DNA of 45,440 nt from Gaiellaceae bacterium (GCA_046714355.1 JBKKAR010000191.1:1-45440), one strand, 5' to 3'; positions 1-45,440 are shown, counted from the first letter of the stretch. Numbers and translations: made by a program. The notes: generated from the letters alone by a model not told the origin.

Positions 1-194
1 GCGACCCCGAAGAGCATGCTCGCCCAGCGGAGTGGACCGAGCCGCCCCTCCTGCGCCAGCGGGCGAGTGAAGACGAGCGTGCGTCCCTGGACGCGATAGT
101 CGGAGCCTGGTTCCTGGCGGACGCCGTTGATGAAGACCTCGAAGTCCTCCGAGACGTCAGCCGGGAGCGCGACCCGCGAGCCCGCTTGAGACAT
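1..194 (-). CDS. hypothetical protein, N-terminal part only (gene runs off window start)
   Basis: ATG at 194-192 opens an uninterrupted minus-strand frame to position 1 (MSQAGSRVALPADVSEDFEVFINGVRQEPGSDYRVQGRTLVFTRPLAQEGRLGPLRWASMLFGV...). Third-position G/C bias matches neighbouring genes. Absent from the ORF track because there is no stop in the window. No family recognised. Confidence 0.45.
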   Translation of the reverse strand, partial: MSQAGSRVALPADVSEDFEVFINGVRQEPGSDYRVQGRTLVFTRPLAQEGRLGPLRWASMLFGV

Positions 195-233
195 GCCGCT
201 CGATGTAGCTCCTTCTGACTTCACCCTCGTAGA

Positions 234-1178
234 ATGCCCGAGCCCGTGGCCCTTGCCGTCCTGCTCGCCGCTACCGGCCTGACCCCCGTCAAGGCTGAAT
301 CGCCGAACGCCGAGCGCATCGAGGACCTGTACTGGTTCGTCGCCTTCTGGTCGGCGATCGTGCTCCTGGCCGTCGCGGTGCCGCTGGCACTCTTCATCGT
401 GCGCTATCGAAGCCGCGGCCGGGACCGGACGATCGAGGGCCCGCAGATCCACGGCTCCACCCGCCTGGAGATCGCGTGGACGCTCGTGCCCGTCGCGATC
501 CTCGTCATCGTCACCGCCTTCACGTTCTACAAGCTCCCGGGGATCACGCTGGAGGACGAGGCGAAGGCCGGGGACCTCAGGATCCGCGTCGAGGGACGCC
601 AGTTCTACTGGCAGTACCGCTACCCCAACGGCGTGATCGCGATCGACAGGCTCCGGGCCCCTCAAGGTCGGCTCGTCGTCCTCGAGATCACGGCGCCCGA
701 GAGCGACGTGAACCACAGCTACTGGGTTCCGGGCGTCGGCGGCAAGTTCGACGCCATCCCCGGCGAGACCACGGAGACGGCGTTCAAGGCCAAGAGGACC
801 GGGACGTTCGGCGGACAGTGCGCCGAGTTCTGCGGGATCCAGCACGCGAAGATGCTGGCTTCCATCCAGGTCGTCCCGGCGGGGGAGTTCGACTCCTGGC
901 TCCGGGAGCAGGCGCAGGCTCAGGAAGCCGGGACGTCGGACCTCGGCGAGGAGAGCTTCGCCGGCGCCTGCTCGAAGTGCCACGGGATGAACGGCGAGGG
1001 TCTGATCGGACCGGCCTTCACGAGCGCGTCCGTGTCGGACGCGGACCTGGTCGCCGAGGTCGTCCGAAACGGACGCCGAAAGATGCCCGCGATCGGCGAG
1101 GGGTGGGAAGACGGGCAGATGAAGGCGCTGACCGACTACCTGGAGGAGCGCTTCTCGGAGGAGAGCAGTGGCCGTTAG
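234..1178 (+). CDS. ctaC: cytochrome c oxidase subunit II with fused C-terminal cytochrome c domain (caa3-type)
   Basis: Two N-terminal TM helices. CuA site HSYWVPGVGGK...CAEFCGIQHAKM. C-terminal heme c motif CSKCHG followed by RKMPAIG. An in-frame GTG at 246 is an alternative start. Confidence 0.9.
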   Translation: MPEPVALAVLLAATGLTPVKAESPNAERIEDLYWFVAFWSAIVLLAVAVPLALFIVRYRSRGRDRTIEGPQIHGSTRLEIAWTLVPVAILVIVTAFTFYKLPGITLEDEAKAGDLRIRVEGRQFYWQYRYPNGVIAIDRLRAPQGRLVVLEITAPESDVNHSYWVPGVGGKFDAIPGETTETAFKAKRTGTFGGQCAEFCGIQHAKMLASIQVVPAGEFDSWLREQAQAQEAGTSDLGEESFAGACSKCHGMNGEGLIGPAFTSASVSDADLVAEVVRNGRRKMPAIGEGWEDGQMKALTDYLEERFSEESSGR

Positions 1179-2799
1179 GGCCGAGACGCCGACCTACCCG
1201 GTCCCCTGGACGCACGGACGCGTCGCGAGTTGGATCGCGACCGTCGACCACAAGCGGATCGGGATCCTCTACATCGCGACGAGCCTGGTCTTCTTCCTGG
1301 CCGGCGGCGTGATGGCCCTCCTGATCCGGACGCAGCTGGCGTCGCCGGACATGGACTTCGTCACCCGCGACTCCTACAACCAGCTCTTCACCATGCACGG
1401 CACGACGATGATCTTCCTCGTCGTCGTCCCGATCTTCGCCGGGTTCGCGAACTTTCTCGTGCCGCTGATGATCGGGGCCGCAGACATGGCGTTCCCGCGG
1501 CTGAACGCCCTCTCGTACTGGCTCTTCCTCTTCGGAGGGATCGTGCTCCTTGGGAGTTTCTTCGCCGACGGCGGCGCCGCGCAGTCAGGTTGGACCGGCT
1601 ACCCGCCCTTCTCAGCCGACGTCGCCGGCAACGGCCAGGACCTGTGGATCGTCGGCCTGCACATCCTCACGCTGTCGTCGCTCTCGGGCGCGATCAACTT
1701 CCTCGCCACGATCCACAACATGCGGACGGCGGGCATGACCTGGATGCGCCTCCCGCTCTTCGTCTGGTCGATCGAGATCTACGCGGCGCTGCTCGTCCTG
1801 GTGCTGCCGGCCCTTTCGGCGGGGCTGACGATGTTGCTGCTCGACCGGGCCGGCCTGACGCATTTCTTCCTGCCGGACGAGGGCGGGGACGCCATCCTCT
1901 ACCAGCACGTCTTCTGGTTCTTCGGCCACCCCGAGGTCTACGTGATGATCCTGCCGGCGATGGGGATCATCTCCGAGGTCATCCCCGTCTTTGCCCGAAA
2001 GCCGATCTTCGGCTACAAGGCGATCGCCTTCTCGACGGTGGCGATCGGCTTCTACTCGTTGCTGGTGTGGGGCCACCACATGTTCACCGTGGGCCTTCCG
2101 ATCGGCGTCCAGGCCTGGTTCATGATCACGTCGCTGATCATCGCCGTCCCGACCGGCGTGAAGATCTTCAACTGGATCGCGACGACCTGGCGCGGCAACC
2201 TGATCTTCGACACCGCGTTGCTCTGGGCTCTCGGCTTCGTCGCCGTCTTCACGATCGGAGGGCTCTCGGGAATCTTCGTCGCCGTCTTCCCGTTCGACTG
2301 GCAGGTCCACGACTCGTACTTCATCGTCGCCCACCTGCACTACGTGCTGTTCGGCGGCTCGATGTTCGGCGTCTTCGCGGCCCTCTACTACTGGTGGCCG
2401 AAGATGTTCGGCCGAACGCTGAGCGAGCGCCTTGGCAAATGGCACTTCTGGCTGACCTTCGTCGGCTTCAACCTCACCTTCTTCCCGCAGCACATGATGG
2501 GACTGCTCGGGATGCCGCGACGCATCTACACGTACGAGGACCGCGACCTACTGGCCGAGTACAACCTCGTCTCCACGATCGGCTCCTACGTCATGGGGCT
2601 CGGGATCCTCGCGTTCGTCGTCAACGTGATCTGGTCGCGGAAACACTCGCCGCGGGCGCCGAACGACCCCTGGCTGGCGGACACGCTCGAGTGGTACACG
2701 ACCTCCCCGCCGCCGCCGCATAACTTCGACAAGGTTCCCTATGTGACTAGCGCGCGGCCGCTACGTGATCTTCGCCGCAGGATCGGGGAGCGCCGGTGA
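1168..2799 (+). CDS. ctaD: cytochrome c oxidase subunit I
   Basis: 543 aa and 12-TM-like. Hallmark stretches: DHKRIGILY, WFFGHPEVY, GHHMFTVG, VAHLHYVLFGG. GTG start overlaps the ctaC end by 11 nt. Confidence 0.95.
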   Translation: MAVRAETPTYPVPWTHGRVASWIATVDHKRIGILYIATSLVFFLAGGVMALLIRTQLASPDMDFVTRDSYNQLFTMHGTTMIFLVVVPIFAGFANFLVPLMIGAADMAFPRLNALSYWLFLFGGIVLLGSFFADGGAAQSGWTGYPPFSADVAGNGQDLWIVGLHILTLSSLSGAINFLATIHNMRTAGMTWMRLPLFVWSIEIYAALLVLVLPALSAGLTMLLLDRAGLTHFFLPDEGGDAILYQHVFWFFGHPEVYVMILPAMGIISEVIPVFARKPIFGYKAIAFSTVAIGFYSLLVWGHHMFTVGLPIGVQAWFMITSLIIAVPTGVKIFNWIATTWRGNLIFDTALLWALGFVAVFTIGGLSGIFVAVFPFDWQVHDSYFIVAHLHYVLFGGSMFGVFAALYYWWPKMFGRTLSERLGKWHFWLTFVGFNLTFFPQHMMGLLGMPRRIYTYEDRDLLAEYNLVSTIGSYVMGLGILAFVVNVIWSRKHSPRAPNDPWLADTLEWYTTSPPPPHNFDKVPYVTSARPLRDLRRRIGERR

Positions 2800-3971
2800 G
2801 GGCGGGGCCCTGGCTGCGGCTGTGCGGGGTCGGAGCGACGGCCGCCGTGGGGCTCGTCGTAGCGAGCGGCGAGGTCGGCATCGCCCATCGCGCGCTCGTC
2901 GGCGTCGCTTTGCCGCTGCTGGCGGCCATGGTGCTCGGCGCCTGGTTCGCGCACCGGTCGCTCTTCCCGGTCACGAGCGCTGCTCTCGTCCTGTTCCTGG
3001 CCGCCGTGGCGAGCTGGTGGTCGCCCAGGCTGCACATCACGATCGCCGGAGCTGCTGCGGCGGCGACAGCCGTTGCGACGGCGCGGCTCTACCGCGGCGA
3101 GCGGCCGACGCGAGTCGCCTGGCGCGACTACGTGACGCTGACGAAGCCGCGGATCATGTCCCTTCTGCTGCTGACGGGCGCCGCCGGCATGTTCGTCGGC
3201 GCCGAGGGCGTGCCGGACCCGCGTCTGTTCACGGCGGCCATGCTCGGGCTCGCCCTCGCCTGCGGCGGCGCGAGCGCGCTCAACCATGTCCTCGACCGGG
3301 ACCTCGACAGGTCGATGAAGCGGACGGCCACTCGGCCGGTCGCCGGCGGCCGGGTCAGCCCGGAACTCGGCCTCGAGTTCGGGCTCGCGCTCTCGGCCCT
3401 CTCCTTCGTCCTCCTGGCCTCGGCCGTCAACGTGCTGACCGCGACCCTCGCGCTCGTCGGGAACCTCTTCTACGTGCTGGTCTACACGCGCTGGCTGAAG
3501 CGCTCGACGCCACAGAACATTGTGATCGGCGGCGCCGCGGGCGCGGTTCCCCCGCTCGTCGGCTTCGCGGCGGCCACGGGGAACCTGACGCTTCCGGCGC
3601 TCTTCCTGTTCCTGATCGTCTTCTTCTGGACGCCACCGCACTTCTGGGCGCTCGCGCTGCTGATCAAGCGCGACTACGAGGCGGCGCGGGTGCCGATGCT
3701 GCCCGTCGTCCGGGGCGACCGCGAGACGGCGCGCCAGGTGCTCCTCTACACGGTCGCGCTCGTCGCGATGACCCTCGTGCCCGTGCTGACGGGAACCTTC
3801 GGCCCGTTGTACCTTGCAGCGGCGGCGCTGCTCGGCGGCTGGTTCCTGCGCCTGGCCGTGAAGCTTCTGCGCTCGACGACGCCGGCCCGCGCCGGCGCGC
3901 TCTTCCACTACTCGCTCGCCTATCTGGCGCTGCTGTTCGTGGCGATGGCGGCCGACCCATTCGTGCTGTGA
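2796..3971 (+). CDS. ctaB: protoheme IX farnesyltransferase (heme O synthase) with ~100-aa N-terminal membrane extension
   Basis: UbiA-type core from about residue 105 (YVTLTKPRIMSLLL, NHVLDRDLDRSMKRTATRP, FFWTPPHFWALA). GTG 2796 overlaps the ctaD stop (GTGA), which supports the long form. Confidence 0.85.
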   Translation: MRAGPWLRLCGVGATAAVGLVVASGEVGIAHRALVGVALPLLAAMVLGAWFAHRSLFPVTSAALVLFLAAVASWWSPRLHITIAGAAAAATAVATARLYRGERPTRVAWRDYVTLTKPRIMSLLLLTGAAGMFVGAEGVPDPRLFTAAMLGLALACGGASALNHVLDRDLDRSMKRTATRPVAGGRVSPELGLEFGLALSALSFVLLASAVNVLTATLALVGNLFYVLVYTRWLKRSTPQNIVIGGAAGAVPPLVGFAAATGNLTLPALFLFLIVFFWTPPHFWALALLIKRDYEAARVPMLPVVRGDRETARQVLLYTVALVAMTLVPVLTGTFGPLYLAAAALLGGWFLRLAVKLLRSTTPARAGALFHYSLAYLALLFVAMAADPFVL

Positions 3972-4159
3972 CGGAGCTGACCGAACCCCTCGACGAGCCG
4001 CGCGCGTCGGAGAACGTGCCGGAACCGGTCCACCCCGTCGACCCCGGACGCGAGCTCGCGCGCAAGAACACGCTCTTCGGTCTCGCGCTCTTCGCGCTCT
4101 TCCTGCTGCTCTTCGCGGGCGTCTGGGTGGTGGCGTTCATCTACCTTGCTCTCGACTAG
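3968..4159 (+). CDS. small single-pass membrane protein, translationally coupled to ctaB
   Basis: GTG at 3968 overlaps the ctaB TGA (GTGA). 63 codons: VTELTEPLDEPRASENVPEPVHPVDPGRELARKNTLFGLALFALFLLLFAGVWVVAFIYLALD. Acidic/Pro-rich head followed by one long hydrophobic helix. Very high GC3. Only visible as the tail of a longer track ORF (2765..4159). Confidence 0.5.
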   Translation: MTELTEPLDEPRASENVPEPVHPVDPGRELARKNTLFGLALFALFLLLFAGVWVVAFIYLALD

Positions 4160-4167
4160 AGCCCAGT

Positions 4168-4185
4168 CCCCCGCCCGGGTGGGGG
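4168..4185 (+). terminator. GC hairpin after the cta cluster (candidate terminator, no U-tract)
   Basis: CCCCCGC-CCGG-GTGGGGG: 7-bp stem (one G-U pair) and 4-nt loop, 9 nt after the small ORF stop. There is no T run downstream, so this is weak. Confidence 0.3.
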
Positions 4186-4229
4186 GAACCCGCTAACCCG
4201 GCGGAACCGTAGCCGGGAGAATCGCGCAC

Positions 4230-5375
4230 GTGGGTGCCGAAAGCGTGCCAGATGATGCACCGGCAACCGGGATCTTCCTCGCGCGGCCGGATCCGCTCCC
4301 CCATGACGGCATCCCGCTCGCGGTCAAGGATCTCTTCGACACCGCGGGCCTGACGACGACCTACGGGTCGATCCTCTTCGCCGACCACGTCCCCGACCGA
4401 AGCGCTGAGGTCGTCGTCGGACTGGAAGCCGCCGGTTACGCGAATGTCGGAAAGACGAACCTGCACGAGTTCGCCTACGGCGTGACCTCGCAGAACGCGC
4501 ACTTCGGGACGGTTCCGAACCCTTTAGCGGCGGACCGGATCGCCGGCGGTTCCAGCGGCGGCTCGGCGGCCGCCCTCGCCGCGGGCCTCGCGGACGCTGC
4601 GCTCGGCACCGATTCCGGCGGCTCGATCCGCATCCCAGCCGCCTGCTGCGGCGTCGTCGGCTTCAAGCCGAGCTACGGGCTCGTCCCCCTCGAAGGCGTC
4701 TTCCCACTGGCGCCGACCTTCGATCACGCCGGGCCGATGGCACGGACGGTCGCCGAGTGCACGGCGATGCTCGAAGCTCTCGCGCCCGGCTTCCACTCGA
4801 CCGAAACGCCGGAGCTCGAGGAGCTCAAGGTCGGCGTCGCCTGGCTGGATCGCTGCGATCCGCTCGTCGGCGACCGCCTGCAGGCCGCCGCGAGGCTCTT
4901 GCCCGGCGCCCGGCCGCTCGGGTTCCCGATGGCCGAAGGGATCAGCCCGCTCTTCATGCGCGAGGTCGCCGACGTCCACCGCGACCTCTTCGCCGAGAAC
5001 GCCGACAGCTACGGCGCCAGCGTGCGAGCCAAGGTCGAGCTCTGCCTGGCAATCACCGAAGCGGAGGCCCGCGAAGCCGCCCGGAGGCGAGAGGACTACC
5101 GCGAGGCGGCCGAGAGAGCATTTGCCAACCTCGATCTCCTCCTCGTCCCAAACCTCGCCTTCGTCGCGCCGCTCATCCCGGACGACGAGCGCGACGTGCG
5201 CGAGAAGATCCTCCAGTTCACGTTTCCGTTCAACGCGCTGGGCTGGCCGGCGCTCGCCCTTCCGGCCGGGCCTGCGGAGAACGGGCTCCCGGCCTCGCTC
5301 CAGCTCATCGGACGGCCCGGCGAGGACGCGCTCGTCCTCGCCGCCGGTGAGGCGCTCGAGGCATCCCTCAAATGA
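4230..5375 (+). CDS. amidase-signature family amidase (short, 381 aa)
   Basis: Ser-cisSer-Lys signature elements: LAVKDLFDTAGLTTTYGS, GGSSGGSAAALAAG, GTDSGGSIRIPAACCG. The N-terminal region before the KD motif is shorter than I expect for this family, from memory. gAGAAT box 7 nt upstream of the GTG. Confidence 0.85.
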   Translation: MGAESVPDDAPATGIFLARPDPLPHDGIPLAVKDLFDTAGLTTTYGSILFADHVPDRSAEVVVGLEAAGYANVGKTNLHEFAYGVTSQNAHFGTVPNPLAADRIAGGSSGGSAAALAAGLADAALGTDSGGSIRIPAACCGVVGFKPSYGLVPLEGVFPLAPTFDHAGPMARTVAECTAMLEALAPGFHSTETPELEELKVGVAWLDRCDPLVGDRLQAAARLLPGARPLGFPMAEGISPLFMREVADVHRDLFAENADSYGASVRAKVELCLAITEAEAREAARRREDYREAAERAFANLDLLLVPNLAFVAPLIPDDERDVREKILQFTFPFNALGWPALALPAGPAENGLPASLQLIGRPGEDALVLAAGEALEASLK

Positions 5376-5417
5376 GGGACTCCCTGACCGCACAGAGCTT
5401 GCCGACAACCCTCTTGG

Positions 5418-7094
5418 ATGCCTGCGGTTCGTCTCGCTGCCCTCTGCCTCGCGATGCTCGCACTCGCGCCTGCAGCCGACGCCGCGGTCGCCGCCCCTTC
5501 GAACCTGAGACCTTTCCTGCTTCGCGCAGACGAGGCGCCCGCCCGCGTGTTCCCGCGCACTCCCTCGTTCGCCTGGCGACCGGTGCGCGCCGCGAAGAAG
5601 TACGAGTTCGAGCTGGCGACGCAGAAGAGCTTCACGGACAGCTCCATCGTCTGGACCGGCCCCGCCAAGATGCCGACCGTCGCGATCCCGATCTCCCTCC
5701 CGTGGATGACCGGAACGCCCTACGCCCTCTGGGCCCGCGTCCGCGCGGTGACCTCCAAGGGCGTGTCCCGTTGGACTGCCCCATACGGTTTCAACACCCG
5801 GTGGACGGCGACACCACAGATCCAGCCGAGCGCCGTCGGCCTCGTGCGCTGGGCCCCGATCGAGGGCGCAACGGGCTACAACGTCTGGTTCCTCGGCCCG
5901 AACAAGGTGATCGCCACACGGACCAACGTGGCCGACGAGCGGGAGTACTGGACCTTCCACCAGGACCCGGCCGAGACCAGCGTCGTCCGCTGGCGCGTGC
6001 GCGCCGTCCGGACCCGCGTCGGGACCTCAGCCAACGGGATCCCGAGCGTCTCCTACGGGCCCTGGAGCTCGGTCTACGCGGAGCTGAACACGCCCCTCTC
6101 CGCCTCGCCGCTCGCAGTCTCGACGATGGCGTCCGACACTTCTTCTGACTCGCCCACCGCGTTCCGCCTCATGCCGTCCCTCAGTTACGGCGGCACGGCC
6201 TCGAACGACGGGGCTGCGCGCGAGCTCTACCGCGTCTACGTCTCCACCGACGTCGACTGCGTCAACATCGTCTACCGCGGTTCGATCGTCGGATCGCCGG
6301 CCTGGGCGCCGCGGTCAACCGGGGCGCTGACACTCCCGGCCAACCAGGAGGAGCTGAACAAGGCCCGCGCCGGGTACATCGTGAGCGACGGCAAGCAGGG
6401 CAAGACCTTCGCCATGGACAATTCGACTGTGCTCGAGAACGAGTCGATCACGATTGGCTCCAGCACCGGAGGCACCGGCGGCACGGGCGGTGGAACCGGC
6501 GGCGGAGGCGGGAGCGACGAGCAGATCGAGAAGGTCGAGTCGGCCGCGCTGGCCCCGCCCAGGATCGACCTCTGGGACAACGGCTGGCCCGACAACCGTT
6601 ATTACTGGACCGTTGTCGGAGTCGGCATGCGGGCCGGGCTCGCCGACGCCAACTCGATCGAGTACGTCGACACCGAGGTGCCGCAGGACGTCTGCGCCGC
6701 CGGCCGCATGTCCACCTTCGGCAAGGTGAGCGAGGCGGCTGTGACCACCTCCGGAGCACCGTACGTCACCGGTCTGAGCCCGAGCGGCAACCTCTTCTCG
6801 GCAACACGTACACGCCCCGTCGTCTACGGAACGCCACTCGTGGCCTGGAAGCCGGCGCTCGGCGCCGATCGGTACGAGGTGCAGTGGAGCAAGAAGGCAT
6901 ACCCGTGGACAAAGGCTGGTTCACTCGAGACGCCTGCGACGTCGGCGATGCTCCCCCTCGGCCGCCCCGGCGTCTGGTACTACCGCGTTCGCGGAATCTC
7001 GCTGGCGCTCCCTGTCGGCGGCCGGCAGATGTCGTGGTCGGACCCAGTCGCCATGCGCGTCGCGGCACCACGTTTCCGCATCGTCCGGCGCTAG
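5418..7094 (+). CDS. secreted protein with three FN3-like repeats and a Gly/Thr linker, function unknown
   Basis: Signal peptide MPAVRLAALCLAMLALAPAADA|AV. Three repeats share a W-x-P-x2-GA-x-(Y)-x-(V/F) start and a W/Y-RVRA/G end: FAWRPVRAAKKYEF...LWARVRAV; VRWAPIEGATGYNVW...VRWRVRAV; VAWKPALGADRYEVQW...WYYRVRGI. Confidence 0.8.
   Translation: MPAVRLAALCLAMLALAPAADAAVAAPSNLRPFLLRADEAPARVFPRTPSFAWRPVRAAKKYEFELATQKSFTDSSIVWTGPAKMPTVAIPISLPWMTGTPYALWARVRAVTSKGVSRWTAPYGFNTRWTATPQIQPSAVGLVRWAPIEGATGYNVWFLGPNKVIATRTNVADEREYWTFHQDPAETSVVRWRVRAVRTRVGTSANGIPSVSYGPWSSVYAELNTPLSASPLAVSTMASDTSSDSPTAFRLMPSLSYGGTASNDGAARELYRVYVSTDVDCVNIVYRGSIVGSPAWAPRSTGALTLPANQEELNKARAGYIVSDGKQGKTFAMDNSTVLENESITIGSSTGGTGGTGGGTGGGGGSDEQIEKVESAALAPPRIDLWDNGWPDNRYYWTVVGVGMRAGLADANSIEYVDTEVPQDVCAAGRMSTFGKVSEAAVTTSGAPYVTGLSPSGNLFSATRTRPVVYGTPLVAWKPALGADRYEVQWSKKAYPWTKAGSLETPATSAMLPLGRPGVWYYRVRGISLALPVGGRQMSWSDPVAMRVAAPRFRIVRR
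6462..6515 (+). repeat. in-frame GGN/ACC low-complexity tract (STGGTGGTGGGTGGGGGS)
   Basis: agc acc gga ggc acc ggc ggc acg ggc ggt gga acc ggc ggc gga ggc ggg agc. An imperfect 9-nt periodicity inside the secreted-protein gene. Confidence 0.7.
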
Positions 7095-7106
7095 GGACTG
7101 CCCTAG
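7091..7106. terminator. short palindrome between convergent genes
   Basis: CTAGGG-actg-CCCTAG, a 6-bp stem that includes the TAG stop of the 5418..7094 gene. Only 15 nt separate the convergent stops. Confidence 0.25.
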
Positions 7107-7109
7107 GGG

Positions 7110-7484
7110 CTAGGCCGGCTCGGATGCAGTCTCGGCGTAGAGCCCGCCGACCGCTTCGCCGAGACGACGTTCGATTCGAAAAATCCGGTCGAGGCCCGTA
7201 ACCTCGAGTGTCCGCAAGACGCGCCGATCGTCGGAGACGATCACAAGATCGCCTCCGCGTGCGCGAAACCGAGGCTGGAATCGCAGCAGCAGCCCAAGGG
7301 CCGTCGAGTCGACGAAACCGACCTCGACGAGGTCGACGGCAACCGACCGACCGCCGAGCCGCAGCACCTCCTGGAGCTCGCGTTCGATCTCCGGTGCGGT
7401 CTGCATGTCCGCCTCCCCCGTGACGGACACGACGAAGGTGTCGGCCCCAAGATGCGCCGTCGTTACATCGAACGCCGGTTCCAT
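7110..7484 (-). CDS. STAS-domain anti-sigma-factor antagonist (SpoIIAA/RsbV-like)
   Basis: 124 aa: FVVSVTGEADMQTAPEIERELQEVL...VAVDLVEVGFVDSTALGLLL...LVIVSDDRRVLRTLEVTGLDRIF. Typical STAS layout with a DST phospho-site position. Confidence 0.85.
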   Translation of the reverse strand: MEPAFDVTTAHLGADTFVVSVTGEADMQTAPEIERELQEVLRLGGRSVAVDLVEVGFVDSTALGLLLRFQPRFRARGGDLVIVSDDRRVLRTLEVTGLDRIFRIERRLGEAVGGLYAETASEPA

Positions 7485-7490
7485 GATCGC

Positions 7491-7496
7491 ACGGTA
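7491..7496 (-). promoter_or_regulatory. -10-like TACCGT, 6 nt upstream of the STAS ATG (leaderless candidate)
   Basis: Minus strand reads TACCGT-gcgatc-ATG. Confidence 0.4.
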
Positions 7497-7541
7497 GCGG
7501 CGTCGCCCTGAGCGTTCAGCCCCTGGCGGGTGTGGATTCGC

Positions 7542-8225
7542 TCACACTGGGACGAGCTTGTAGCCGATGCCTCGCACAGTCAAAACCCGGATGGGATTCG
7601 CCGGGTCGGGCTCGATCTTCTGGCGGAGGTTCGAGATGTGGATGTCGCAGGCGCGCTGGTCGCCGACGTAGCTCGAGTCCCAGAGGTCCTGCATGATCTC
7701 CCGCCGGCTGTACACGCGTTCGGGCTCCTGCGCGAGCAGCAGCAGGAGCTTGAACTCGGACGGCGTCAGCCGCTTCGGGTCGCCGTCGACCTTCACCTCG
7801 TGCCGGATCGGATCGAGCTCGAGCCCGCCGACGCGGATGACGCTCGCCGCACCGGAGCGGTCGAGCTCACGCCGTCTGATGATCGCCCGGATCCGACCGA
7901 GCAGCTCTGCCATCGAGAATGGCTTCGTGACGTAGTCGTCGGCTCCGATCTCGAGGCCGAGGACCCTGTCGAGCTCAGCGCCCTTCGCAGTGAGCATGAT
8001 GACCGGCACGGCGCTCTCCGCACGCAGCCGGCGGCAGACCTCCATGCCAGACATGCCCGGAAGCATGAGGTCGAGGACGACGACATCGTACGTCTCTCCC
8101 AGCGCGGCGCGAAGACCCGCCTCGCCGTCCGCCGCCGCGTCGACGTCGAACCCTTCGGTCCGGAGCGCGTAGACGACTGCGTCCCGAATCGCCGGCTCGT
8201 CGTCGACGATGAGGACGTGGCTCAC
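7542..8225 (-). CDS. OmpR/PhoB-family response regulator
   Basis: Receiver domain (HVLIVDDEP...VVVLDLMLPGMSGMEV...PVIMLTAKG...DDYVTKPF) plus a winged-helix output (LTPSEFKLLLLLA...VLTVRGIGYKL). Confidence 0.95.
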   Translation of the reverse strand: MSHVLIVDDEPAIRDAVVYALRTEGFDVDAAADGEAGLRAALGETYDVVVLDLMLPGMSGMEVCRRLRAESAVPVIMLTAKGAELDRVLGLEIGADDYVTKPFSMAELLGRIRAIIRRRELDRSGAASVIRVGGLELDPIRHEVKVDGDPKRLTPSEFKLLLLLAQEPERVYSRREIMQDLWDSSYVGDQRACDIHISNLRQKIEPDPANPIRVLTVRGIGYKLVPV

Positions 8226-9355
8226 TGGCGCATCAGGCTCGCCGCGTGCGGCAGCCTCAGCCGAACCACGGATCCCGCTCCGACGGTCGACTCGAGCTCG
8301 ACTTCGCCCCCCAGCGCGTCCACCGCGGCGCCCACGATCGCAAGTCCGAGCCCGAAGCCGGAATTGGCGCCCACCGGACCGCTGTAGAACCGGTCGAAGA
8401 CGCGCGACCGGTCGGCGGCCGCGATACCCCGGCCTGTGTCGGAGACCGTGATCTCTACTGAGCCTTCACGCTCCTCGGCGGCGAGGACGATCCGCCCGAG
8501 GCTCGTGTTCTTCGCAGCGTTCTCGGCCAGATTCGACAAGGCCTGCTCGAGCAGCTGGCGGTTCGTCACGACTGCCACCTGCGGCCGACAGGAGACCACG
8601 ACCTCGACCCCCTCCGGCGGCCGCAGCCTCGAGGCTGTCTCGGAGAGAAGGACGTCGAGCCCGACGAGCTCGTCTCGCGGCGCCTCAACCCCCATCTGGG
8701 CGCGGGCGAGGATCAGCAGCGCGCGAGCCAGACGCGTGAGACGAGCGGACGCGCGCTCGATGTGGGCGAGGAAGACGTCCCGCTCGTCGCTGTCCTTCGC
8801 GCCGGCCTGAAGAACCTCGATCGCGCTCACGATCGCCGCCAGGGGACTTTGGAGCTCATGGGCTGCGTTGGTGACGAAGTCCCGCTCTGCACGCTCCTGA
8901 CGTTCCTGCAACGTGACGTCCTGGAAGAGCGAGAGAGCGCCGAGGGCGTGTCCCGCCGAATCTCGAACCGGCGTGGTGGCGACTTCGATCACGACTGGCG
9001 TCCCATCAGCAGCTGTGAGCTGAATCCGTTCGCCGCTGACGGCCTCGCCGGTACGAAGGGTCCGTTCGAGCGGAAGCTCGTCGAGAAGATGACGGTGACC
9101 GGAGGTCTCTTTCTCGACGCCGAGGATGGTCAGGGCTCGATCGTTGATCATCAGGACCTTCCCGTCGGGATCGACGATCACGAGGCCGGCCGGCATGTTT
9201 TCGACGACCGCCGCCAGGCGCGCGCGTTCCTCCTCGAGCTCCGCCGTCCGTACGACAACGCGTGCTTCGAGAGCCGCGGCGAAGCGCCGCATCGCATCCT
9301 CAGCGGCAGCCTGCTTGCCAAGCGCGGTCTCTCTCAAGTCTCGTTCCTTCCCCAC
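8222..9355 (-). CDS. soluble PAS-domain sensor histidine kinase
   Basis: No TM segment. Coiled-coil head, PAS-like region (VENMPAGLVIVDPDGKVLMIND...), H-box FVTNAAHELQSPL, N/G boxes (NLAENAAKNT, DTGRGI, GFGLGLAIV). 4-nt overlap with the regulator gene. Start could be the TTG 18 nt downstream. Confidence 0.9.
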   Translation of the reverse strand: MGKERDLRETALGKQAAAEDAMRRFAAALEARVVVRTAELEEERARLAAVVENMPAGLVIVDPDGKVLMINDRALTILGVEKETSGHRHLLDELPLERTLRTGEAVSGERIQLTAADGTPVVIEVATTPVRDSAGHALGALSLFQDVTLQERQERAERDFVTNAAHELQSPLAAIVSAIEVLQAGAKDSDERDVFLAHIERASARLTRLARALLILARAQMGVEAPRDELVGLDVLLSETASRLRPPEGVEVVVSCRPQVAVVTNRQLLEQALSNLAENAAKNTSLGRIVLAAEEREGSVEITVSDTGRGIAAADRSRVFDRFYSGPVGANSGFGLGLAIVGAAVDALGGEVELESTVGAGSVVRLRLPHAASLMRQ

Positions 9356-9396
9356 CCCTTTATCGTCACACGCGACCGCGCAATAATCGACGCATC

Positions 9397-9732
9397 GTGA
9401 ACGAACGGGGAAAGCGCATCGGCCAGAACGAAGTCGTCTTTCGCGAGGTCAACGAGCGGCTTCGAGAGCTCGGGGAGAGCTTCAGCCTGGTGAGCGAGCT
9501 GAGTGAGTTCGTGTGCGAGTGCGCCAACACGTCCTGCACTGAGCGGGTGCAGATGCCCCTCGCTGACTACGAGCACATCCGCTCCGATCCGAAATGGTTC
9601 TTGATCGTCTCGGGTCACGAGGAGGCGGACTACGAGCGCGTGATCGAGGAGAAGGACGGCTACGCGGTGGTCGAGAAGAATCCGGGCGGCCCGGCCGGCG
9701 TGGCGATCAGGGACGACCCGCAGAACGGGTAG
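9397..9732 (+). CDS. small conserved CxC-x4-C protein, unknown function (paralog of 41226..41570)
   Basis: In-frame GTG at 9397 inside track ORF 9262..9732. The region upstream of it overlaps the kinase gene. VNERGKRIGQNEVVFREVNERLREL...EFVCECANTSCTERVQMPLADYEHIRSDPKWFLIVSGHEE...VVEK. AATAAT box 9 nt upstream. Confidence 0.7.
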   Translation: MNERGKRIGQNEVVFREVNERLRELGESFSLVSELSEFVCECANTSCTERVQMPLADYEHIRSDPKWFLIVSGHEEADYERVIEEKDGYAVVEKNPGGPAGVAIRDDPQNG

Positions 9733-10558
9733 CGCTGAGCGCGCTGACAGCCGCCTCGTAGACCGGGTCGCGGACGAACACGTCGAGCTCGTCCGAGAGG
9801 AGGTCGCTCGGCATGCGAGCGCCGCCCACCGGCAACTCGTCCGCCCGCTCGATCTCGACCTCGATCCCGGAGCGAGAGCGAATCCACCCGGCGACAAGGG
9901 CGGTCTCGGCGGGCGGGCCGGTGATTCGATCGGGGACGTCGGGCCAGCTCCCTGCGAGCGCGCGGCGCCAGGGAAGCGTCCGCCGCCAGGCGATGTCGGA
10001 GACGGCCACTCGGGCGAAGAGCGCTACCAACTCCTCAGACGCCTCAGAGACGTCCGGCCACTCCGCAGAGTCGACGACGAGCCGGTCGACGACGTCGACC
10101 AGCTGCTCGAAGACCGGGGAACCAAAGTCGGGACGGCCACGCCAGCGAAGGAAGACGGGGAGGTCCGGCAACAGGAGCGGCAGCACGATGCTCGCGGGCG
10201 CCTGGGATCGGATCCCGCGCAGCCGCAACTCCGCGACCTCGTTGCAGAGGTGTCGCGTGGTGCCGGGCATCTCGTAGCACTCGAGGAGAACCCGTGCATA
10301 GAGGCCGTCTGCGGCGTCAGGCTCGGGAAAGAGCAACAGCGTTCGCGAGGGGTGGCGCTCTGCCAGCCCGGCCAGGGTGTCAGTGGCCGCTTCCTGCCAC
10401 TCCTGCGGGACCCACGCGAGGTGCGTGAGGACGCTCGTCCGAAGGTTGCGCGTCCCTTCGAAGCCCCGGCGCAGGCGCAACTCCACGAGCGCCTGTTCGA
10501 CCTCCACGACGGTGGTGCACTCGTCCGTCCATTCGTCGACGTGGGCTATCGGTGCCAC
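9707..10558 (-). CDS. opcA: glucose-6-phosphate dehydrogenase assembly protein OpcA
   Basis: Lies directly downstream of zwf. The sequence recalls OpcA proteins as I remember them (e.g. RNLRTSVLTHLAWVP, SRTLLLFPEP, LPVFLRWRGRP). Start placed at GTG 10558 (13-nt overlap with zwf). The longer track ORF to 10666 would lie inside zwf. Confidence 0.8.
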   Translation of the reverse strand: MAPIAHVDEWTDECTTVVEVEQALVELRLRRGFEGTRNLRTSVLTHLAWVPQEWQEAATDTLAGLAERHPSRTLLLFPEPDAADGLYARVLLECYEMPGTTRHLCNEVAELRLRGIRSQAPASIVLPLLLPDLPVFLRWRGRPDFGSPVFEQLVDVVDRLVVDSAEWPDVSEASEELVALFARVAVSDIAWRRTLPWRRALAGSWPDVPDRITGPPAETALVAGWIRSRSGIEVEIERADELPVGGARMPSDLLSDELDVFVRDPVYEAAVSALSATRSAGRP

Positions 10559-12042
10559 TGGATGAGCTCCTGCGCCGCCTGAGGACCCCAGGTCCCGGCT
10601 GCGTAGTTCGGGAACGACGGCCGGTCCCGGCGCCAGGCGGCCACGATGGAATCGACGAGTGCCCACTGCTCCTCGATCTCGTCGGCACGCGTGAAGAGGG
10701 TGGCGTCGCCGAGCATGGCGTCGAGGATCAGCCGTTCGTACGCCTCGGGCAGACCGGTACGGAAGGCTCCGCCGTAGAGGAAATCCATGTGCACCGTGCG
10801 GACCCGCATTCCCTCGCCCGGGACCTTGGCGCCGATCGCGAGCGACACGCCCTCGTTGGGCTGGATATGGACGATCAACAGGTTAGGCCGGAGCTCGCTC
10901 GCGTCCTCGAACAGCGGATGCGGAACGCGCTTGAACTGGATCGCGATCGTCGTCTCCCGGCGCGGCAGCCGCTTGCCCGTACGAATGTAGAAGGGCGTGT
11001 CCGCCCAGCGCCAGTTGTCCACGTGGAGCTTCGCGGCGACGAACGTCTGCGTCTCGGAGCCGCCCGCGACACCTTCCTCCTCCCGGTAGCCCACCGCCGG
11101 CTCGCCCTCGATGAACCCGGGGCCGTACTGCCCGCGCACGACCTCGGTCGGCGCCGGGGTTCCGAGCGCCTTCAACACCTTGAGCTTCTCGTTCCGGACC
11201 GAGTCGGCGGTGAAGTCGATCGGCGGCTCCATCCCCGTCAGGGCGACGAGCTGCAGCAGGTGGTTCTGGAACACGTCGCGGACCGCGCCGGCCTGCTCGT
11301 AAAAGCCGGCGCGGTTCTCGATTCCGATCGACTCGGCGACCGTGATCTGCACGTGGTCGATGAACTGGCGGTTCCAGACGGGCTCGAAGATGCCGTTGGC
11401 GAACCGCAGCGCCAGGAGGTTCTGGACGGTGTCCTTCCCGAGGTAGTGGTCGATGCGGAAGATCTCGTCCTCGGTGAAATGCCGCGCGAGCAGCTCGTTG
11501 AGCTCGCGGGCCGACTGGAGGTCTTGGCCGAACGGCTTCTCGATGATCAGCCTCGTCCAGCCGGTCGTGGTGCGGCGCTCCCCCAGTTCCTCGACGAGCT
11601 TGGGCATCGCGGTGGGCGGGACCGCGAGGTAGTAGACGCGGTTGCCGCGAGTGCCAAACTCGCCGTCCAGGTCGGTCAGGGATCGTGAGATGCCGTCCTC
11701 GTCGTCATCCTCGTCGGCGAACTCGGTCGCGCGGTAGCGGGTGTGGCTCGCCAGCCGCTCCCAGACCTCCTGCCGGAACTCGTCGCGGCCGAACTCGCGG
11801 ACAGCGGTCTCCATCGCGGCGACGAAGTCCTCGGAGGCCTGCTCCGTGCGGGCGACGCCAAGGACGGCGAACTGCTCCGGCAACAGGTCGCGGAAGGCGA
11901 GCGCGTAGAGCGCCGGGAAGATCTTGCGGCGCGTCAGGTCTCCCGAAGCGCCGAAGATCGTCAGGACGCAGGGCTCCGAGCGGCGTCGGAGCTCGAGCCC
12001 CTCGGCGAGCGGGTTCTCAGTCGCGACGGACTGCATGTCCAC
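10546..12042 (-). CDS. zwf: glucose-6-phosphate 1-dehydrogenase
   Basis: FGASGDLTRRKIFPALY dinucleotide fold, RIDHYLGKDTVQN active-site motif, 498 aa. The start may be a few codons downstream; it overlaps the gnd end. Confidence 0.95.
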   Translation of the reverse strand: MDMQSVATENPLAEGLELRRRSEPCVLTIFGASGDLTRRKIFPALYALAFRDLLPEQFAVLGVARTEQASEDFVAAMETAVREFGRDEFRQEVWERLASHTRYRATEFADEDDDEDGISRSLTDLDGEFGTRGNRVYYLAVPPTAMPKLVEELGERRTTTGWTRLIIEKPFGQDLQSARELNELLARHFTEDEIFRIDHYLGKDTVQNLLALRFANGIFEPVWNRQFIDHVQITVAESIGIENRAGFYEQAGAVRDVFQNHLLQLVALTGMEPPIDFTADSVRNEKLKVLKALGTPAPTEVVRGQYGPGFIEGEPAVGYREEEGVAGGSETQTFVAAKLHVDNWRWADTPFYIRTGKRLPRRETTIAIQFKRVPHPLFEDASELRPNLLIVHIQPNEGVSLAIGAKVPGEGMRVRTVHMDFLYGGAFRTGLPEAYERLILDAMLGDATLFTRADEIEEQWALVDSIVAAWRRDRPSFPNYAAGTWGPQAAQELIQWHR

Positions 12043-12883
12043 CGAACTGGTTCCTCAGTGCCGCGTTGACTTTGGCGGCAAAGGACTCGTCCTGTCGCGA
12101 CGCGAAGCGGGCGTAGAGCGCGGCTGTGATCACGTGGAGGGGCACCGCGGTGTCGATCGCTTGCTCGACGGTCCAGCGACCTTCCCCCGAGTCCTCGACG
12201 TAGCCCCGGATGCCCTCCAGGGCCGGGTCTTCCGCGAGCGCCTTGGCCAGAAGGTCGAGCAGCCAGCTCCGGACGACGGAACCGTGGCGCCACATCTCTG
12301 CGACGGCGGCGAGATCCAGGTCGAACTCCGAGGCCTGCATCAGATCGAAGCCCTCGGCGTAGGCCTGCATCAGCCCGTATTCGACGCCGTTGTGGACCAT
12401 CTTCACGAAGTGCCCTGCGCCCGAGGGGCCGACATGGGCATAGCCGCCATCCGGTGCCAGCGCTTCGAACACCGGCCGAAGGCGGCCGATCGGCTCGGGG
12501 TCGCCGCCCGCCATGAGCGCGAACCCCTCGCGCAGCCCCCAGATCCCGCCCGAGACGCCCACGTCGAGGAAGTGGACGCCCTTCTCGGCGCTTTCGGCGG
12601 CGCGACGTTGCGAGTCGCGGAAGTTCGAGTTGCCGCCGTCGACGATCGTGTCACCGGCGTCGAGGATTCCGAGGAGGCCCTGGAACGTGCTCTCGGTGAC
12701 TTCGCCGGCGGGAACCATCATCCAGACGTGGTGCGGCGAGTCCAGCTGCTGCGCGAGCTCGACGAGCGATGCCGCCGTCGACTCGACGTTGGGGTCGTAG
12801 GTCTTGACGTCGTGTCCGGCCTGGCCGAGGCGCTCGGTCATCCCGGAGCCCATCCGGCCGAGCCCCACCATCCCGAGCTGCAC
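12017..12883 (-). CDS. gnd: 6-phosphogluconate dehydrogenase, short (YqeC/GndA-like, ~288 aa) form
   Basis: VQLGMVGLGRMGSGM Rossmann start, GGNSNF, FLDVGVSGG, HFVKMVHNGVEYG, C-terminal RNQFGGH. GTG at 12883. The track ORF extension to 13156 runs into IS sequence. Confidence 0.85.
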   Translation of the reverse strand: MQLGMVGLGRMGSGMTERLGQAGHDVKTYDPNVESTAASLVELAQQLDSPHHVWMMVPAGEVTESTFQGLLGILDAGDTIVDGGNSNFRDSQRRAAESAEKGVHFLDVGVSGGIWGLREGFALMAGGDPEPIGRLRPVFEALAPDGGYAHVGPSGAGHFVKMVHNGVEYGLMQAYAEGFDLMQASEFDLDLAAVAEMWRHGSVVRSWLLDLLAKALAEDPALEGIRGYVEDSGEGRWTVEQAIDTAVPLHVITAALYARFASRQDESFAAKVNAALRNQFGGHAVRRD

Positions 12884-12886
12884 TAG
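12883..12886. repeat. CTAG target-site duplication, left copy
   Basis: CTAG directly abuts IR-L. An identical CTAG abuts IR-R at 16558-16561. Confidence 0.65.
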
Positions 12887-12915
12887 GAGGGCTTGGCGCT
12901 TCGATTGGCGGAACG
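12887..12915 (+). repeat. terminal inverted repeat IR-L
   Basis: GAGGGCTTGGCG CTTCGATTGGCG GAACG. The middle 12 nt look like an internal duplication of the TTGGCG core relative to IR-R. Confidence 0.7.
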
Positions 12916-13019
12916 GTACATAGCGTCGATCTTCGCAGGAGCGTCGGGCCTCGGAAGCGCAAGACGGAGGCGAAGTGAGTACGAAACGGCAGGTAGCAGC
13001 ACGAAAGGCCGAACGAGAA

Positions 13020-13038
13020 CAGGGGCTCACCGCCCCTG
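13020..13038 (-). terminator. hairpin downstream of transposase stop
   Basis: CAGGGG-ctcaccg-CCCCTG, 6-bp stem. On the minus strand it is followed by TTCTCGTT. Lies 27 nt after the transposase stop. Confidence 0.35.
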
Positions 13039-13064
13039 CCCTTCTGATCGAGAGAACGAGCGGG

Positions 13065-14264
13065 CTACGCCGCGAGTGGGACGGCTCGCGCTCGGGCGAG
13101 CGTCTGAGCGAGTGTGGCGAGCATGGTGAGGTCGGTGTGGAGTGCCACGCGCTCAAGTCCCCGGACGCGGAGCGGCTTCAATCCGTACTCGTTCTTGAGC
13201 CGCCCGAAGGCTCGCTCGACCGAGGCGCGGCCTCGGTAGAGGTCGCCCCATCGCTTCGACTCGCGGGGGACGAGGGGGTGGAGGCGGGAGGCTTTGATCC
13301 AGACGCTCGCGGGCGCGCAGGCGAGAAGTTCCAACTGTCCGCGCTTGGCAGCCGCAGCATGTGGGCAGCGCCACTTCGTCGCGTTCCGCTTCACGTCGGC
13401 TCCGGCGAACGTCCATGTGCCGTGTTCGCACTCGGGAGCATGGTGGTCGCCGCGCTTGACGCCGGTTGTCTTGCGGAGCGGGATGATCGGGAGCGCCCCG
13501 GCCTGTTCGACAGCCTCGTAGACGGGGTTCACGTCGTAGCCCTTGTCGAGGGCGACCGTCTCGGGCTGGAACTTCCGTTCGCGGACGCGCTGCAAGAGGT
13601 CGTCGGCGAGGCTCGATTCGTGGGCGCAGGCCGTTTCGACTCGCTAGGCGACCGGAAGGTCGGTGCGGGCGCAGACGGCGGCGCTCAGCTTGTACCCATA
13701 GAACCCGCCGCCCTTCCGAGTGCTGATTGCGGAGCGGTGCCCCCAGGAGGCGTCCGGGTCGGAGAACCGCTCGCGCTCCGGGCCGTTCTTGCTGAGGTAC
13801 CGCTGCCCGTTCGCGTAGGCGGGGAGGTCGGAGGCGTCGATGGCGAGGTCGCGCCCGTACTCGGGAAGCTGGACGCGGAGGGCGGCGGTCACGCGGTCGA
13901 GGCAGTCGGCGAGTGCGCCCGAGTGCTCGCGGAGCTTGCGGGCGAAGCGGTAGCAGGCCCAATGCGAGGGCGTCCCGCCGAGAACATCGGCCAGCGCCCG
14001 GTGCTCGGCGATCAGGCGGGCCGTCCGCGTCCACGTCGGGAGCGCATACAGGCTCTTGACGAGGCAGGCTCCGACCATCGTGCGAGCGCCGTAGCCTTTC
14101 TGTCCTGTCTCTCGAAGCGCGTCAAGCGCCGAGATCAGGTGTGCAATCTCGGGGGAATCGAGAACTTGAGAGAGAGAGTTTCGGCGACTCCGTTGGGTCG
14201 CCCTGTTACCCTGATTCCTGCCAAGCGAGTTGCCTCTCGTTTGGTCATGGCCCCGGAAGTTCAC
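13065..14264 (-). pseudogene. IS5/InsH-like DDE transposase interrupted by an in-frame TAG (13646-13644)
   Basis: Track ORFs 13644..14438 and 13065..13595 are in the same frame, separated by one TAG (...CARTDLPVA*RVETACAHE...). N-terminal InsH-type region (GQKGYGARTMVGACLVKSLYALPTWTRTARL). DDE elements LAIDASD, VALDKGYD, RASVERAFGRLKNEYG. The start is uncertain: either GTG 14264, or ATG 14248 in another frame. Confidence 0.8.
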
Positions 14265-14285
14265 GCTTCGCGGGGCCTCTTTTTT
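14249..14285 (+). terminator. canonical hairpin plus T-run at the transposase 5' end
   Basis: GGCCCCG GAAG ttcacg CTTC g CGGGGCC followed by TCTTTTTTC: an 11-bp interrupted stem and a T6 run, which is rare in this G+C-rich DNA. On the minus strand the same hairpin ends directly at ATG 14248. Confidence 0.5.
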
Positions 14286-14346
14286 CCTATCTACAAGCCA
14301 AAGTATGACCAGGGCATCGGACGGCACAGCCCTGTCCAAACGGGAC

Positions 14347-15135
14347 TCAGTCGAAGTCCGAGGCGAACGTCTCCACGAACGCGCGCACCCAGGCATAGAC
14401 CTCCAGAAGTGCGTAAGCACTGAGCCATCGCTCGCCAAAGGCTATGTCGAAGGCCGGGTAGCCGTGCATCTGCACCTGCGGGTTCGGCCCGCTCGGGGAG
14501 AGCAGGATGCGGGCGATTTCTGCGCCTTCTTTCAGGCGGCGTCCTCCGGCGATCTTGACCTGCTCGAACCCGAGATGTTCACCGTGTCCCGGCCCGGCGT
14601 CGTCGTTGACCACGAACGTCAGGCCGGGCCAGGGCGGGCCTTGCATGAAGCCGTTGGTCGGGTGGACGATGCGGTGTTTTGTCGGTGTTGGAAAGCCACG
14701 CGAGGATGGTGAGGACGTGGTTCTTCGCGCTCTGCCCAGCATTGTGTGGCTGTGCCTGCTCGATGAGTGCCCGATGCTGTGGAGTGATCCGTCCGAGCCG
14801 CTTCTCAACGTCGCCTGCAACTTCGGCCTCGGTGACGTAGATCGGGAAGCGGGTGTGTTTATTCGGTCGCTCGCCGTTCAGGAGGACGAGCTGCCAGAGG
14901 AGGTGATCGAGCGCGGCTCGGGTGTTCTGGGTGAAGTCGCCGAGGATGGTGCCGAGGCGCAGGGGAGGCTTATCTCGGATGTGGATGCGAAAGACGTACT
15001 CGCTGGACTCAGGCTCGAACTCGCCGACGATTTCGTAGGGGTGGGTCGCAAGAAGGCGGCGGTTTCCTGATCGAGCGTTTCCAGGTGTTCCCATGCCCGG
15101 TCGAGTTTCGCCCGGACTCCCTCTAGCCACGGCAC
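14347..15135 (-). pseudogene. passenger gene of unknown function broken by two frameshifts
   Basis: Three overlapping track ORFs (14878..15135, 14579..15130, 14347..14820) read as one protein if 1 nt is adjusted near 15045-15056 (ETAAFL|ATHPYEIV) and in the T4/A4 run at 14677-14680 (WLSNTDK|HRIVHPTNGF). Contains NTRAALDH (an R-x4-H motif). Confidence 0.65.
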
Positions 15136-15345
15136 GCGCCGACGCTACTGCACTTGGGGCGGCAGTCTGACGGCGAAGGCGGGGCGGACGTTAGTCCGTG
15201 CGTCCGTCTCGTCCTCGTGGAGGGGACACCCGGCTACGCGCCGCACTCTTCGTTGTCCATCGGTTTCTCATTGGCGGCGAGCACAACGCCGAGGCTGGCG
15301 TGAACCGGCCCGGACTGCGTACAGCTTTGCAGCCGGACGAACTGC

Positions 15346-16011
15346 CTACGACTTCGCGGTCGAGGCGCGCTTTGGCTGCTCGAAAATCCGTTCGCCGGTC
15401 GTGCTGAACGCGGCAATCCTGAGATTCTCGCTCGAAGGAGGAGGGTCGAAGATGTACGTGTTATCGACGACCGCGGTCTCTGCAACAACGTCGCCCGCTT
15501 CGTCAACAAACGCGACCCTCGCCACTCCGTCAGCTGCGAACCCCGCGCTTCTGTAGACAGTCAACATCCTCGGCGGGCCTTCGTCGCTAGCGCCCGGACT
15601 GTGAAATACGGTGAAGTCGAGGATCGGCCGAACGGCGGACGGGAATTGCGGCGAGCAGCCGATCTGACTGAACGACTCGGTCGTCGGCAGTGCCGAGCCA
15701 GTGGCAAAACACTGCGCGTCGATTCGGTAAAAGGCGTGGCCTTTCCGCTGTCCCAGGATCAGGATTCGCCCGATCTTGCGGCCATCATCGGCCAGTCTCT
15801 GTAACACGAATTCATCACTGGGGAGGGCGGCCCGGTATGGCTTCCCTGGATTGCTCACGCGATTGAGCGCACCCGGGTCAGCTGCCGGATGTTGAGCACT
15901 CGGCCCCTCGGGCTGGGCAGAGCCGCATCCCGCAAGCGCGAGCGCCGCCAACGCGATGCTGAGTGTTTTGCTGCGCGGCCGTGTAGTAGGACGCCGTGTC
16001 AAAGGACCCAA
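15346..16011 (-). CDS. putative lipoprotein, unknown function
   Basis: Positively charged n-region followed by lipobox LALAGC|GS. TTG start at 16011 overlaps the upstream ORF by 13 nt. Lower G+C than core genes. Confidence 0.65.
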   Translation of the reverse strand: MGPLTRRPTTRPRSKTLSIALAALALAGCGSAQPEGPSAQHPAADPGALNRVSNPGKPYRAALPSDEFVLQRLADDGRKIGRILILGQRKGHAFYRIDAQCFATGSALPTTESFSQIGCSPQFPSAVRPILDFTVFHSPGASDEGPPRMLTVYRSAGFAADGVARVAFVDEAGDVVAETAVVDNTYIFDPPPSSENLRIAAFSTTGERIFEQPKRASTAKS

Positions 16012-16379
16012 ATGTCGCCTCTAATGTACGACTGGTCGCCGCTCTGGTACCCGAGGTACGGCCTGTTGTAGCCACCGCATGGCCCTGAGGCCGTCGACAT
16101 GTAGTAGGTATCTGGGCCGGGAACAGTTTGATAGCACCAGTCGCTCGCCGAGTAGCTGAAGATTGCGAACGACACATAGCCGCCGCTCCCCACCCGAAGT
16201 TGGTACAGGTACCAGTAGTTCGTCGGGCCTGCCACCCAAGTGTTGACGGTAGGTGTGACATAGTTCCACCCCCACCAGGCGTGGGCTGGCTCCCACTGCC
16301 ACGGGGCGTCTGCAGCTGCCGTTGAAGGCGCGCCGAGGAACGCCAGGCAGACCGCGAAAACGAGTATGAATCGCCTCAC
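15999..16379 (-). CDS. small secreted Trp/Tyr-rich protein, unknown function
   Basis: Signal peptide MRRFILVFAVCLAFLGAPSTAAADA. The ~100-aa mature part is rich in W/Y/G (PWQWEPAHAWWGWNY, NYWYLYQLRVGSGGY) and has two Cys. Hand count of line 16021-16080 gives about 60% G+C. Confidence 0.6.
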   Translation of the reverse strand: MRRFILVFAVCLAFLGAPSTAAADAPWQWEPAHAWWGWNYVTPTVNTWVAGPTNYWYLYQLRVGSGGYVSFAIFSYSASDWCYQTVPGPDTYYMSTASGPCGGYNRPYLGYQSGDQSYIRGDIWVL

Positions 16380-16488
16380 GTCAACGGAAGCTTACTGGAT
16401 CATGCAGGAGGCGCAAGCTGACCTGTGATGAGGCGAAACCGCACTTGGCGAACTGAGTATTGCGTTGGGTAAGGCCGCTCCGCTCTTG

Positions 16489-16512
16489 GGGTAGCCGCCC
16501 GTCCAGCTACCC
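16489..16512 (-). terminator. hairpin in the non-coding right end of the element
   Basis: GGGTAGC-cgcccgtcca-GCTACCC, 7-bp stem, 45 nt downstream of the pgi stop on the minus strand. No U-tract. Confidence 0.3.
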
Positions 16513-16540
16513 TGAGAACCGTATGGCTAGACGGCTACAG

Positions 16541-16557
16541 CGTTCCGCCAAACCCTC
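16541..16557 (-). repeat. terminal inverted repeat IR-R
   Basis: The reverse complement reads GAGGGTTTGGCGGAACG, matching IR-L at 16/17 once the 12-nt insertion is gapped. Confidence 0.7.
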
Positions 16558-16561
16558 CTAG
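16558..16561. repeat. CTAG target-site duplication, right copy (contains the pgi stop codon)
   Basis: CTAG directly abuts IR-R. Its CTA is the complement of the pgi TAG stop. Confidence 0.65.
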
Positions 16562-17859
16562 AGCTCCTCCAGCCGGACACGGACGATCTTCCGGCCCCGC
16601 TCTTGCAGCGCCTGATAGTCGCCGTCCGCCTGGGCGGCGATCAGCGTCCGGAAGCCGAACTTCCGTCCCGGGATCCGGAGCTCTTCGCCGAAGTCGTCCA
16701 CGACCTGGACGAACAGCCCCGTGTCGGGCCCGCCCTTGTGGAGCTGACCCGTCGAGTGGAGATACCGCGGCCCCAGTCCGACGGAGACGGCTGCGCCGGT
16801 CTCGCGGACACGCCGGACGAGCGGTTCGAGCTCCGCCTCCCGCGCAGGGTCGACGAACGCCTGGATGGCCACGTACCGCCCCGGTCGCGCCTCGGCAAGC
16901 AGTTCCCCCAGTGTCCCTTCGGGACCTCGCTCAGTGACTGTCACTGAGCCACGCCCCGAAAGGACGGCCTCGGTCTTGTCTTTCGCCGCCTGCACGTCCG
17001 GCTGATCGAAGGGATTGATCTCGAGGATCGAGCCGGCGACGGCGGTCGCGAACTCCCAGCGGAAGAACTCCTGCCCGAGCTCATGCGGATCGGGCAGCCG
17101 GACGTTGGGCGTCTCGCCGCCGGCTCGCACCGGAACTATGCCCTTGCCTTCCTTCCCGGTGGACTCGGCGACGAGCTGCTCGACCCAGAGCCCGAAGTCG
17201 CCGTCCACCTGGAGGAACTGCTGCTCGGCGAGCCAGAGCCCGAGCTCGAGGCCCGGGTTTTCCTCCGAGAGTCGGCACGCGTCGCGCATCTCCTCGGCCC
17301 GGTCGAGCAGACCGACGACGTCGGCGCCCATTAGCGCCGCCGGCAGCAGGCCGAACACGGAAAGGGCGGAGTAGCGGCCGCCGATCGTCGGCTCGCCGTA
17401 GAAGACGTCCTCCGAGAGCTCTGCGAGCGGCGAGCCAGGGTCGGTGACGGCCGCGAAGCGGCCGCCCCTGTCGCGGAAGTAGTCCGCGTGCGAGCGAGTC
17501 TCGATCGTGGTGCCGGATTTTGACGCGGCGATGAAGAGCGTCCGTTTGACGTCGACCGCCTCCTCAAGCCGGCGGATCGCGGTCGGATGGGTCGTGTCGA
17601 GAACGTGGAAGCGCTCTGCGGCGCAGGCGCGGCGCATGACCTCGGGCGCGAGGCTCGATCCACCCATCCCGAGCAGCACGACGTCGTCGACGTCGGCCTC
17701 GAGCCTCGTCGCGAACTCGAGCAGCTCGTGCGCCCGCTCGCGCATCCGCGCGGGCTCGTCCAGCCACCCGAGCCAGTGCGCTTCGTCAGCGCCGGTCCAG
17801 ACGGACGGGTCGCGCTCCCAGATCCGCTCGACCAGCTCGGCGGGTGCGAGGGTGCTCAA
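16558..17859 (-). CDS. pgi: glucose-6-phosphate isomerase (short Tal-associated type)
   Basis: LGMGGSSLAPEV, FIAASKSGTTIETRS, GGRYSALS motifs. Start placed at TTG 17859, overlapping the tal TGA (TTGA). The N-terminal 106 aa of the track ORF lie inside tal in another frame. Confidence 0.85.
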   Translation of the reverse strand: MSTLAPAELVERIWERDPSVWTGADEAHWLGWLDEPARMRERAHELLEFATRLEADVDDVVLLGMGGSSLAPEVMRRACAAERFHVLDTTHPTAIRRLEEAVDVKRTLFIAASKSGTTIETRSHADYFRDRGGRFAAVTDPGSPLAELSEDVFYGEPTIGGRYSALSVFGLLPAALMGADVVGLLDRAEEMRDACRLSEENPGLELGLWLAEQQFLQVDGDFGLWVEQLVAESTGKEGKGIVPVRAGGETPNVRLPDPHELGQEFFRWEFATAVAGSILEINPFDQPDVQAAKDKTEAVLSGRGSVTVTERGPEGTLGELLAEARPGRYVAIQAFVDPAREAELEPLVRRVRETGAAVSVGLGPRYLHSTGQLHKGGPDTGLFVQVVDDFGEELRIPGRKFGFRTLIAAQADGDYQALQERGRKIVRVRLEEL

Positions 17860-18962
17860 GCCGAGACGAGCTGGCCGCGCTTGGAGGAGATGCCCTCGAT
17901 CAGCTCGTCGAAAGAGTCGGCGAACTTCTGGACGCCCTCCTCCTCGAGCACCCGCGTGACGTCGTCGTAGTCGACCCCGGCCTTCGCGAGCTCGACGAAG
18001 AGCTCTCGCGCCTCGTCGAGGCCTTCCTCGAGCGTAAGTCGGACCTCTCCGTGGTCCTGGAACGCCTCGATCGTCTCCTTCGGCATCGTGTTCACCGTTT
18101 GCGGGCCGATCAGCTCCTCGACATACATGACGTCGCGATACGAGGGGTTCTTCGTCGACGTCGACGCCCACAGGCACCGCTGCGCGGAAGCTCCGTGCGG
18201 GACGAGCGCGTCCCAGCGCTCGCCGGCGAAGATCTCCTTGTAGCGTTGGTAGGCGAGCTTCGCGTTCGCGCTCGCCAGCTTCCCCTCCAGGTGGTCGTGG
18301 CCGCCGAGCTCGTCCAGGCGCTTGTCAGCTTCGGTGTCGACCCGCGAGACGAAGAAGCTCGCGACGGACGTAACCGTCGTAAGGTCGCCGCCGGCCTCGA
18401 CGAGTCGCTCGAGGCCGCGGATGTAGGCGTTCGCGACCTCCGCGTACCGGTCGAGCCCGAAGATCAGCGTGACGTTGATGCTCTTGCCGCGCGCGGTCAT
18501 CTCCTCGATCGCAGGAACGCCGGCCGCGGTGGCCGGAATCTTCACGTAGAGGTTCGACTTGGCGATCTCGTCGTGGAACCGTTGCGCCTGCTCGATCGTC
18601 GCCTCGGTGTCGTGCGCGATCCCGGGCTCGACCTCGAGCGAGACGTAGCCGTCCTGACCCTCGGTGACGTCCCAGACCTGCTTCATCAGGTCGCAGGCCT
18701 CGCGGATGTCGTCGAAGGCGAGGCGGAAGAAGACTTCCTTCAGGTCGTCGGTCTCCGCCAGCACCTCGCGCAGCTGGTCGTCGTACCAATCCCCTTCCGC
18801 CATCGCCTTCTGGAAGATGGTCGGGTTGGACGTGACTCCGACGACCGCGTCCTCGTCCATGAGCCGCTTGAGCTCGCCCGTCCGCAACCACTCGCGGGAG
18901 AGGGAGTCGATCCAGACGCTCTGGCCGAGGTCGCTTAGCTGATGCAGTCGCGATTCAGACAC
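17856..18962 (-). CDS. tal: transaldolase (actinobacterial long type)
   Basis: LSDLGQSVWIDSLSR, VTSNPTIFQKA, YVSLEV, VKIPAT motifs. GTG 18962 gives 368 aa and overlaps the rpiB stop (GTGTCTGA). Confidence 0.9.
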   Translation of the reverse strand: MSESRLHQLSDLGQSVWIDSLSREWLRTGELKRLMDEDAVVGVTSNPTIFQKAMAEGDWYDDQLREVLAETDDLKEVFFRLAFDDIREACDLMKQVWDVTEGQDGYVSLEVEPGIAHDTEATIEQAQRFHDEIAKSNLYVKIPATAAGVPAIEEMTARGKSINVTLIFGLDRYAEVANAYIRGLERLVEAGGDLTTVTSVASFFVSRVDTEADKRLDELGGHDHLEGKLASANAKLAYQRYKEIFAGERWDALVPHGASAQRCLWASTSTKNPSYRDVMYVEELIGPQTVNTMPKETIEAFQDHGEVRLTLEEGLDEARELFVELAKAGVDYDDVTRVLEEEGVQKFADSFDELIEGISSKRGQLVSA

Positions 18963-19410
18963 CCGAAGCCTCTCTTTCCATCGCCTCGATCTTCTCAAGT
19001 CGCCGCCGGTAGCGCTCGCCTCCGTCGAACTCCGCGGCGAGGAAGACCCGGATCAGCTCGCCGGCCAGGTCGGCGCCGACGACCCCGGACCCGATGCAAA
19101 GGACGTTCATGTCGTCGTGCTCGACGCCCTGATGAGCCGAGTACGTGTCGTGGCAGATCGCGGCCCGGATCCCAGGCAGCTTGCACGCGGCGATCGCGGC
19201 GCCGACGCCCGACCCGCAGACGAGGATTCCTCGGTCGACGTCACCGGAGCGGAGCGCCTCGCCGACCTCCCGGGCCTTGTCCGGATAGTCGACGGGGTCC
19301 TCGGAGTCCGTCCCGAGGTCGACGGGCTCGTGGCCGAGCGCCCGAACCTCGTCGAGGACCCGGTCCCGCAGCTTGACGCCCCTATGGTCGAAGGCAACCG
19401 CGATCCGCAT
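18955..19410 (-). CDS. rpiB: ribose-5-phosphate isomerase B
   Basis: MRIAVAFDHRG...GILVCGSGVGAAIAACK...AAICHDTYSAHQGVEHDDMNVLCIG, the RpiB/LacAB signature. 151 aa. Confidence 0.9.
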   Translation of the reverse strand: MRIAVAFDHRGVKLRDRVLDEVRALGHEPVDLGTDSEDPVDYPDKAREVGEALRSGDVDRGILVCGSGVGAAIAACKLPGIRAAICHDTYSAHQGVEHDDMNVLCIGSGVVGADLAGELIRVFLAAEFDGGERYRRRLEKIEAMEREASGV

Positions 19411-19418
19411 AGCTCGTC

Positions 19419-19425
19419 TACGTTA
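19419..19425. promoter_or_regulatory. shared palindromic -10 region for divergent rpiB and tkt
   Basis: TACGTT on the + strand (8 nt before tkt ATG 19433) overlaps TAACGT on the - strand (9 nt before rpiB ATG 19410). The whole intergenic region is 22 bp. Confidence 0.4.
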
Positions 19426-19432
19426 CCCCTAC

Positions 19433-21265
19433 ATGGACGGCCCGGATCTCTGGCGGGAGCTCGGACAGCAGCTGCGCGTCGACGCGGTGCGCGCGAGCGC
19501 GAAGGCGGGCTCGGGCCATCCGACCTCGTCGATGTCCGCCGCCGACCTCGCGGCCGTCTTGCTCGCCGAACACTTCCGTTACGACTTCGACGACCCGAAG
19601 AGCCCGGCGAACGACCGTCTGATCTTCTCGAAAGGCCACGCTTCGCCGCTCGTTTACGGCCTCTTTCGCGCCGCAGGCGTCCTCTCTGAGGAGGAGTTCG
19701 GCACCTACCGGCAGTTCGGCAGCCGCCTCGAGGGCCACCCGACGCCCGTGCTCCCGTGGGTCGACGTCGCGACCGGCTCGCTCGGGCAGGGATTGCCGAT
19801 CGGGGTCGGCATGGCGATCGCCGGAAAGCGGCTCGACCAGCTCCCGTTCCGGGTTTGGGTCATCTGCGGCGACAGCGAGATGGCCGAGGGCTCGATGTGG
19901 GAAGCCGCCGAGCACGCCGCCTTCTACGAGCTGGACAACCTGACCGCGATCATCGACGTGAACAGGCTGGGCCAGCGCGGCGAGACGATGCACGGCTGGA
20001 ATCTCTCGTCCTACTCGGACCGGCTGCGCGCTTTCGGCTGGCACGCGATCGAGGTTGACGGCCACGACGTCGAACAGATCGACGCCGCGTACCGCGAGGC
20101 CGAGTCCATGACCGGGAAGCCGACGGCAATCGTCGCGAAGACGATCAAGGGCAAGGGCTACTCCGAGATCGAGGATAAGGGCGGCTGGCACGGCAAGGCG
20201 GTCGCCGAGGATGCGGTCGAGGAGCTCGGCGGGATCCGCAACGTCGAGGTAGACGTCCCGAAGCCGGAAGCCGGCGCGCCGCACAGCTTCGACGCCCCGG
20301 GAGCGCCGGAGTGGCCTAGGTACGAGCTCGGCTCGAAGGTCGCAACCCGGAAGGCGTACGGTGACGCGCTCGCGGCGCTCGGCGGCGTCGACGGGAAGGT
20401 CGTCGTCCTCGACGGGGAGGTCTCGAACTCGACCTACGCCGAGATCTTCCGGGACGCCCACCCCGACCGGTTCTTCGAGATGTACATCGCGGAGCAGCAG
20501 CTGATCGCGGCGGCCGTGGGGATGCAGGTGCTCGGCTGGAAGCCGTTCGCATCCACCTTCGCGGCGTTCCTGAGCCGGGGCTACGACTTCGTCCGGATGG
20601 CGGCGATCAGCCGCGCGACGCTCAAGCTCTGCGGCTCGCACGCCGGAGTCTCGATCGGCGAGGACGGACCCTCGCAAATGGCGCTCGAGGATCTCGCCGA
20701 GTTCCGTGCGATTCACGGCTCGACCGTGCTCTACCCATGCGACGGCAACCAGACGACCAAGCTCGTCCAGGCCATGGCCGACATCGACGGCATCTCGTTC
20801 ATTCGGACGACGAGGGCAGATACGCCGGTCGTCTACGAGCCGGACGAGGAGTTCCCGGTCGGCGGGAGCAAGACGGTGCGCTCGTCTGACGACGACGACG
20901 TGACGATCGTCGCTGCAGGAATCACGCTCCACGAGGCGCTCGCGGCCGCCGACCAGCTCGCCGAGGAGGGCATGTCGGCACGCGTGATCGACCTCTACTC
21001 GGTGAAGCCGATCGACGGAGAGACGCTGCGCTCGATCCGGACGCCGATCGTCACGGTCGAGGACCACTGGGCCGAGGGAGGGGTCGGCGAGGCGGTGCTC
21101 TCCGTGCTCGCCGAGAGTGAGGAGCGGCCGCCGGTTCGCGTGCTCGCCGTGAGAGAGCTTCCGCACTCGGGCAAGCCGGCGGAGCTGCTGGCAGCCGCCG
21201 GGATCGACGCCCAGGCGATCGCCGAGGCAGCTCGGGCGCTCGTCAGCTCCCGAGTGCCTGCCTGA
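19433..21265 (+). CDS. tkt: transketolase (~610-aa single-chain form)
   Basis: GSGHPTSSMSAADL, GSLGQGLPIGVGMA, CGDSEMAEGSMWEA (ThDP motif), IAEQQL, EDGPSQMALEDL. ATG 19433 chosen because upstream in-frame codons overlap rpiB. Confidence 0.9.
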   Translation: MDGPDLWRELGQQLRVDAVRASAKAGSGHPTSSMSAADLAAVLLAEHFRYDFDDPKSPANDRLIFSKGHASPLVYGLFRAAGVLSEEEFGTYRQFGSRLEGHPTPVLPWVDVATGSLGQGLPIGVGMAIAGKRLDQLPFRVWVICGDSEMAEGSMWEAAEHAAFYELDNLTAIIDVNRLGQRGETMHGWNLSSYSDRLRAFGWHAIEVDGHDVEQIDAAYREAESMTGKPTAIVAKTIKGKGYSEIEDKGGWHGKAVAEDAVEELGGIRNVEVDVPKPEAGAPHSFDAPGAPEWPRYELGSKVATRKAYGDALAALGGVDGKVVVLDGEVSNSTYAEIFRDAHPDRFFEMYIAEQQLIAAAVGMQVLGWKPFASTFAAFLSRGYDFVRMAAISRATLKLCGSHAGVSIGEDGPSQMALEDLAEFRAIHGSTVLYPCDGNQTTKLVQAMADIDGISFIRTTRADTPVVYEPDEEFPVGGSKTVRSSDDDDVTIVAAGITLHEALAAADQLAEEGMSARVIDLYSVKPIDGETLRSIRTPIVTVEDHWAEGGVGEAVLSVLAESEERPPVRVLAVRELPHSGKPAELLAAAGIDAQAIAEAARALVSSRVPA

Positions 21266-21729
21266 TCTCCGCGACGAGCGAGTCGATTTCGAAGGGCTTG
21301 TGGAAGAAGCTGCGCGCGCCCATCGCGACCGCCTTCTCACCCTCGCTCGGATCGCGCGCGGTGATCACGATCACGGGGATCATCTCGAGCTCCGGGATTG
21401 CCTTCATCCGCTCCATGACGACCGGCAGGCAGGCCGATGGGCGCTTGTCAGTCGGCGCTTGCTCAGAGGGCATCGTCCAGGTTGGCAAGCGCGCCTCGAT
21501 CAGTCGGCGAAGCCAGGCCCGGCCGCCGAGTGTCAGAAAGATGCGGTCGGGCAGCCACGTATGCGGTATCTCGGCTGACAGCCGCACAGTCGAGCCGGCA
21601 CCGTTCGGCTGGATGTCCCAGGCGACGAGCCCGAGGAAGCGCTCCTCGAGACCAGTGGTTTCGAAGATCCGAGAGGAACTCGAAGGCACGCTCGGGCGGA
21701 GCCGCGATCGAACGTGTGGCCTCGATCAA
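21243..21729 (-). pseudogene. decayed chimeric ORF: frameshifted SRPBCC-like fragment joined to the C-terminal half of a receiver domain
   Basis: TTG 21729 (TTGA overlap with the upstream SDR stop) opens [26 protein letters not shown], a typical SRPBCC N-terminus. It shifts frame near 21650 into ...LEERFLGLVAWDIQPNGAGSTVRLSAEI.... The same frame ends with MERMKAIPELEMIPVIVITARDPSEGEKAVAMGARSFFHKPFEIDSL, which is receiver beta3-alpha5 only, with no phospho-Asp region. Confidence 0.55.
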
Positions 21730-22622
21730 GCGGTGACGCGGCGAAGCTGTTCGTCGAGCGGCACGAGCGGCAGCTCGAAGGTGCGTACCGCCGCGTCGTT
21801 CGAGACGACGTTGTCGCCTGCATCGAGCATGGTCAGCAGATCGCGCGTGAGCGGGATGTTCCCCGGCAGGCGCTCGGTCAGCGTTGCCGGGATGCGCATC
21901 AGCGCGGTCGGGAGATGCATCGTCGGGCGGCGGCGGATCCCGAGCGTCCGTCGAATCCGCTGCCAGAGCTCGTCCCAGTTGACGACGTCAGGCCCGCCGA
22001 GCTCGAAGGTCTTGTTGGCCGCCTCGGCCTTATCGACCGAGGCGGCGAAGGAGGCGCCGACGTCTTCGACCCAGATCGGCTGGATCCGTTGCTTTCCGCT
22101 GCCGACGATCCCGGTCACCGGCGCCAGCTTGGCCAGCTTCACGAACGTCGGGAGAATGCCACCGTCCCGGCCGAAGACGAAGCTCGGCCTGAAGATGACG
22201 TGCTCGAGCCCTGAGGCCTTGACGTCCTGCTCCTCCTGCCATTTCGCCCCGAAGTACGGGACGAGATCCTTCGTCTCCGCACTCGTCCCGAGGGCGCTCA
22301 TGAGGACAAACCGTCCGACGTCGGCCGACTTGCTCGCTGCCAGCAAGTTTCGCGAGCCCTCGATCATCACGCGCTGGAACTGCTCGGGCTTTCCCTGTCG
22401 AATGGCGACGAGGTGGACGACCACCTCCCGCCCCTCGACGGCACGACGCAGGCTGTCCGCATCGGTCATGTCTCCCTGGACGGCCTCCTGGCAGCGGATC
22501 CCGGCCTCCTCCCACGAGCCCGGCTTGCGCTCGAGTACCCGGACCTCGTGGCCCGCGTCGACGATCGCGTTCGCGACTTTCGGGCCGACGAAGCCGGTCG
22601 CGCCGGTGACGAGGACCTTCAC
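21726..22622 (-). CDS. NAD(P)-binding atypical SDR (NmrA/NDUFA9-like epimerase-dehydratase fold)
   Basis: [16 protein letters not shown] Rossmann motif, 298 aa. GTG start overlaps the dcd TGA (GTGA). Confidence 0.8.
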
Positions 22623-23194
22623 GTCACACGCTCGCGGAAGTTCTCGTAGTACCGGCTCGGCGTCGGGCCCTGCTGGCCCTGGTACTTCGAGCCGAGCCCG
22701 CCCGACCCGTACGGCAACTCGGCCGGCTCGGTCAGCTGCACGAACGAGAGCTGGCCGATCTTCATCGCGTAGTAGATCGTGATCGGGAGGTTGGCGACGT
22801 TCGAGAGCTCGAGCGTGACGTGTCCGTCCCAGCCGGGGTCGATGAAGCCGGCCGTCGAGTGGATCAGGAGCCCGAGGCGTCCCAGGCTGGACTTCCCCTC
22901 CAAGCGCGCGACGAGGTCATCCGGCAACCGGATCCGTTCCAGCGTCGACGCCAGCACGAACTCGCCCGGGTGCAGGATGAACGGGCGCTCCGCGTCGATC
23001 TCGACGAGCTCGGTCAGATCCTCCTGCGGCTCCTTCACGTCGATGTACGGGTACCGGGCGTTGTGGAAGACGCGGAAGTAGCGGTCGACGCGGACGTCTA
23101 CGCTCGACGGCTGCAGCAGCGACGCGTCGTAGGGGTCGATCTCGATTCGACCTTCGTCCAGCAGTCGGCGGATCGTGCGGTCGGCGAGGACCAC
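22619..23194 (-). CDS. dcd: dCTP deaminase
   Basis: [21 protein letters not shown]..., [42 protein letters not shown] 23194 is preceded by GGAAGGAG 6 nt upstream. 191 aa. Confidence 0.9.
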
Positions 23195-23231
23195 TAGTGC
23201 TCCTTCCAGTAATGCTGCCTCGGGCGGAGCA

Positions 23232-24113
23232 CTACAGCGACGCTTCGGCGGTTCGGCTGAGCTCGGAGAACTCGGCGTCTGTGAGCTCGAGTGAAGTAGC
23301 GGCCACGTTCTCCTCGAGGTGTGCGGCGGACGAGGTTCCCGGAATCGGCGCCATGACCGGCGAGCGGCGGAGCAGCCAGGCGAGCGCCACCTGGGCGGCC
23401 GTCGCCCCGCGGTCACGCGCGATCTGCGCGAGGCGTCCCCGGGATCGCGCGAGCTCTCCAAGGGCGAGGGGAAACCAGGGGAGGAAAGCCAGCCCGTCGC
23501 GCTCGCACGCGTCCAGGACGCCCTCGGAGTGGCGGTCGGCCAGGCTGTAGCGATTCTGCACCGAGACGACCGAGACGAGCTCGCGGGCGGCGGCGAGCTG
23601 GCGAGCGTCGACGTTCGAGACCCCGATGTGGAGGATCTTGCCCTCCCGCTGGAGCTCGGCGAGTGCGCCGACCGACTCCTCGAGCGGCACCTGGGGATCG
23701 ACGGCGTGGAGCTGGTAGAGGTCGATCCGCTCGAGGCGCAGGCGCCGGAGGCTGCCCTCGAGCGCCTCGCGGAGACTCTCCGGCCGGCCGTCCCGCTGCC
23801 ACTCGCCCGGGCCGGGACGAGTCAACCCGCCTTTCGTCGCGATCACCAGGTGGTCGGGGTACGGGTGCAGCGCGTCGGCGATCAATTCCTCGTTCACGTC
23901 GGGCCCGTACGACGCGGCGGTGTCGATCAGGGCGACGCCCAACTCGAGGACGCGGCGCAGGACGGACTTCGCGACCTCACGGTCCGCAGGGTCGCCCCAG
24001 ACGCCCTGGCCGGTGAGGCGCATGGCTCCGAAGCCCATCCGGTTGACCGTGAGGTCGCCGAGAGTGACGGTTCCGGCGGCGGCCGCCGGCTGGGTCGTAG
24101 GCTCGGCGTGCAT
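23232..24113 (-). CDS. aldo/keto reductase
   Basis: [51 protein letters not shown] motifs. ATG 24113 chosen (293 aa). Confidence 0.85.
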
Positions 24114-24120
24114 CGGCCGG

Positions 24121-24126
24121 AACCTA
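24121..24126 (-). promoter_or_regulatory. -10-like TAGGTT, 7 nt upstream of the reductase ATG
   Basis: Minus strand reads TAGGTT-ccggccg-ATG. Confidence 0.35.
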
Positions 24127-24165
24127 GCGTAGAGTCGCGCAGTCAAGCGAGCAAAGGAGGCTTTC

Positions 24166-24600
24166 GTGACGCAGATTCGCGCGGGTGCGTATGCGGCTTG
24201 GCGATATCTCATCGTTCTCTTCGTCGTCGTCGTTGTCGTCCAGTTCTTCCTCGCTGGCGTCGGGGTTTTCAATCCTTCGGAGAGCAGCGAACCCTACGAT
24301 CCGCACTCCGCTGTCGGCTTCCTCGGCGCGATGGTCGGCTCGCTTCTGCTCATGCTCCTTGCGTTGATCGCCTGGCGCGACCGGATGATCACGGGCGGTA
24401 GCGTGGCCCTCTTCATCCTCTCGGCGATCATCCAACCAGCACTCGCGGAGTTCAATTCCTGGGCCGGGCCGTTCCATGCGGTCAACGGTTTGATCATCCT
24501 CGGCCTCTCCGCCACGCTGATGCGACGCGCCTGGGGCTGGGGCACGGGCCGGCCGGGACCCTCTGACCCGGCGGCCTCCACGATGCGGGACGTCGCCTAG
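24166..24600 (+). CDS. 4-TM membrane protein, unknown function
   Basis: AAGGAGG 7 nt upstream of GTG 24166. Four hydrophobic helices (YLIVLFVVVVVVQFFLAGVGVF, VGFLGAMVGSLLLMLLALIAW, VALFILSAIIQPAL, VNGLIILGLSATLM). Confidence 0.7.
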   Translation: MTQIRAGAYAAWRYLIVLFVVVVVVQFFLAGVGVFNPSESSEPYDPHSAVGFLGAMVGSLLLMLLALIAWRDRMITGGSVALFILSAIIQPALAEFNSWAGPFHAVNGLIILGLSATLMRRAWGWGTGRPGPSDPAASTMRDVA

Positions 24601-24614
24601 TCTCCCTCCAGGCA

Positions 24615-25691
24615 CTAGACCAGCGTCAGCTGCCGGTGTTCCTCGAGGCCCGACAGGCCGACCCCGACGAGCCTGAGGGCGCCGGGCCGATCGGCGAGGG
24701 CGCGGTCGAGGAGTGCGCAGGCGAGCTCGGCGATCCGGTCCGGGTCGTCCGTCCCGACCGGGAGGCTCGTCGAACGGCTCCTGATGGAGAAGTCCGGGTA
24801 GCGCACCTTCGTCGTCACGGTGCGCGCGGTCTCGCCAGAGCGGACAAGGTGCTCGGCGAGCGCGACGGACATCCGGCGGAGCTCGGCGCGAAGCTGCTCC
24901 ACGTCGGCCACGTCCCGCTCGAACGTCTCCTCCTGGCTGACCGAGACGCGCTGGGTCTGGGTGTCGAGCCCTCGCGGGTCGATGCCGCGGGCGCGGTCCC
25001 GTAGCAGACCGCCGACCCTGCCGGGAAGCAGCTGCCGCAGGCGGACGTCCTCGAGGGCGGCGAGCGCGCCGATCGTGTCGATGCCGGCGGCGCGAAGGCG
25101 GCTCTCGGCTCTCGGCCCGACACCCGGCAGCCTTCGGATCTCGAACGGCGCGAGGAACTCGGCCTCGCGGCCGGGAAGGACGACGACGAGCCCCGCGGGC
25201 TTTCTCCGGTCGCTGGCGATCTTGGCGACGACCTTGCAGGTCGCGACACCGAGCGAGCACGTGAGGCTGGTGGCACCGCGGACTGCGGTCTGGACGGCTT
25301 CCGCGACCGCCCGCGCCTCGTTGAAGTCGCGCGCGACCTCGCCCAGGTCGAGATAGCCCTCGTCGAGACCGGTCCGCTCGACGGTCGGGACGACCTGGCG
25401 AACGGCGGTCCAGACTTCCTTCGAGTACGCGGAGTACGTCTTGTGCCGCGGACGGACGAAGACGGCGTGCGGGCAGCGCCGGAGCGCCTCGGCACAGCTC
25501 ATCGCCGAGTGGATCCCGAACTGACGTGCGACGTAGTTCGCGGTCGCGACGACGCCGCGCCCGCGCGGGTCGCCCCCGACGACGAGCGGCTTCGACTTCA
25601 GCTCCGGGCTCTCGAGCTCCTCCACGGCGGCGAAGAAGGCGTCGAGATCGAGGTGCGCGAGGGTCAGGGGGCCAGGCGTTCGATCGTCCAT
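24615..25691 (-). CDS. dinB: DNA polymerase IV (Y-family)
   Basis: LAHLDLDAFFAAVEEL, PLVVGG, VATANYVARQFGIHSAM, SLDEGYLDL-like (GLDEGYLDL), SLGVATCKVVAKIAS. ATG 25691 (358 aa) overlaps the pdxH end by 28 nt. Confidence 0.9.
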   Translation of the reverse strand: MDDRTPGPLTLAHLDLDAFFAAVEELESPELKSKPLVVGGDPRGRGVVATANYVARQFGIHSAMSCAEALRRCPHAVFVRPRHKTYSAYSKEVWTAVRQVVPTVERTGLDEGYLDLGEVARDFNEARAVAEAVQTAVRGATSLTCSLGVATCKVVAKIASDRRKPAGLVVVLPGREAEFLAPFEIRRLPGVGPRAESRLRAAGIDTIGALAALEDVRLRQLLPGRVGGLLRDRARGIDPRGLDTQTQRVSVSQEETFERDVADVEQLRAELRRMSVALAEHLVRSGETARTVTTKVRYPDFSIRSRSTSLPVGTDDPDRIAELACALLDRALADRPGALRLVGVGLSGLEEHRQLTLV

Positions 25692-26278
25692 CCACCACCA
25701 TCTTGCCGCCGGTAGCGGAAGCGATCGTGGAGACGGCTGTCCCGGTGCTGCCAGAACTCCCACACCTCGGGCACGAGCCGGTACCCGCCCCAGTGGGGCG
25801 GGAGCGGGACGTCGCGGCCCTCGAACTCGCGCTCGAAGTCGCGGACACGGGCTTCGAGCTCGTCGCGCGATCCGAGCACCTCGCTCTGGGAGGACGCCCA
25901 GGCCGCGATCTGGCCCGGACGGGGCCGTGTCCGGAAGTACTCCTCGGATTCCGCGTCGGGAACGCGCTCGACCGGTCCCTCGATCCGCACCTGCCGGCCG
26001 AGGGGCGCCCAGTAGAAGAGGAGCGCGCCGCGCGGATTTTCGCCCAGCTCCAGGGCCTTTTTGCTCCCGTGGCCCGTGTGGAACTTGAACCCGGCCTCGT
26101 CGAAGCCTTTGGCCAGCACCATCCGGACGGACGGCCGCCCGTCCGCGTCCGCAGTGGCGATTGCGACCGCCTCGGGCATCTCCAGCACGCCCTCCGCGTC
26201 CTCGTACCAGCGCCGGAACTGCGCGACCGGATCGGGGTTCAGATCGGCCCGGCGCAGCGACCCTTCAGGCGCGCTCAT
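25664..26278 (-). CDS. pdxH: pyridoxamine 5'-phosphate oxidase
   Basis: PDPVAQFRRWYEDA, ATADADGRPSVRMVLAKGFD, QVRIEGPVERV, EYFRTRPRPGQIAAWAS, WGGYRLVPEVWEFWQHRDSRLHDR. Confidence 0.9.
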   Translation of the reverse strand: MSAPEGSLRRADLNPDPVAQFRRWYEDAEGVLEMPEAVAIATADADGRPSVRMVLAKGFDEAGFKFHTGHGSKKALELGENPRGALLFYWAPLGRQVRIEGPVERVPDAESEEYFRTRPRPGQIAAWASSQSEVLGSRDELEARVRDFEREFEGRDVPLPPHWGGYRLVPEVWEFWQHRDSRLHDRFRYRRQDGGGWTIERLAP

Positions 26279-26286
26279 GAATACCG

Positions 26287-26292
26287 ATTATC
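26287..26292 (-). promoter_or_regulatory. -10-like GATAAT, 8 nt upstream of the pdxH ATG
   Basis: Minus strand reads GATAAT-cggtattc-ATG. Confidence 0.35.
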
Positions 26293-26320
26293 CACTATGC
26301 ATGGCCGCCGCCGGCTGCGC

Positions 26321-26326
26321 TATCGT
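26321..26326 (+). promoter_or_regulatory. -10-like TATCGT, 7 nt upstream of the gabT ATG (leaderless candidate)
   Basis: TATCGT-cgcccgc-ATG. This supports 26334 as the start. Confidence 0.4.
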
Positions 26327-26333
26327 CGCCCGC

Positions 26334-27656
26334 ATGGCGACGACCAAGGCGATCGAGCTTCGAACCGAGATCCCCGGCCCCCGCTCCCGCGAGATCCTGG
26401 AACGGAAGGAGCGTGTAGTGGCCGAACCGCTCAGCATCTATCTCGAACTCGTGATCGAACGCGCGGAAGGGGCGAGGCTCACTGACGTCGACGGGAACAC
26501 CTTCATCGACTTCACCGGCGGGGTCGGCTGCCTGAACGTCGGCCACTCGCACCCGCGGGTCGTCGAGGCGGCGCAGGAGCAGCTCGAGCGCTTCAGCCAT
26601 ACCGATTTCACCATCGTCCCCTACGAGGTCTACGTCCAGCTCGCCGAGCGCCTCTGCGAGCTCGCGCCCATCGCGAACGCCAAGGCCGCCTTCTTCAATG
26701 CCGGCACAGAGGCGGTCGAGAACGCGATCAAGTTCGCGCGCTCGTACACCGGGCGCCCGGCGGTGATCGGCTTCGAGGGCGGCTTCCACGGCCGAACCCT
26801 CCTCAGCCTGACGCTGACCTCGAAGACGCACCCGTACAAGGCCGGCCTCGGCCCGTTCGCGCCCGAGGTCTATCGCGTTCCCTTCCCGAACGACTATCGA
26901 GGGCCGGACGCGACGACGGCGTTGGAGGCGCTCGAGCGCGCGCTCGTCACACAGGTAGCCGCCGAGACCGTCGCGGCAATCGTGATCGAGCCCGTCCAGG
27001 GCGAGGGCGGCTTCGTCGTCGCGCCAAAGGAGTTCATGGAGGGCGTCCGCCGGATCTGCGACGAGCACGGGATCGTCATGGTCGTGGACGAGGTGCAGAC
27101 GGGCTTCGGCCGCACCGGGAAGCTGTTCGCGATCGAGCATTACGGCGTCGAGCCCGACCTGATCACTGTCGCGAAGTCGATCGCCATGGGACTGCCGCTC
27201 TCGGGCGTGATCGGCAAGGCCGAGATCATGGACGCCCCCGACGACTCCGCGATCGGCGGTACCTACGTCGGAAATCCGGTTGCACAGGCCGCCGCGCTCG
27301 CCGTCCTGGACGTAATCGGCGAGGAGGATCTCTGCGCCCGAGCCTCCGTCCTCGGCGAAACGATGCGAGCCCGCATGGAGGCCTGGCAACAGCGCTTCCC
27401 GCAGATCGGCGACGTTCGCGGCCTCGGCGCGATGCTCGCAATCGAGCTCGTAGAAGATCCGGCGACGAAGGAGCCCGGCGCAGACCTCGCCACCGCAGTC
27501 GTCGAAGAGGCGGCCCGCAACGGCCTGCTGCTCCTCAAGTCCGGCATCTATTCGAACTGCATCCGGGTGCTGTCGCCGCTCACGCTCTCCGACGCCGAGC
27601 TCGACGAGGGGTTGGCCGTCTGGGAGCAGGCGCTCGAAACCGCCCTAAGCGCCTAG
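26334..27656 (+). CDS. gabT: 4-aminobutyrate aminotransferase (class III PLP aminotransferase)
   Basis: LRTEIPGPRSREI, GVGCLNVGHSHP, GTEAVENAIKFAR, DEVQTGFGRTGKLFA, TVAKSIAMGLPLS (PLP Lys). 440 aa from ATG 26334. Confidence 0.85.
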   Translation: MATTKAIELRTEIPGPRSREILERKERVVAEPLSIYLELVIERAEGARLTDVDGNTFIDFTGGVGCLNVGHSHPRVVEAAQEQLERFSHTDFTIVPYEVYVQLAERLCELAPIANAKAAFFNAGTEAVENAIKFARSYTGRPAVIGFEGGFHGRTLLSLTLTSKTHPYKAGLGPFAPEVYRVPFPNDYRGPDATTALEALERALVTQVAAETVAAIVIEPVQGEGGFVVAPKEFMEGVRRICDEHGIVMVVDEVQTGFGRTGKLFAIEHYGVEPDLITVAKSIAMGLPLSGVIGKAEIMDAPDDSAIGGTYVGNPVAQAAALAVLDVIGEEDLCARASVLGETMRARMEAWQQRFPQIGDVRGLGAMLAIELVEDPATKEPGADLATAVVEEAARNGLLLLKSGIYSNCIRVLSPLTLSDAELDEGLAVWEQALETALSA

Positions 27657-27673
27657 GCCCCGACATGCGGCAG

Positions 27674-27679
27674 TAACGT
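27674..27679 (+). promoter_or_regulatory. -10-like TAACGT, 7 nt upstream of the kinase GTG (leaderless candidate)
   Basis: TAACGT-tcctccc-GTG. Confidence 0.4.
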
Positions 27680-27686
27680 TCCTCCC

Positions 27687-29105
27687 GTGCAAGGGGAGGT
27701 CATCGCCGGACGGTACGAGGTCGTCGAGCTGATCGGCAAAGGCGGCATGTCGAGCGTCTTCAAGGCGCACGACCGTCTGCTCGAACGGGTCGTCGCGATC
27801 AAGGTCCTCCACCCGCATTTCACGCACGACGAGGAGTACGTCGAGCGGTTCCGCCGCGAAGCCCGCTCGGTCGCCCAGCTGAGCCACCCGAACATCGTCA
27901 CCGTCATCGACCGGGGCGAGGACGCCGGCCGGCAGTACATCGTCTTCGAGTACGTCGAGGGCGAGAACCTGAAGCAGCTCCTCGAGCGGACTGGCCCGAT
28001 GCCTGTGCGCGACGCGCTGCTCATGGCGTTGCAGATGGCTCGCGCGCTCTCCTTCGCCCACGGGCGAGGCCTCATCCATCGGGACGTGAAGCCGCAGAAC
28101 GTCCTCCTAAACGCCGACGGTGCGGCGAAGATGACGGACTTCGGGATCGCGCGCTCGGTGGACGTCCAGGGCGTCACGATCACCGGGACCGTCCTCGGGA
28201 CGAGTGAGTACATCGCGCCGGAGCAGGCGCGGGGTCAGCAGGTCGACGCCCAGACAGACGTGTACTCGCTGGGCGTCGTCCTCTACGAGCTGCTGACCGG
28301 CGGCGTGCCGTACGACGGCGACAACTTCGTCACGGTCGCGCTGCGTCACGTGAACGAGCCGGTGCCGAGCGTGCTCGAGCACCGTCCCGACGCGCCGCCT
28401 CGTCTCGCGCTCGCCATCGAGCGGGCGATGGCGAAGTCGCCCGACGAGCGCTACGAGTCGATGGACGGGCTCGTCGAGGAGCTCGGGGCCAACCTCGCCG
28501 AGCTCGACCCGATCTCCGAGGGCGCGACGATGATCTCCCGCCGGCCCGTCGCCCCCCAGCGTCAGCGACCACCGCGGGAGCGCCGGCGCCTCGGCGTCTT
28601 CTGGCCGGTCGCGGCCGTGGTGGCCATATTGGCCGTGGCCGGGTTGGCGGGGCTGGGGGCTTTGGCGCTTCGCGACAACGATTCGAACGGTCCGAATGCA
28701 GCGACGACGCCGATCCGTCTCAAGGCGATCAGCGACCACGATCCCTTCGGCGACGACAACGAGGAACACCCAGAAGACGTGCCGAACGCGACCGACGGCA
28801 GGTTCGAGACGTACTGGACGACGCAGGACTACGGCTCGTTCGATAAGCCCGGCGTCGGAATCATCCTCGACGCCGGCCAGGAAGTCGAGCCGAAGACGAT
28901 CACGATCCGAACCGACACGGAGGGGTACACGGCGCATATCCGCGCCGGCGACAGCGAGTCGGGGCCATTCCGGCGAGTCTCACCGGGGCTGGTTGTGACG
29001 GACCGCCTGCAGTTCACCCTGACGGGCGCGAAGGCGCGCTACTTCGTCGTCTGGATCACCGACGTCTCGGGGTCCGCGCACGTGAACGAAGTCCGAGCGC
29101 GCTAG
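27687..29105 (+). CDS. Ser/Thr protein kinase with single TM and discoidin-like (F5/8 type C-like) ectodomain
   Basis: Hanks motifs GKGGMSSVFKA, VAIKVL, HRDVKPQNVLL, DFGIAR, APEQ. TM segment VFWPVAAVVAILAVAGLAGLGALAL. The C-terminal ~130 aa (NATDGRFETYWTT...GVGIILDAG...ARYFVVWITDV...HVNEVRA) look like a galactose-binding-domain fold. Confidence 0.9.
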   Translation: MQGEVIAGRYEVVELIGKGGMSSVFKAHDRLLERVVAIKVLHPHFTHDEEYVERFRREARSVAQLSHPNIVTVIDRGEDAGRQYIVFEYVEGENLKQLLERTGPMPVRDALLMALQMARALSFAHGRGLIHRDVKPQNVLLNADGAAKMTDFGIARSVDVQGVTITGTVLGTSEYIAPEQARGQQVDAQTDVYSLGVVLYELLTGGVPYDGDNFVTVALRHVNEPVPSVLEHRPDAPPRLALAIERAMAKSPDERYESMDGLVEELGANLAELDPISEGATMISRRPVAPQRQRPPRERRRLGVFWPVAAVVAILAVAGLAGLGALALRDNDSNGPNAATTPIRLKAISDHDPFGDDNEEHPEDVPNATDGRFETYWTTQDYGSFDKPGVGIILDAGQEVEPKTITIRTDTEGYTAHIRAGDSESGPFRRVSPGLVVTDRLQFTLTGAKARYFVVWITDVSGSAHVNEVRAR

Positions 29106-30127
29106 AACTCAAGCTTGTCGCGACGCTCGTGGCGCTCTAACGCCAGTTCGACCAGGCGGTCGAGCAACTCGGTATACGGGATCCCGGAAGCCTCGAAGAG
29201 CTTCGCGTAGACACTCGTCGCCGTGAAGCCGGGGATCGTGTTCAGCTCGTTGACGAGCACCTCGCCGTCCTCCCGGACGAAGCAGTCGGCCCGCGCCATC
29301 CCCTCGCAATCGGCCGCGATGAAGGCCTCGACGGAGAACCGCTGCACCCGCTCGGCTGCCTCCTCCGAGATCCGAGGCGGGATGATCAGATCCATTCCGC
29401 CCTCGTCGTACTTGGCCGAGTAGTCGTACCAGTCGACCCCGGAGAAGCCGTGGGCGACGATCTCGCCCGGCAGCGACGCGATCGGTTCCCGGTTCCCGAG
29501 GACGCCGCACTCGACCTCGACGCCCGAGACGAACTCCTCGATCAGCACTTTCTCGTCGTGGCGCCGCGCAAGATCGATCGCGCCCTGGAGCTCACCTTCC
29601 CCACCGACCTTCGTGATCCCGACCGACGACCCGAGCCGCGCCGGCTTGACGAAGACCGGGTAGCCGAACGGGTTCTCCGGCCGGTCGCCGTTGCGCACCG
29701 TGACGCTCTGGGTGACGGGGATGCCCTTGTCGCGGCACACGGCCTTGAAGAGGTCCTTGTCCATGCAGAGCGCCGAGGCCGTCACACCCGCACCCACGTA
29801 CGGGACGCCCGCCAGCTCCAGCAGGCCCTGAACGGTCCCGTCCTCGCCGAACGGCCCATGCAGGATCGGCAGGACGACGTCGACCTGTCCCAGGGTCTCG
29901 GGCGGAGAGCCGGTCGGGACAGGAAGCGTCTCAGCGACGGGCCGGCCGAGCTCCTTCGGCTCTCCGGGGCCTAGCGCCCACCGGCCGTCGCGGTGGATCT
30001 CGATCGTCTGGACGTCGTACCGGTCCGGGTCGAGCGCCTCGATCACCGAGCGCGCGGAGGCGACGGAGATCTCGTGCTCGCTGGACCGTCCACCGGCGAT
30101 GACTGCGACGCGAATCCTCTTGTTCAC
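29102..30127 (-). CDS. ddl: D-alanine--D-alanine ligase
   Basis: RVAVIAGGRSSEHEISVASA, LHGPFGEDGTVQGLLE, FVKPARLGSSVGI, VNELNTIPGFT. GTG 30127 overlaps the pknB TGA (GTGA). The track ORF extension to 31060 lies inside pknB. Confidence 0.9.
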   Translation of the reverse strand: MNKRIRVAVIAGGRSSEHEISVASARSVIEALDPDRYDVQTIEIHRDGRWALGPGEPKELGRPVAETLPVPTGSPPETLGQVDVVLPILHGPFGEDGTVQGLLELAGVPYVGAGVTASALCMDKDLFKAVCRDKGIPVTQSVTVRNGDRPENPFGYPVFVKPARLGSSVGITKVGGEGELQGAIDLARRHDEKVLIEEFVSGVEVECGVLGNREPIASLPGEIVAHGFSGVDWYDYSAKYDEGGMDLIIPPRISEEAAERVQRFSVEAFIAADCEGMARADCFVREDGEVLVNELNTIPGFTATSVYAKLFEASGIPYTELLDRLVELALERHERRDKLEF

Positions 30128-32085
30128 GGCAACGGCGACGGCTGCGGCGGAGGCTGGGGCCCCAGCGACTCGTCGTACCGGCCGACGTAGATGATCACCC
30201 GTGAGCCGGGCTCCGCTTGCTCGCCCGACGGCGGGGTCTGGGTGATGACGATCCCGTCCTCGTCCGAGTTCCCGGTCGGAGTGTCGCGGGCGACGACGGT
30301 CCAGCCCTCGTTCTCGAGCTGCGCTCGAGCCGTCTCCTCGTCCAACCCCACGACTTCCGGCACCGCGGTTGTCGACTGGCCGACCGAGACGTTCAGCGTC
30401 ACCTTCGTCCCCGGTGGGAGGAGCGTGCCCGCGGAGGGGTCCATCCCGATGACGGTGCCTTCGGGCTCGGGAGCCTCGACGTCCTTCCGGACGGGCGTGA
30501 AGCCGGCCTCGCGCAGCGCCCGCGCGGCGCTGTCGTACGACTGACCGACCACGTTCGGCACACCGGTCTGTTGCGGCCCCTTCGAGACGTTGATCCGGAC
30601 GTCGCTGCCCTGGACGATGCTCAAGCCGCCCTTCGGATCCTGCGCGGTCACGATTCCGGCCGGCTCCTCGGAGAAGATGTCGACGACCTTCGGCACGAGC
30701 CCGGCCGCGCGCAAGGTCGCGACGGCATCTGACTCGCGGGCCCCGACCACCTCCGGCACCTCGACCCTCGGCTTTCCGGTCGAGACGAAGTACCGGACGA
30801 CGTTGCCTTTCTGGATCCGTTCGCCGGCGTCGGGGGACTGCCGGATGACGATTCCACTCGGAACGTCCTCGCTGGACTCCTCGACCTTCACCGGTTTCAG
30901 GCCCGCCTTCTGAATTCTTCGTCGCGCATCCGGCGCGCGGAGGCCCTCGACGAAGGGGACCGCGACGGGCTTGGCCTCGCTGATCTCGTCCTGGATTTGC
31001 TGCCAGACGTACACGCCGGCGACGAGCGCAGCCAGCAGGAGCAGGCCGGTAAGCAGCCACGGCCAGAACGCCCGGCGCCGGCGGGACGGCTCGTACTCGT
31101 AGTACTCCTGCTCCCGGTACTGGCGTTGCTGCGGGCGCGGCGCGACGACGGGGCGCCGGGAGATCATCGTCGGCGCCGACTCGGCGATGCCGGCACCGGC
31201 GAGAACTGCGGTCGCCGCGTCGGCGGTCGCCGCGGTCACGCCGCCCCCGGCGGCGACACGCGCGAGCTCCGCGTCCATGTCCTCGGCACTGTCGAACCGC
31301 TCGGCAGGATCCTTGGCCAGCGCCCGCAGGACGACCATGTCCAGGTCCGGCGAGATCTCCGGCCTGAGCGCGGACGGCGACTTCGGGATCTCGGAGAGAT
31401 GCTTCATCGCGATCTCGAGCGGCGTCTCCCCGGTGAACGGGAGCTGCCCCGTCAACAGCTCGTAGAGCACGATGCCGACCGAATAGATGTCCGACCGCTG
31501 GTCGACCGGCGCGCCGCGCGCCTGCTCCGGCGAAAGGTACTGCGCGGTCCCGACGATCGAGCCGGCCTCGGTCATCTGACTCGCCGACGTCCGCGAGATC
31601 CCAAAGTCGGTCACCTTGTACCGGCGCTCAGCGCTGTCCTGGGCGAGGAGCACGTTGTGCGGCTTGACGTCCCTGTGGACGATCCCGCCCCTGTGCGCGA
31701 AGCCGAGCGCGCGGAGGATCTGGCGCGTCGCCTCGATCGCCGCCGGGACCGGGAGCGGCCCCTCGGCGACGATCTTGTCCTTGAGGCTCCGGCCCTCGAG
31801 GTACTCCATCGCGATGTAGTAGGTGCCCTCGGCCTCGCCCCGGTCGTAGATCGAGACGATGTTCGGATGCGAGAGGCCGGCGGCGTTCTTCGCCTCCCGG
31901 CGGAAGCGTTCGACGAACGAATCGTCGCTCGCGTGTCTGTCGTTCAGGATCTTGATCGCGACGCGCCGCCCGAGCTCCTCGTCCTCGGCAAGGTAGACGT
32001 TCGCCATCCCGCCCGAGCCGAGCCGCCGGAGAATCCGGTAGCGCCCGTCGAAGAGGGTGTTGATCAGGGTGTCGGTAACGGCCAT
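30124..32085 (-). CDS. pknB: Ser/Thr protein kinase with four extracellular PASTA domains
   Basis: Hanks kinase (GSGGMANVYLA, VAIKIL, HRDVKPHNVLL, DFGISR, SPEQARG). TM segment AFWPWLLTGLLLLAALVAGVYVW. Four ~65-aa repeats of the VP-x-V-x-G...A...L...GL...V... PASTA type. Confidence 0.95.
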   Translation of the reverse strand: MAVTDTLINTLFDGRYRILRRLGSGGMANVYLAEDEELGRRVAIKILNDRHASDDSFVERFRREAKNAAGLSHPNIVSIYDRGEAEGTYYIAMEYLEGRSLKDKIVAEGPLPVPAAIEATRQILRALGFAHRGGIVHRDVKPHNVLLAQDSAERRYKVTDFGISRTSASQMTEAGSIVGTAQYLSPEQARGAPVDQRSDIYSVGIVLYELLTGQLPFTGETPLEIAMKHLSEIPKSPSALRPEISPDLDMVVLRALAKDPAERFDSAEDMDAELARVAAGGGVTAATADAATAVLAGAGIAESAPTMISRRPVVAPRPQQRQYREQEYYEYEPSRRRRAFWPWLLTGLLLLAALVAGVYVWQQIQDEISEAKPVAVPFVEGLRAPDARRRIQKAGLKPVKVEESSEDVPSGIVIRQSPDAGERIQKGNVVRYFVSTGKPRVEVPEVVGARESDAVATLRAAGLVPKVVDIFSEEPAGIVTAQDPKGGLSIVQGSDVRINVSKGPQQTGVPNVVGQSYDSAARALREAGFTPVRKDVEAPEPEGTVIGMDPSAGTLLPPGTKVTLNVSVGQSTTAVPEVVGLDEETARAQLENEGWTVVARDTPTGNSDEDGIVITQTPPSGEQAEPGSRVIIYVGRYDESLGPQPPPQPSPLP

Positions 32086-32088
32086 GGG

Positions 32089-33570
32089 CTAACGATCCGA
32101 GTTCGACGGCAGGCGCAGGAGCGCCTGCATGATCTGCTTCGCGACGGGAGCGGCAACGCTTCCACCCGTCCCGCTCTGGTTCTGGACGTAGACGGCGACG
32201 GCGATGCGCGGCCGGTCGGCCGGAGCGAACGCGATGAATCCGACGGTGTTCCTGCCGTCCCGCCCGGTCTCGGCCGTCCCGGTCTTCCCCGCAACGCGGA
32301 CACCGGAGATCGCTGCAGCCGTCCCGGTCCCGCCCGAGACCACGCCCTCCATCATCGCCGTCAGCTCCCGAGCCGTCTCCTCCTTGATCGCCCGACGGAG
32401 CTCATCGGGCTCGATCCGGGTGAGAATGGAGCCGTCGGGAGCCTTCACGCGGTCGGTGAGGTACGGCTCCATGACAACCCCGCCGTTCGCCACCGCAGCG
32501 GCGACCATCGCCATCTGCATCGGTGTGACGAGCATCCGCTCCTGACCGAACGCGAGTCGCCCCGGATCGGACCGGCCTTCCTGCGACTCGGGAAGCAGCC
32601 TGCCGTCCTCGTAGAGGCCGCTCGGCGCCCGCTCGTCCGAGGGGAGGTCGACGGGCGGATCCTCGTAGAAGCCGAACTTGCGGGCGTAGTCGAGGATGAC
32701 CCCGGGGCCGAGCTCCTTCCCCATCTCGCAGAACGACGAGTTGATCGAGTTCACGAGGGCCTGCGAGAAGCTCACACGGCCGAACGGGCTGGACGTGTCG
32801 TAGTTGTTCACGTGCTGCCCGTACTCGATGCAATAGCCGGGGTCGACGAAGGTCGAGTCGGGGGTGTACTTGCCCGAGTCGAGCGCCGCAGCCGCCGTTA
32901 CGACCTTGAAGGTCGATCCGGGGATGAACAGCCCGGCGGTGCCGCGGTCGACAAGCGGGGCGACCGGACAGGGGCCGCGGGGCCGCTGGATGGCGGCAAA
33001 GTTCTTCTCGACGAGGTTCGGGTCGAAAGTCGGGCTCGAGGCCAGCACGAGCACCTTCCCCGTCGACGGCTCGATCGCGACTGCCGCGCCGCACTGTCCG
33101 GCGAACGCTTCCATCGCGACCTTCTGGGCCCGCCACCGGATCGTCGTGATGATGTCGTTGCCCTCGATGGTCTTGCCCCGGAGCTCGTCGAACTTCGTGT
33201 CGAGGACGGTGCTGAGGTTCGCGTTCGCCCCGGTCAGGTAGTCGTTGCGGGAGCGCTCGAGCCCGGTGCGCGCCCGCGCGCGAGTCGAGTAGCCGACGGC
33301 GTGCCCCGTGAGCCCGCGCAGCGGGTAGCGGCGGAAGTAGAACGTCTGGCCGGAGACGCGCTGGCTTCGGTTCACCGCCAGTTTCGTCACGCCGTCCGCG
33401 GCGTAGATGACTCCCCGCTTGATCGTGAATTGCGCGACGACCTTGATCGCGTTGTCCTGGCGCTCCTCGAGGCTCGGAGCCGCCCACGCCTGCCAGTACG
33501 TCGTCCCGACGATCAGGGAGGTGATGAGGACGAGACCGGCTACGGCGAGACGGGAGATCTGCTGGTTCAT
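32089..33570 (-). CDS. pbpA: class B penicillin-binding protein (transpeptidase)
   Basis: N-terminal anchor MNQQISRLAVAGLVLITSLIV. STFK (PGSTFKVVTA), SIN (NSINSSF) and KTG (AGKTGTAE) boxes. ATG 33570 overlaps the rodA stop (ATGA). Confidence 0.9.
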   Translation of the reverse strand: MNQQISRLAVAGLVLITSLIVGTTYWQAWAAPSLEERQDNAIKVVAQFTIKRGVIYAADGVTKLAVNRSQRVSGQTFYFRRYPLRGLTGHAVGYSTRARARTGLERSRNDYLTGANANLSTVLDTKFDELRGKTIEGNDIITTIRWRAQKVAMEAFAGQCGAAVAIEPSTGKVLVLASSPTFDPNLVEKNFAAIQRPRGPCPVAPLVDRGTAGLFIPGSTFKVVTAAAALDSGKYTPDSTFVDPGYCIEYGQHVNNYDTSSPFGRVSFSQALVNSINSSFCEMGKELGPGVILDYARKFGFYEDPPVDLPSDERAPSGLYEDGRLLPESQEGRSDPGRLAFGQERMLVTPMQMAMVAAAVANGGVVMEPYLTDRVKAPDGSILTRIEPDELRRAIKEETARELTAMMEGVVSGGTGTAAAISGVRVAGKTGTAETGRDGRNTVGFIAFAPADRPRIAVAVYVQNQSGTGGSVAAPVAKQIMQALLRLPSNSDR

Positions 33571-34832
33571 ACGCCAGACCTCGCATTGGCGCGGTTCGAG
33601 ACGAGCAGGAGCGCCGCAAGGAGCATGAAGTTCGCGACGACGCTCGAGCCCCCGTAGCTGACGAAGGGAAGCGTGATCCCGGTCAGCGGGATGATCCGGA
33701 CGATCCCGCCGACGATGATGAACGTCTGGAGCGTGAAGCAGAACGTGAGCCCGACGGCGAGCAGCTTCGAGAAGCCGTCCTGGGCGAGCAGCGCGATCCG
33801 GAACCCGCGGGCGGCGAAGAGCATGTAGACGAGCAGGAACGCCGCGATCCCGATCAGCCCCAGCTCCTGGGCCAGCGCCGAGTAGATGAAGTCGGTGCTG
33901 ACGTAGGGGATCAGCTGGTTGCCGTCGGCGTCCGTGAACACGCCCTGCCCGAACCCGGTCCCGCCAAAGTGGCCGTTGGCGATCGAATAGATTGACTGGA
34001 TCGTCTGGTACCCGCCACCATCGGCGTCGCTCCAGGGATCGAGCCACATGCGTACCCGTTGCGCGACCCGGCCGATCTGCGTGTAGACGAGGGCCGCGCC
34101 GCCGACGAACATCACCCCTCCGGCGACGACGAACCACACCTGCGCTGTAGCCACGTAGAGCATGGCCAGGAAAATCCCGAAGTAGAGGAGGCCGCCACCG
34201 AGGTCGTTCGTCAGCACGAGGACGGCCATCGCACCGCCCCAGATGAACAGCAGCGGTCCGAGGTCCTTGAGCCTCGCCTGGGCGAGCACCTCTCGCTTCT
34301 CGCGCAGGTAGCCGGCCAGGAAGAGAATCAGGAAGATCTTCGCGAACTCGCCCGGCTGGAAGCGGACCGGTCCGAGCTCGACCCAGAGGCGCGCCCCGTT
34401 GACGGTCTTGCCGATCACCGGCATGGCGGGCATCGACAGGAGCACGAGCGCGCCCAGGCCGAACAGGTACTTGTAGCTCTCGAGGCGCCGGTAGTCCCGG
34501 CGAAGCACGAGCAGCGTCCCGGCGAAGGCGGCTAGGCCGATGACGATCCAGAGGCCCTGCCGGAACGCCTCGTCCTCGTCCAGCCGGTAGATCTCCGTGA
34601 GCCCGATTCCGGTCAAGAACCCGGCCATGGGCAGCAGGTAGGGATCGGCGTGGGGCACAGTGATCCGCGTGACCACGTGGGCGGCGACGTAGAGGCCGAG
34701 GAAGAAGAACGCGTATGAGAGCGACTCGGTGCTGACGACGTCCTGGCGGGCGATGTAGACGCTCGTGAACGCGGCGCCGACGACCGTGCCGACGACTACG
34801 AGGTTCAGCAGCTCACGCGTGCGAGCGCTCAT
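33567..34832 (-). CDS. rodA: FtsW/RodA/SpoVE-family (SEDS) peptidoglycan polymerase
   Basis: 421 aa, about 10 TM. RFQPGEFAKI, DLGGGLLYF, GFGQG, DFIYSALAQELG, PLTGITLPFVSYGGSS. Confidence 0.9.
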   Translation of the reverse strand: MSARTRELLNLVVVGTVVGAAFTSVYIARQDVVSTESLSYAFFFLGLYVAAHVVTRITVPHADPYLLPMAGFLTGIGLTEIYRLDEDEAFRQGLWIVIGLAAFAGTLLVLRRDYRRLESYKYLFGLGALVLLSMPAMPVIGKTVNGARLWVELGPVRFQPGEFAKIFLILFLAGYLREKREVLAQARLKDLGPLLFIWGGAMAVLVLTNDLGGGLLYFGIFLAMLYVATAQVWFVVAGGVMFVGGAALVYTQIGRVAQRVRMWLDPWSDADGGGYQTIQSIYSIANGHFGGTGFGQGVFTDADGNQLIPYVSTDFIYSALAQELGLIGIAAFLLVYMLFAARGFRIALLAQDGFSKLLAVGLTFCFTLQTFIIVGGIVRIIPLTGITLPFVSYGGSSVVANFMLLAALLLVSNRANARSGV

Positions 34833-35776
34833 GCGTGATCCAGGAGCCAGAGCACGGCCGCCGCGATGATCAGGAGGACGGCCAACGTGGCCAGGATCGG
34901 GAGCACACGCCTGCGTCGCTTCGGCCGCTCCGAGAGCGCCGCCGCGTCGTCGGGCGGCACGACCATCGTGTCGACCGTCGGCACTCCCTCGAGCCCGGAG
35001 AGCGTGTCCTCGTCCTCCGAGGTCTCTGACGAGACGACCAGCGCCTGTTGCGTCACAGCCGTGTCTCCGGCGTCCTCGGACACTTCGAAGAAGACGACCG
35101 TGATGTTGTCCTCGCCGCCGCCGCGATTCGCGGCCACGACGAGCGCCTTTGCGGCCTCTTCGAGGTTCCCGCGATGCCTCTCGATCGCCTGGATCATCGT
35201 CCGTTCGTCGACCATGTCCGTCAGGCCGTCCGAGCAGATCAGGAACAGGTCGCCCGGAGCCGGCTCGATCGAGAACGTGTCGACGTCGACGTCGGCCTCC
35301 GTGCCGACGGCGCGCGTGATCACGGACCGCTGCGGGTGCGTCTCCGCCTCCTCCGGGGTCAGCCTTCCGCTCCGCACGAGCTCGGCCACGAGCGAGTGGT
35401 CGTCCGTCAGCTGGTCGATCTGCCCGTCGCGGATCAGGTAGGCGCGGGAGTCGCCGACATGTCCGAAGACGACACGGTCGCGCTCGACGAGGGCGACGGT
35501 CATCGTCGTTCCCATCCCGGAAGCGTCTCGGTCCTCGTTCGCCCGGCGGAAGACCCGCCGATTGGCCTCCTGGATCAGCTCTGTGACGCGCGCCTCGCCG
35601 CTCTGGCCGTCGCCGCCGCCCTCCTTCAGAGCGGCTGCGGCGAGGCCCGAGGCGACCTCGCCCGCCTTCGCTCCGCCCATACCGTCTGCGACGGCGAAGA
35701 GGGGCGGCTCGATGACATAGGCGTCCTCGTTGTGGCGCCGCTTGCGTCCGGGGTGGCTGCTGACGCTGAACTTCAC
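34829..35776 (-). CDS. pstP: PP2C-family Ser/Thr phosphatase with C-terminal TM anchor
   Basis: GRKRRHNEDAY, FAVADGMGGAKAGEVAS, LICSDGL, GGEDNITVV. C-terminal helix VLPILATLAVLLIIAAAVLWLL. Confidence 0.9.
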   Translation of the reverse strand: MKFSVSSHPGRKRRHNEDAYVIEPPLFAVADGMGGAKAGEVASGLAAAALKEGGGDGQSGEARVTELIQEANRRVFRRANEDRDASGMGTTMTVALVERDRVVFGHVGDSRAYLIRDGQIDQLTDDHSLVAELVRSGRLTPEEAETHPQRSVITRAVGTEADVDVDTFSIEPAPGDLFLICSDGLTDMVDERTMIQAIERHRGNLEEAAKALVVAANRGGGEDNITVVFFEVSEDAGDTAVTQQALVVSSETSEDEDTLSGLEGVPTVDTMVVPPDDAAALSERPKRRRRVLPILATLAVLLIIAAAVLWLLDHA

Positions 35777-36255
35777 GGGTCGAACCTCAGGTCGGTCTCG
35801 CCGACGCGGATGATGTCGCCGGGCGTCAGCTTCTGCGGGCGGCTCAACTTGACGCCGTTGACGAAGGTGCCGTTCGTGGAGCCGACGTCCTCGACCCAGA
35901 CGCCGTCGCGACGGGGCTCGACCCGTGCGTGCTGCGCCGAGGCGAACTCGTCGTCGCCGAGGTTCATGTCGTTGTCCGAGGAGCGGCCGAGCGTGACCGG
36001 CGCGGAATCGAGAGTCCGCTCGCTGTCGACCTTGAGCGCCGGGCTCGAGAGGACGACGAGGATCCCCGTCCGGGCCCGCGGGCCGAGGCCGGCGGCTGCC
36101 GCCTGCTGCGGCGCCAGCACGAAGCTCTCCTGCGGCAGCCGCACGTCGCGTGCCACCGTCCGGACGATGCGCCAGATGAAGAGATAGAGCAGGACGAGGA
36201 AGCCCACCTTCAGGCCGAGCAGGACCGCCTCGACCTCGACTGCCGCGACGATCAA
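35773..36255 (-). CDS. fhaB: membrane-anchored FHA-domain protein
   Basis: N-terminal TM (LLGLKVGFLVLLYLFIW) plus C-terminal FHA (VTLGRSSDNDMNLGDDEFASAQHARV...VEDVGSTNGTFVNG). TTG start with ACGAGG 5 nt upstream. Confidence 0.85.
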   Translation of the reverse strand: MIVAAVEVEAVLLGLKVGFLVLLYLFIWRIVRTVARDVRLPQESFVLAPQQAAAAGLGPRARTGILVVLSSPALKVDSERTLDSAPVTLGRSSDNDMNLGDDEFASAQHARVEPRRDGVWVEDVGSTNGTFVNGVKLSRPQKLTPGDIIRVGETDLRFDP

Positions 36256-36279
36256 GAGGACCTCGTTTCAGGATGCGGC

Positions 36280-37065
36280 TCAGCGCTCATTCTGGGACGA
36301 GGTCTTGGCCCGTCTGAAGACGAGCTCCGTCGACCCGAGGGTGATCCGGTCCTCGTCGTCGAGCTTCGCCCGTTTCAGCGCGCGGCCATTGACCGCGACA
36401 CCGTTCGTGGAGTCGAGGTCGACGATCCAGAAGGTCGAGCCCTCCTGGCGGATCTCGGCGTGCCGCCGCGAAATGTTCGAGTCGGCGACGCGGATGTCGC
36501 AGTCCTTCGACCGGCCGATGACCATGGTTGGCTTCTCCAGCGGGTGCAGGGCTCCGTCAACAGTGACGGTGGCCGGCTTCTGCTCGGGCGGCTCCATCCC
36601 GAGCTCCTCGGCCGAGACCGCCTCGGTCTCGGAGGGCGTGGCCCGGTAGATCCGCGTCGCGCCCGGCTCGACGTCCGCCTCGGGCGGCGCCTCGGGCGCC
36701 TCCCGCTGGATCATCCGGTTCGAGATCCCGAACAGGCCGACCTCGAGGTCCTCGTCCGTCCGGAAGGAGACGTTCGGGCGAGAGAGCAGCAGGTAGCCCT
36801 CTCGCCGCCCGTGTTCGGCGAGGTACTCCTCGAGCTCCTTGACGAGCGCCGGCTCGTAGCTCTCGAACTGATCCCGGTCGGCCGGCGAGAGGTAGACGAC
36901 GTACTCGTTCGGCGCGTAGACCTGGGAGACAGAGACCATCTTGTAGTCGTCCATCTCCTTCGCGAGCTTCCGCGCCAGCTCGACCGGTTGCACGTTGCGC
37001 CGGAAGGCGCGTCCGAACGCGCCTTCAAAGAGTGACTCGATCTTTTGCTCAATCGTTCGGAGCAC
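36280..37065 (-). CDS. fhaA: FhaA-like protein (N-terminal FhaA/DUF3662-type domain plus C-terminal FHA)
   Basis: VLRTIEQKIESLFEGAFGRAFRRNVQPVELARKLAKEMDD...APNEYVVYLSPAD. C-terminal FHA (MVIGRSKDCDIRVADSNISRRHAEI...DLDSTNGVAVNG). GTG 37065. The track extension to 37728 lies inside the upstream kinase gene. Confidence 0.85.
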   Translation of the reverse strand: MLRTIEQKIESLFEGAFGRAFRRNVQPVELARKLAKEMDDYKMVSVSQVYAPNEYVVYLSPADRDQFESYEPALVKELEEYLAEHGRREGYLLLSRPNVSFRTDEDLEVGLFGISNRMIQREAPEAPPEADVEPGATRIYRATPSETEAVSAEELGMEPPEQKPATVTVDGALHPLEKPTMVIGRSKDCDIRVADSNISRRHAEIRQEGSTFWIVDLDSTNGVAVNGRALKRAKLDDEDRITLGSTELVFRRAKTSSQNER

Positions 37066-37079
37066 CGGCGACGTCGAGT

Positions 37080-38687
37080 CTAGCGGCGTAACCCCTCTGC
37101 TCTGACCGTCACAGCGACGCAGCAGAGCCAGATTCCGACCACGACGGGAAGGGCGTTTACCGCACCAACCGGCAGGAGCAGGGCGGCGATCGCAACGGCG
37201 GCGAGCCCCGCGACAGGCCAGATCCCGCGCTCGGCCGCCGGCGGGAGCAGCGCGGCCAGCCCGGCGACGACGGCGGCGGTGAGGAGGAGCTCCGGGCGGG
37301 CCGCAAGCGAGTCGACGAGCGCCGAGGCGACGGGTCCCGGATCCTCGCGTCCCTCGAGCCCCGGCGAGGCCGCCGCGCGGTCGCTCAGCGGAAGCGTCGC
37401 GCCACGGATGCCCGCCGCAACGGCGGCGAGGAGAACGGCGGAGGCCCCGAAGACGGCTCGCCAGACGGCTCGGCGAACCGGGAGCAACATGGCCGGCAGA
37501 AGGAGCATCAGCCCCAGGGGAGCGAGGACGGCGCCCACGGACGCGTACAGCGCCTCGTCGCTTCGGCGCCAGGTAGCAACGAGCCAGGCTGAGGCGAGCA
37601 CCGCATACACGAGTGCGAGACCGAGCGAGACGTTGCCGAGCGGGAGCACCGCAGCGCCGAGGGCGGCGGCGAGACCCAGGCGGGGTCGCAACGCGGCCAG
37701 CCCGGCCGCAAGCGCCGCAAGCCCCCACCCCCAGCCGGCCGGGTAGAAGGGGAACGCCGCCGCGGTCCAGCCGACGAAGGCGCCTGCTCCGGCAGCGGCG
37801 AGCACCCGTCGAACCGGAGGAATCGCGACGCTGTGGACAGCTCGCGTCCGCTTCCTTTCACGCTCCTCGAGGGCGGAACGAAGCCGGTCGGCAAGCTGCA
37901 CCGCGGTCGGGCGCTTGTCGGGATCGACTGCGGTTGCCCGAGTGACCGCATCTGTGAGATAGCGGGGCAGGTCGGGACGGACGGACTCGAGCGGCGGCGG
38001 GCCGAGCTCGATCCGCCGAGCGGTCTCGACCGGTGACGAGGCCCAGAAGGGGTGGTAGCCGGCGAGCGCCTCCCAGAGGACGACGCCCACGGCCCAGATG
38101 TCGGCCGAGAACGACGACGCCTCGCCCGCCAGGCGCTCCGGTGAGATGTAGGCGAGCGTACCTGGGACGTCGCCCGCGGCCGTCAGCGTCTCAGCCTCCG
38201 CGAACTGCGCCAGCCCGAAGTCGAGGAGTTTGACCGAGATCTCGTCGCCGTCCGCGACGAGGACGTTGGTGGGCTTGACGTCGCGGTGGACAATCCCGTG
38301 GGCATGCGCGTGCGCGAGCCCCTCCAGGATCTGCACGGCGGTCTCGACGACGGCCGCGTCGTTCAGCTCGCCGGACCGGATGCGGTCGCGGAGCGTTCGT
38401 CCCGGGACGTACTCGTACGCGATGTAGACGTTCTGCTGGTCGCCGGCGAACGTGTAGGCCCGCAGGCAGCGCGGGTGCCGAAGGCGGGCGGCAGCGGACG
38501 CCTCGCGCTCGGCGCGCGTTCCCGCTTTGCCCTCCCGCGGGACGATCTTCAGCGCGACGTCGAGCCCGTTCCGCTCGTCGCGGGCGACCCAGACGGAGCC
38601 GGACCCGCCGCTCCCAAGAGGGCGCAGGGGCCGATAGCGGCCGAGAACGAGCTCGCTGGCAGGGAAGGACGCGACCGCTGTGGCCAT
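37080..38687 (-). CDS. Ser/Thr protein kinase fused to a polytopic (~7-8 TM) Ala/Leu/Gly-rich C-terminal domain
   Basis: Hanks motifs [41 protein letters not shown] in residues 1-270. From about residue 290 there are successive hydrophobic segments ([48 protein letters not shown], ...[14 protein letters not shown]). Confidence 0.85.
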
Positions 38688-38790
38688 GTGCGTTGAGGGT
38701 TGGCGGCTGCGTCTTGAAGTCCTTTTAGCGGGCTCTCCTGGCCGGTGCAGCCGTTAAGGTGGATGAGCTGGGATACCCGGCCTGGCTCCA

Positions 38791-39942
38791 ATGACCGAGC
38801 GCGACACCGAGATCGAGTTCGACTTCTTCGAGGAGCCCGCGACCGGGGAGGCCGCGCGGCCGGAGCGCCCTGCCCGCCGTTCGCGGCGCCCGCGCAGGCC
38901 GGGGAGGCCGCCGGGTCCTCCGTCCGGCCTCACGCCGATGCTGCGCCTCGTCGGGCTGATCAGCTTCGCGATCCTCGTCGTCGTCCTCCTGATCTTCTGG
39001 GTCTCGAGCTGCCGCGGCGAGGCGAAGAAGGACCGCTACCAGGCCTACATGGAGGACGTCCAGCAGGTCGCAGGGCAGTCGGAGAGGATCGGCGCCCAGC
39101 TGACGACGACGCTCACCCGCCCAGAGGTTCGGCAAGCAGCGCTCGTTCGGACGCTGGACGGATATGCCCAACAGCAGGACCAGTTCGCCGGCACGGCTGA
39201 GCGGCTCGATCCGCCGGGCCCGCTTCGCCGCCAGCACGAGCAGCTCGTGGAGGCGCTCCAGTTCCGGGTCAGTGGCCTGCGCGGCCTCGCGGACGCGTTC
39301 GGCACCCGGACCGGCAACGCCACCCAAGTCGGAGAGCTCCTAGCCGCCCAGTTCCGGCGGCTGATCGCGAGCGACGTCGTCTGGGACGACGTCTTCAAGG
39401 ATCCCGCAGCCCAGGAGCTGCGGCGCCAGGACCTGCGGGGGATCCAGGTTCCGGACTCGAACTTCATCCCGAACCCCGACCTCGGCACCTCACGGGCGAT
39501 GAGCAACATCTGGACGCGAGTGCGAGGGCAAACGCCCACCGGCAGCGGCGGTACCGGCACCCGTCCAGGCTCGCACGGTCACGGGCTCACCTCCGTAAAG
39601 GTCGTCGGAGGCTCGACGCTGTCGCCGTCCGAGCTGAACAAGATCGTCGCCACGACGGATCTCTCGTTCGAGGTCGTCTTCGAGAACTCCGGCGACTCGA
39701 CCGAGACGGGCGTCGAGCTCGAGCTGACGATCCAGAAAGAGACCGAGCCGCTCGTGAAGACTCAGCGCGTCGACCTCACCGAGCCCGGCGAGAGCGTGCG
39801 GGTCGTCTTCCGGAACGTCGGACCGGTGCCGTTCGTCCAACGGACGACGCTTCAGGTGAACGTCAAGCCGGTGCCGAGCGAGAAGAACACGGCCAATAAC
39901 TCGGCCGAGTACCCCGTCATTTTCAGCTACCCGGGCGGCTAG
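38791..39942 (+). CDS. membrane-anchored protein with Arg/Pro-rich cytoplasmic head and C-terminal CARDB-like domain
   Basis: RRSRRPRRPGRPPGPP, then TM LRLVGLISFAILVVVLLIFWV, a helical middle, and a C-terminal beta-rich segment (SFEVVFENSGDSTETGVELELTI...ESVRVVFRNVG...VKPVPSEKNTANNSAEY) resembling CARDB. Confidence 0.7.
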   Translation: MTERDTEIEFDFFEEPATGEAARPERPARRSRRPRRPGRPPGPPSGLTPMLRLVGLISFAILVVVLLIFWVSSCRGEAKKDRYQAYMEDVQQVAGQSERIGAQLTTTLTRPEVRQAALVRTLDGYAQQQDQFAGTAERLDPPGPLRRQHEQLVEALQFRVSGLRGLADAFGTRTGNATQVGELLAAQFRRLIASDVVWDDVFKDPAAQELRRQDLRGIQVPDSNFIPNPDLGTSRAMSNIWTRVRGQTPTGSGGTGTRPGSHGHGLTSVKVVGGSTLSPSELNKIVATTDLSFEVVFENSGDSTETGVELELTIQKETEPLVKTQRVDLTEPGESVRVVFRNVGPVPFVQRTTLQVNVKPVPSEKNTANNSAEYPVIFSYPGG

Positions 39943-39958
39943 CCTCGTTTCGTATCAA

Positions 39959-39987
39959 GCCGCGCGACGGCTGCGCCGCCGCGCGGC
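39959..39987. terminator. strong GC hairpin between convergent genes (candidate bidirectional terminator)
   Basis: GCCGCGCG a CGGC tgc GCCG c CGCGCGGC: 8+4 bp stem. The flanks are comparatively A/T-rich (tttcgtatcaa / ctaactg) but there is no clean U-run. Confidence 0.45.
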
Positions 39988-40012
39988 CTAACTGCGCTCG
40001 ATGACTCGCTGC

Positions 40013-40090
40013 CTAGCGTCCCCGGCGAAAGTAGCCAAGGACGGCTAACACAACGATGACGATGATGACAATGAGAAGCCAGGTCGGCAC
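40013..40090 (-). CDS. candidate 25-aa hydrophobic micro-protein
   Basis: GTG 40090 with AAAGGA 4 nt upstream. VPTWLLIVIIVIVVLAVLGYFRRGR*: one TM helix plus a basic tail. Below the ORF-track length cut-off. GC3 is only ~72% by hand count. Confidence 0.35.
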   Translation of the reverse strand: MPTWLLIVIIVIVVLAVLGYFRRGR

Positions 40091-40168
40091 ATGATCCTTT
40101 CGTTGAGGGAACGTGGCGACTCTACGGCGAGCCGACCCGTGTGTGCAAGGTGTGCCGCCTACGACGAA

Positions 40169-40651
40169 TCAACGCGCCATCGCGCGTTCGACGGCTTCCT
40201 GCTCCTCCGGCGAGAGGGCGATCGGGGCGTTGCCGTGGTCGAGCTCCTTCACGTAGATCCGGGCGTAGTCGCGACCCTGGATCGCGCTCACGACGACGCC
40301 CGAGCGGGCGGCGTCAAGGAAGGCGAGCGACGCGGACTGGTGGCCACCCGCTCCCTCGTAGGCGTCGTAACGGATGACCGACGTGTTCGTGACCGAACCG
40401 TCCACTCGCCGGTCGACCCGGGCGAGGGCGGAGGCGACCTCGTCCACCGCGCGGTGCAGGTCGTCGATCCGAGCCTGGAGCGACACGGCGAAGTCGGCCA
40501 GATCGGACTTGCCGCCGCCGAGCAGCACCATCTGCGCCTCGCGCATGGCCCGAAGCCGCAGGAAGAGGTACAGAACCGTGGCGAGCGCGAGCACGGCGAC
40601 CGCGCCGGCGGCGACGGCGATCCAGGCGGCGGTTGAGGCCGAGACGTTCAT
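40169..40651 (-). CDS. DUF4446-family membrane-anchored protein
   Basis: N-terminal TM, coiled-coil region, then VIRYDAYEGAGGHQSASLAFLDAARSGVVVSAIQGRDYARIYVKEL...LSPEEQEAVERA, which matches the DUF4446 pattern as I remember it. Confidence 0.8.
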   Translation of the reverse strand: MNVSASTAAWIAVAAGAVAVLALATVLYLFLRLRAMREAQMVLLGGGKSDLADFAVSLQARIDDLHRAVDEVASALARVDRRVDGSVTNTSVIRYDAYEGAGGHQSASLAFLDAARSGVVVSAIQGRDYARIYVKELDHGNAPIALSPEEQEAVERAMAR

Positions 40652-40659
40652 CCGGGCAG

Positions 40660-40665
40660 ATCCTA
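40660..40665 (-). promoter_or_regulatory. -10-like TAGGAT, 8 nt upstream of the DUF4446 ATG
   Basis: Minus strand reads TAGGAT-ctgcccgg-ATG. Confidence 0.35.
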
Positions 40666-40695
40666 GAGTGGCACGGCTACAGTTTTGGAAGAGTC

Positions 40696-41229
40696 ATGAA
40701 GCAAGTCCTCGTCCTGAATGCCAGCTATGAGGCGCTGAACGTCTGCTCGGTGCGGCGCGCGCACGTGCTCGTGTTCAAGGGCAAGGCCGAGGTGATCGAG
40801 GCGCTGGAGCAGCCGCTCCGGTCGGCGACGGACACCTACCAGTGGCCGCACGTGATCCGGCTCGTGACCTACGTGTCCGTTCCGCGGACGGTCCAACGGA
40901 AGATCTCCCGGCGGGCCTTGTTCGCACGGGACGGGTGGCGCTGCGCCTACTGCGGCACCACGGCCGGACGGCTCACGCTCGACCACATCGTCCCGCGGAG
41001 CCGGGGCGGTGATTCCGTCTGGGAGAACGTCGTCACCTCCTGCGCGCCGTGCAACCTGAAGAAGGGGAACCGCCTCTTAGAAGAGGTGGAGATGGTCCTG
41101 CGGACCAAGCCGCGCGTGCCCGCGCCGGTTCTCTACATCAGGCTCGCGACGCCACGGCTTCCCGACGGCTGGAAGCCCTACCTACCCGAGCTCTTCGGCT
41201 CGAGCTCGAGCTCGACCGCCGCCGCCTAA
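40696..41229 (+). CDS. HNH endonuclease-family protein
   Basis: ATG 40696. CAYCG...LTLDHIVPRSRGGDSVWENVVTSCAPCNLKKGN (HNH with Cys4-type zinc ligands). C-terminal SSSSS tail. Confidence 0.85.
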   Translation: MKQVLVLNASYEALNVCSVRRAHVLVFKGKAEVIEALEQPLRSATDTYQWPHVIRLVTYVSVPRTVQRKISRRALFARDGWRCAYCGTTAGRLTLDHIVPRSRGGDSVWENVVTSCAPCNLKKGNRLLEEVEMVLRTKPRVPAPVLYIRLATPRLPDGWKPYLPELFGSSSSSTAAA

Positions 41230-41570
41230 CGCGGAGGTCGTTTGACTTCGTCGAGCTGGATCGCGACAACGCCCGCGTGTCCGTCTTTCTCGATGAGGAC
41301 ATGATCCTCCGCGACGTCCACAACGTGCTCGATCTCCCGGACGACGTGTCCCTTGACGACGATGAAGCGTCTCGAATCGGCGCGTGCGTGCGCGTACTTG
41401 GCCAGAGTCAGGATCACTTTCTCGGTGCAAGCGCGGTCGGAGCATTCACAGAAAAACTCGTATTCGTGCGAATCAGCGCCGTGACTCTCGGCTGCGGCCT
41501 CGATTCGGTCATTGACGCTGCGGAAGAGATCCTCGTTGCGAGCTAGCTGTTCCTTCTGACGGTCGTCCAT
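41226..41570 (-). CDS. small conserved CxC-x4-C protein, unknown function (paralog of 9397..9732)
   Basis: MDDRQKEQLARNEDLFRSVNDRIEAAAES...EFFCECSDRACTEKVILTLAKYAHARADSRRFIVVKGH...LIEK. Aligns with the 9397 gene over ~85 residues, roughly 35-40% identical by eye. Confidence 0.7.
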   Translation of the reverse strand: MDDRQKEQLARNEDLFRSVNDRIEAAAESHGADSHEYEFFCECSDRACTEKVILTLAKYAHARADSRRFIVVKGHVVREIEHVVDVAEDHVLIEKDGHAGVVAIQLDEVKRPPR

Positions 41571-41618
41571 GGGAGGCTGATACCCGCAAGGACACGGATC
41601 GAACCGGTCGGAGGCTCG

Positions 41619-42320
41619 CTAGCCGCGCTCGACCGGTAGGTCGAGGGTCTCCCACTGACTCCACGAGCCGGGGTAGAGCCTGCCCTCCCGTCCGGCGAGC
41701 CAGAGGCGATGGAGGATCACGGTCGCCGTGACACCCGACCCGCAGTAGGCGACGACCTCCCCCGGAGGCAGGTCGGGTACGGGCTCGTTCCACGGCGCGT
41801 TGAGCGCGCCGGGAATCCGGCCGGGAACCTTGTCGATCGGGTTCTCCTCACCGCGCCAGCGCGACTCGAGGCGAGCGTCCACGACCACGAAGTCGGCAAG
41901 CCGCTCAGCGAGCTCCGGGCCCTCCACGATGTCGTCGGCGCGCTCACGAGGGACGAATGTCGCCGGCTCGACCACCTCCTCGCCGGAGGCGAGCGGCCCC
42001 AGCCAGTCGTCGATCCCGTGCGCGAGCACGGCGCAATCGTCATGGCCGAAGTGCCGGAGGAGCCACCAGAGCCGCTCCGCGCCGCCCATGCCGTAGGCCA
42101 CGACGTGGACGCCCTCGCCGAGCCCCGCCCGGCCGGCCGCCTCGGCGAAGCGCTCCGCCGAGGGCAGCGGATGCCGGCCCTGACCTTCCACGGACAGCTC
42201 CGAAAGATCCGTGTCGACGTCGAGGAACGAGGAGCCGGGAATGTGACCTTCGAGGTAGAGCTCGCGGCCTCGGCTCGGGTTCCCGAGCTCCCAACGGCAG
42301 TCCACGAACTGGTAGCGCAT
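41619..42320 (-). CDS. rhodanese-domain sulfurtransferase (thiosulfate/3-mercaptopyruvate type)
   Basis: Tandem rhodanese layout. GHIPGS, catalytic loop YCGSGVTA, C-terminal YPGSWSQW. ATG 42320 chosen (233 aa); CACAAT box 6 nt upstream. Confidence 0.8.
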   Translation of the reverse strand: MRYQFVDCRWELGNPSRGRELYLEGHIPGSSFLDVDTDLSELSVEGQGRHPLPSAERFAEAAGRAGLGEGVHVVAYGMGGAERLWWLLRHFGHDDCAVLAHGIDDWLGPLASGEEVVEPATFVPRERADDIVEGPELAERLADFVVVDARLESRWRGEENPIDKVPGRIPGALNAPWNEPVPDLPPGEVVAYCGSGVTATVILHRLWLAGREGRLYPGSWSQWETLDLPVERG

Positions 42321-42382
42321 CGCGCGATTGTGACGGCAGAGGCCACCGGCGGCGTATACGGGGAAATGCCAAGGAGGCTGAC

Positions 42383-43099
42383 ATGAAGACGATTCGAATC
42401 GCTGTGGCGGCGCTGCTGCTGCTCGCAGCCGCGGCGTTCGCCGGAATCGGGCTGCCCGAGACCGCCGGCGGCGCGAGCGACGACCCAAGCAAGGGAATCA
42501 CCGTGACAGGCGTAGGCACCGTCGACGCGGTGCCGGACGAGGCCGAGTTCTCTCTCGGCATCACGACGAAGGGCCGGACAGCGCGCGAGGCGCTGACCGC
42601 GAACTCCGCCCGCATGCAGCGGCTGATCGCCGCGCTGAAGGCGGCCGGGGTGGACGAACGGGACATCAGGACACAGGACGTCTCGGTCGGCCAGAGCTAC
42701 GAAGGCGGAGCCGAGAGCACGAACGGCTACGCGGCGACCAATTCGGTGTCCGTGCGGATCCGGCAGATCGACCGGGCAGGCACCATCCTGGAGGCGGCGT
42801 CGCAGGCGGGCGCGAACCAGGTCTACGGCCCCGCGCTGACGCGGGAGGATCGCGACGGCTTCGAACAGAAGGCGCTGGAGCAGGCGGTCGTAAACGCCCG
42901 CAAACGCGCGGACACTCTCGCCAAGGCCGCCGGCGTCGACCTCGGTCGGGTGACGGCGATCGTCGAGGGGACCGAGCGCGGAGTGATTTACGCGAACGGC
43001 AAAGTCGCGATGGACTCGGCGACTTCAGCCGAGGTGCCGATCGAGAAGGGGACGGAGGAGATCACCGCCAGCGTGACGGTGACATTCGCGATCGAGTAG
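42383..43099 (+). CDS. secreted SIMPL/DUF541-family protein
   Basis: AAGGAGG 5 nt upstream of ATG 42383. Signal peptide MKTIRIAVAALLLLAAAAFA. ITVTGVGTVDAVPDEAEFSLGI...GYAATNSVSVRI...ITASVTVTFAI is typical of SIMPL. Confidence 0.8.
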   Translation: MKTIRIAVAALLLLAAAAFAGIGLPETAGGASDDPSKGITVTGVGTVDAVPDEAEFSLGITTKGRTAREALTANSARMQRLIAALKAAGVDERDIRTQDVSVGQSYEGGAESTNGYAATNSVSVRIRQIDRAGTILEAASQAGANQVYGPALTREDRDGFEQKALEQAVVNARKRADTLAKAAGVDLGRVTAIVEGTERGVIYANGKVAMDSATSAEVPIEKGTEEITASVTVTFAIE

Positions 43100-43175
43100 C
43101 TCCCCCTTGAAGCAGCTGGCGCAGTCGCCTACTGTGAGGTGGTCGCTGCGGCGCGTCGAGCAAGCGAGGTTGGCC

Positions 43176-44252
43176 ATGACCCGCAGCACAGCACCACCTC
43201 TGCCAGGGCAGATCGACGGCAGCCCGGCGCCTCTCGTGACGCCGACGGAGCAGACCGGCTCGCCGTTGTTCGCTGAGCTCGTCTGGGCGCACCATCTCTA
43301 CGAGCGCGAGCGACGTCGCAAGCGCGAGCCAGATGACGCGCTCCGAGCGCTTGAGAAGGCCTACCTGGACAAGCTGCATGAGTTTCAGACGAAGGCGGGC
43401 AGGCTCGAGCACGTCTACTGGTCGACCAAAGGAGCCTCGGCCGTGGCGATGACGGTGAAGGACGTCGGGAGCCGGTCGAGAGAATGGCTCGGCCACCTGG
43501 GGCCAAATGTGCTCGAGCGCGATCAGCACATCGAGCTCCACCGTCTCACCGACTGGGTGACGACCGATGCGCCTCGCGTGGCTGACCTTCTCCACGAATG
43601 TGATCTGCTTGCCATCCGCGTGGGAGAAGTGCTGCGCGGCACATCCGAACGCATCGCGATGCGGTCGCTCCTTGGTGTCCAAGCGCATCTCCTCGGGTTC
43701 GTCGAGAGATCGAAGCCCGCGCCGGACGTGGAGTCGAAGCTCGTCAAGGAACAGCACGCCCAGCTCGTTGCAGTGGAGGGGTATTACCACCGCGCCGCAA
43801 GCCGAGCCGGACGGCTCGTCTACATCACGGGCATGCTCATGGGCATGGCTCCGGTGCTGATCCTCGGGGTCTTGCTGGGGTTCCTGTTCTGGGCGGCCGG
43901 GCGCTGGGACGACACCGTCGAGATCTTGCTCCTCTGTGCCGGTGCGGGAGCGGTCGGGGCGTTCGTCAGCGCCATCTCACGGATGGGCAGGCCCGAGAAG
44001 GGGAAGTTCAACGTCGACTTCGAGCTCGGCCGGCCGCTGATCCGGCGGCTCGGGGTCTACCGGCCCTTCCTGGGCGCGATCGCGGGTGTTGCGCTCTACT
44101 TCTTTCTGGCGAGCGGAATCGCTCAGGTGACCGTGACTGACGGCCAGGAGGTCGCCTACTACGGGTTCGCCGCCTTCCTGGCCGGATTCAGCGAGCGCTT
44201 CGCGACGGTCATGTTCGGGACAGCAGAGAAACGACTCTCGCCGACGGAGTAG
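43176..44252 (+). CDS. hypothetical protein: ~230-aa soluble helical N-domain plus C-terminal 4-TM module
   Basis: ATG 43176 with GAGG 6 nt upstream (the track ORF begins at TTG 43107). TM segments LVYITGMLMGMAPVLILGVLLGFLFW, ILLLCAGAGAVGAFVSAI, FLGAIAGVALYFFLASGIA, YYGFAAFLAGFSERF. No family recognised. Confidence 0.6.
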   Translation: MTRSTAPPLPGQIDGSPAPLVTPTEQTGSPLFAELVWAHHLYERERRRKREPDDALRALEKAYLDKLHEFQTKAGRLEHVYWSTKGASAVAMTVKDVGSRSREWLGHLGPNVLERDQHIELHRLTDWVTTDAPRVADLLHECDLLAIRVGEVLRGTSERIAMRSLLGVQAHLLGFVERSKPAPDVESKLVKEQHAQLVAVEGYYHRAASRAGRLVYITGMLMGMAPVLILGVLLGFLFWAAGRWDDTVEILLLCAGAGAVGAFVSAISRMGRPEKGKFNVDFELGRPLIRRLGVYRPFLGAIAGVALYFFLASGIAQVTVTDGQEVAYYGFAAFLAGFSERFATVMFGTAEKRLSPTE

Positions 44253-44283
44253 GCGGTCTTCCAGGCTGCGCGTACGCCGTCTT

Positions 44284-44289
44284 TATCAT
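44284..44289 (+). promoter_or_regulatory. -10-like TATCAT, 6 nt upstream of the cupin ATG (leaderless candidate)
   Basis: TATCAT-ccgacc-ATG. Confidence 0.4.
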
Positions 44290-44295
44290 CCGACC

Positions 44296-44856
44296 ATGGT
44301 CCCGGAGGCGCCGCCCAACCAGACCGAGGGCGGGCTTGTGGCCGGCGGCGGGCGATGGTTCGTCCTGAACGCGCGCGACGCGCGCTGGTGGCACCGCCCG
44401 GGACGGCAGAGCGTGACTTTCACTGGTAAGACGGAGTTCGAGGCCGACACGTACTTCCCGATGCTCGGGGTCAACCTGGCCGTCCTCGAGCCGGGCGAGC
44501 CCAATTCGATGTACCACTGGGAGACGGAGACGGAGGCCTTCCTCGTGCTCTCGGGCGAGGCGCTCCTGATCGTCGAGGGCGAGGAACGGCCGTTGCGACA
44601 GTGGGATTTCGTGCACTGCCCGCCCAAGACGGAACACGTGATCGTCGGAGCTGGGGACGGCCCCTGCGTCGTCCTGGCGATGAGCTCGCGCGAGAACCAG
44701 GCGTTCGGGCCCTACGGCGCCTACACCGTGGACGAAGTCGCGCGCCGCCACGGGGCATGCGCCGAGGAGGAGACGCAGGACGGGGACATCGCGTACGCGC
44801 GTGTTCCGGAGCCGGAGCCGTCGCGATATCGCGACGGCTGGCTTCCGGGTAGCTGA
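44296..44856 (+). CDS. cupin-domain protein
   Basis: LEPGEPNSMYHWETETEAFLVLSGEALLIVEGEERPLRQWDFVHCPPKTEHVIVG, a two-motif cupin beta-barrel pattern. Confidence 0.75.
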   Translation: MVPEAPPNQTEGGLVAGGGRWFVLNARDARWWHRPGRQSVTFTGKTEFEADTYFPMLGVNLAVLEPGEPNSMYHWETETEAFLVLSGEALLIVEGEERPLRQWDFVHCPPKTEHVIVGAGDGPCVVLAMSSRENQAFGPYGAYTVDEVARRHGACAEEETQDGDIAYARVPEPEPSRYRDGWLPGS

Positions 44857-44862
44857 CGACGG

Positions 44863-45440
44863 TTAGGCCGCCTCTGGCTCGACCTCGGGCGCCGGACGAA
44901 GCGGCTCGTGGTGATGCGCCTTCCCGAGCAGATGGCCGTGGGACTCCGTGCCGTAGCCGCCCGGGACCGGAATGTAGAACTCGGGATAGCCCCACATGCC
45001 GTGCTCGGAGACGTCCAGGCCCGCGGTCTCGACTTCAGGCGCGACCCGGATTCCCCACAAGGCCTTCATCGTCCAGAGCGCGGCGAACGATGCGGCGAAG
45101 GTGAAGACGCCGACGGCTACGAGGCCGAGCGCCTGGGTCCCGAGTTGGTGGAAGCTGCCCGTGTACCAAAGCCCGCCCCGGCCGGTCGCGAGGTTCTCCG
45201 CCAACGCCGGCACGGCGAAGATCCCGGTTGCGAGCGTTCCCCAGACGCCGGCCATACCGTGCACGGCGACGGCGCCGATCGGGTCGTCGATCCGGATCCG
45301 CTCGGTGAGCAAGACGCCGGTGACCGCGATCCCTCCCGCGACGAGACCGATGAGGATCGCGGCCCACGGCGCGACGAAGCCTGCCGCTGCGGTCACGGCG
45401 ACCAATGCCGCGATGACGCCGTTCAGCATCATCGACAGGT
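44863..45440 (-). CDS. amt: ammonium transporter, C-terminal part (gene continues beyond window end)
   Basis: DDPIGAVAVHGMAGVWGTLATGIF, QLGTQALGLVAVGVFTF, GLDVSEHG, typical of the Amt/MEP C-terminal half. The frame is open to position 45440. Confidence 0.85.
   Translation of the reverse strand, partial: LSMMLNGVIAALVAVTAAAGFVAPWAAILIGLVAGGIAVTGVLLTERIRIDDPIGAVAVHGMAGVWGTLATGIFAVPALAENLATGRGGLWYTGSFHQLGTQALGLVAVGVFTFAASFAALWTMKALWGIRVAPEVETAGLDVSEHGMWGYPEFYIPVPGGYGTESHGHLLGKAHHHEPLRPAPEVEPEAA

Follow-up and report, generated by a model that had tools for sequence, protein, structure and literature searches.

The window analysed here is a 45,440-nt stretch of DNA from a Gaiellaceae bacterium, in which rpiB-tal-pgi and gnd-zwf-opcA now lie 3.7 kb apart. 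What separates the two gene groups, and how did it come to lie between pgi and gnd? An earlier note on this DNA had described the intervening 3.7 kb as containing hairpins, and had read it as an IS5-like unit inserted exactly where the pgi stop overlaps the gnd start. Our analysis points with high confidence to one decayed element of the transporter IS (tIS) type, a single DDE transposase gene with passenger genes, which inserted at a CTAG at the pgi/gnd junction (Table 1).

Table 1. Features of the pgi-gnd region, in positions of the window
Feature	Position	Strand	Basis or detail
gnd, short-type 6-phosphogluconate dehydrogenase, 288 aa, intact	12017-12883	-	NCBIfam NF007161 (427.7 bits, cut-off 271, aligned 1-287); Pfam NAD_binding_2 and 6PGD; GTG start 12883-12881
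CTAG, gnd-side target copy	12883-12886	none	Direct reading; 8/8 complete elements CTAG-flanked on both sides
Decayed element	12887-16557		3,671 bp
Terminal repeat, transposase-distal (3') end	12887-12915	-	GAGGGCTTGGCG-CTTCGATTGGCG-GAACG
3' non-coding tail	12916-13064	-	G+C-rich hairpin after transposase stop
Transposase pseudogene, DDE_Tnp_1 type	13065-14224	-	tblastn, Pfam, NCBIfam
11-codon in-frame insertion in conserved Cys motif	segment 13317-13361	-	tblastn alignment with P0001
Nonsense codon TAG	13644-13646	-	Trp in relatives (…DLPVAW-RVETA…); TGG→TAG
Conserved transposase leader	14222-14324	-	Seven elements aligned; frame check and pairwise alignments
Cargo A, pseudogene, 262-aa protein of uncharacterised family, motif WLSNTDKHR	14347-15135	-	Repaired translation, tblastn
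Cargo B, intact 221-aa lipoprotein-like protein	15346-16011	-	Homologue search
Cargo C, putative gene, 126-aa ORF	15999-16379	-	ORF list
Conserved 5' end block, ~95 bp	16463-16557	-	Six 5' ends aligned; blastn block analysis
CTAG, pgi-side target copy	16558-16561	none	Contains pgi stop TAG 16560-16558 (minus strand)
pgi, glucose-6-phosphate isomerase	16558-17859	-	Pfam PGI; NCBIfam PRK09533; junction sequences; probable TTG start at 17859, overlapping the tal stop (TTGA)

Borders of the insertion and the empty site

Read directly, the gnd-side CTAG is followed on the plus strand by GAGGGCTTGGCGCTTCGATTGGCGGAACG, and positions 16541-16561, reverse-complemented, read CTAGGAGGGTTTGGCGGAACG. When the 12 nt CTTCGATTGGCG are left out of the gnd-side end, it matches the reverse-complemented opposite end, GAGGGTTTGGCGGAACG, at 16 of 17 bases. 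A repeat finder also picks up this pair, in agreement with the earlier description of a 3.67-kb unit bracketed by CTAG and terminal inverted repeats. Allowing at most one mismatch, GAGGGYTTGGCG has two sites in the window, which are the two element ends in inverted orientation. Because about 0.84 scattered matches per window are expected by chance, the count of this 12-mer alone is weak evidence; we consider the repeat pair decisive through its position, its orientation and the recurrence of these ends in other elements. No second copy of the element was found within the window, and the closest copies found anywhere are at most 81% identical at the protein level.

Removal in silico of the element and one CTAG yields GGAGGAGCTCTAGTGCAGCTCGGGATGGTG, in which the pgi TAG overlaps the gnd GTG, as had been proposed; this start codon takes its first G from the left CTAG. 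CTAG was thus present at the junction only because the two codons overlapped (CTC-TAG-TG). Insert-free pgi/gnd junctions were found in 38 related contigs (7 genome and 31 metagenome contigs), where the pgi stop overlaps the gnd start as TGATG, TAGTG, ATGA or GTGA. Seven of them have CTAG at the junction (L117, L093, L106, L095, L116, L100 and L104), and those of L100 and L104 read GGAGGAGCTCTAGTGCAA. This comparison, suggested by the earlier note, favours insertion. The empty site of a near-identical strain was absent among these relatives: the best-matching junction, that of L117, shares only 75-81% identity, so none reproduces the 11-mer CTCTAGTGCAG exactly.

The CTAG on both sides fits the 4-bp target duplication claimed previously, of the YTAR kind made by the IS5 group, and equally a 2-bp TA duplication with G…C element termini, which gives an identical sequence: with a palindromic target, the two are inseparable. 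In this genome, CTAG is rarer than expected by a factor of two or more (27 observed versus 59-134 expected), and roughly half of the CTAGs that lie outside the element fall at the stops of ORFs of at least 200 aa, so that an element targeting CTAG would be steered towards gene ends.

Conserved ends and variable cargo

Seven further complete elements were found at unrelated genomic sites in Gaiellaceae-type MAGs and metagenomes (L001, 3,135 bp; L002, 4,678 bp; L005, 2,681 bp; L120, 3,083 bp; L122, 2,886 bp; L125, 3,193 bp; L126, 3,328 bp), all of them reading CTAG/GAGGG…CCCTC/CTAG. The earlier note had held that transposase copies with different ends would count against its reading; those that we checked share the ends and the flanking CTAGs of the window element. 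The repeats and CTAGs might instead be coincidental and the 3.7 kb an old lineage-specific intergenic island rather than a product of transposition, given that the 12-mer is not rare at the expectation above and that CTAG is short and palindromic. We give this practically no credence, as it is refuted by the 38 insert-free relatives and by the shared ends, asymmetry and CTAG flanks of the seven other elements.

The asymmetry lies in the 3' end, which consists of two tandem copies of a TTGGCG(G/A)AACG-type motif, 12 nt apart, the presumed transposase-binding sites. This doubling is common to all seven aligned 3' ends, is also seen in L124, L125, L126 and L127, and forms a perfect tandem in L005 (CTAGCGAAACGA/CTAGCGAAACG). 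The 12 nt once described as an insertion in the left repeat are therefore present, but as part of a motif conserved across the family and not as a lesion of the window copy. At the opposite end, the repeat (16557-16541) is followed by CTGTAGCCGTC…CCATACGG…TACCC…TTACCC. Among the six aligned 5' ends, 39 of the first 95 columns are invariant, and similarity between elements ends there, where cargo starts. The 3' tail contains a hairpin at 13015-13041 (minus strand GGGCAGGGGCGGUGAGCCCCUGUUCUC), which is present in both the MFE and centroid folds and could act as a terminator, albeit one whose U-tract is weak; it was not among the calls of a consensus terminator scan, and the tail region overall is no more stably folded than shuffled sequence (z = 0.54).

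The conserved blocks of the family are thus the ~95-bp 5' block, a leader of ~100-125 bp, the transposase and a short 3' tail and end. The segment between 5' block and leader is unrelated among elements and holds 1.1-3 kb of cargo, which occupies this fixed slot in all eight complete elements with differing contents; only the partial copy L124 carries cargo downstream of the transposase instead. Every element has one to eight extra ORFs, and the complete relatives span 2,681-4,678 bp. Their cargo includes N6_N4 methyltransferases, one of them fused to an Mrr/NA-iREase domain, PIN and SocA_Panacea genes (toxin–antitoxin-like pairs), DUF6192, and a dCTP-deaminase-like gene adjoining PADLOC HEC-09. 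The eight complete elements examined were picked from long contigs, and cargo-free copies of ~1.5 kb may be common.

Passenger genes likewise account for the 3.67-kb size of the window element. The repaired translation of cargo A matches proteins of 256-268 aa over 98-99% of its own length with up to 64% identity, and had no match in Pfam, PADLOC or PDB. Its tblastn alignment falls into three HSPs (frames -3, -2 and -3), reflecting two frameshifts in homopolymer runs (a C-run near 15040 and an A-run near 14678), both of which could be long-read sequencing errors. Cargo B has 444 homologues at E ≤ 1e-3, mostly of ~200 aa, and a weak lipobox/LppK-type N-terminus. Cargo C, for which family searches gave no match, has a signal-peptide-like N-terminus (MRRFILVFAVCLAFLGAPSTAAADA…) and a 3' end that overlaps the cargo B start.

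Did this cargo arrive together with the transposase? A cargo-free IS of ~1.5 kb could have inserted first and the 2.1-kb cargo (14347-16462) been added later by recombination or a second insertion, in which case the 3.67-kb unit never moved in one piece. Consistent with this, the G+C content of the cargo (0.60-0.64) is below that of the transposase part and flanks (0.67-0.72), and the 1,559-bp contig L119, which breaks near the cargo junction, suggests assembly breaks there. Moreover, cargo differs in every element while cores are 72-80% identical, from which it follows that cargo exchange occurs in the family. However, none of the eight complete elements is cargo-free, and the cargo borders show neither an internal terminal repeat nor a duplication. 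The order from cargo A to transposase also recurs in L002, L003 and L004, so at least cargo A travelled with the core. We consider such a two-step origin unlikely, and from the outer CTAG duplication and the gene order shared with L002 we infer that the unit would transpose as a whole.

Less probable still, and indeed very unlikely, is that a full IS and a separate short solo end, or a MITE from its family, happen to bracket chromosomal or foreign DNA, the outer ends being used together in the manner of a compound transposon. The family does generate solo or rearranged ends, as the L002 element has beside it a MITE-like unit of 159 bp whose GAGGGCTTG ends are similar, and L127 has a 5'-type end opposite in orientation to its own transposase gene. 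Yet the L002 unit is TA-flanked and differs from the 5' block in subterminal sequence, while the window unit has only one transposase gene and two terminal repeats, an inner inverted repeat is missing from its 95-bp 5' block, and the single-block architecture is found in all eight elements.

Transposase decay and relation to known systems

The window transposase aligns by tblastn (14204-13068) in a single frame, with 80% identity to the intact 372-aa protein P0001. It has 4,135 homologues, mostly of 370-375 aa, and its intact relatives are of ~372 aa. A simple repair would not suffice to restore it. At the nonsense codon, Trp is found in those sequenced relatives that have the motif (P0001, P0023, P0006 and P0043), and the Cys motif, WRCPTGEC in relatives, reads WRCPHAAAAKRGQLELLAC in the window copy. 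The leader retains the family order of an invariant CCGTCCG (14324), an A-rich stretch, a hairpin (CCCCGCGAAGC…CGGGG, 14275-14251), an SD-like GAGAGG and the TTG start (14224-14222), but this TTG is shifted by one base relative to the reading frame of the transposase body. With a nonsense codon and an out-of-frame start, the element is predicted to be immobile by its own means. As its ends are intact, an intact copy elsewhere could still mobilise it.

Pfam matches of the window transposase are to DDE_Tnp_1, DDE_Tnp_1_6 and DUF772. PF01609 (DDE_Tnp_1; cut-off 23) gave 88.1 bits for P0001 and 52.2 for the C-terminal fragment from the window, DDE_Tnp_1_6 gave 29.7-30.8 (cut-off 25.1) and DUF772 20.5-21.5 (cut-off 23.1). 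When curated NCBIfam IS-family models were run on intact P0001 and P0023 and on the repaired window protein, no cut-off was reached; the nearest family was IS1182 (NF033551, 134-147 bits, cut-off 270), followed by the IS5 models NF033581 (63-71, cut-off 140), NF033580 (48-57, cut-off 110), NF033579 (45-52, cut-off 140) and NF033578 (28-29, cut-off 275). The assignment as IS5/InsH-like thus stands at the superfamily level but not for the IS5 family.

Of the curated models, IS1182 scores best, both with the intact relatives and with each half of the window gene, and the DDE_Tnp_1_6 C-terminal domain, which passes its Pfam cut-off, the DUF772-like N-terminal region, which falls just short of its own, and short terminal inverted repeats add to the likeness. 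In contrast, the ~372-aa protein lacks the middle region of the 488-position model, identity to the closest IS1182-annotated proteins from plasmids does not exceed 28%, and the family carries passenger genes. IS5 is a single-gene element of ~1.2 kb; the window family departs from this compact ~1-1.5-kb format with its 2.7-4.7 kb and cargo, and has asymmetric ends with a doubled motif at one of them. Like IS5, it has a DDE_Tnp_1 transposase and short terminal inverted repeats, and it inserts at CTAG, which then flanks the element at either end; CTAG has been reported as the consistent target duplication of IS5 (PMC10379815). Several transposase relatives are annotated 'IS5 family transposase' by JGI.

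In architecture, the element resembles tIS, IS-like elements with passenger genes (TnCentral preprint, 10.1101/2021.05.26.445724). One transposase gene and non-transposition genes (cargo A, B and C at 14347-16379, with real homologue families for A and B) lie within a single pair of inverted repeats, and the target duplication encloses the whole unit. The window family differs in its IS1182/IS5-type transposase and in having cargo in a fixed slot in 8/8 complete copies. Compound transposons such as Tn5 and Tn10 also have accessory genes moved by IS ends. They need two complete IS copies, whereas the window unit has one transposase gene, one pair of ends and no internal inverted repeats. On these comparisons, the window element would belong to an IS1182/IS5-like clade of Gaiellaceae-type actinobacterial MAGs with variable passenger genes. 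During insertion, the DDE_Tnp_1 transposase would have bound the GAGGG…TTGGCG(G/A)AACG ends, where the motif is single on the 5' side and in tandem duplicate on the 3' side. These ends would have been joined to staggered cuts at CTAG and the target duplicated by repair, a course suggested by the ends and the duplication.

Probable consequences for gnd, and status of the family

The insertion left gnd, zwf and opcA intact, and the pgi stop and gnd start were, as had been noted, literally preserved. The Shine-Dalgarno sequence of gnd was not, having stayed with pgi. GGAGGAG lies 5 nt ahead of the gnd start in all insert-free junctions of relatives; in the window, it is found within the last pgi codons, 3.7 kb from the gnd start, which is now preceded by …GCCAAGCCCTCCTAGTG. 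Judging from these sequences, gnd retains the GTG start without its former Shine-Dalgarno and without the stop/start translational coupling. Since it also lies behind the post-transposase hairpin, the insertion has probably lowered gnd expression, possibly together with that of zwf and opcA. The insertion itself is ordinary; the family of variable-cargo insertion sequences to which the element belongs is apparently new to description.

Insertion at the pgi-gnd junction

From 12883 the plus strand reads CTAG and then GAGGGCTTGGCGCTTCGATTGGCGGAACG; reverse-complemented, 16541-16561 gives CTAG followed by GAGGGTTTGGCGGAACG. The same terminal pair was recovered by the repeat finder (I3), and a search for GAGGGYTTGGCG with at most one mismatch gave two sites in the 45-kb window, namely the two element ends in inverted orientation. 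All three approaches bear out the earlier note, which had described a unit bracketed by CTAG with terminal inverted repeats. A search within the element for internal terminal repeats, as a sign of a composite or nested element, found none. On the minus strand, the TAG stop of the pgi ORF lies at 16560-16558 and the GTG start of the gnd ORF at 12883-12881; the latter ORF begins MQLGMVGLGRMG and matches NCBIfam NF007161 with 427.7 bits. Upstream of the element are rpiB, tal and pgi and downstream are gnd, zwf and opcA; a stop/start overlap (TTGA) is present at least at the tal/pgi junction as well.

We compared the reconstructed uninterrupted junction, GGAGGAGCTCTAGTGCAGCTCGGG, with that of relatives. 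Reference-genome relatives, which are MAGs labelled Gaiellaceae or "uncultured Actinomycetes" with gnd proteins at most 72% identical to that of the window, have without exception a pgi stop that overlaps the start of gnd, in the form ATGA, GTGA or TGATG. A degenerate pattern built on the reconstructed junction matched 31 metagenome contigs, all of them uninterrupted, with TGATG or TAGTG. CTAG was present at the junction in seven (L117, L093, L106, L095, L116, L100 and L104), of which L100 and L104 read GGAGGAGCTCTAGTGCAA. Both the overlap architecture and a natural CTAG at this position are therefore attested in relatives. As even the nearest uninterrupted contig, L117, is only 75-81% identical to the window, the exact 11-mer predicted for a sister strain was not obtained from the genome and metagenome contigs searched; looking up the window's gnd protein by exact match, to find the same strain without the element, gave no record. 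With uninterrupted junctions in relatives, and the same ends and CTAG in seven further elements, the proposed IS insertion with CTAG duplication holds. The insertion event is by itself ordinary.

CTAG is at least two-fold under-represented in the window (27 observed versus 59-134 expected), and outside the element about half of the sites are TAG stops of ORFs of at least 200 aa. Landing at gene boundaries therefore follows from the choice of CTAG as target: among related elements, that of L002 is inserted on the TAG stop of pth and that of L001 on a CTAGTG start. Separately, a palindrome at 7091-7113, CTAGGGACTGCCCTAGGGGCTAG, contains a cluster of three CTAGs just past an ORF ending at 7094; it could act as a terminator hairpin or offer a further preferred target.

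Structure and placement of the family

The repaired window transposase has 4,135 homologues, mostly of 370-375 aa, and those with an organism name are all named Gaiellaceae. On the contigs of ten homologues we found seven complete elements, all structured CTAG|GAGGG…CCCTC|CTAG (see the table). Block comparison defined the conserved parts as a 5' block, a transposase leader, the transposase gene and a 3' tail; the DNA that separates the 5' block from the leader is of unrelated sequence in the different elements. Alignment of the ends showed that the transposase-stop end always carries two tandem TTGGCG(G/A)AACG or CTAGCGAAACG motifs, 12 nt apart, and that the opposite (5') end has a single copy followed by CTGTAGGCGTC…CCAT.CGG. 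The "12-nt insertion" that the earlier note recorded in IR-L, the gnd-side repeat, is therefore a conserved asymmetry of the family. The second 3' motif is most simply read as an extra putative transposase-binding site.

Coordinates of the window element, related elements and their parts (L handles are relatives' contigs)
Feature	Position	Size	Description
Window element, between the CTAGs	12887-16557	3,671 bp	
5' block, window	16557-16463	95 bp	Conserved in family
Transposase leader, window	starts 14324	~100 bp	Starts at invariant CCGTCCG; hairpin and Shine-Dalgarno sequence before TTG start
Transposase gene			Conserved; between leader and 3' tail
3' tail		~180 bp	Conserved
Cargo C, window	15999-16379	126 aa	ORF with signal-peptide-like start
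Cargo B, window	15346-16011	221 aa	Lipoprotein-like protein, 444 homologues
Cargo A, window	14347-15135	262 aa	Protein after two frameshift corrections
CTAG sites in window, examples	4156, 7091, 24124, 27653, 29102, 37080, 39939, 41619		
L001 element	3207-6341	3,135 bp	Cargo: DUF6192 protein and 148-aa ORF
L002 element	810-5487	4,678 bp	Cargo: seven small ORFs and cargo A homologue
L005 element	2710-5390	2,681 bp	Cargo: SocA_Panacea protein and 101-aa ORF
L120 element	4214-7296	3,083 bp	Cargo: N6_N4 methyltransferase
L122 element	4420-7305	2,886 bp	Cargo: PIN protein and 250-aa ORF
L125 element	5136-8328	3,193 bp	
L125 cargo	5360-6816		dCTP-deaminase-like gene, then PADLOC HEC-09 match (E = 3e-23; candidate defence system)
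L126 element	4970-8297	3,328 bp	Cargo: 600-aa methyltransferase fused to Mrr/NA-iREase-type domain
Cargo A homologue, L002	3057-3836		
Cargo A homologue, L124	482-1288		
Cargo A homologue, L123	6001-6774		

Two contigs showed further arrangements. In L002, a 159-bp MITE-like unit (5506-5664) with inverted ends GAGGGCTTGACGGAAC… and GAGGGCTTGGCGGAGCG… lies 18 bp past the 3' end of the element; it is flanked by TA, not CTAG, and perhaps derives from a related IS as a non-autonomous form. In L127, a 5'-type end (CTAG|GAGGGTTTGGCAAAACGCTGTGGCC) at 6189 (region 6189-8313) faces away from the transposase gene at 7001-8119, whose own element has its 3' end at 8309, an arrangement that points to an inversion or to two elements lying side by side. 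Nearby is a ThsB_TIR-like gene.

The transposase contains a DDE_Tnp_1 domain. Among curated models it scores best with IS1182 (134-147 bits versus a cut-off of 270), followed by IS5 models (45-71 bits versus cut-offs of 110-140), and by these curated tests it falls outside both families. The label "IS5-like" of the earlier note therefore stands at the superfamily level but not as a family assignment. In its CTAG target behaviour the family matches IS5 (PMC10379815), and in architecture it matches the transporter IS (tIS), in which a single transposase gene and passenger genes share one pair of terminal inverted repeats. A 2021 source (10.1101/2021.05.26.445724) confines the tIS class to IS1595 and IS66 and does not list it for this transposase lineage. 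Viral contigs scanned for the transposase contained no relatives, and a plasmid collection gave one 83-aa fragment in Iamia and otherwise only remote transposases (no more than 28% identical); no named ISfinder-type relative emerged. Literature on IS1182/IS5 elements with passenger genes yielded nothing on this family. The window carries a decayed copy, with cargo, of an apparently undescribed IS1182/IS5-like family.

Passenger genes

None of the eight complete elements is free of cargo, so cargo carriage appears to be the norm in this family. With the HEC-09 match in L125 and restriction-modification-type methyltransferases in L120 and L126, at least three of the eight carry defence-type cargo. 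The 1,559-bp contig L119 stops close to the cargo junction, about 169 bp upstream of the transposase gene, as assemblies do where copies differ.

Repaired cargo A aligns end to end with proteins of 256-268 aa (at most 64% identity) that share the invariant motif …WLSNTDKH…. Members of this family occur repeatedly beside the transposase, on its upstream or its downstream side, and in the vicinity of other mobile-element genes; the one in the partial element of L124 lies outside the usual slot, after the transposase stop and before the 3' end. Cargo A had no match in Pfam, PADLOC or PDB sequences. Its AlphaFold model is confident (pLDDT 94); Foldseek found nothing below E = 0.2 in the PDB and one match in BFVD, the unnamed viral protein A0A514TZW7 (E = 3e-14). 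This recurrent 262-aa protein may serve the element as an accessory factor, or it may represent a new defence gene. An Rfam scan gave a single sub-threshold match, to RAGATH-16 within cargo A (14544-14615, minus strand), which we took as chance, as it scored 26.5 bits (E = 0.063) against a gathering threshold of 65.6.

It is quite possible, and we propose this tentatively, that these elements form an undescribed Gaiellales-type IS1182/IS5-like tIS family, of which the window copy is decayed and in which most or all copies hold exchangeable cargo in a fixed slot (restriction-modification methyltransferases, toxin-antitoxin-like pairs, dCTP-deaminase-like with HEC-09, the 262-aa protein), with a CTAG specificity that directs them to TAG stops and spares coding sequence.

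Decay of the window copy and probable effect on gnd

The window transposase can be read in one continuous frame, with 80% identity to P0001, an intact relative. A TAG at 13644-13646 stands where P0001 and three other relatives (P0023, P0006 and P0043) have Trp; a fifth, P0012, differs at this site. This TGG-to-TAG mutation also made a new CTAG (13644-13647), a potential target site within the element. Eleven codons are inserted within the WRCPTGEC motif, and the family's TTG start (14224-14222) is displaced by one base from the reading frame of the transposase body. Cargo A lacks a C from a C-run near 15040 and has one A too many in the A-run near 14678; as both frameshifts fall in homopolymers, sequencing error is possible for these two. 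Real decay, confined to the element, is favoured because none of the adjoining operon genes is damaged. Since its ends are intact, the copy could still be mobilised in trans.

Where the junction is uninterrupted, as in relatives, a GGAGGAG stands 5 nt ahead of the gnd start. In the window, the GTG is now preceded by GCCAAGCCCTCCTAGTG, so that gnd has kept its start codon, has lost its ribosome-binding site and is no longer coupled to pgi. A G+C-rich hairpin (13015-13041) is now upstream of gnd, and a scan of the element gave three terminator-like sites, not above shuffles. The promoter scan found no promoter-like site in the element and so gave no sign of an outward promoter for gnd. As the element genes are all co-oriented with the operon, gnd transcription has no visible source other than read-through. 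We consider a polar effect likely, with expression of gnd probably weakened and perhaps that of zwf and opcA too.

A tightly coupled pentose-phosphate operon has been cut by a mobile element exactly at a stop/start overlap with no coding sequence destroyed, a case that shows how CTAG targeting makes insertions fall between genes. Beyond the insertion, the value lies in the apparently undescribed cargo-carrying family, in cargo carriage as its apparent norm, in the left end as a family feature and in a gnd start kept without its ribosome-binding site. Automated annotation would say just "transposase", missing the element boundaries and the mobile-cargo status of the adjoining genes. The hosts are uncultured Gaiellaceae-type soil actinobacteria, and every complete copy examined is a single-transposase IS with passengers, some defence-related or toxin-antitoxin-like. 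If the proposed family is real, it would give an uncultured soil lineage a small vehicle for defence and addiction genes, with a single transposase.
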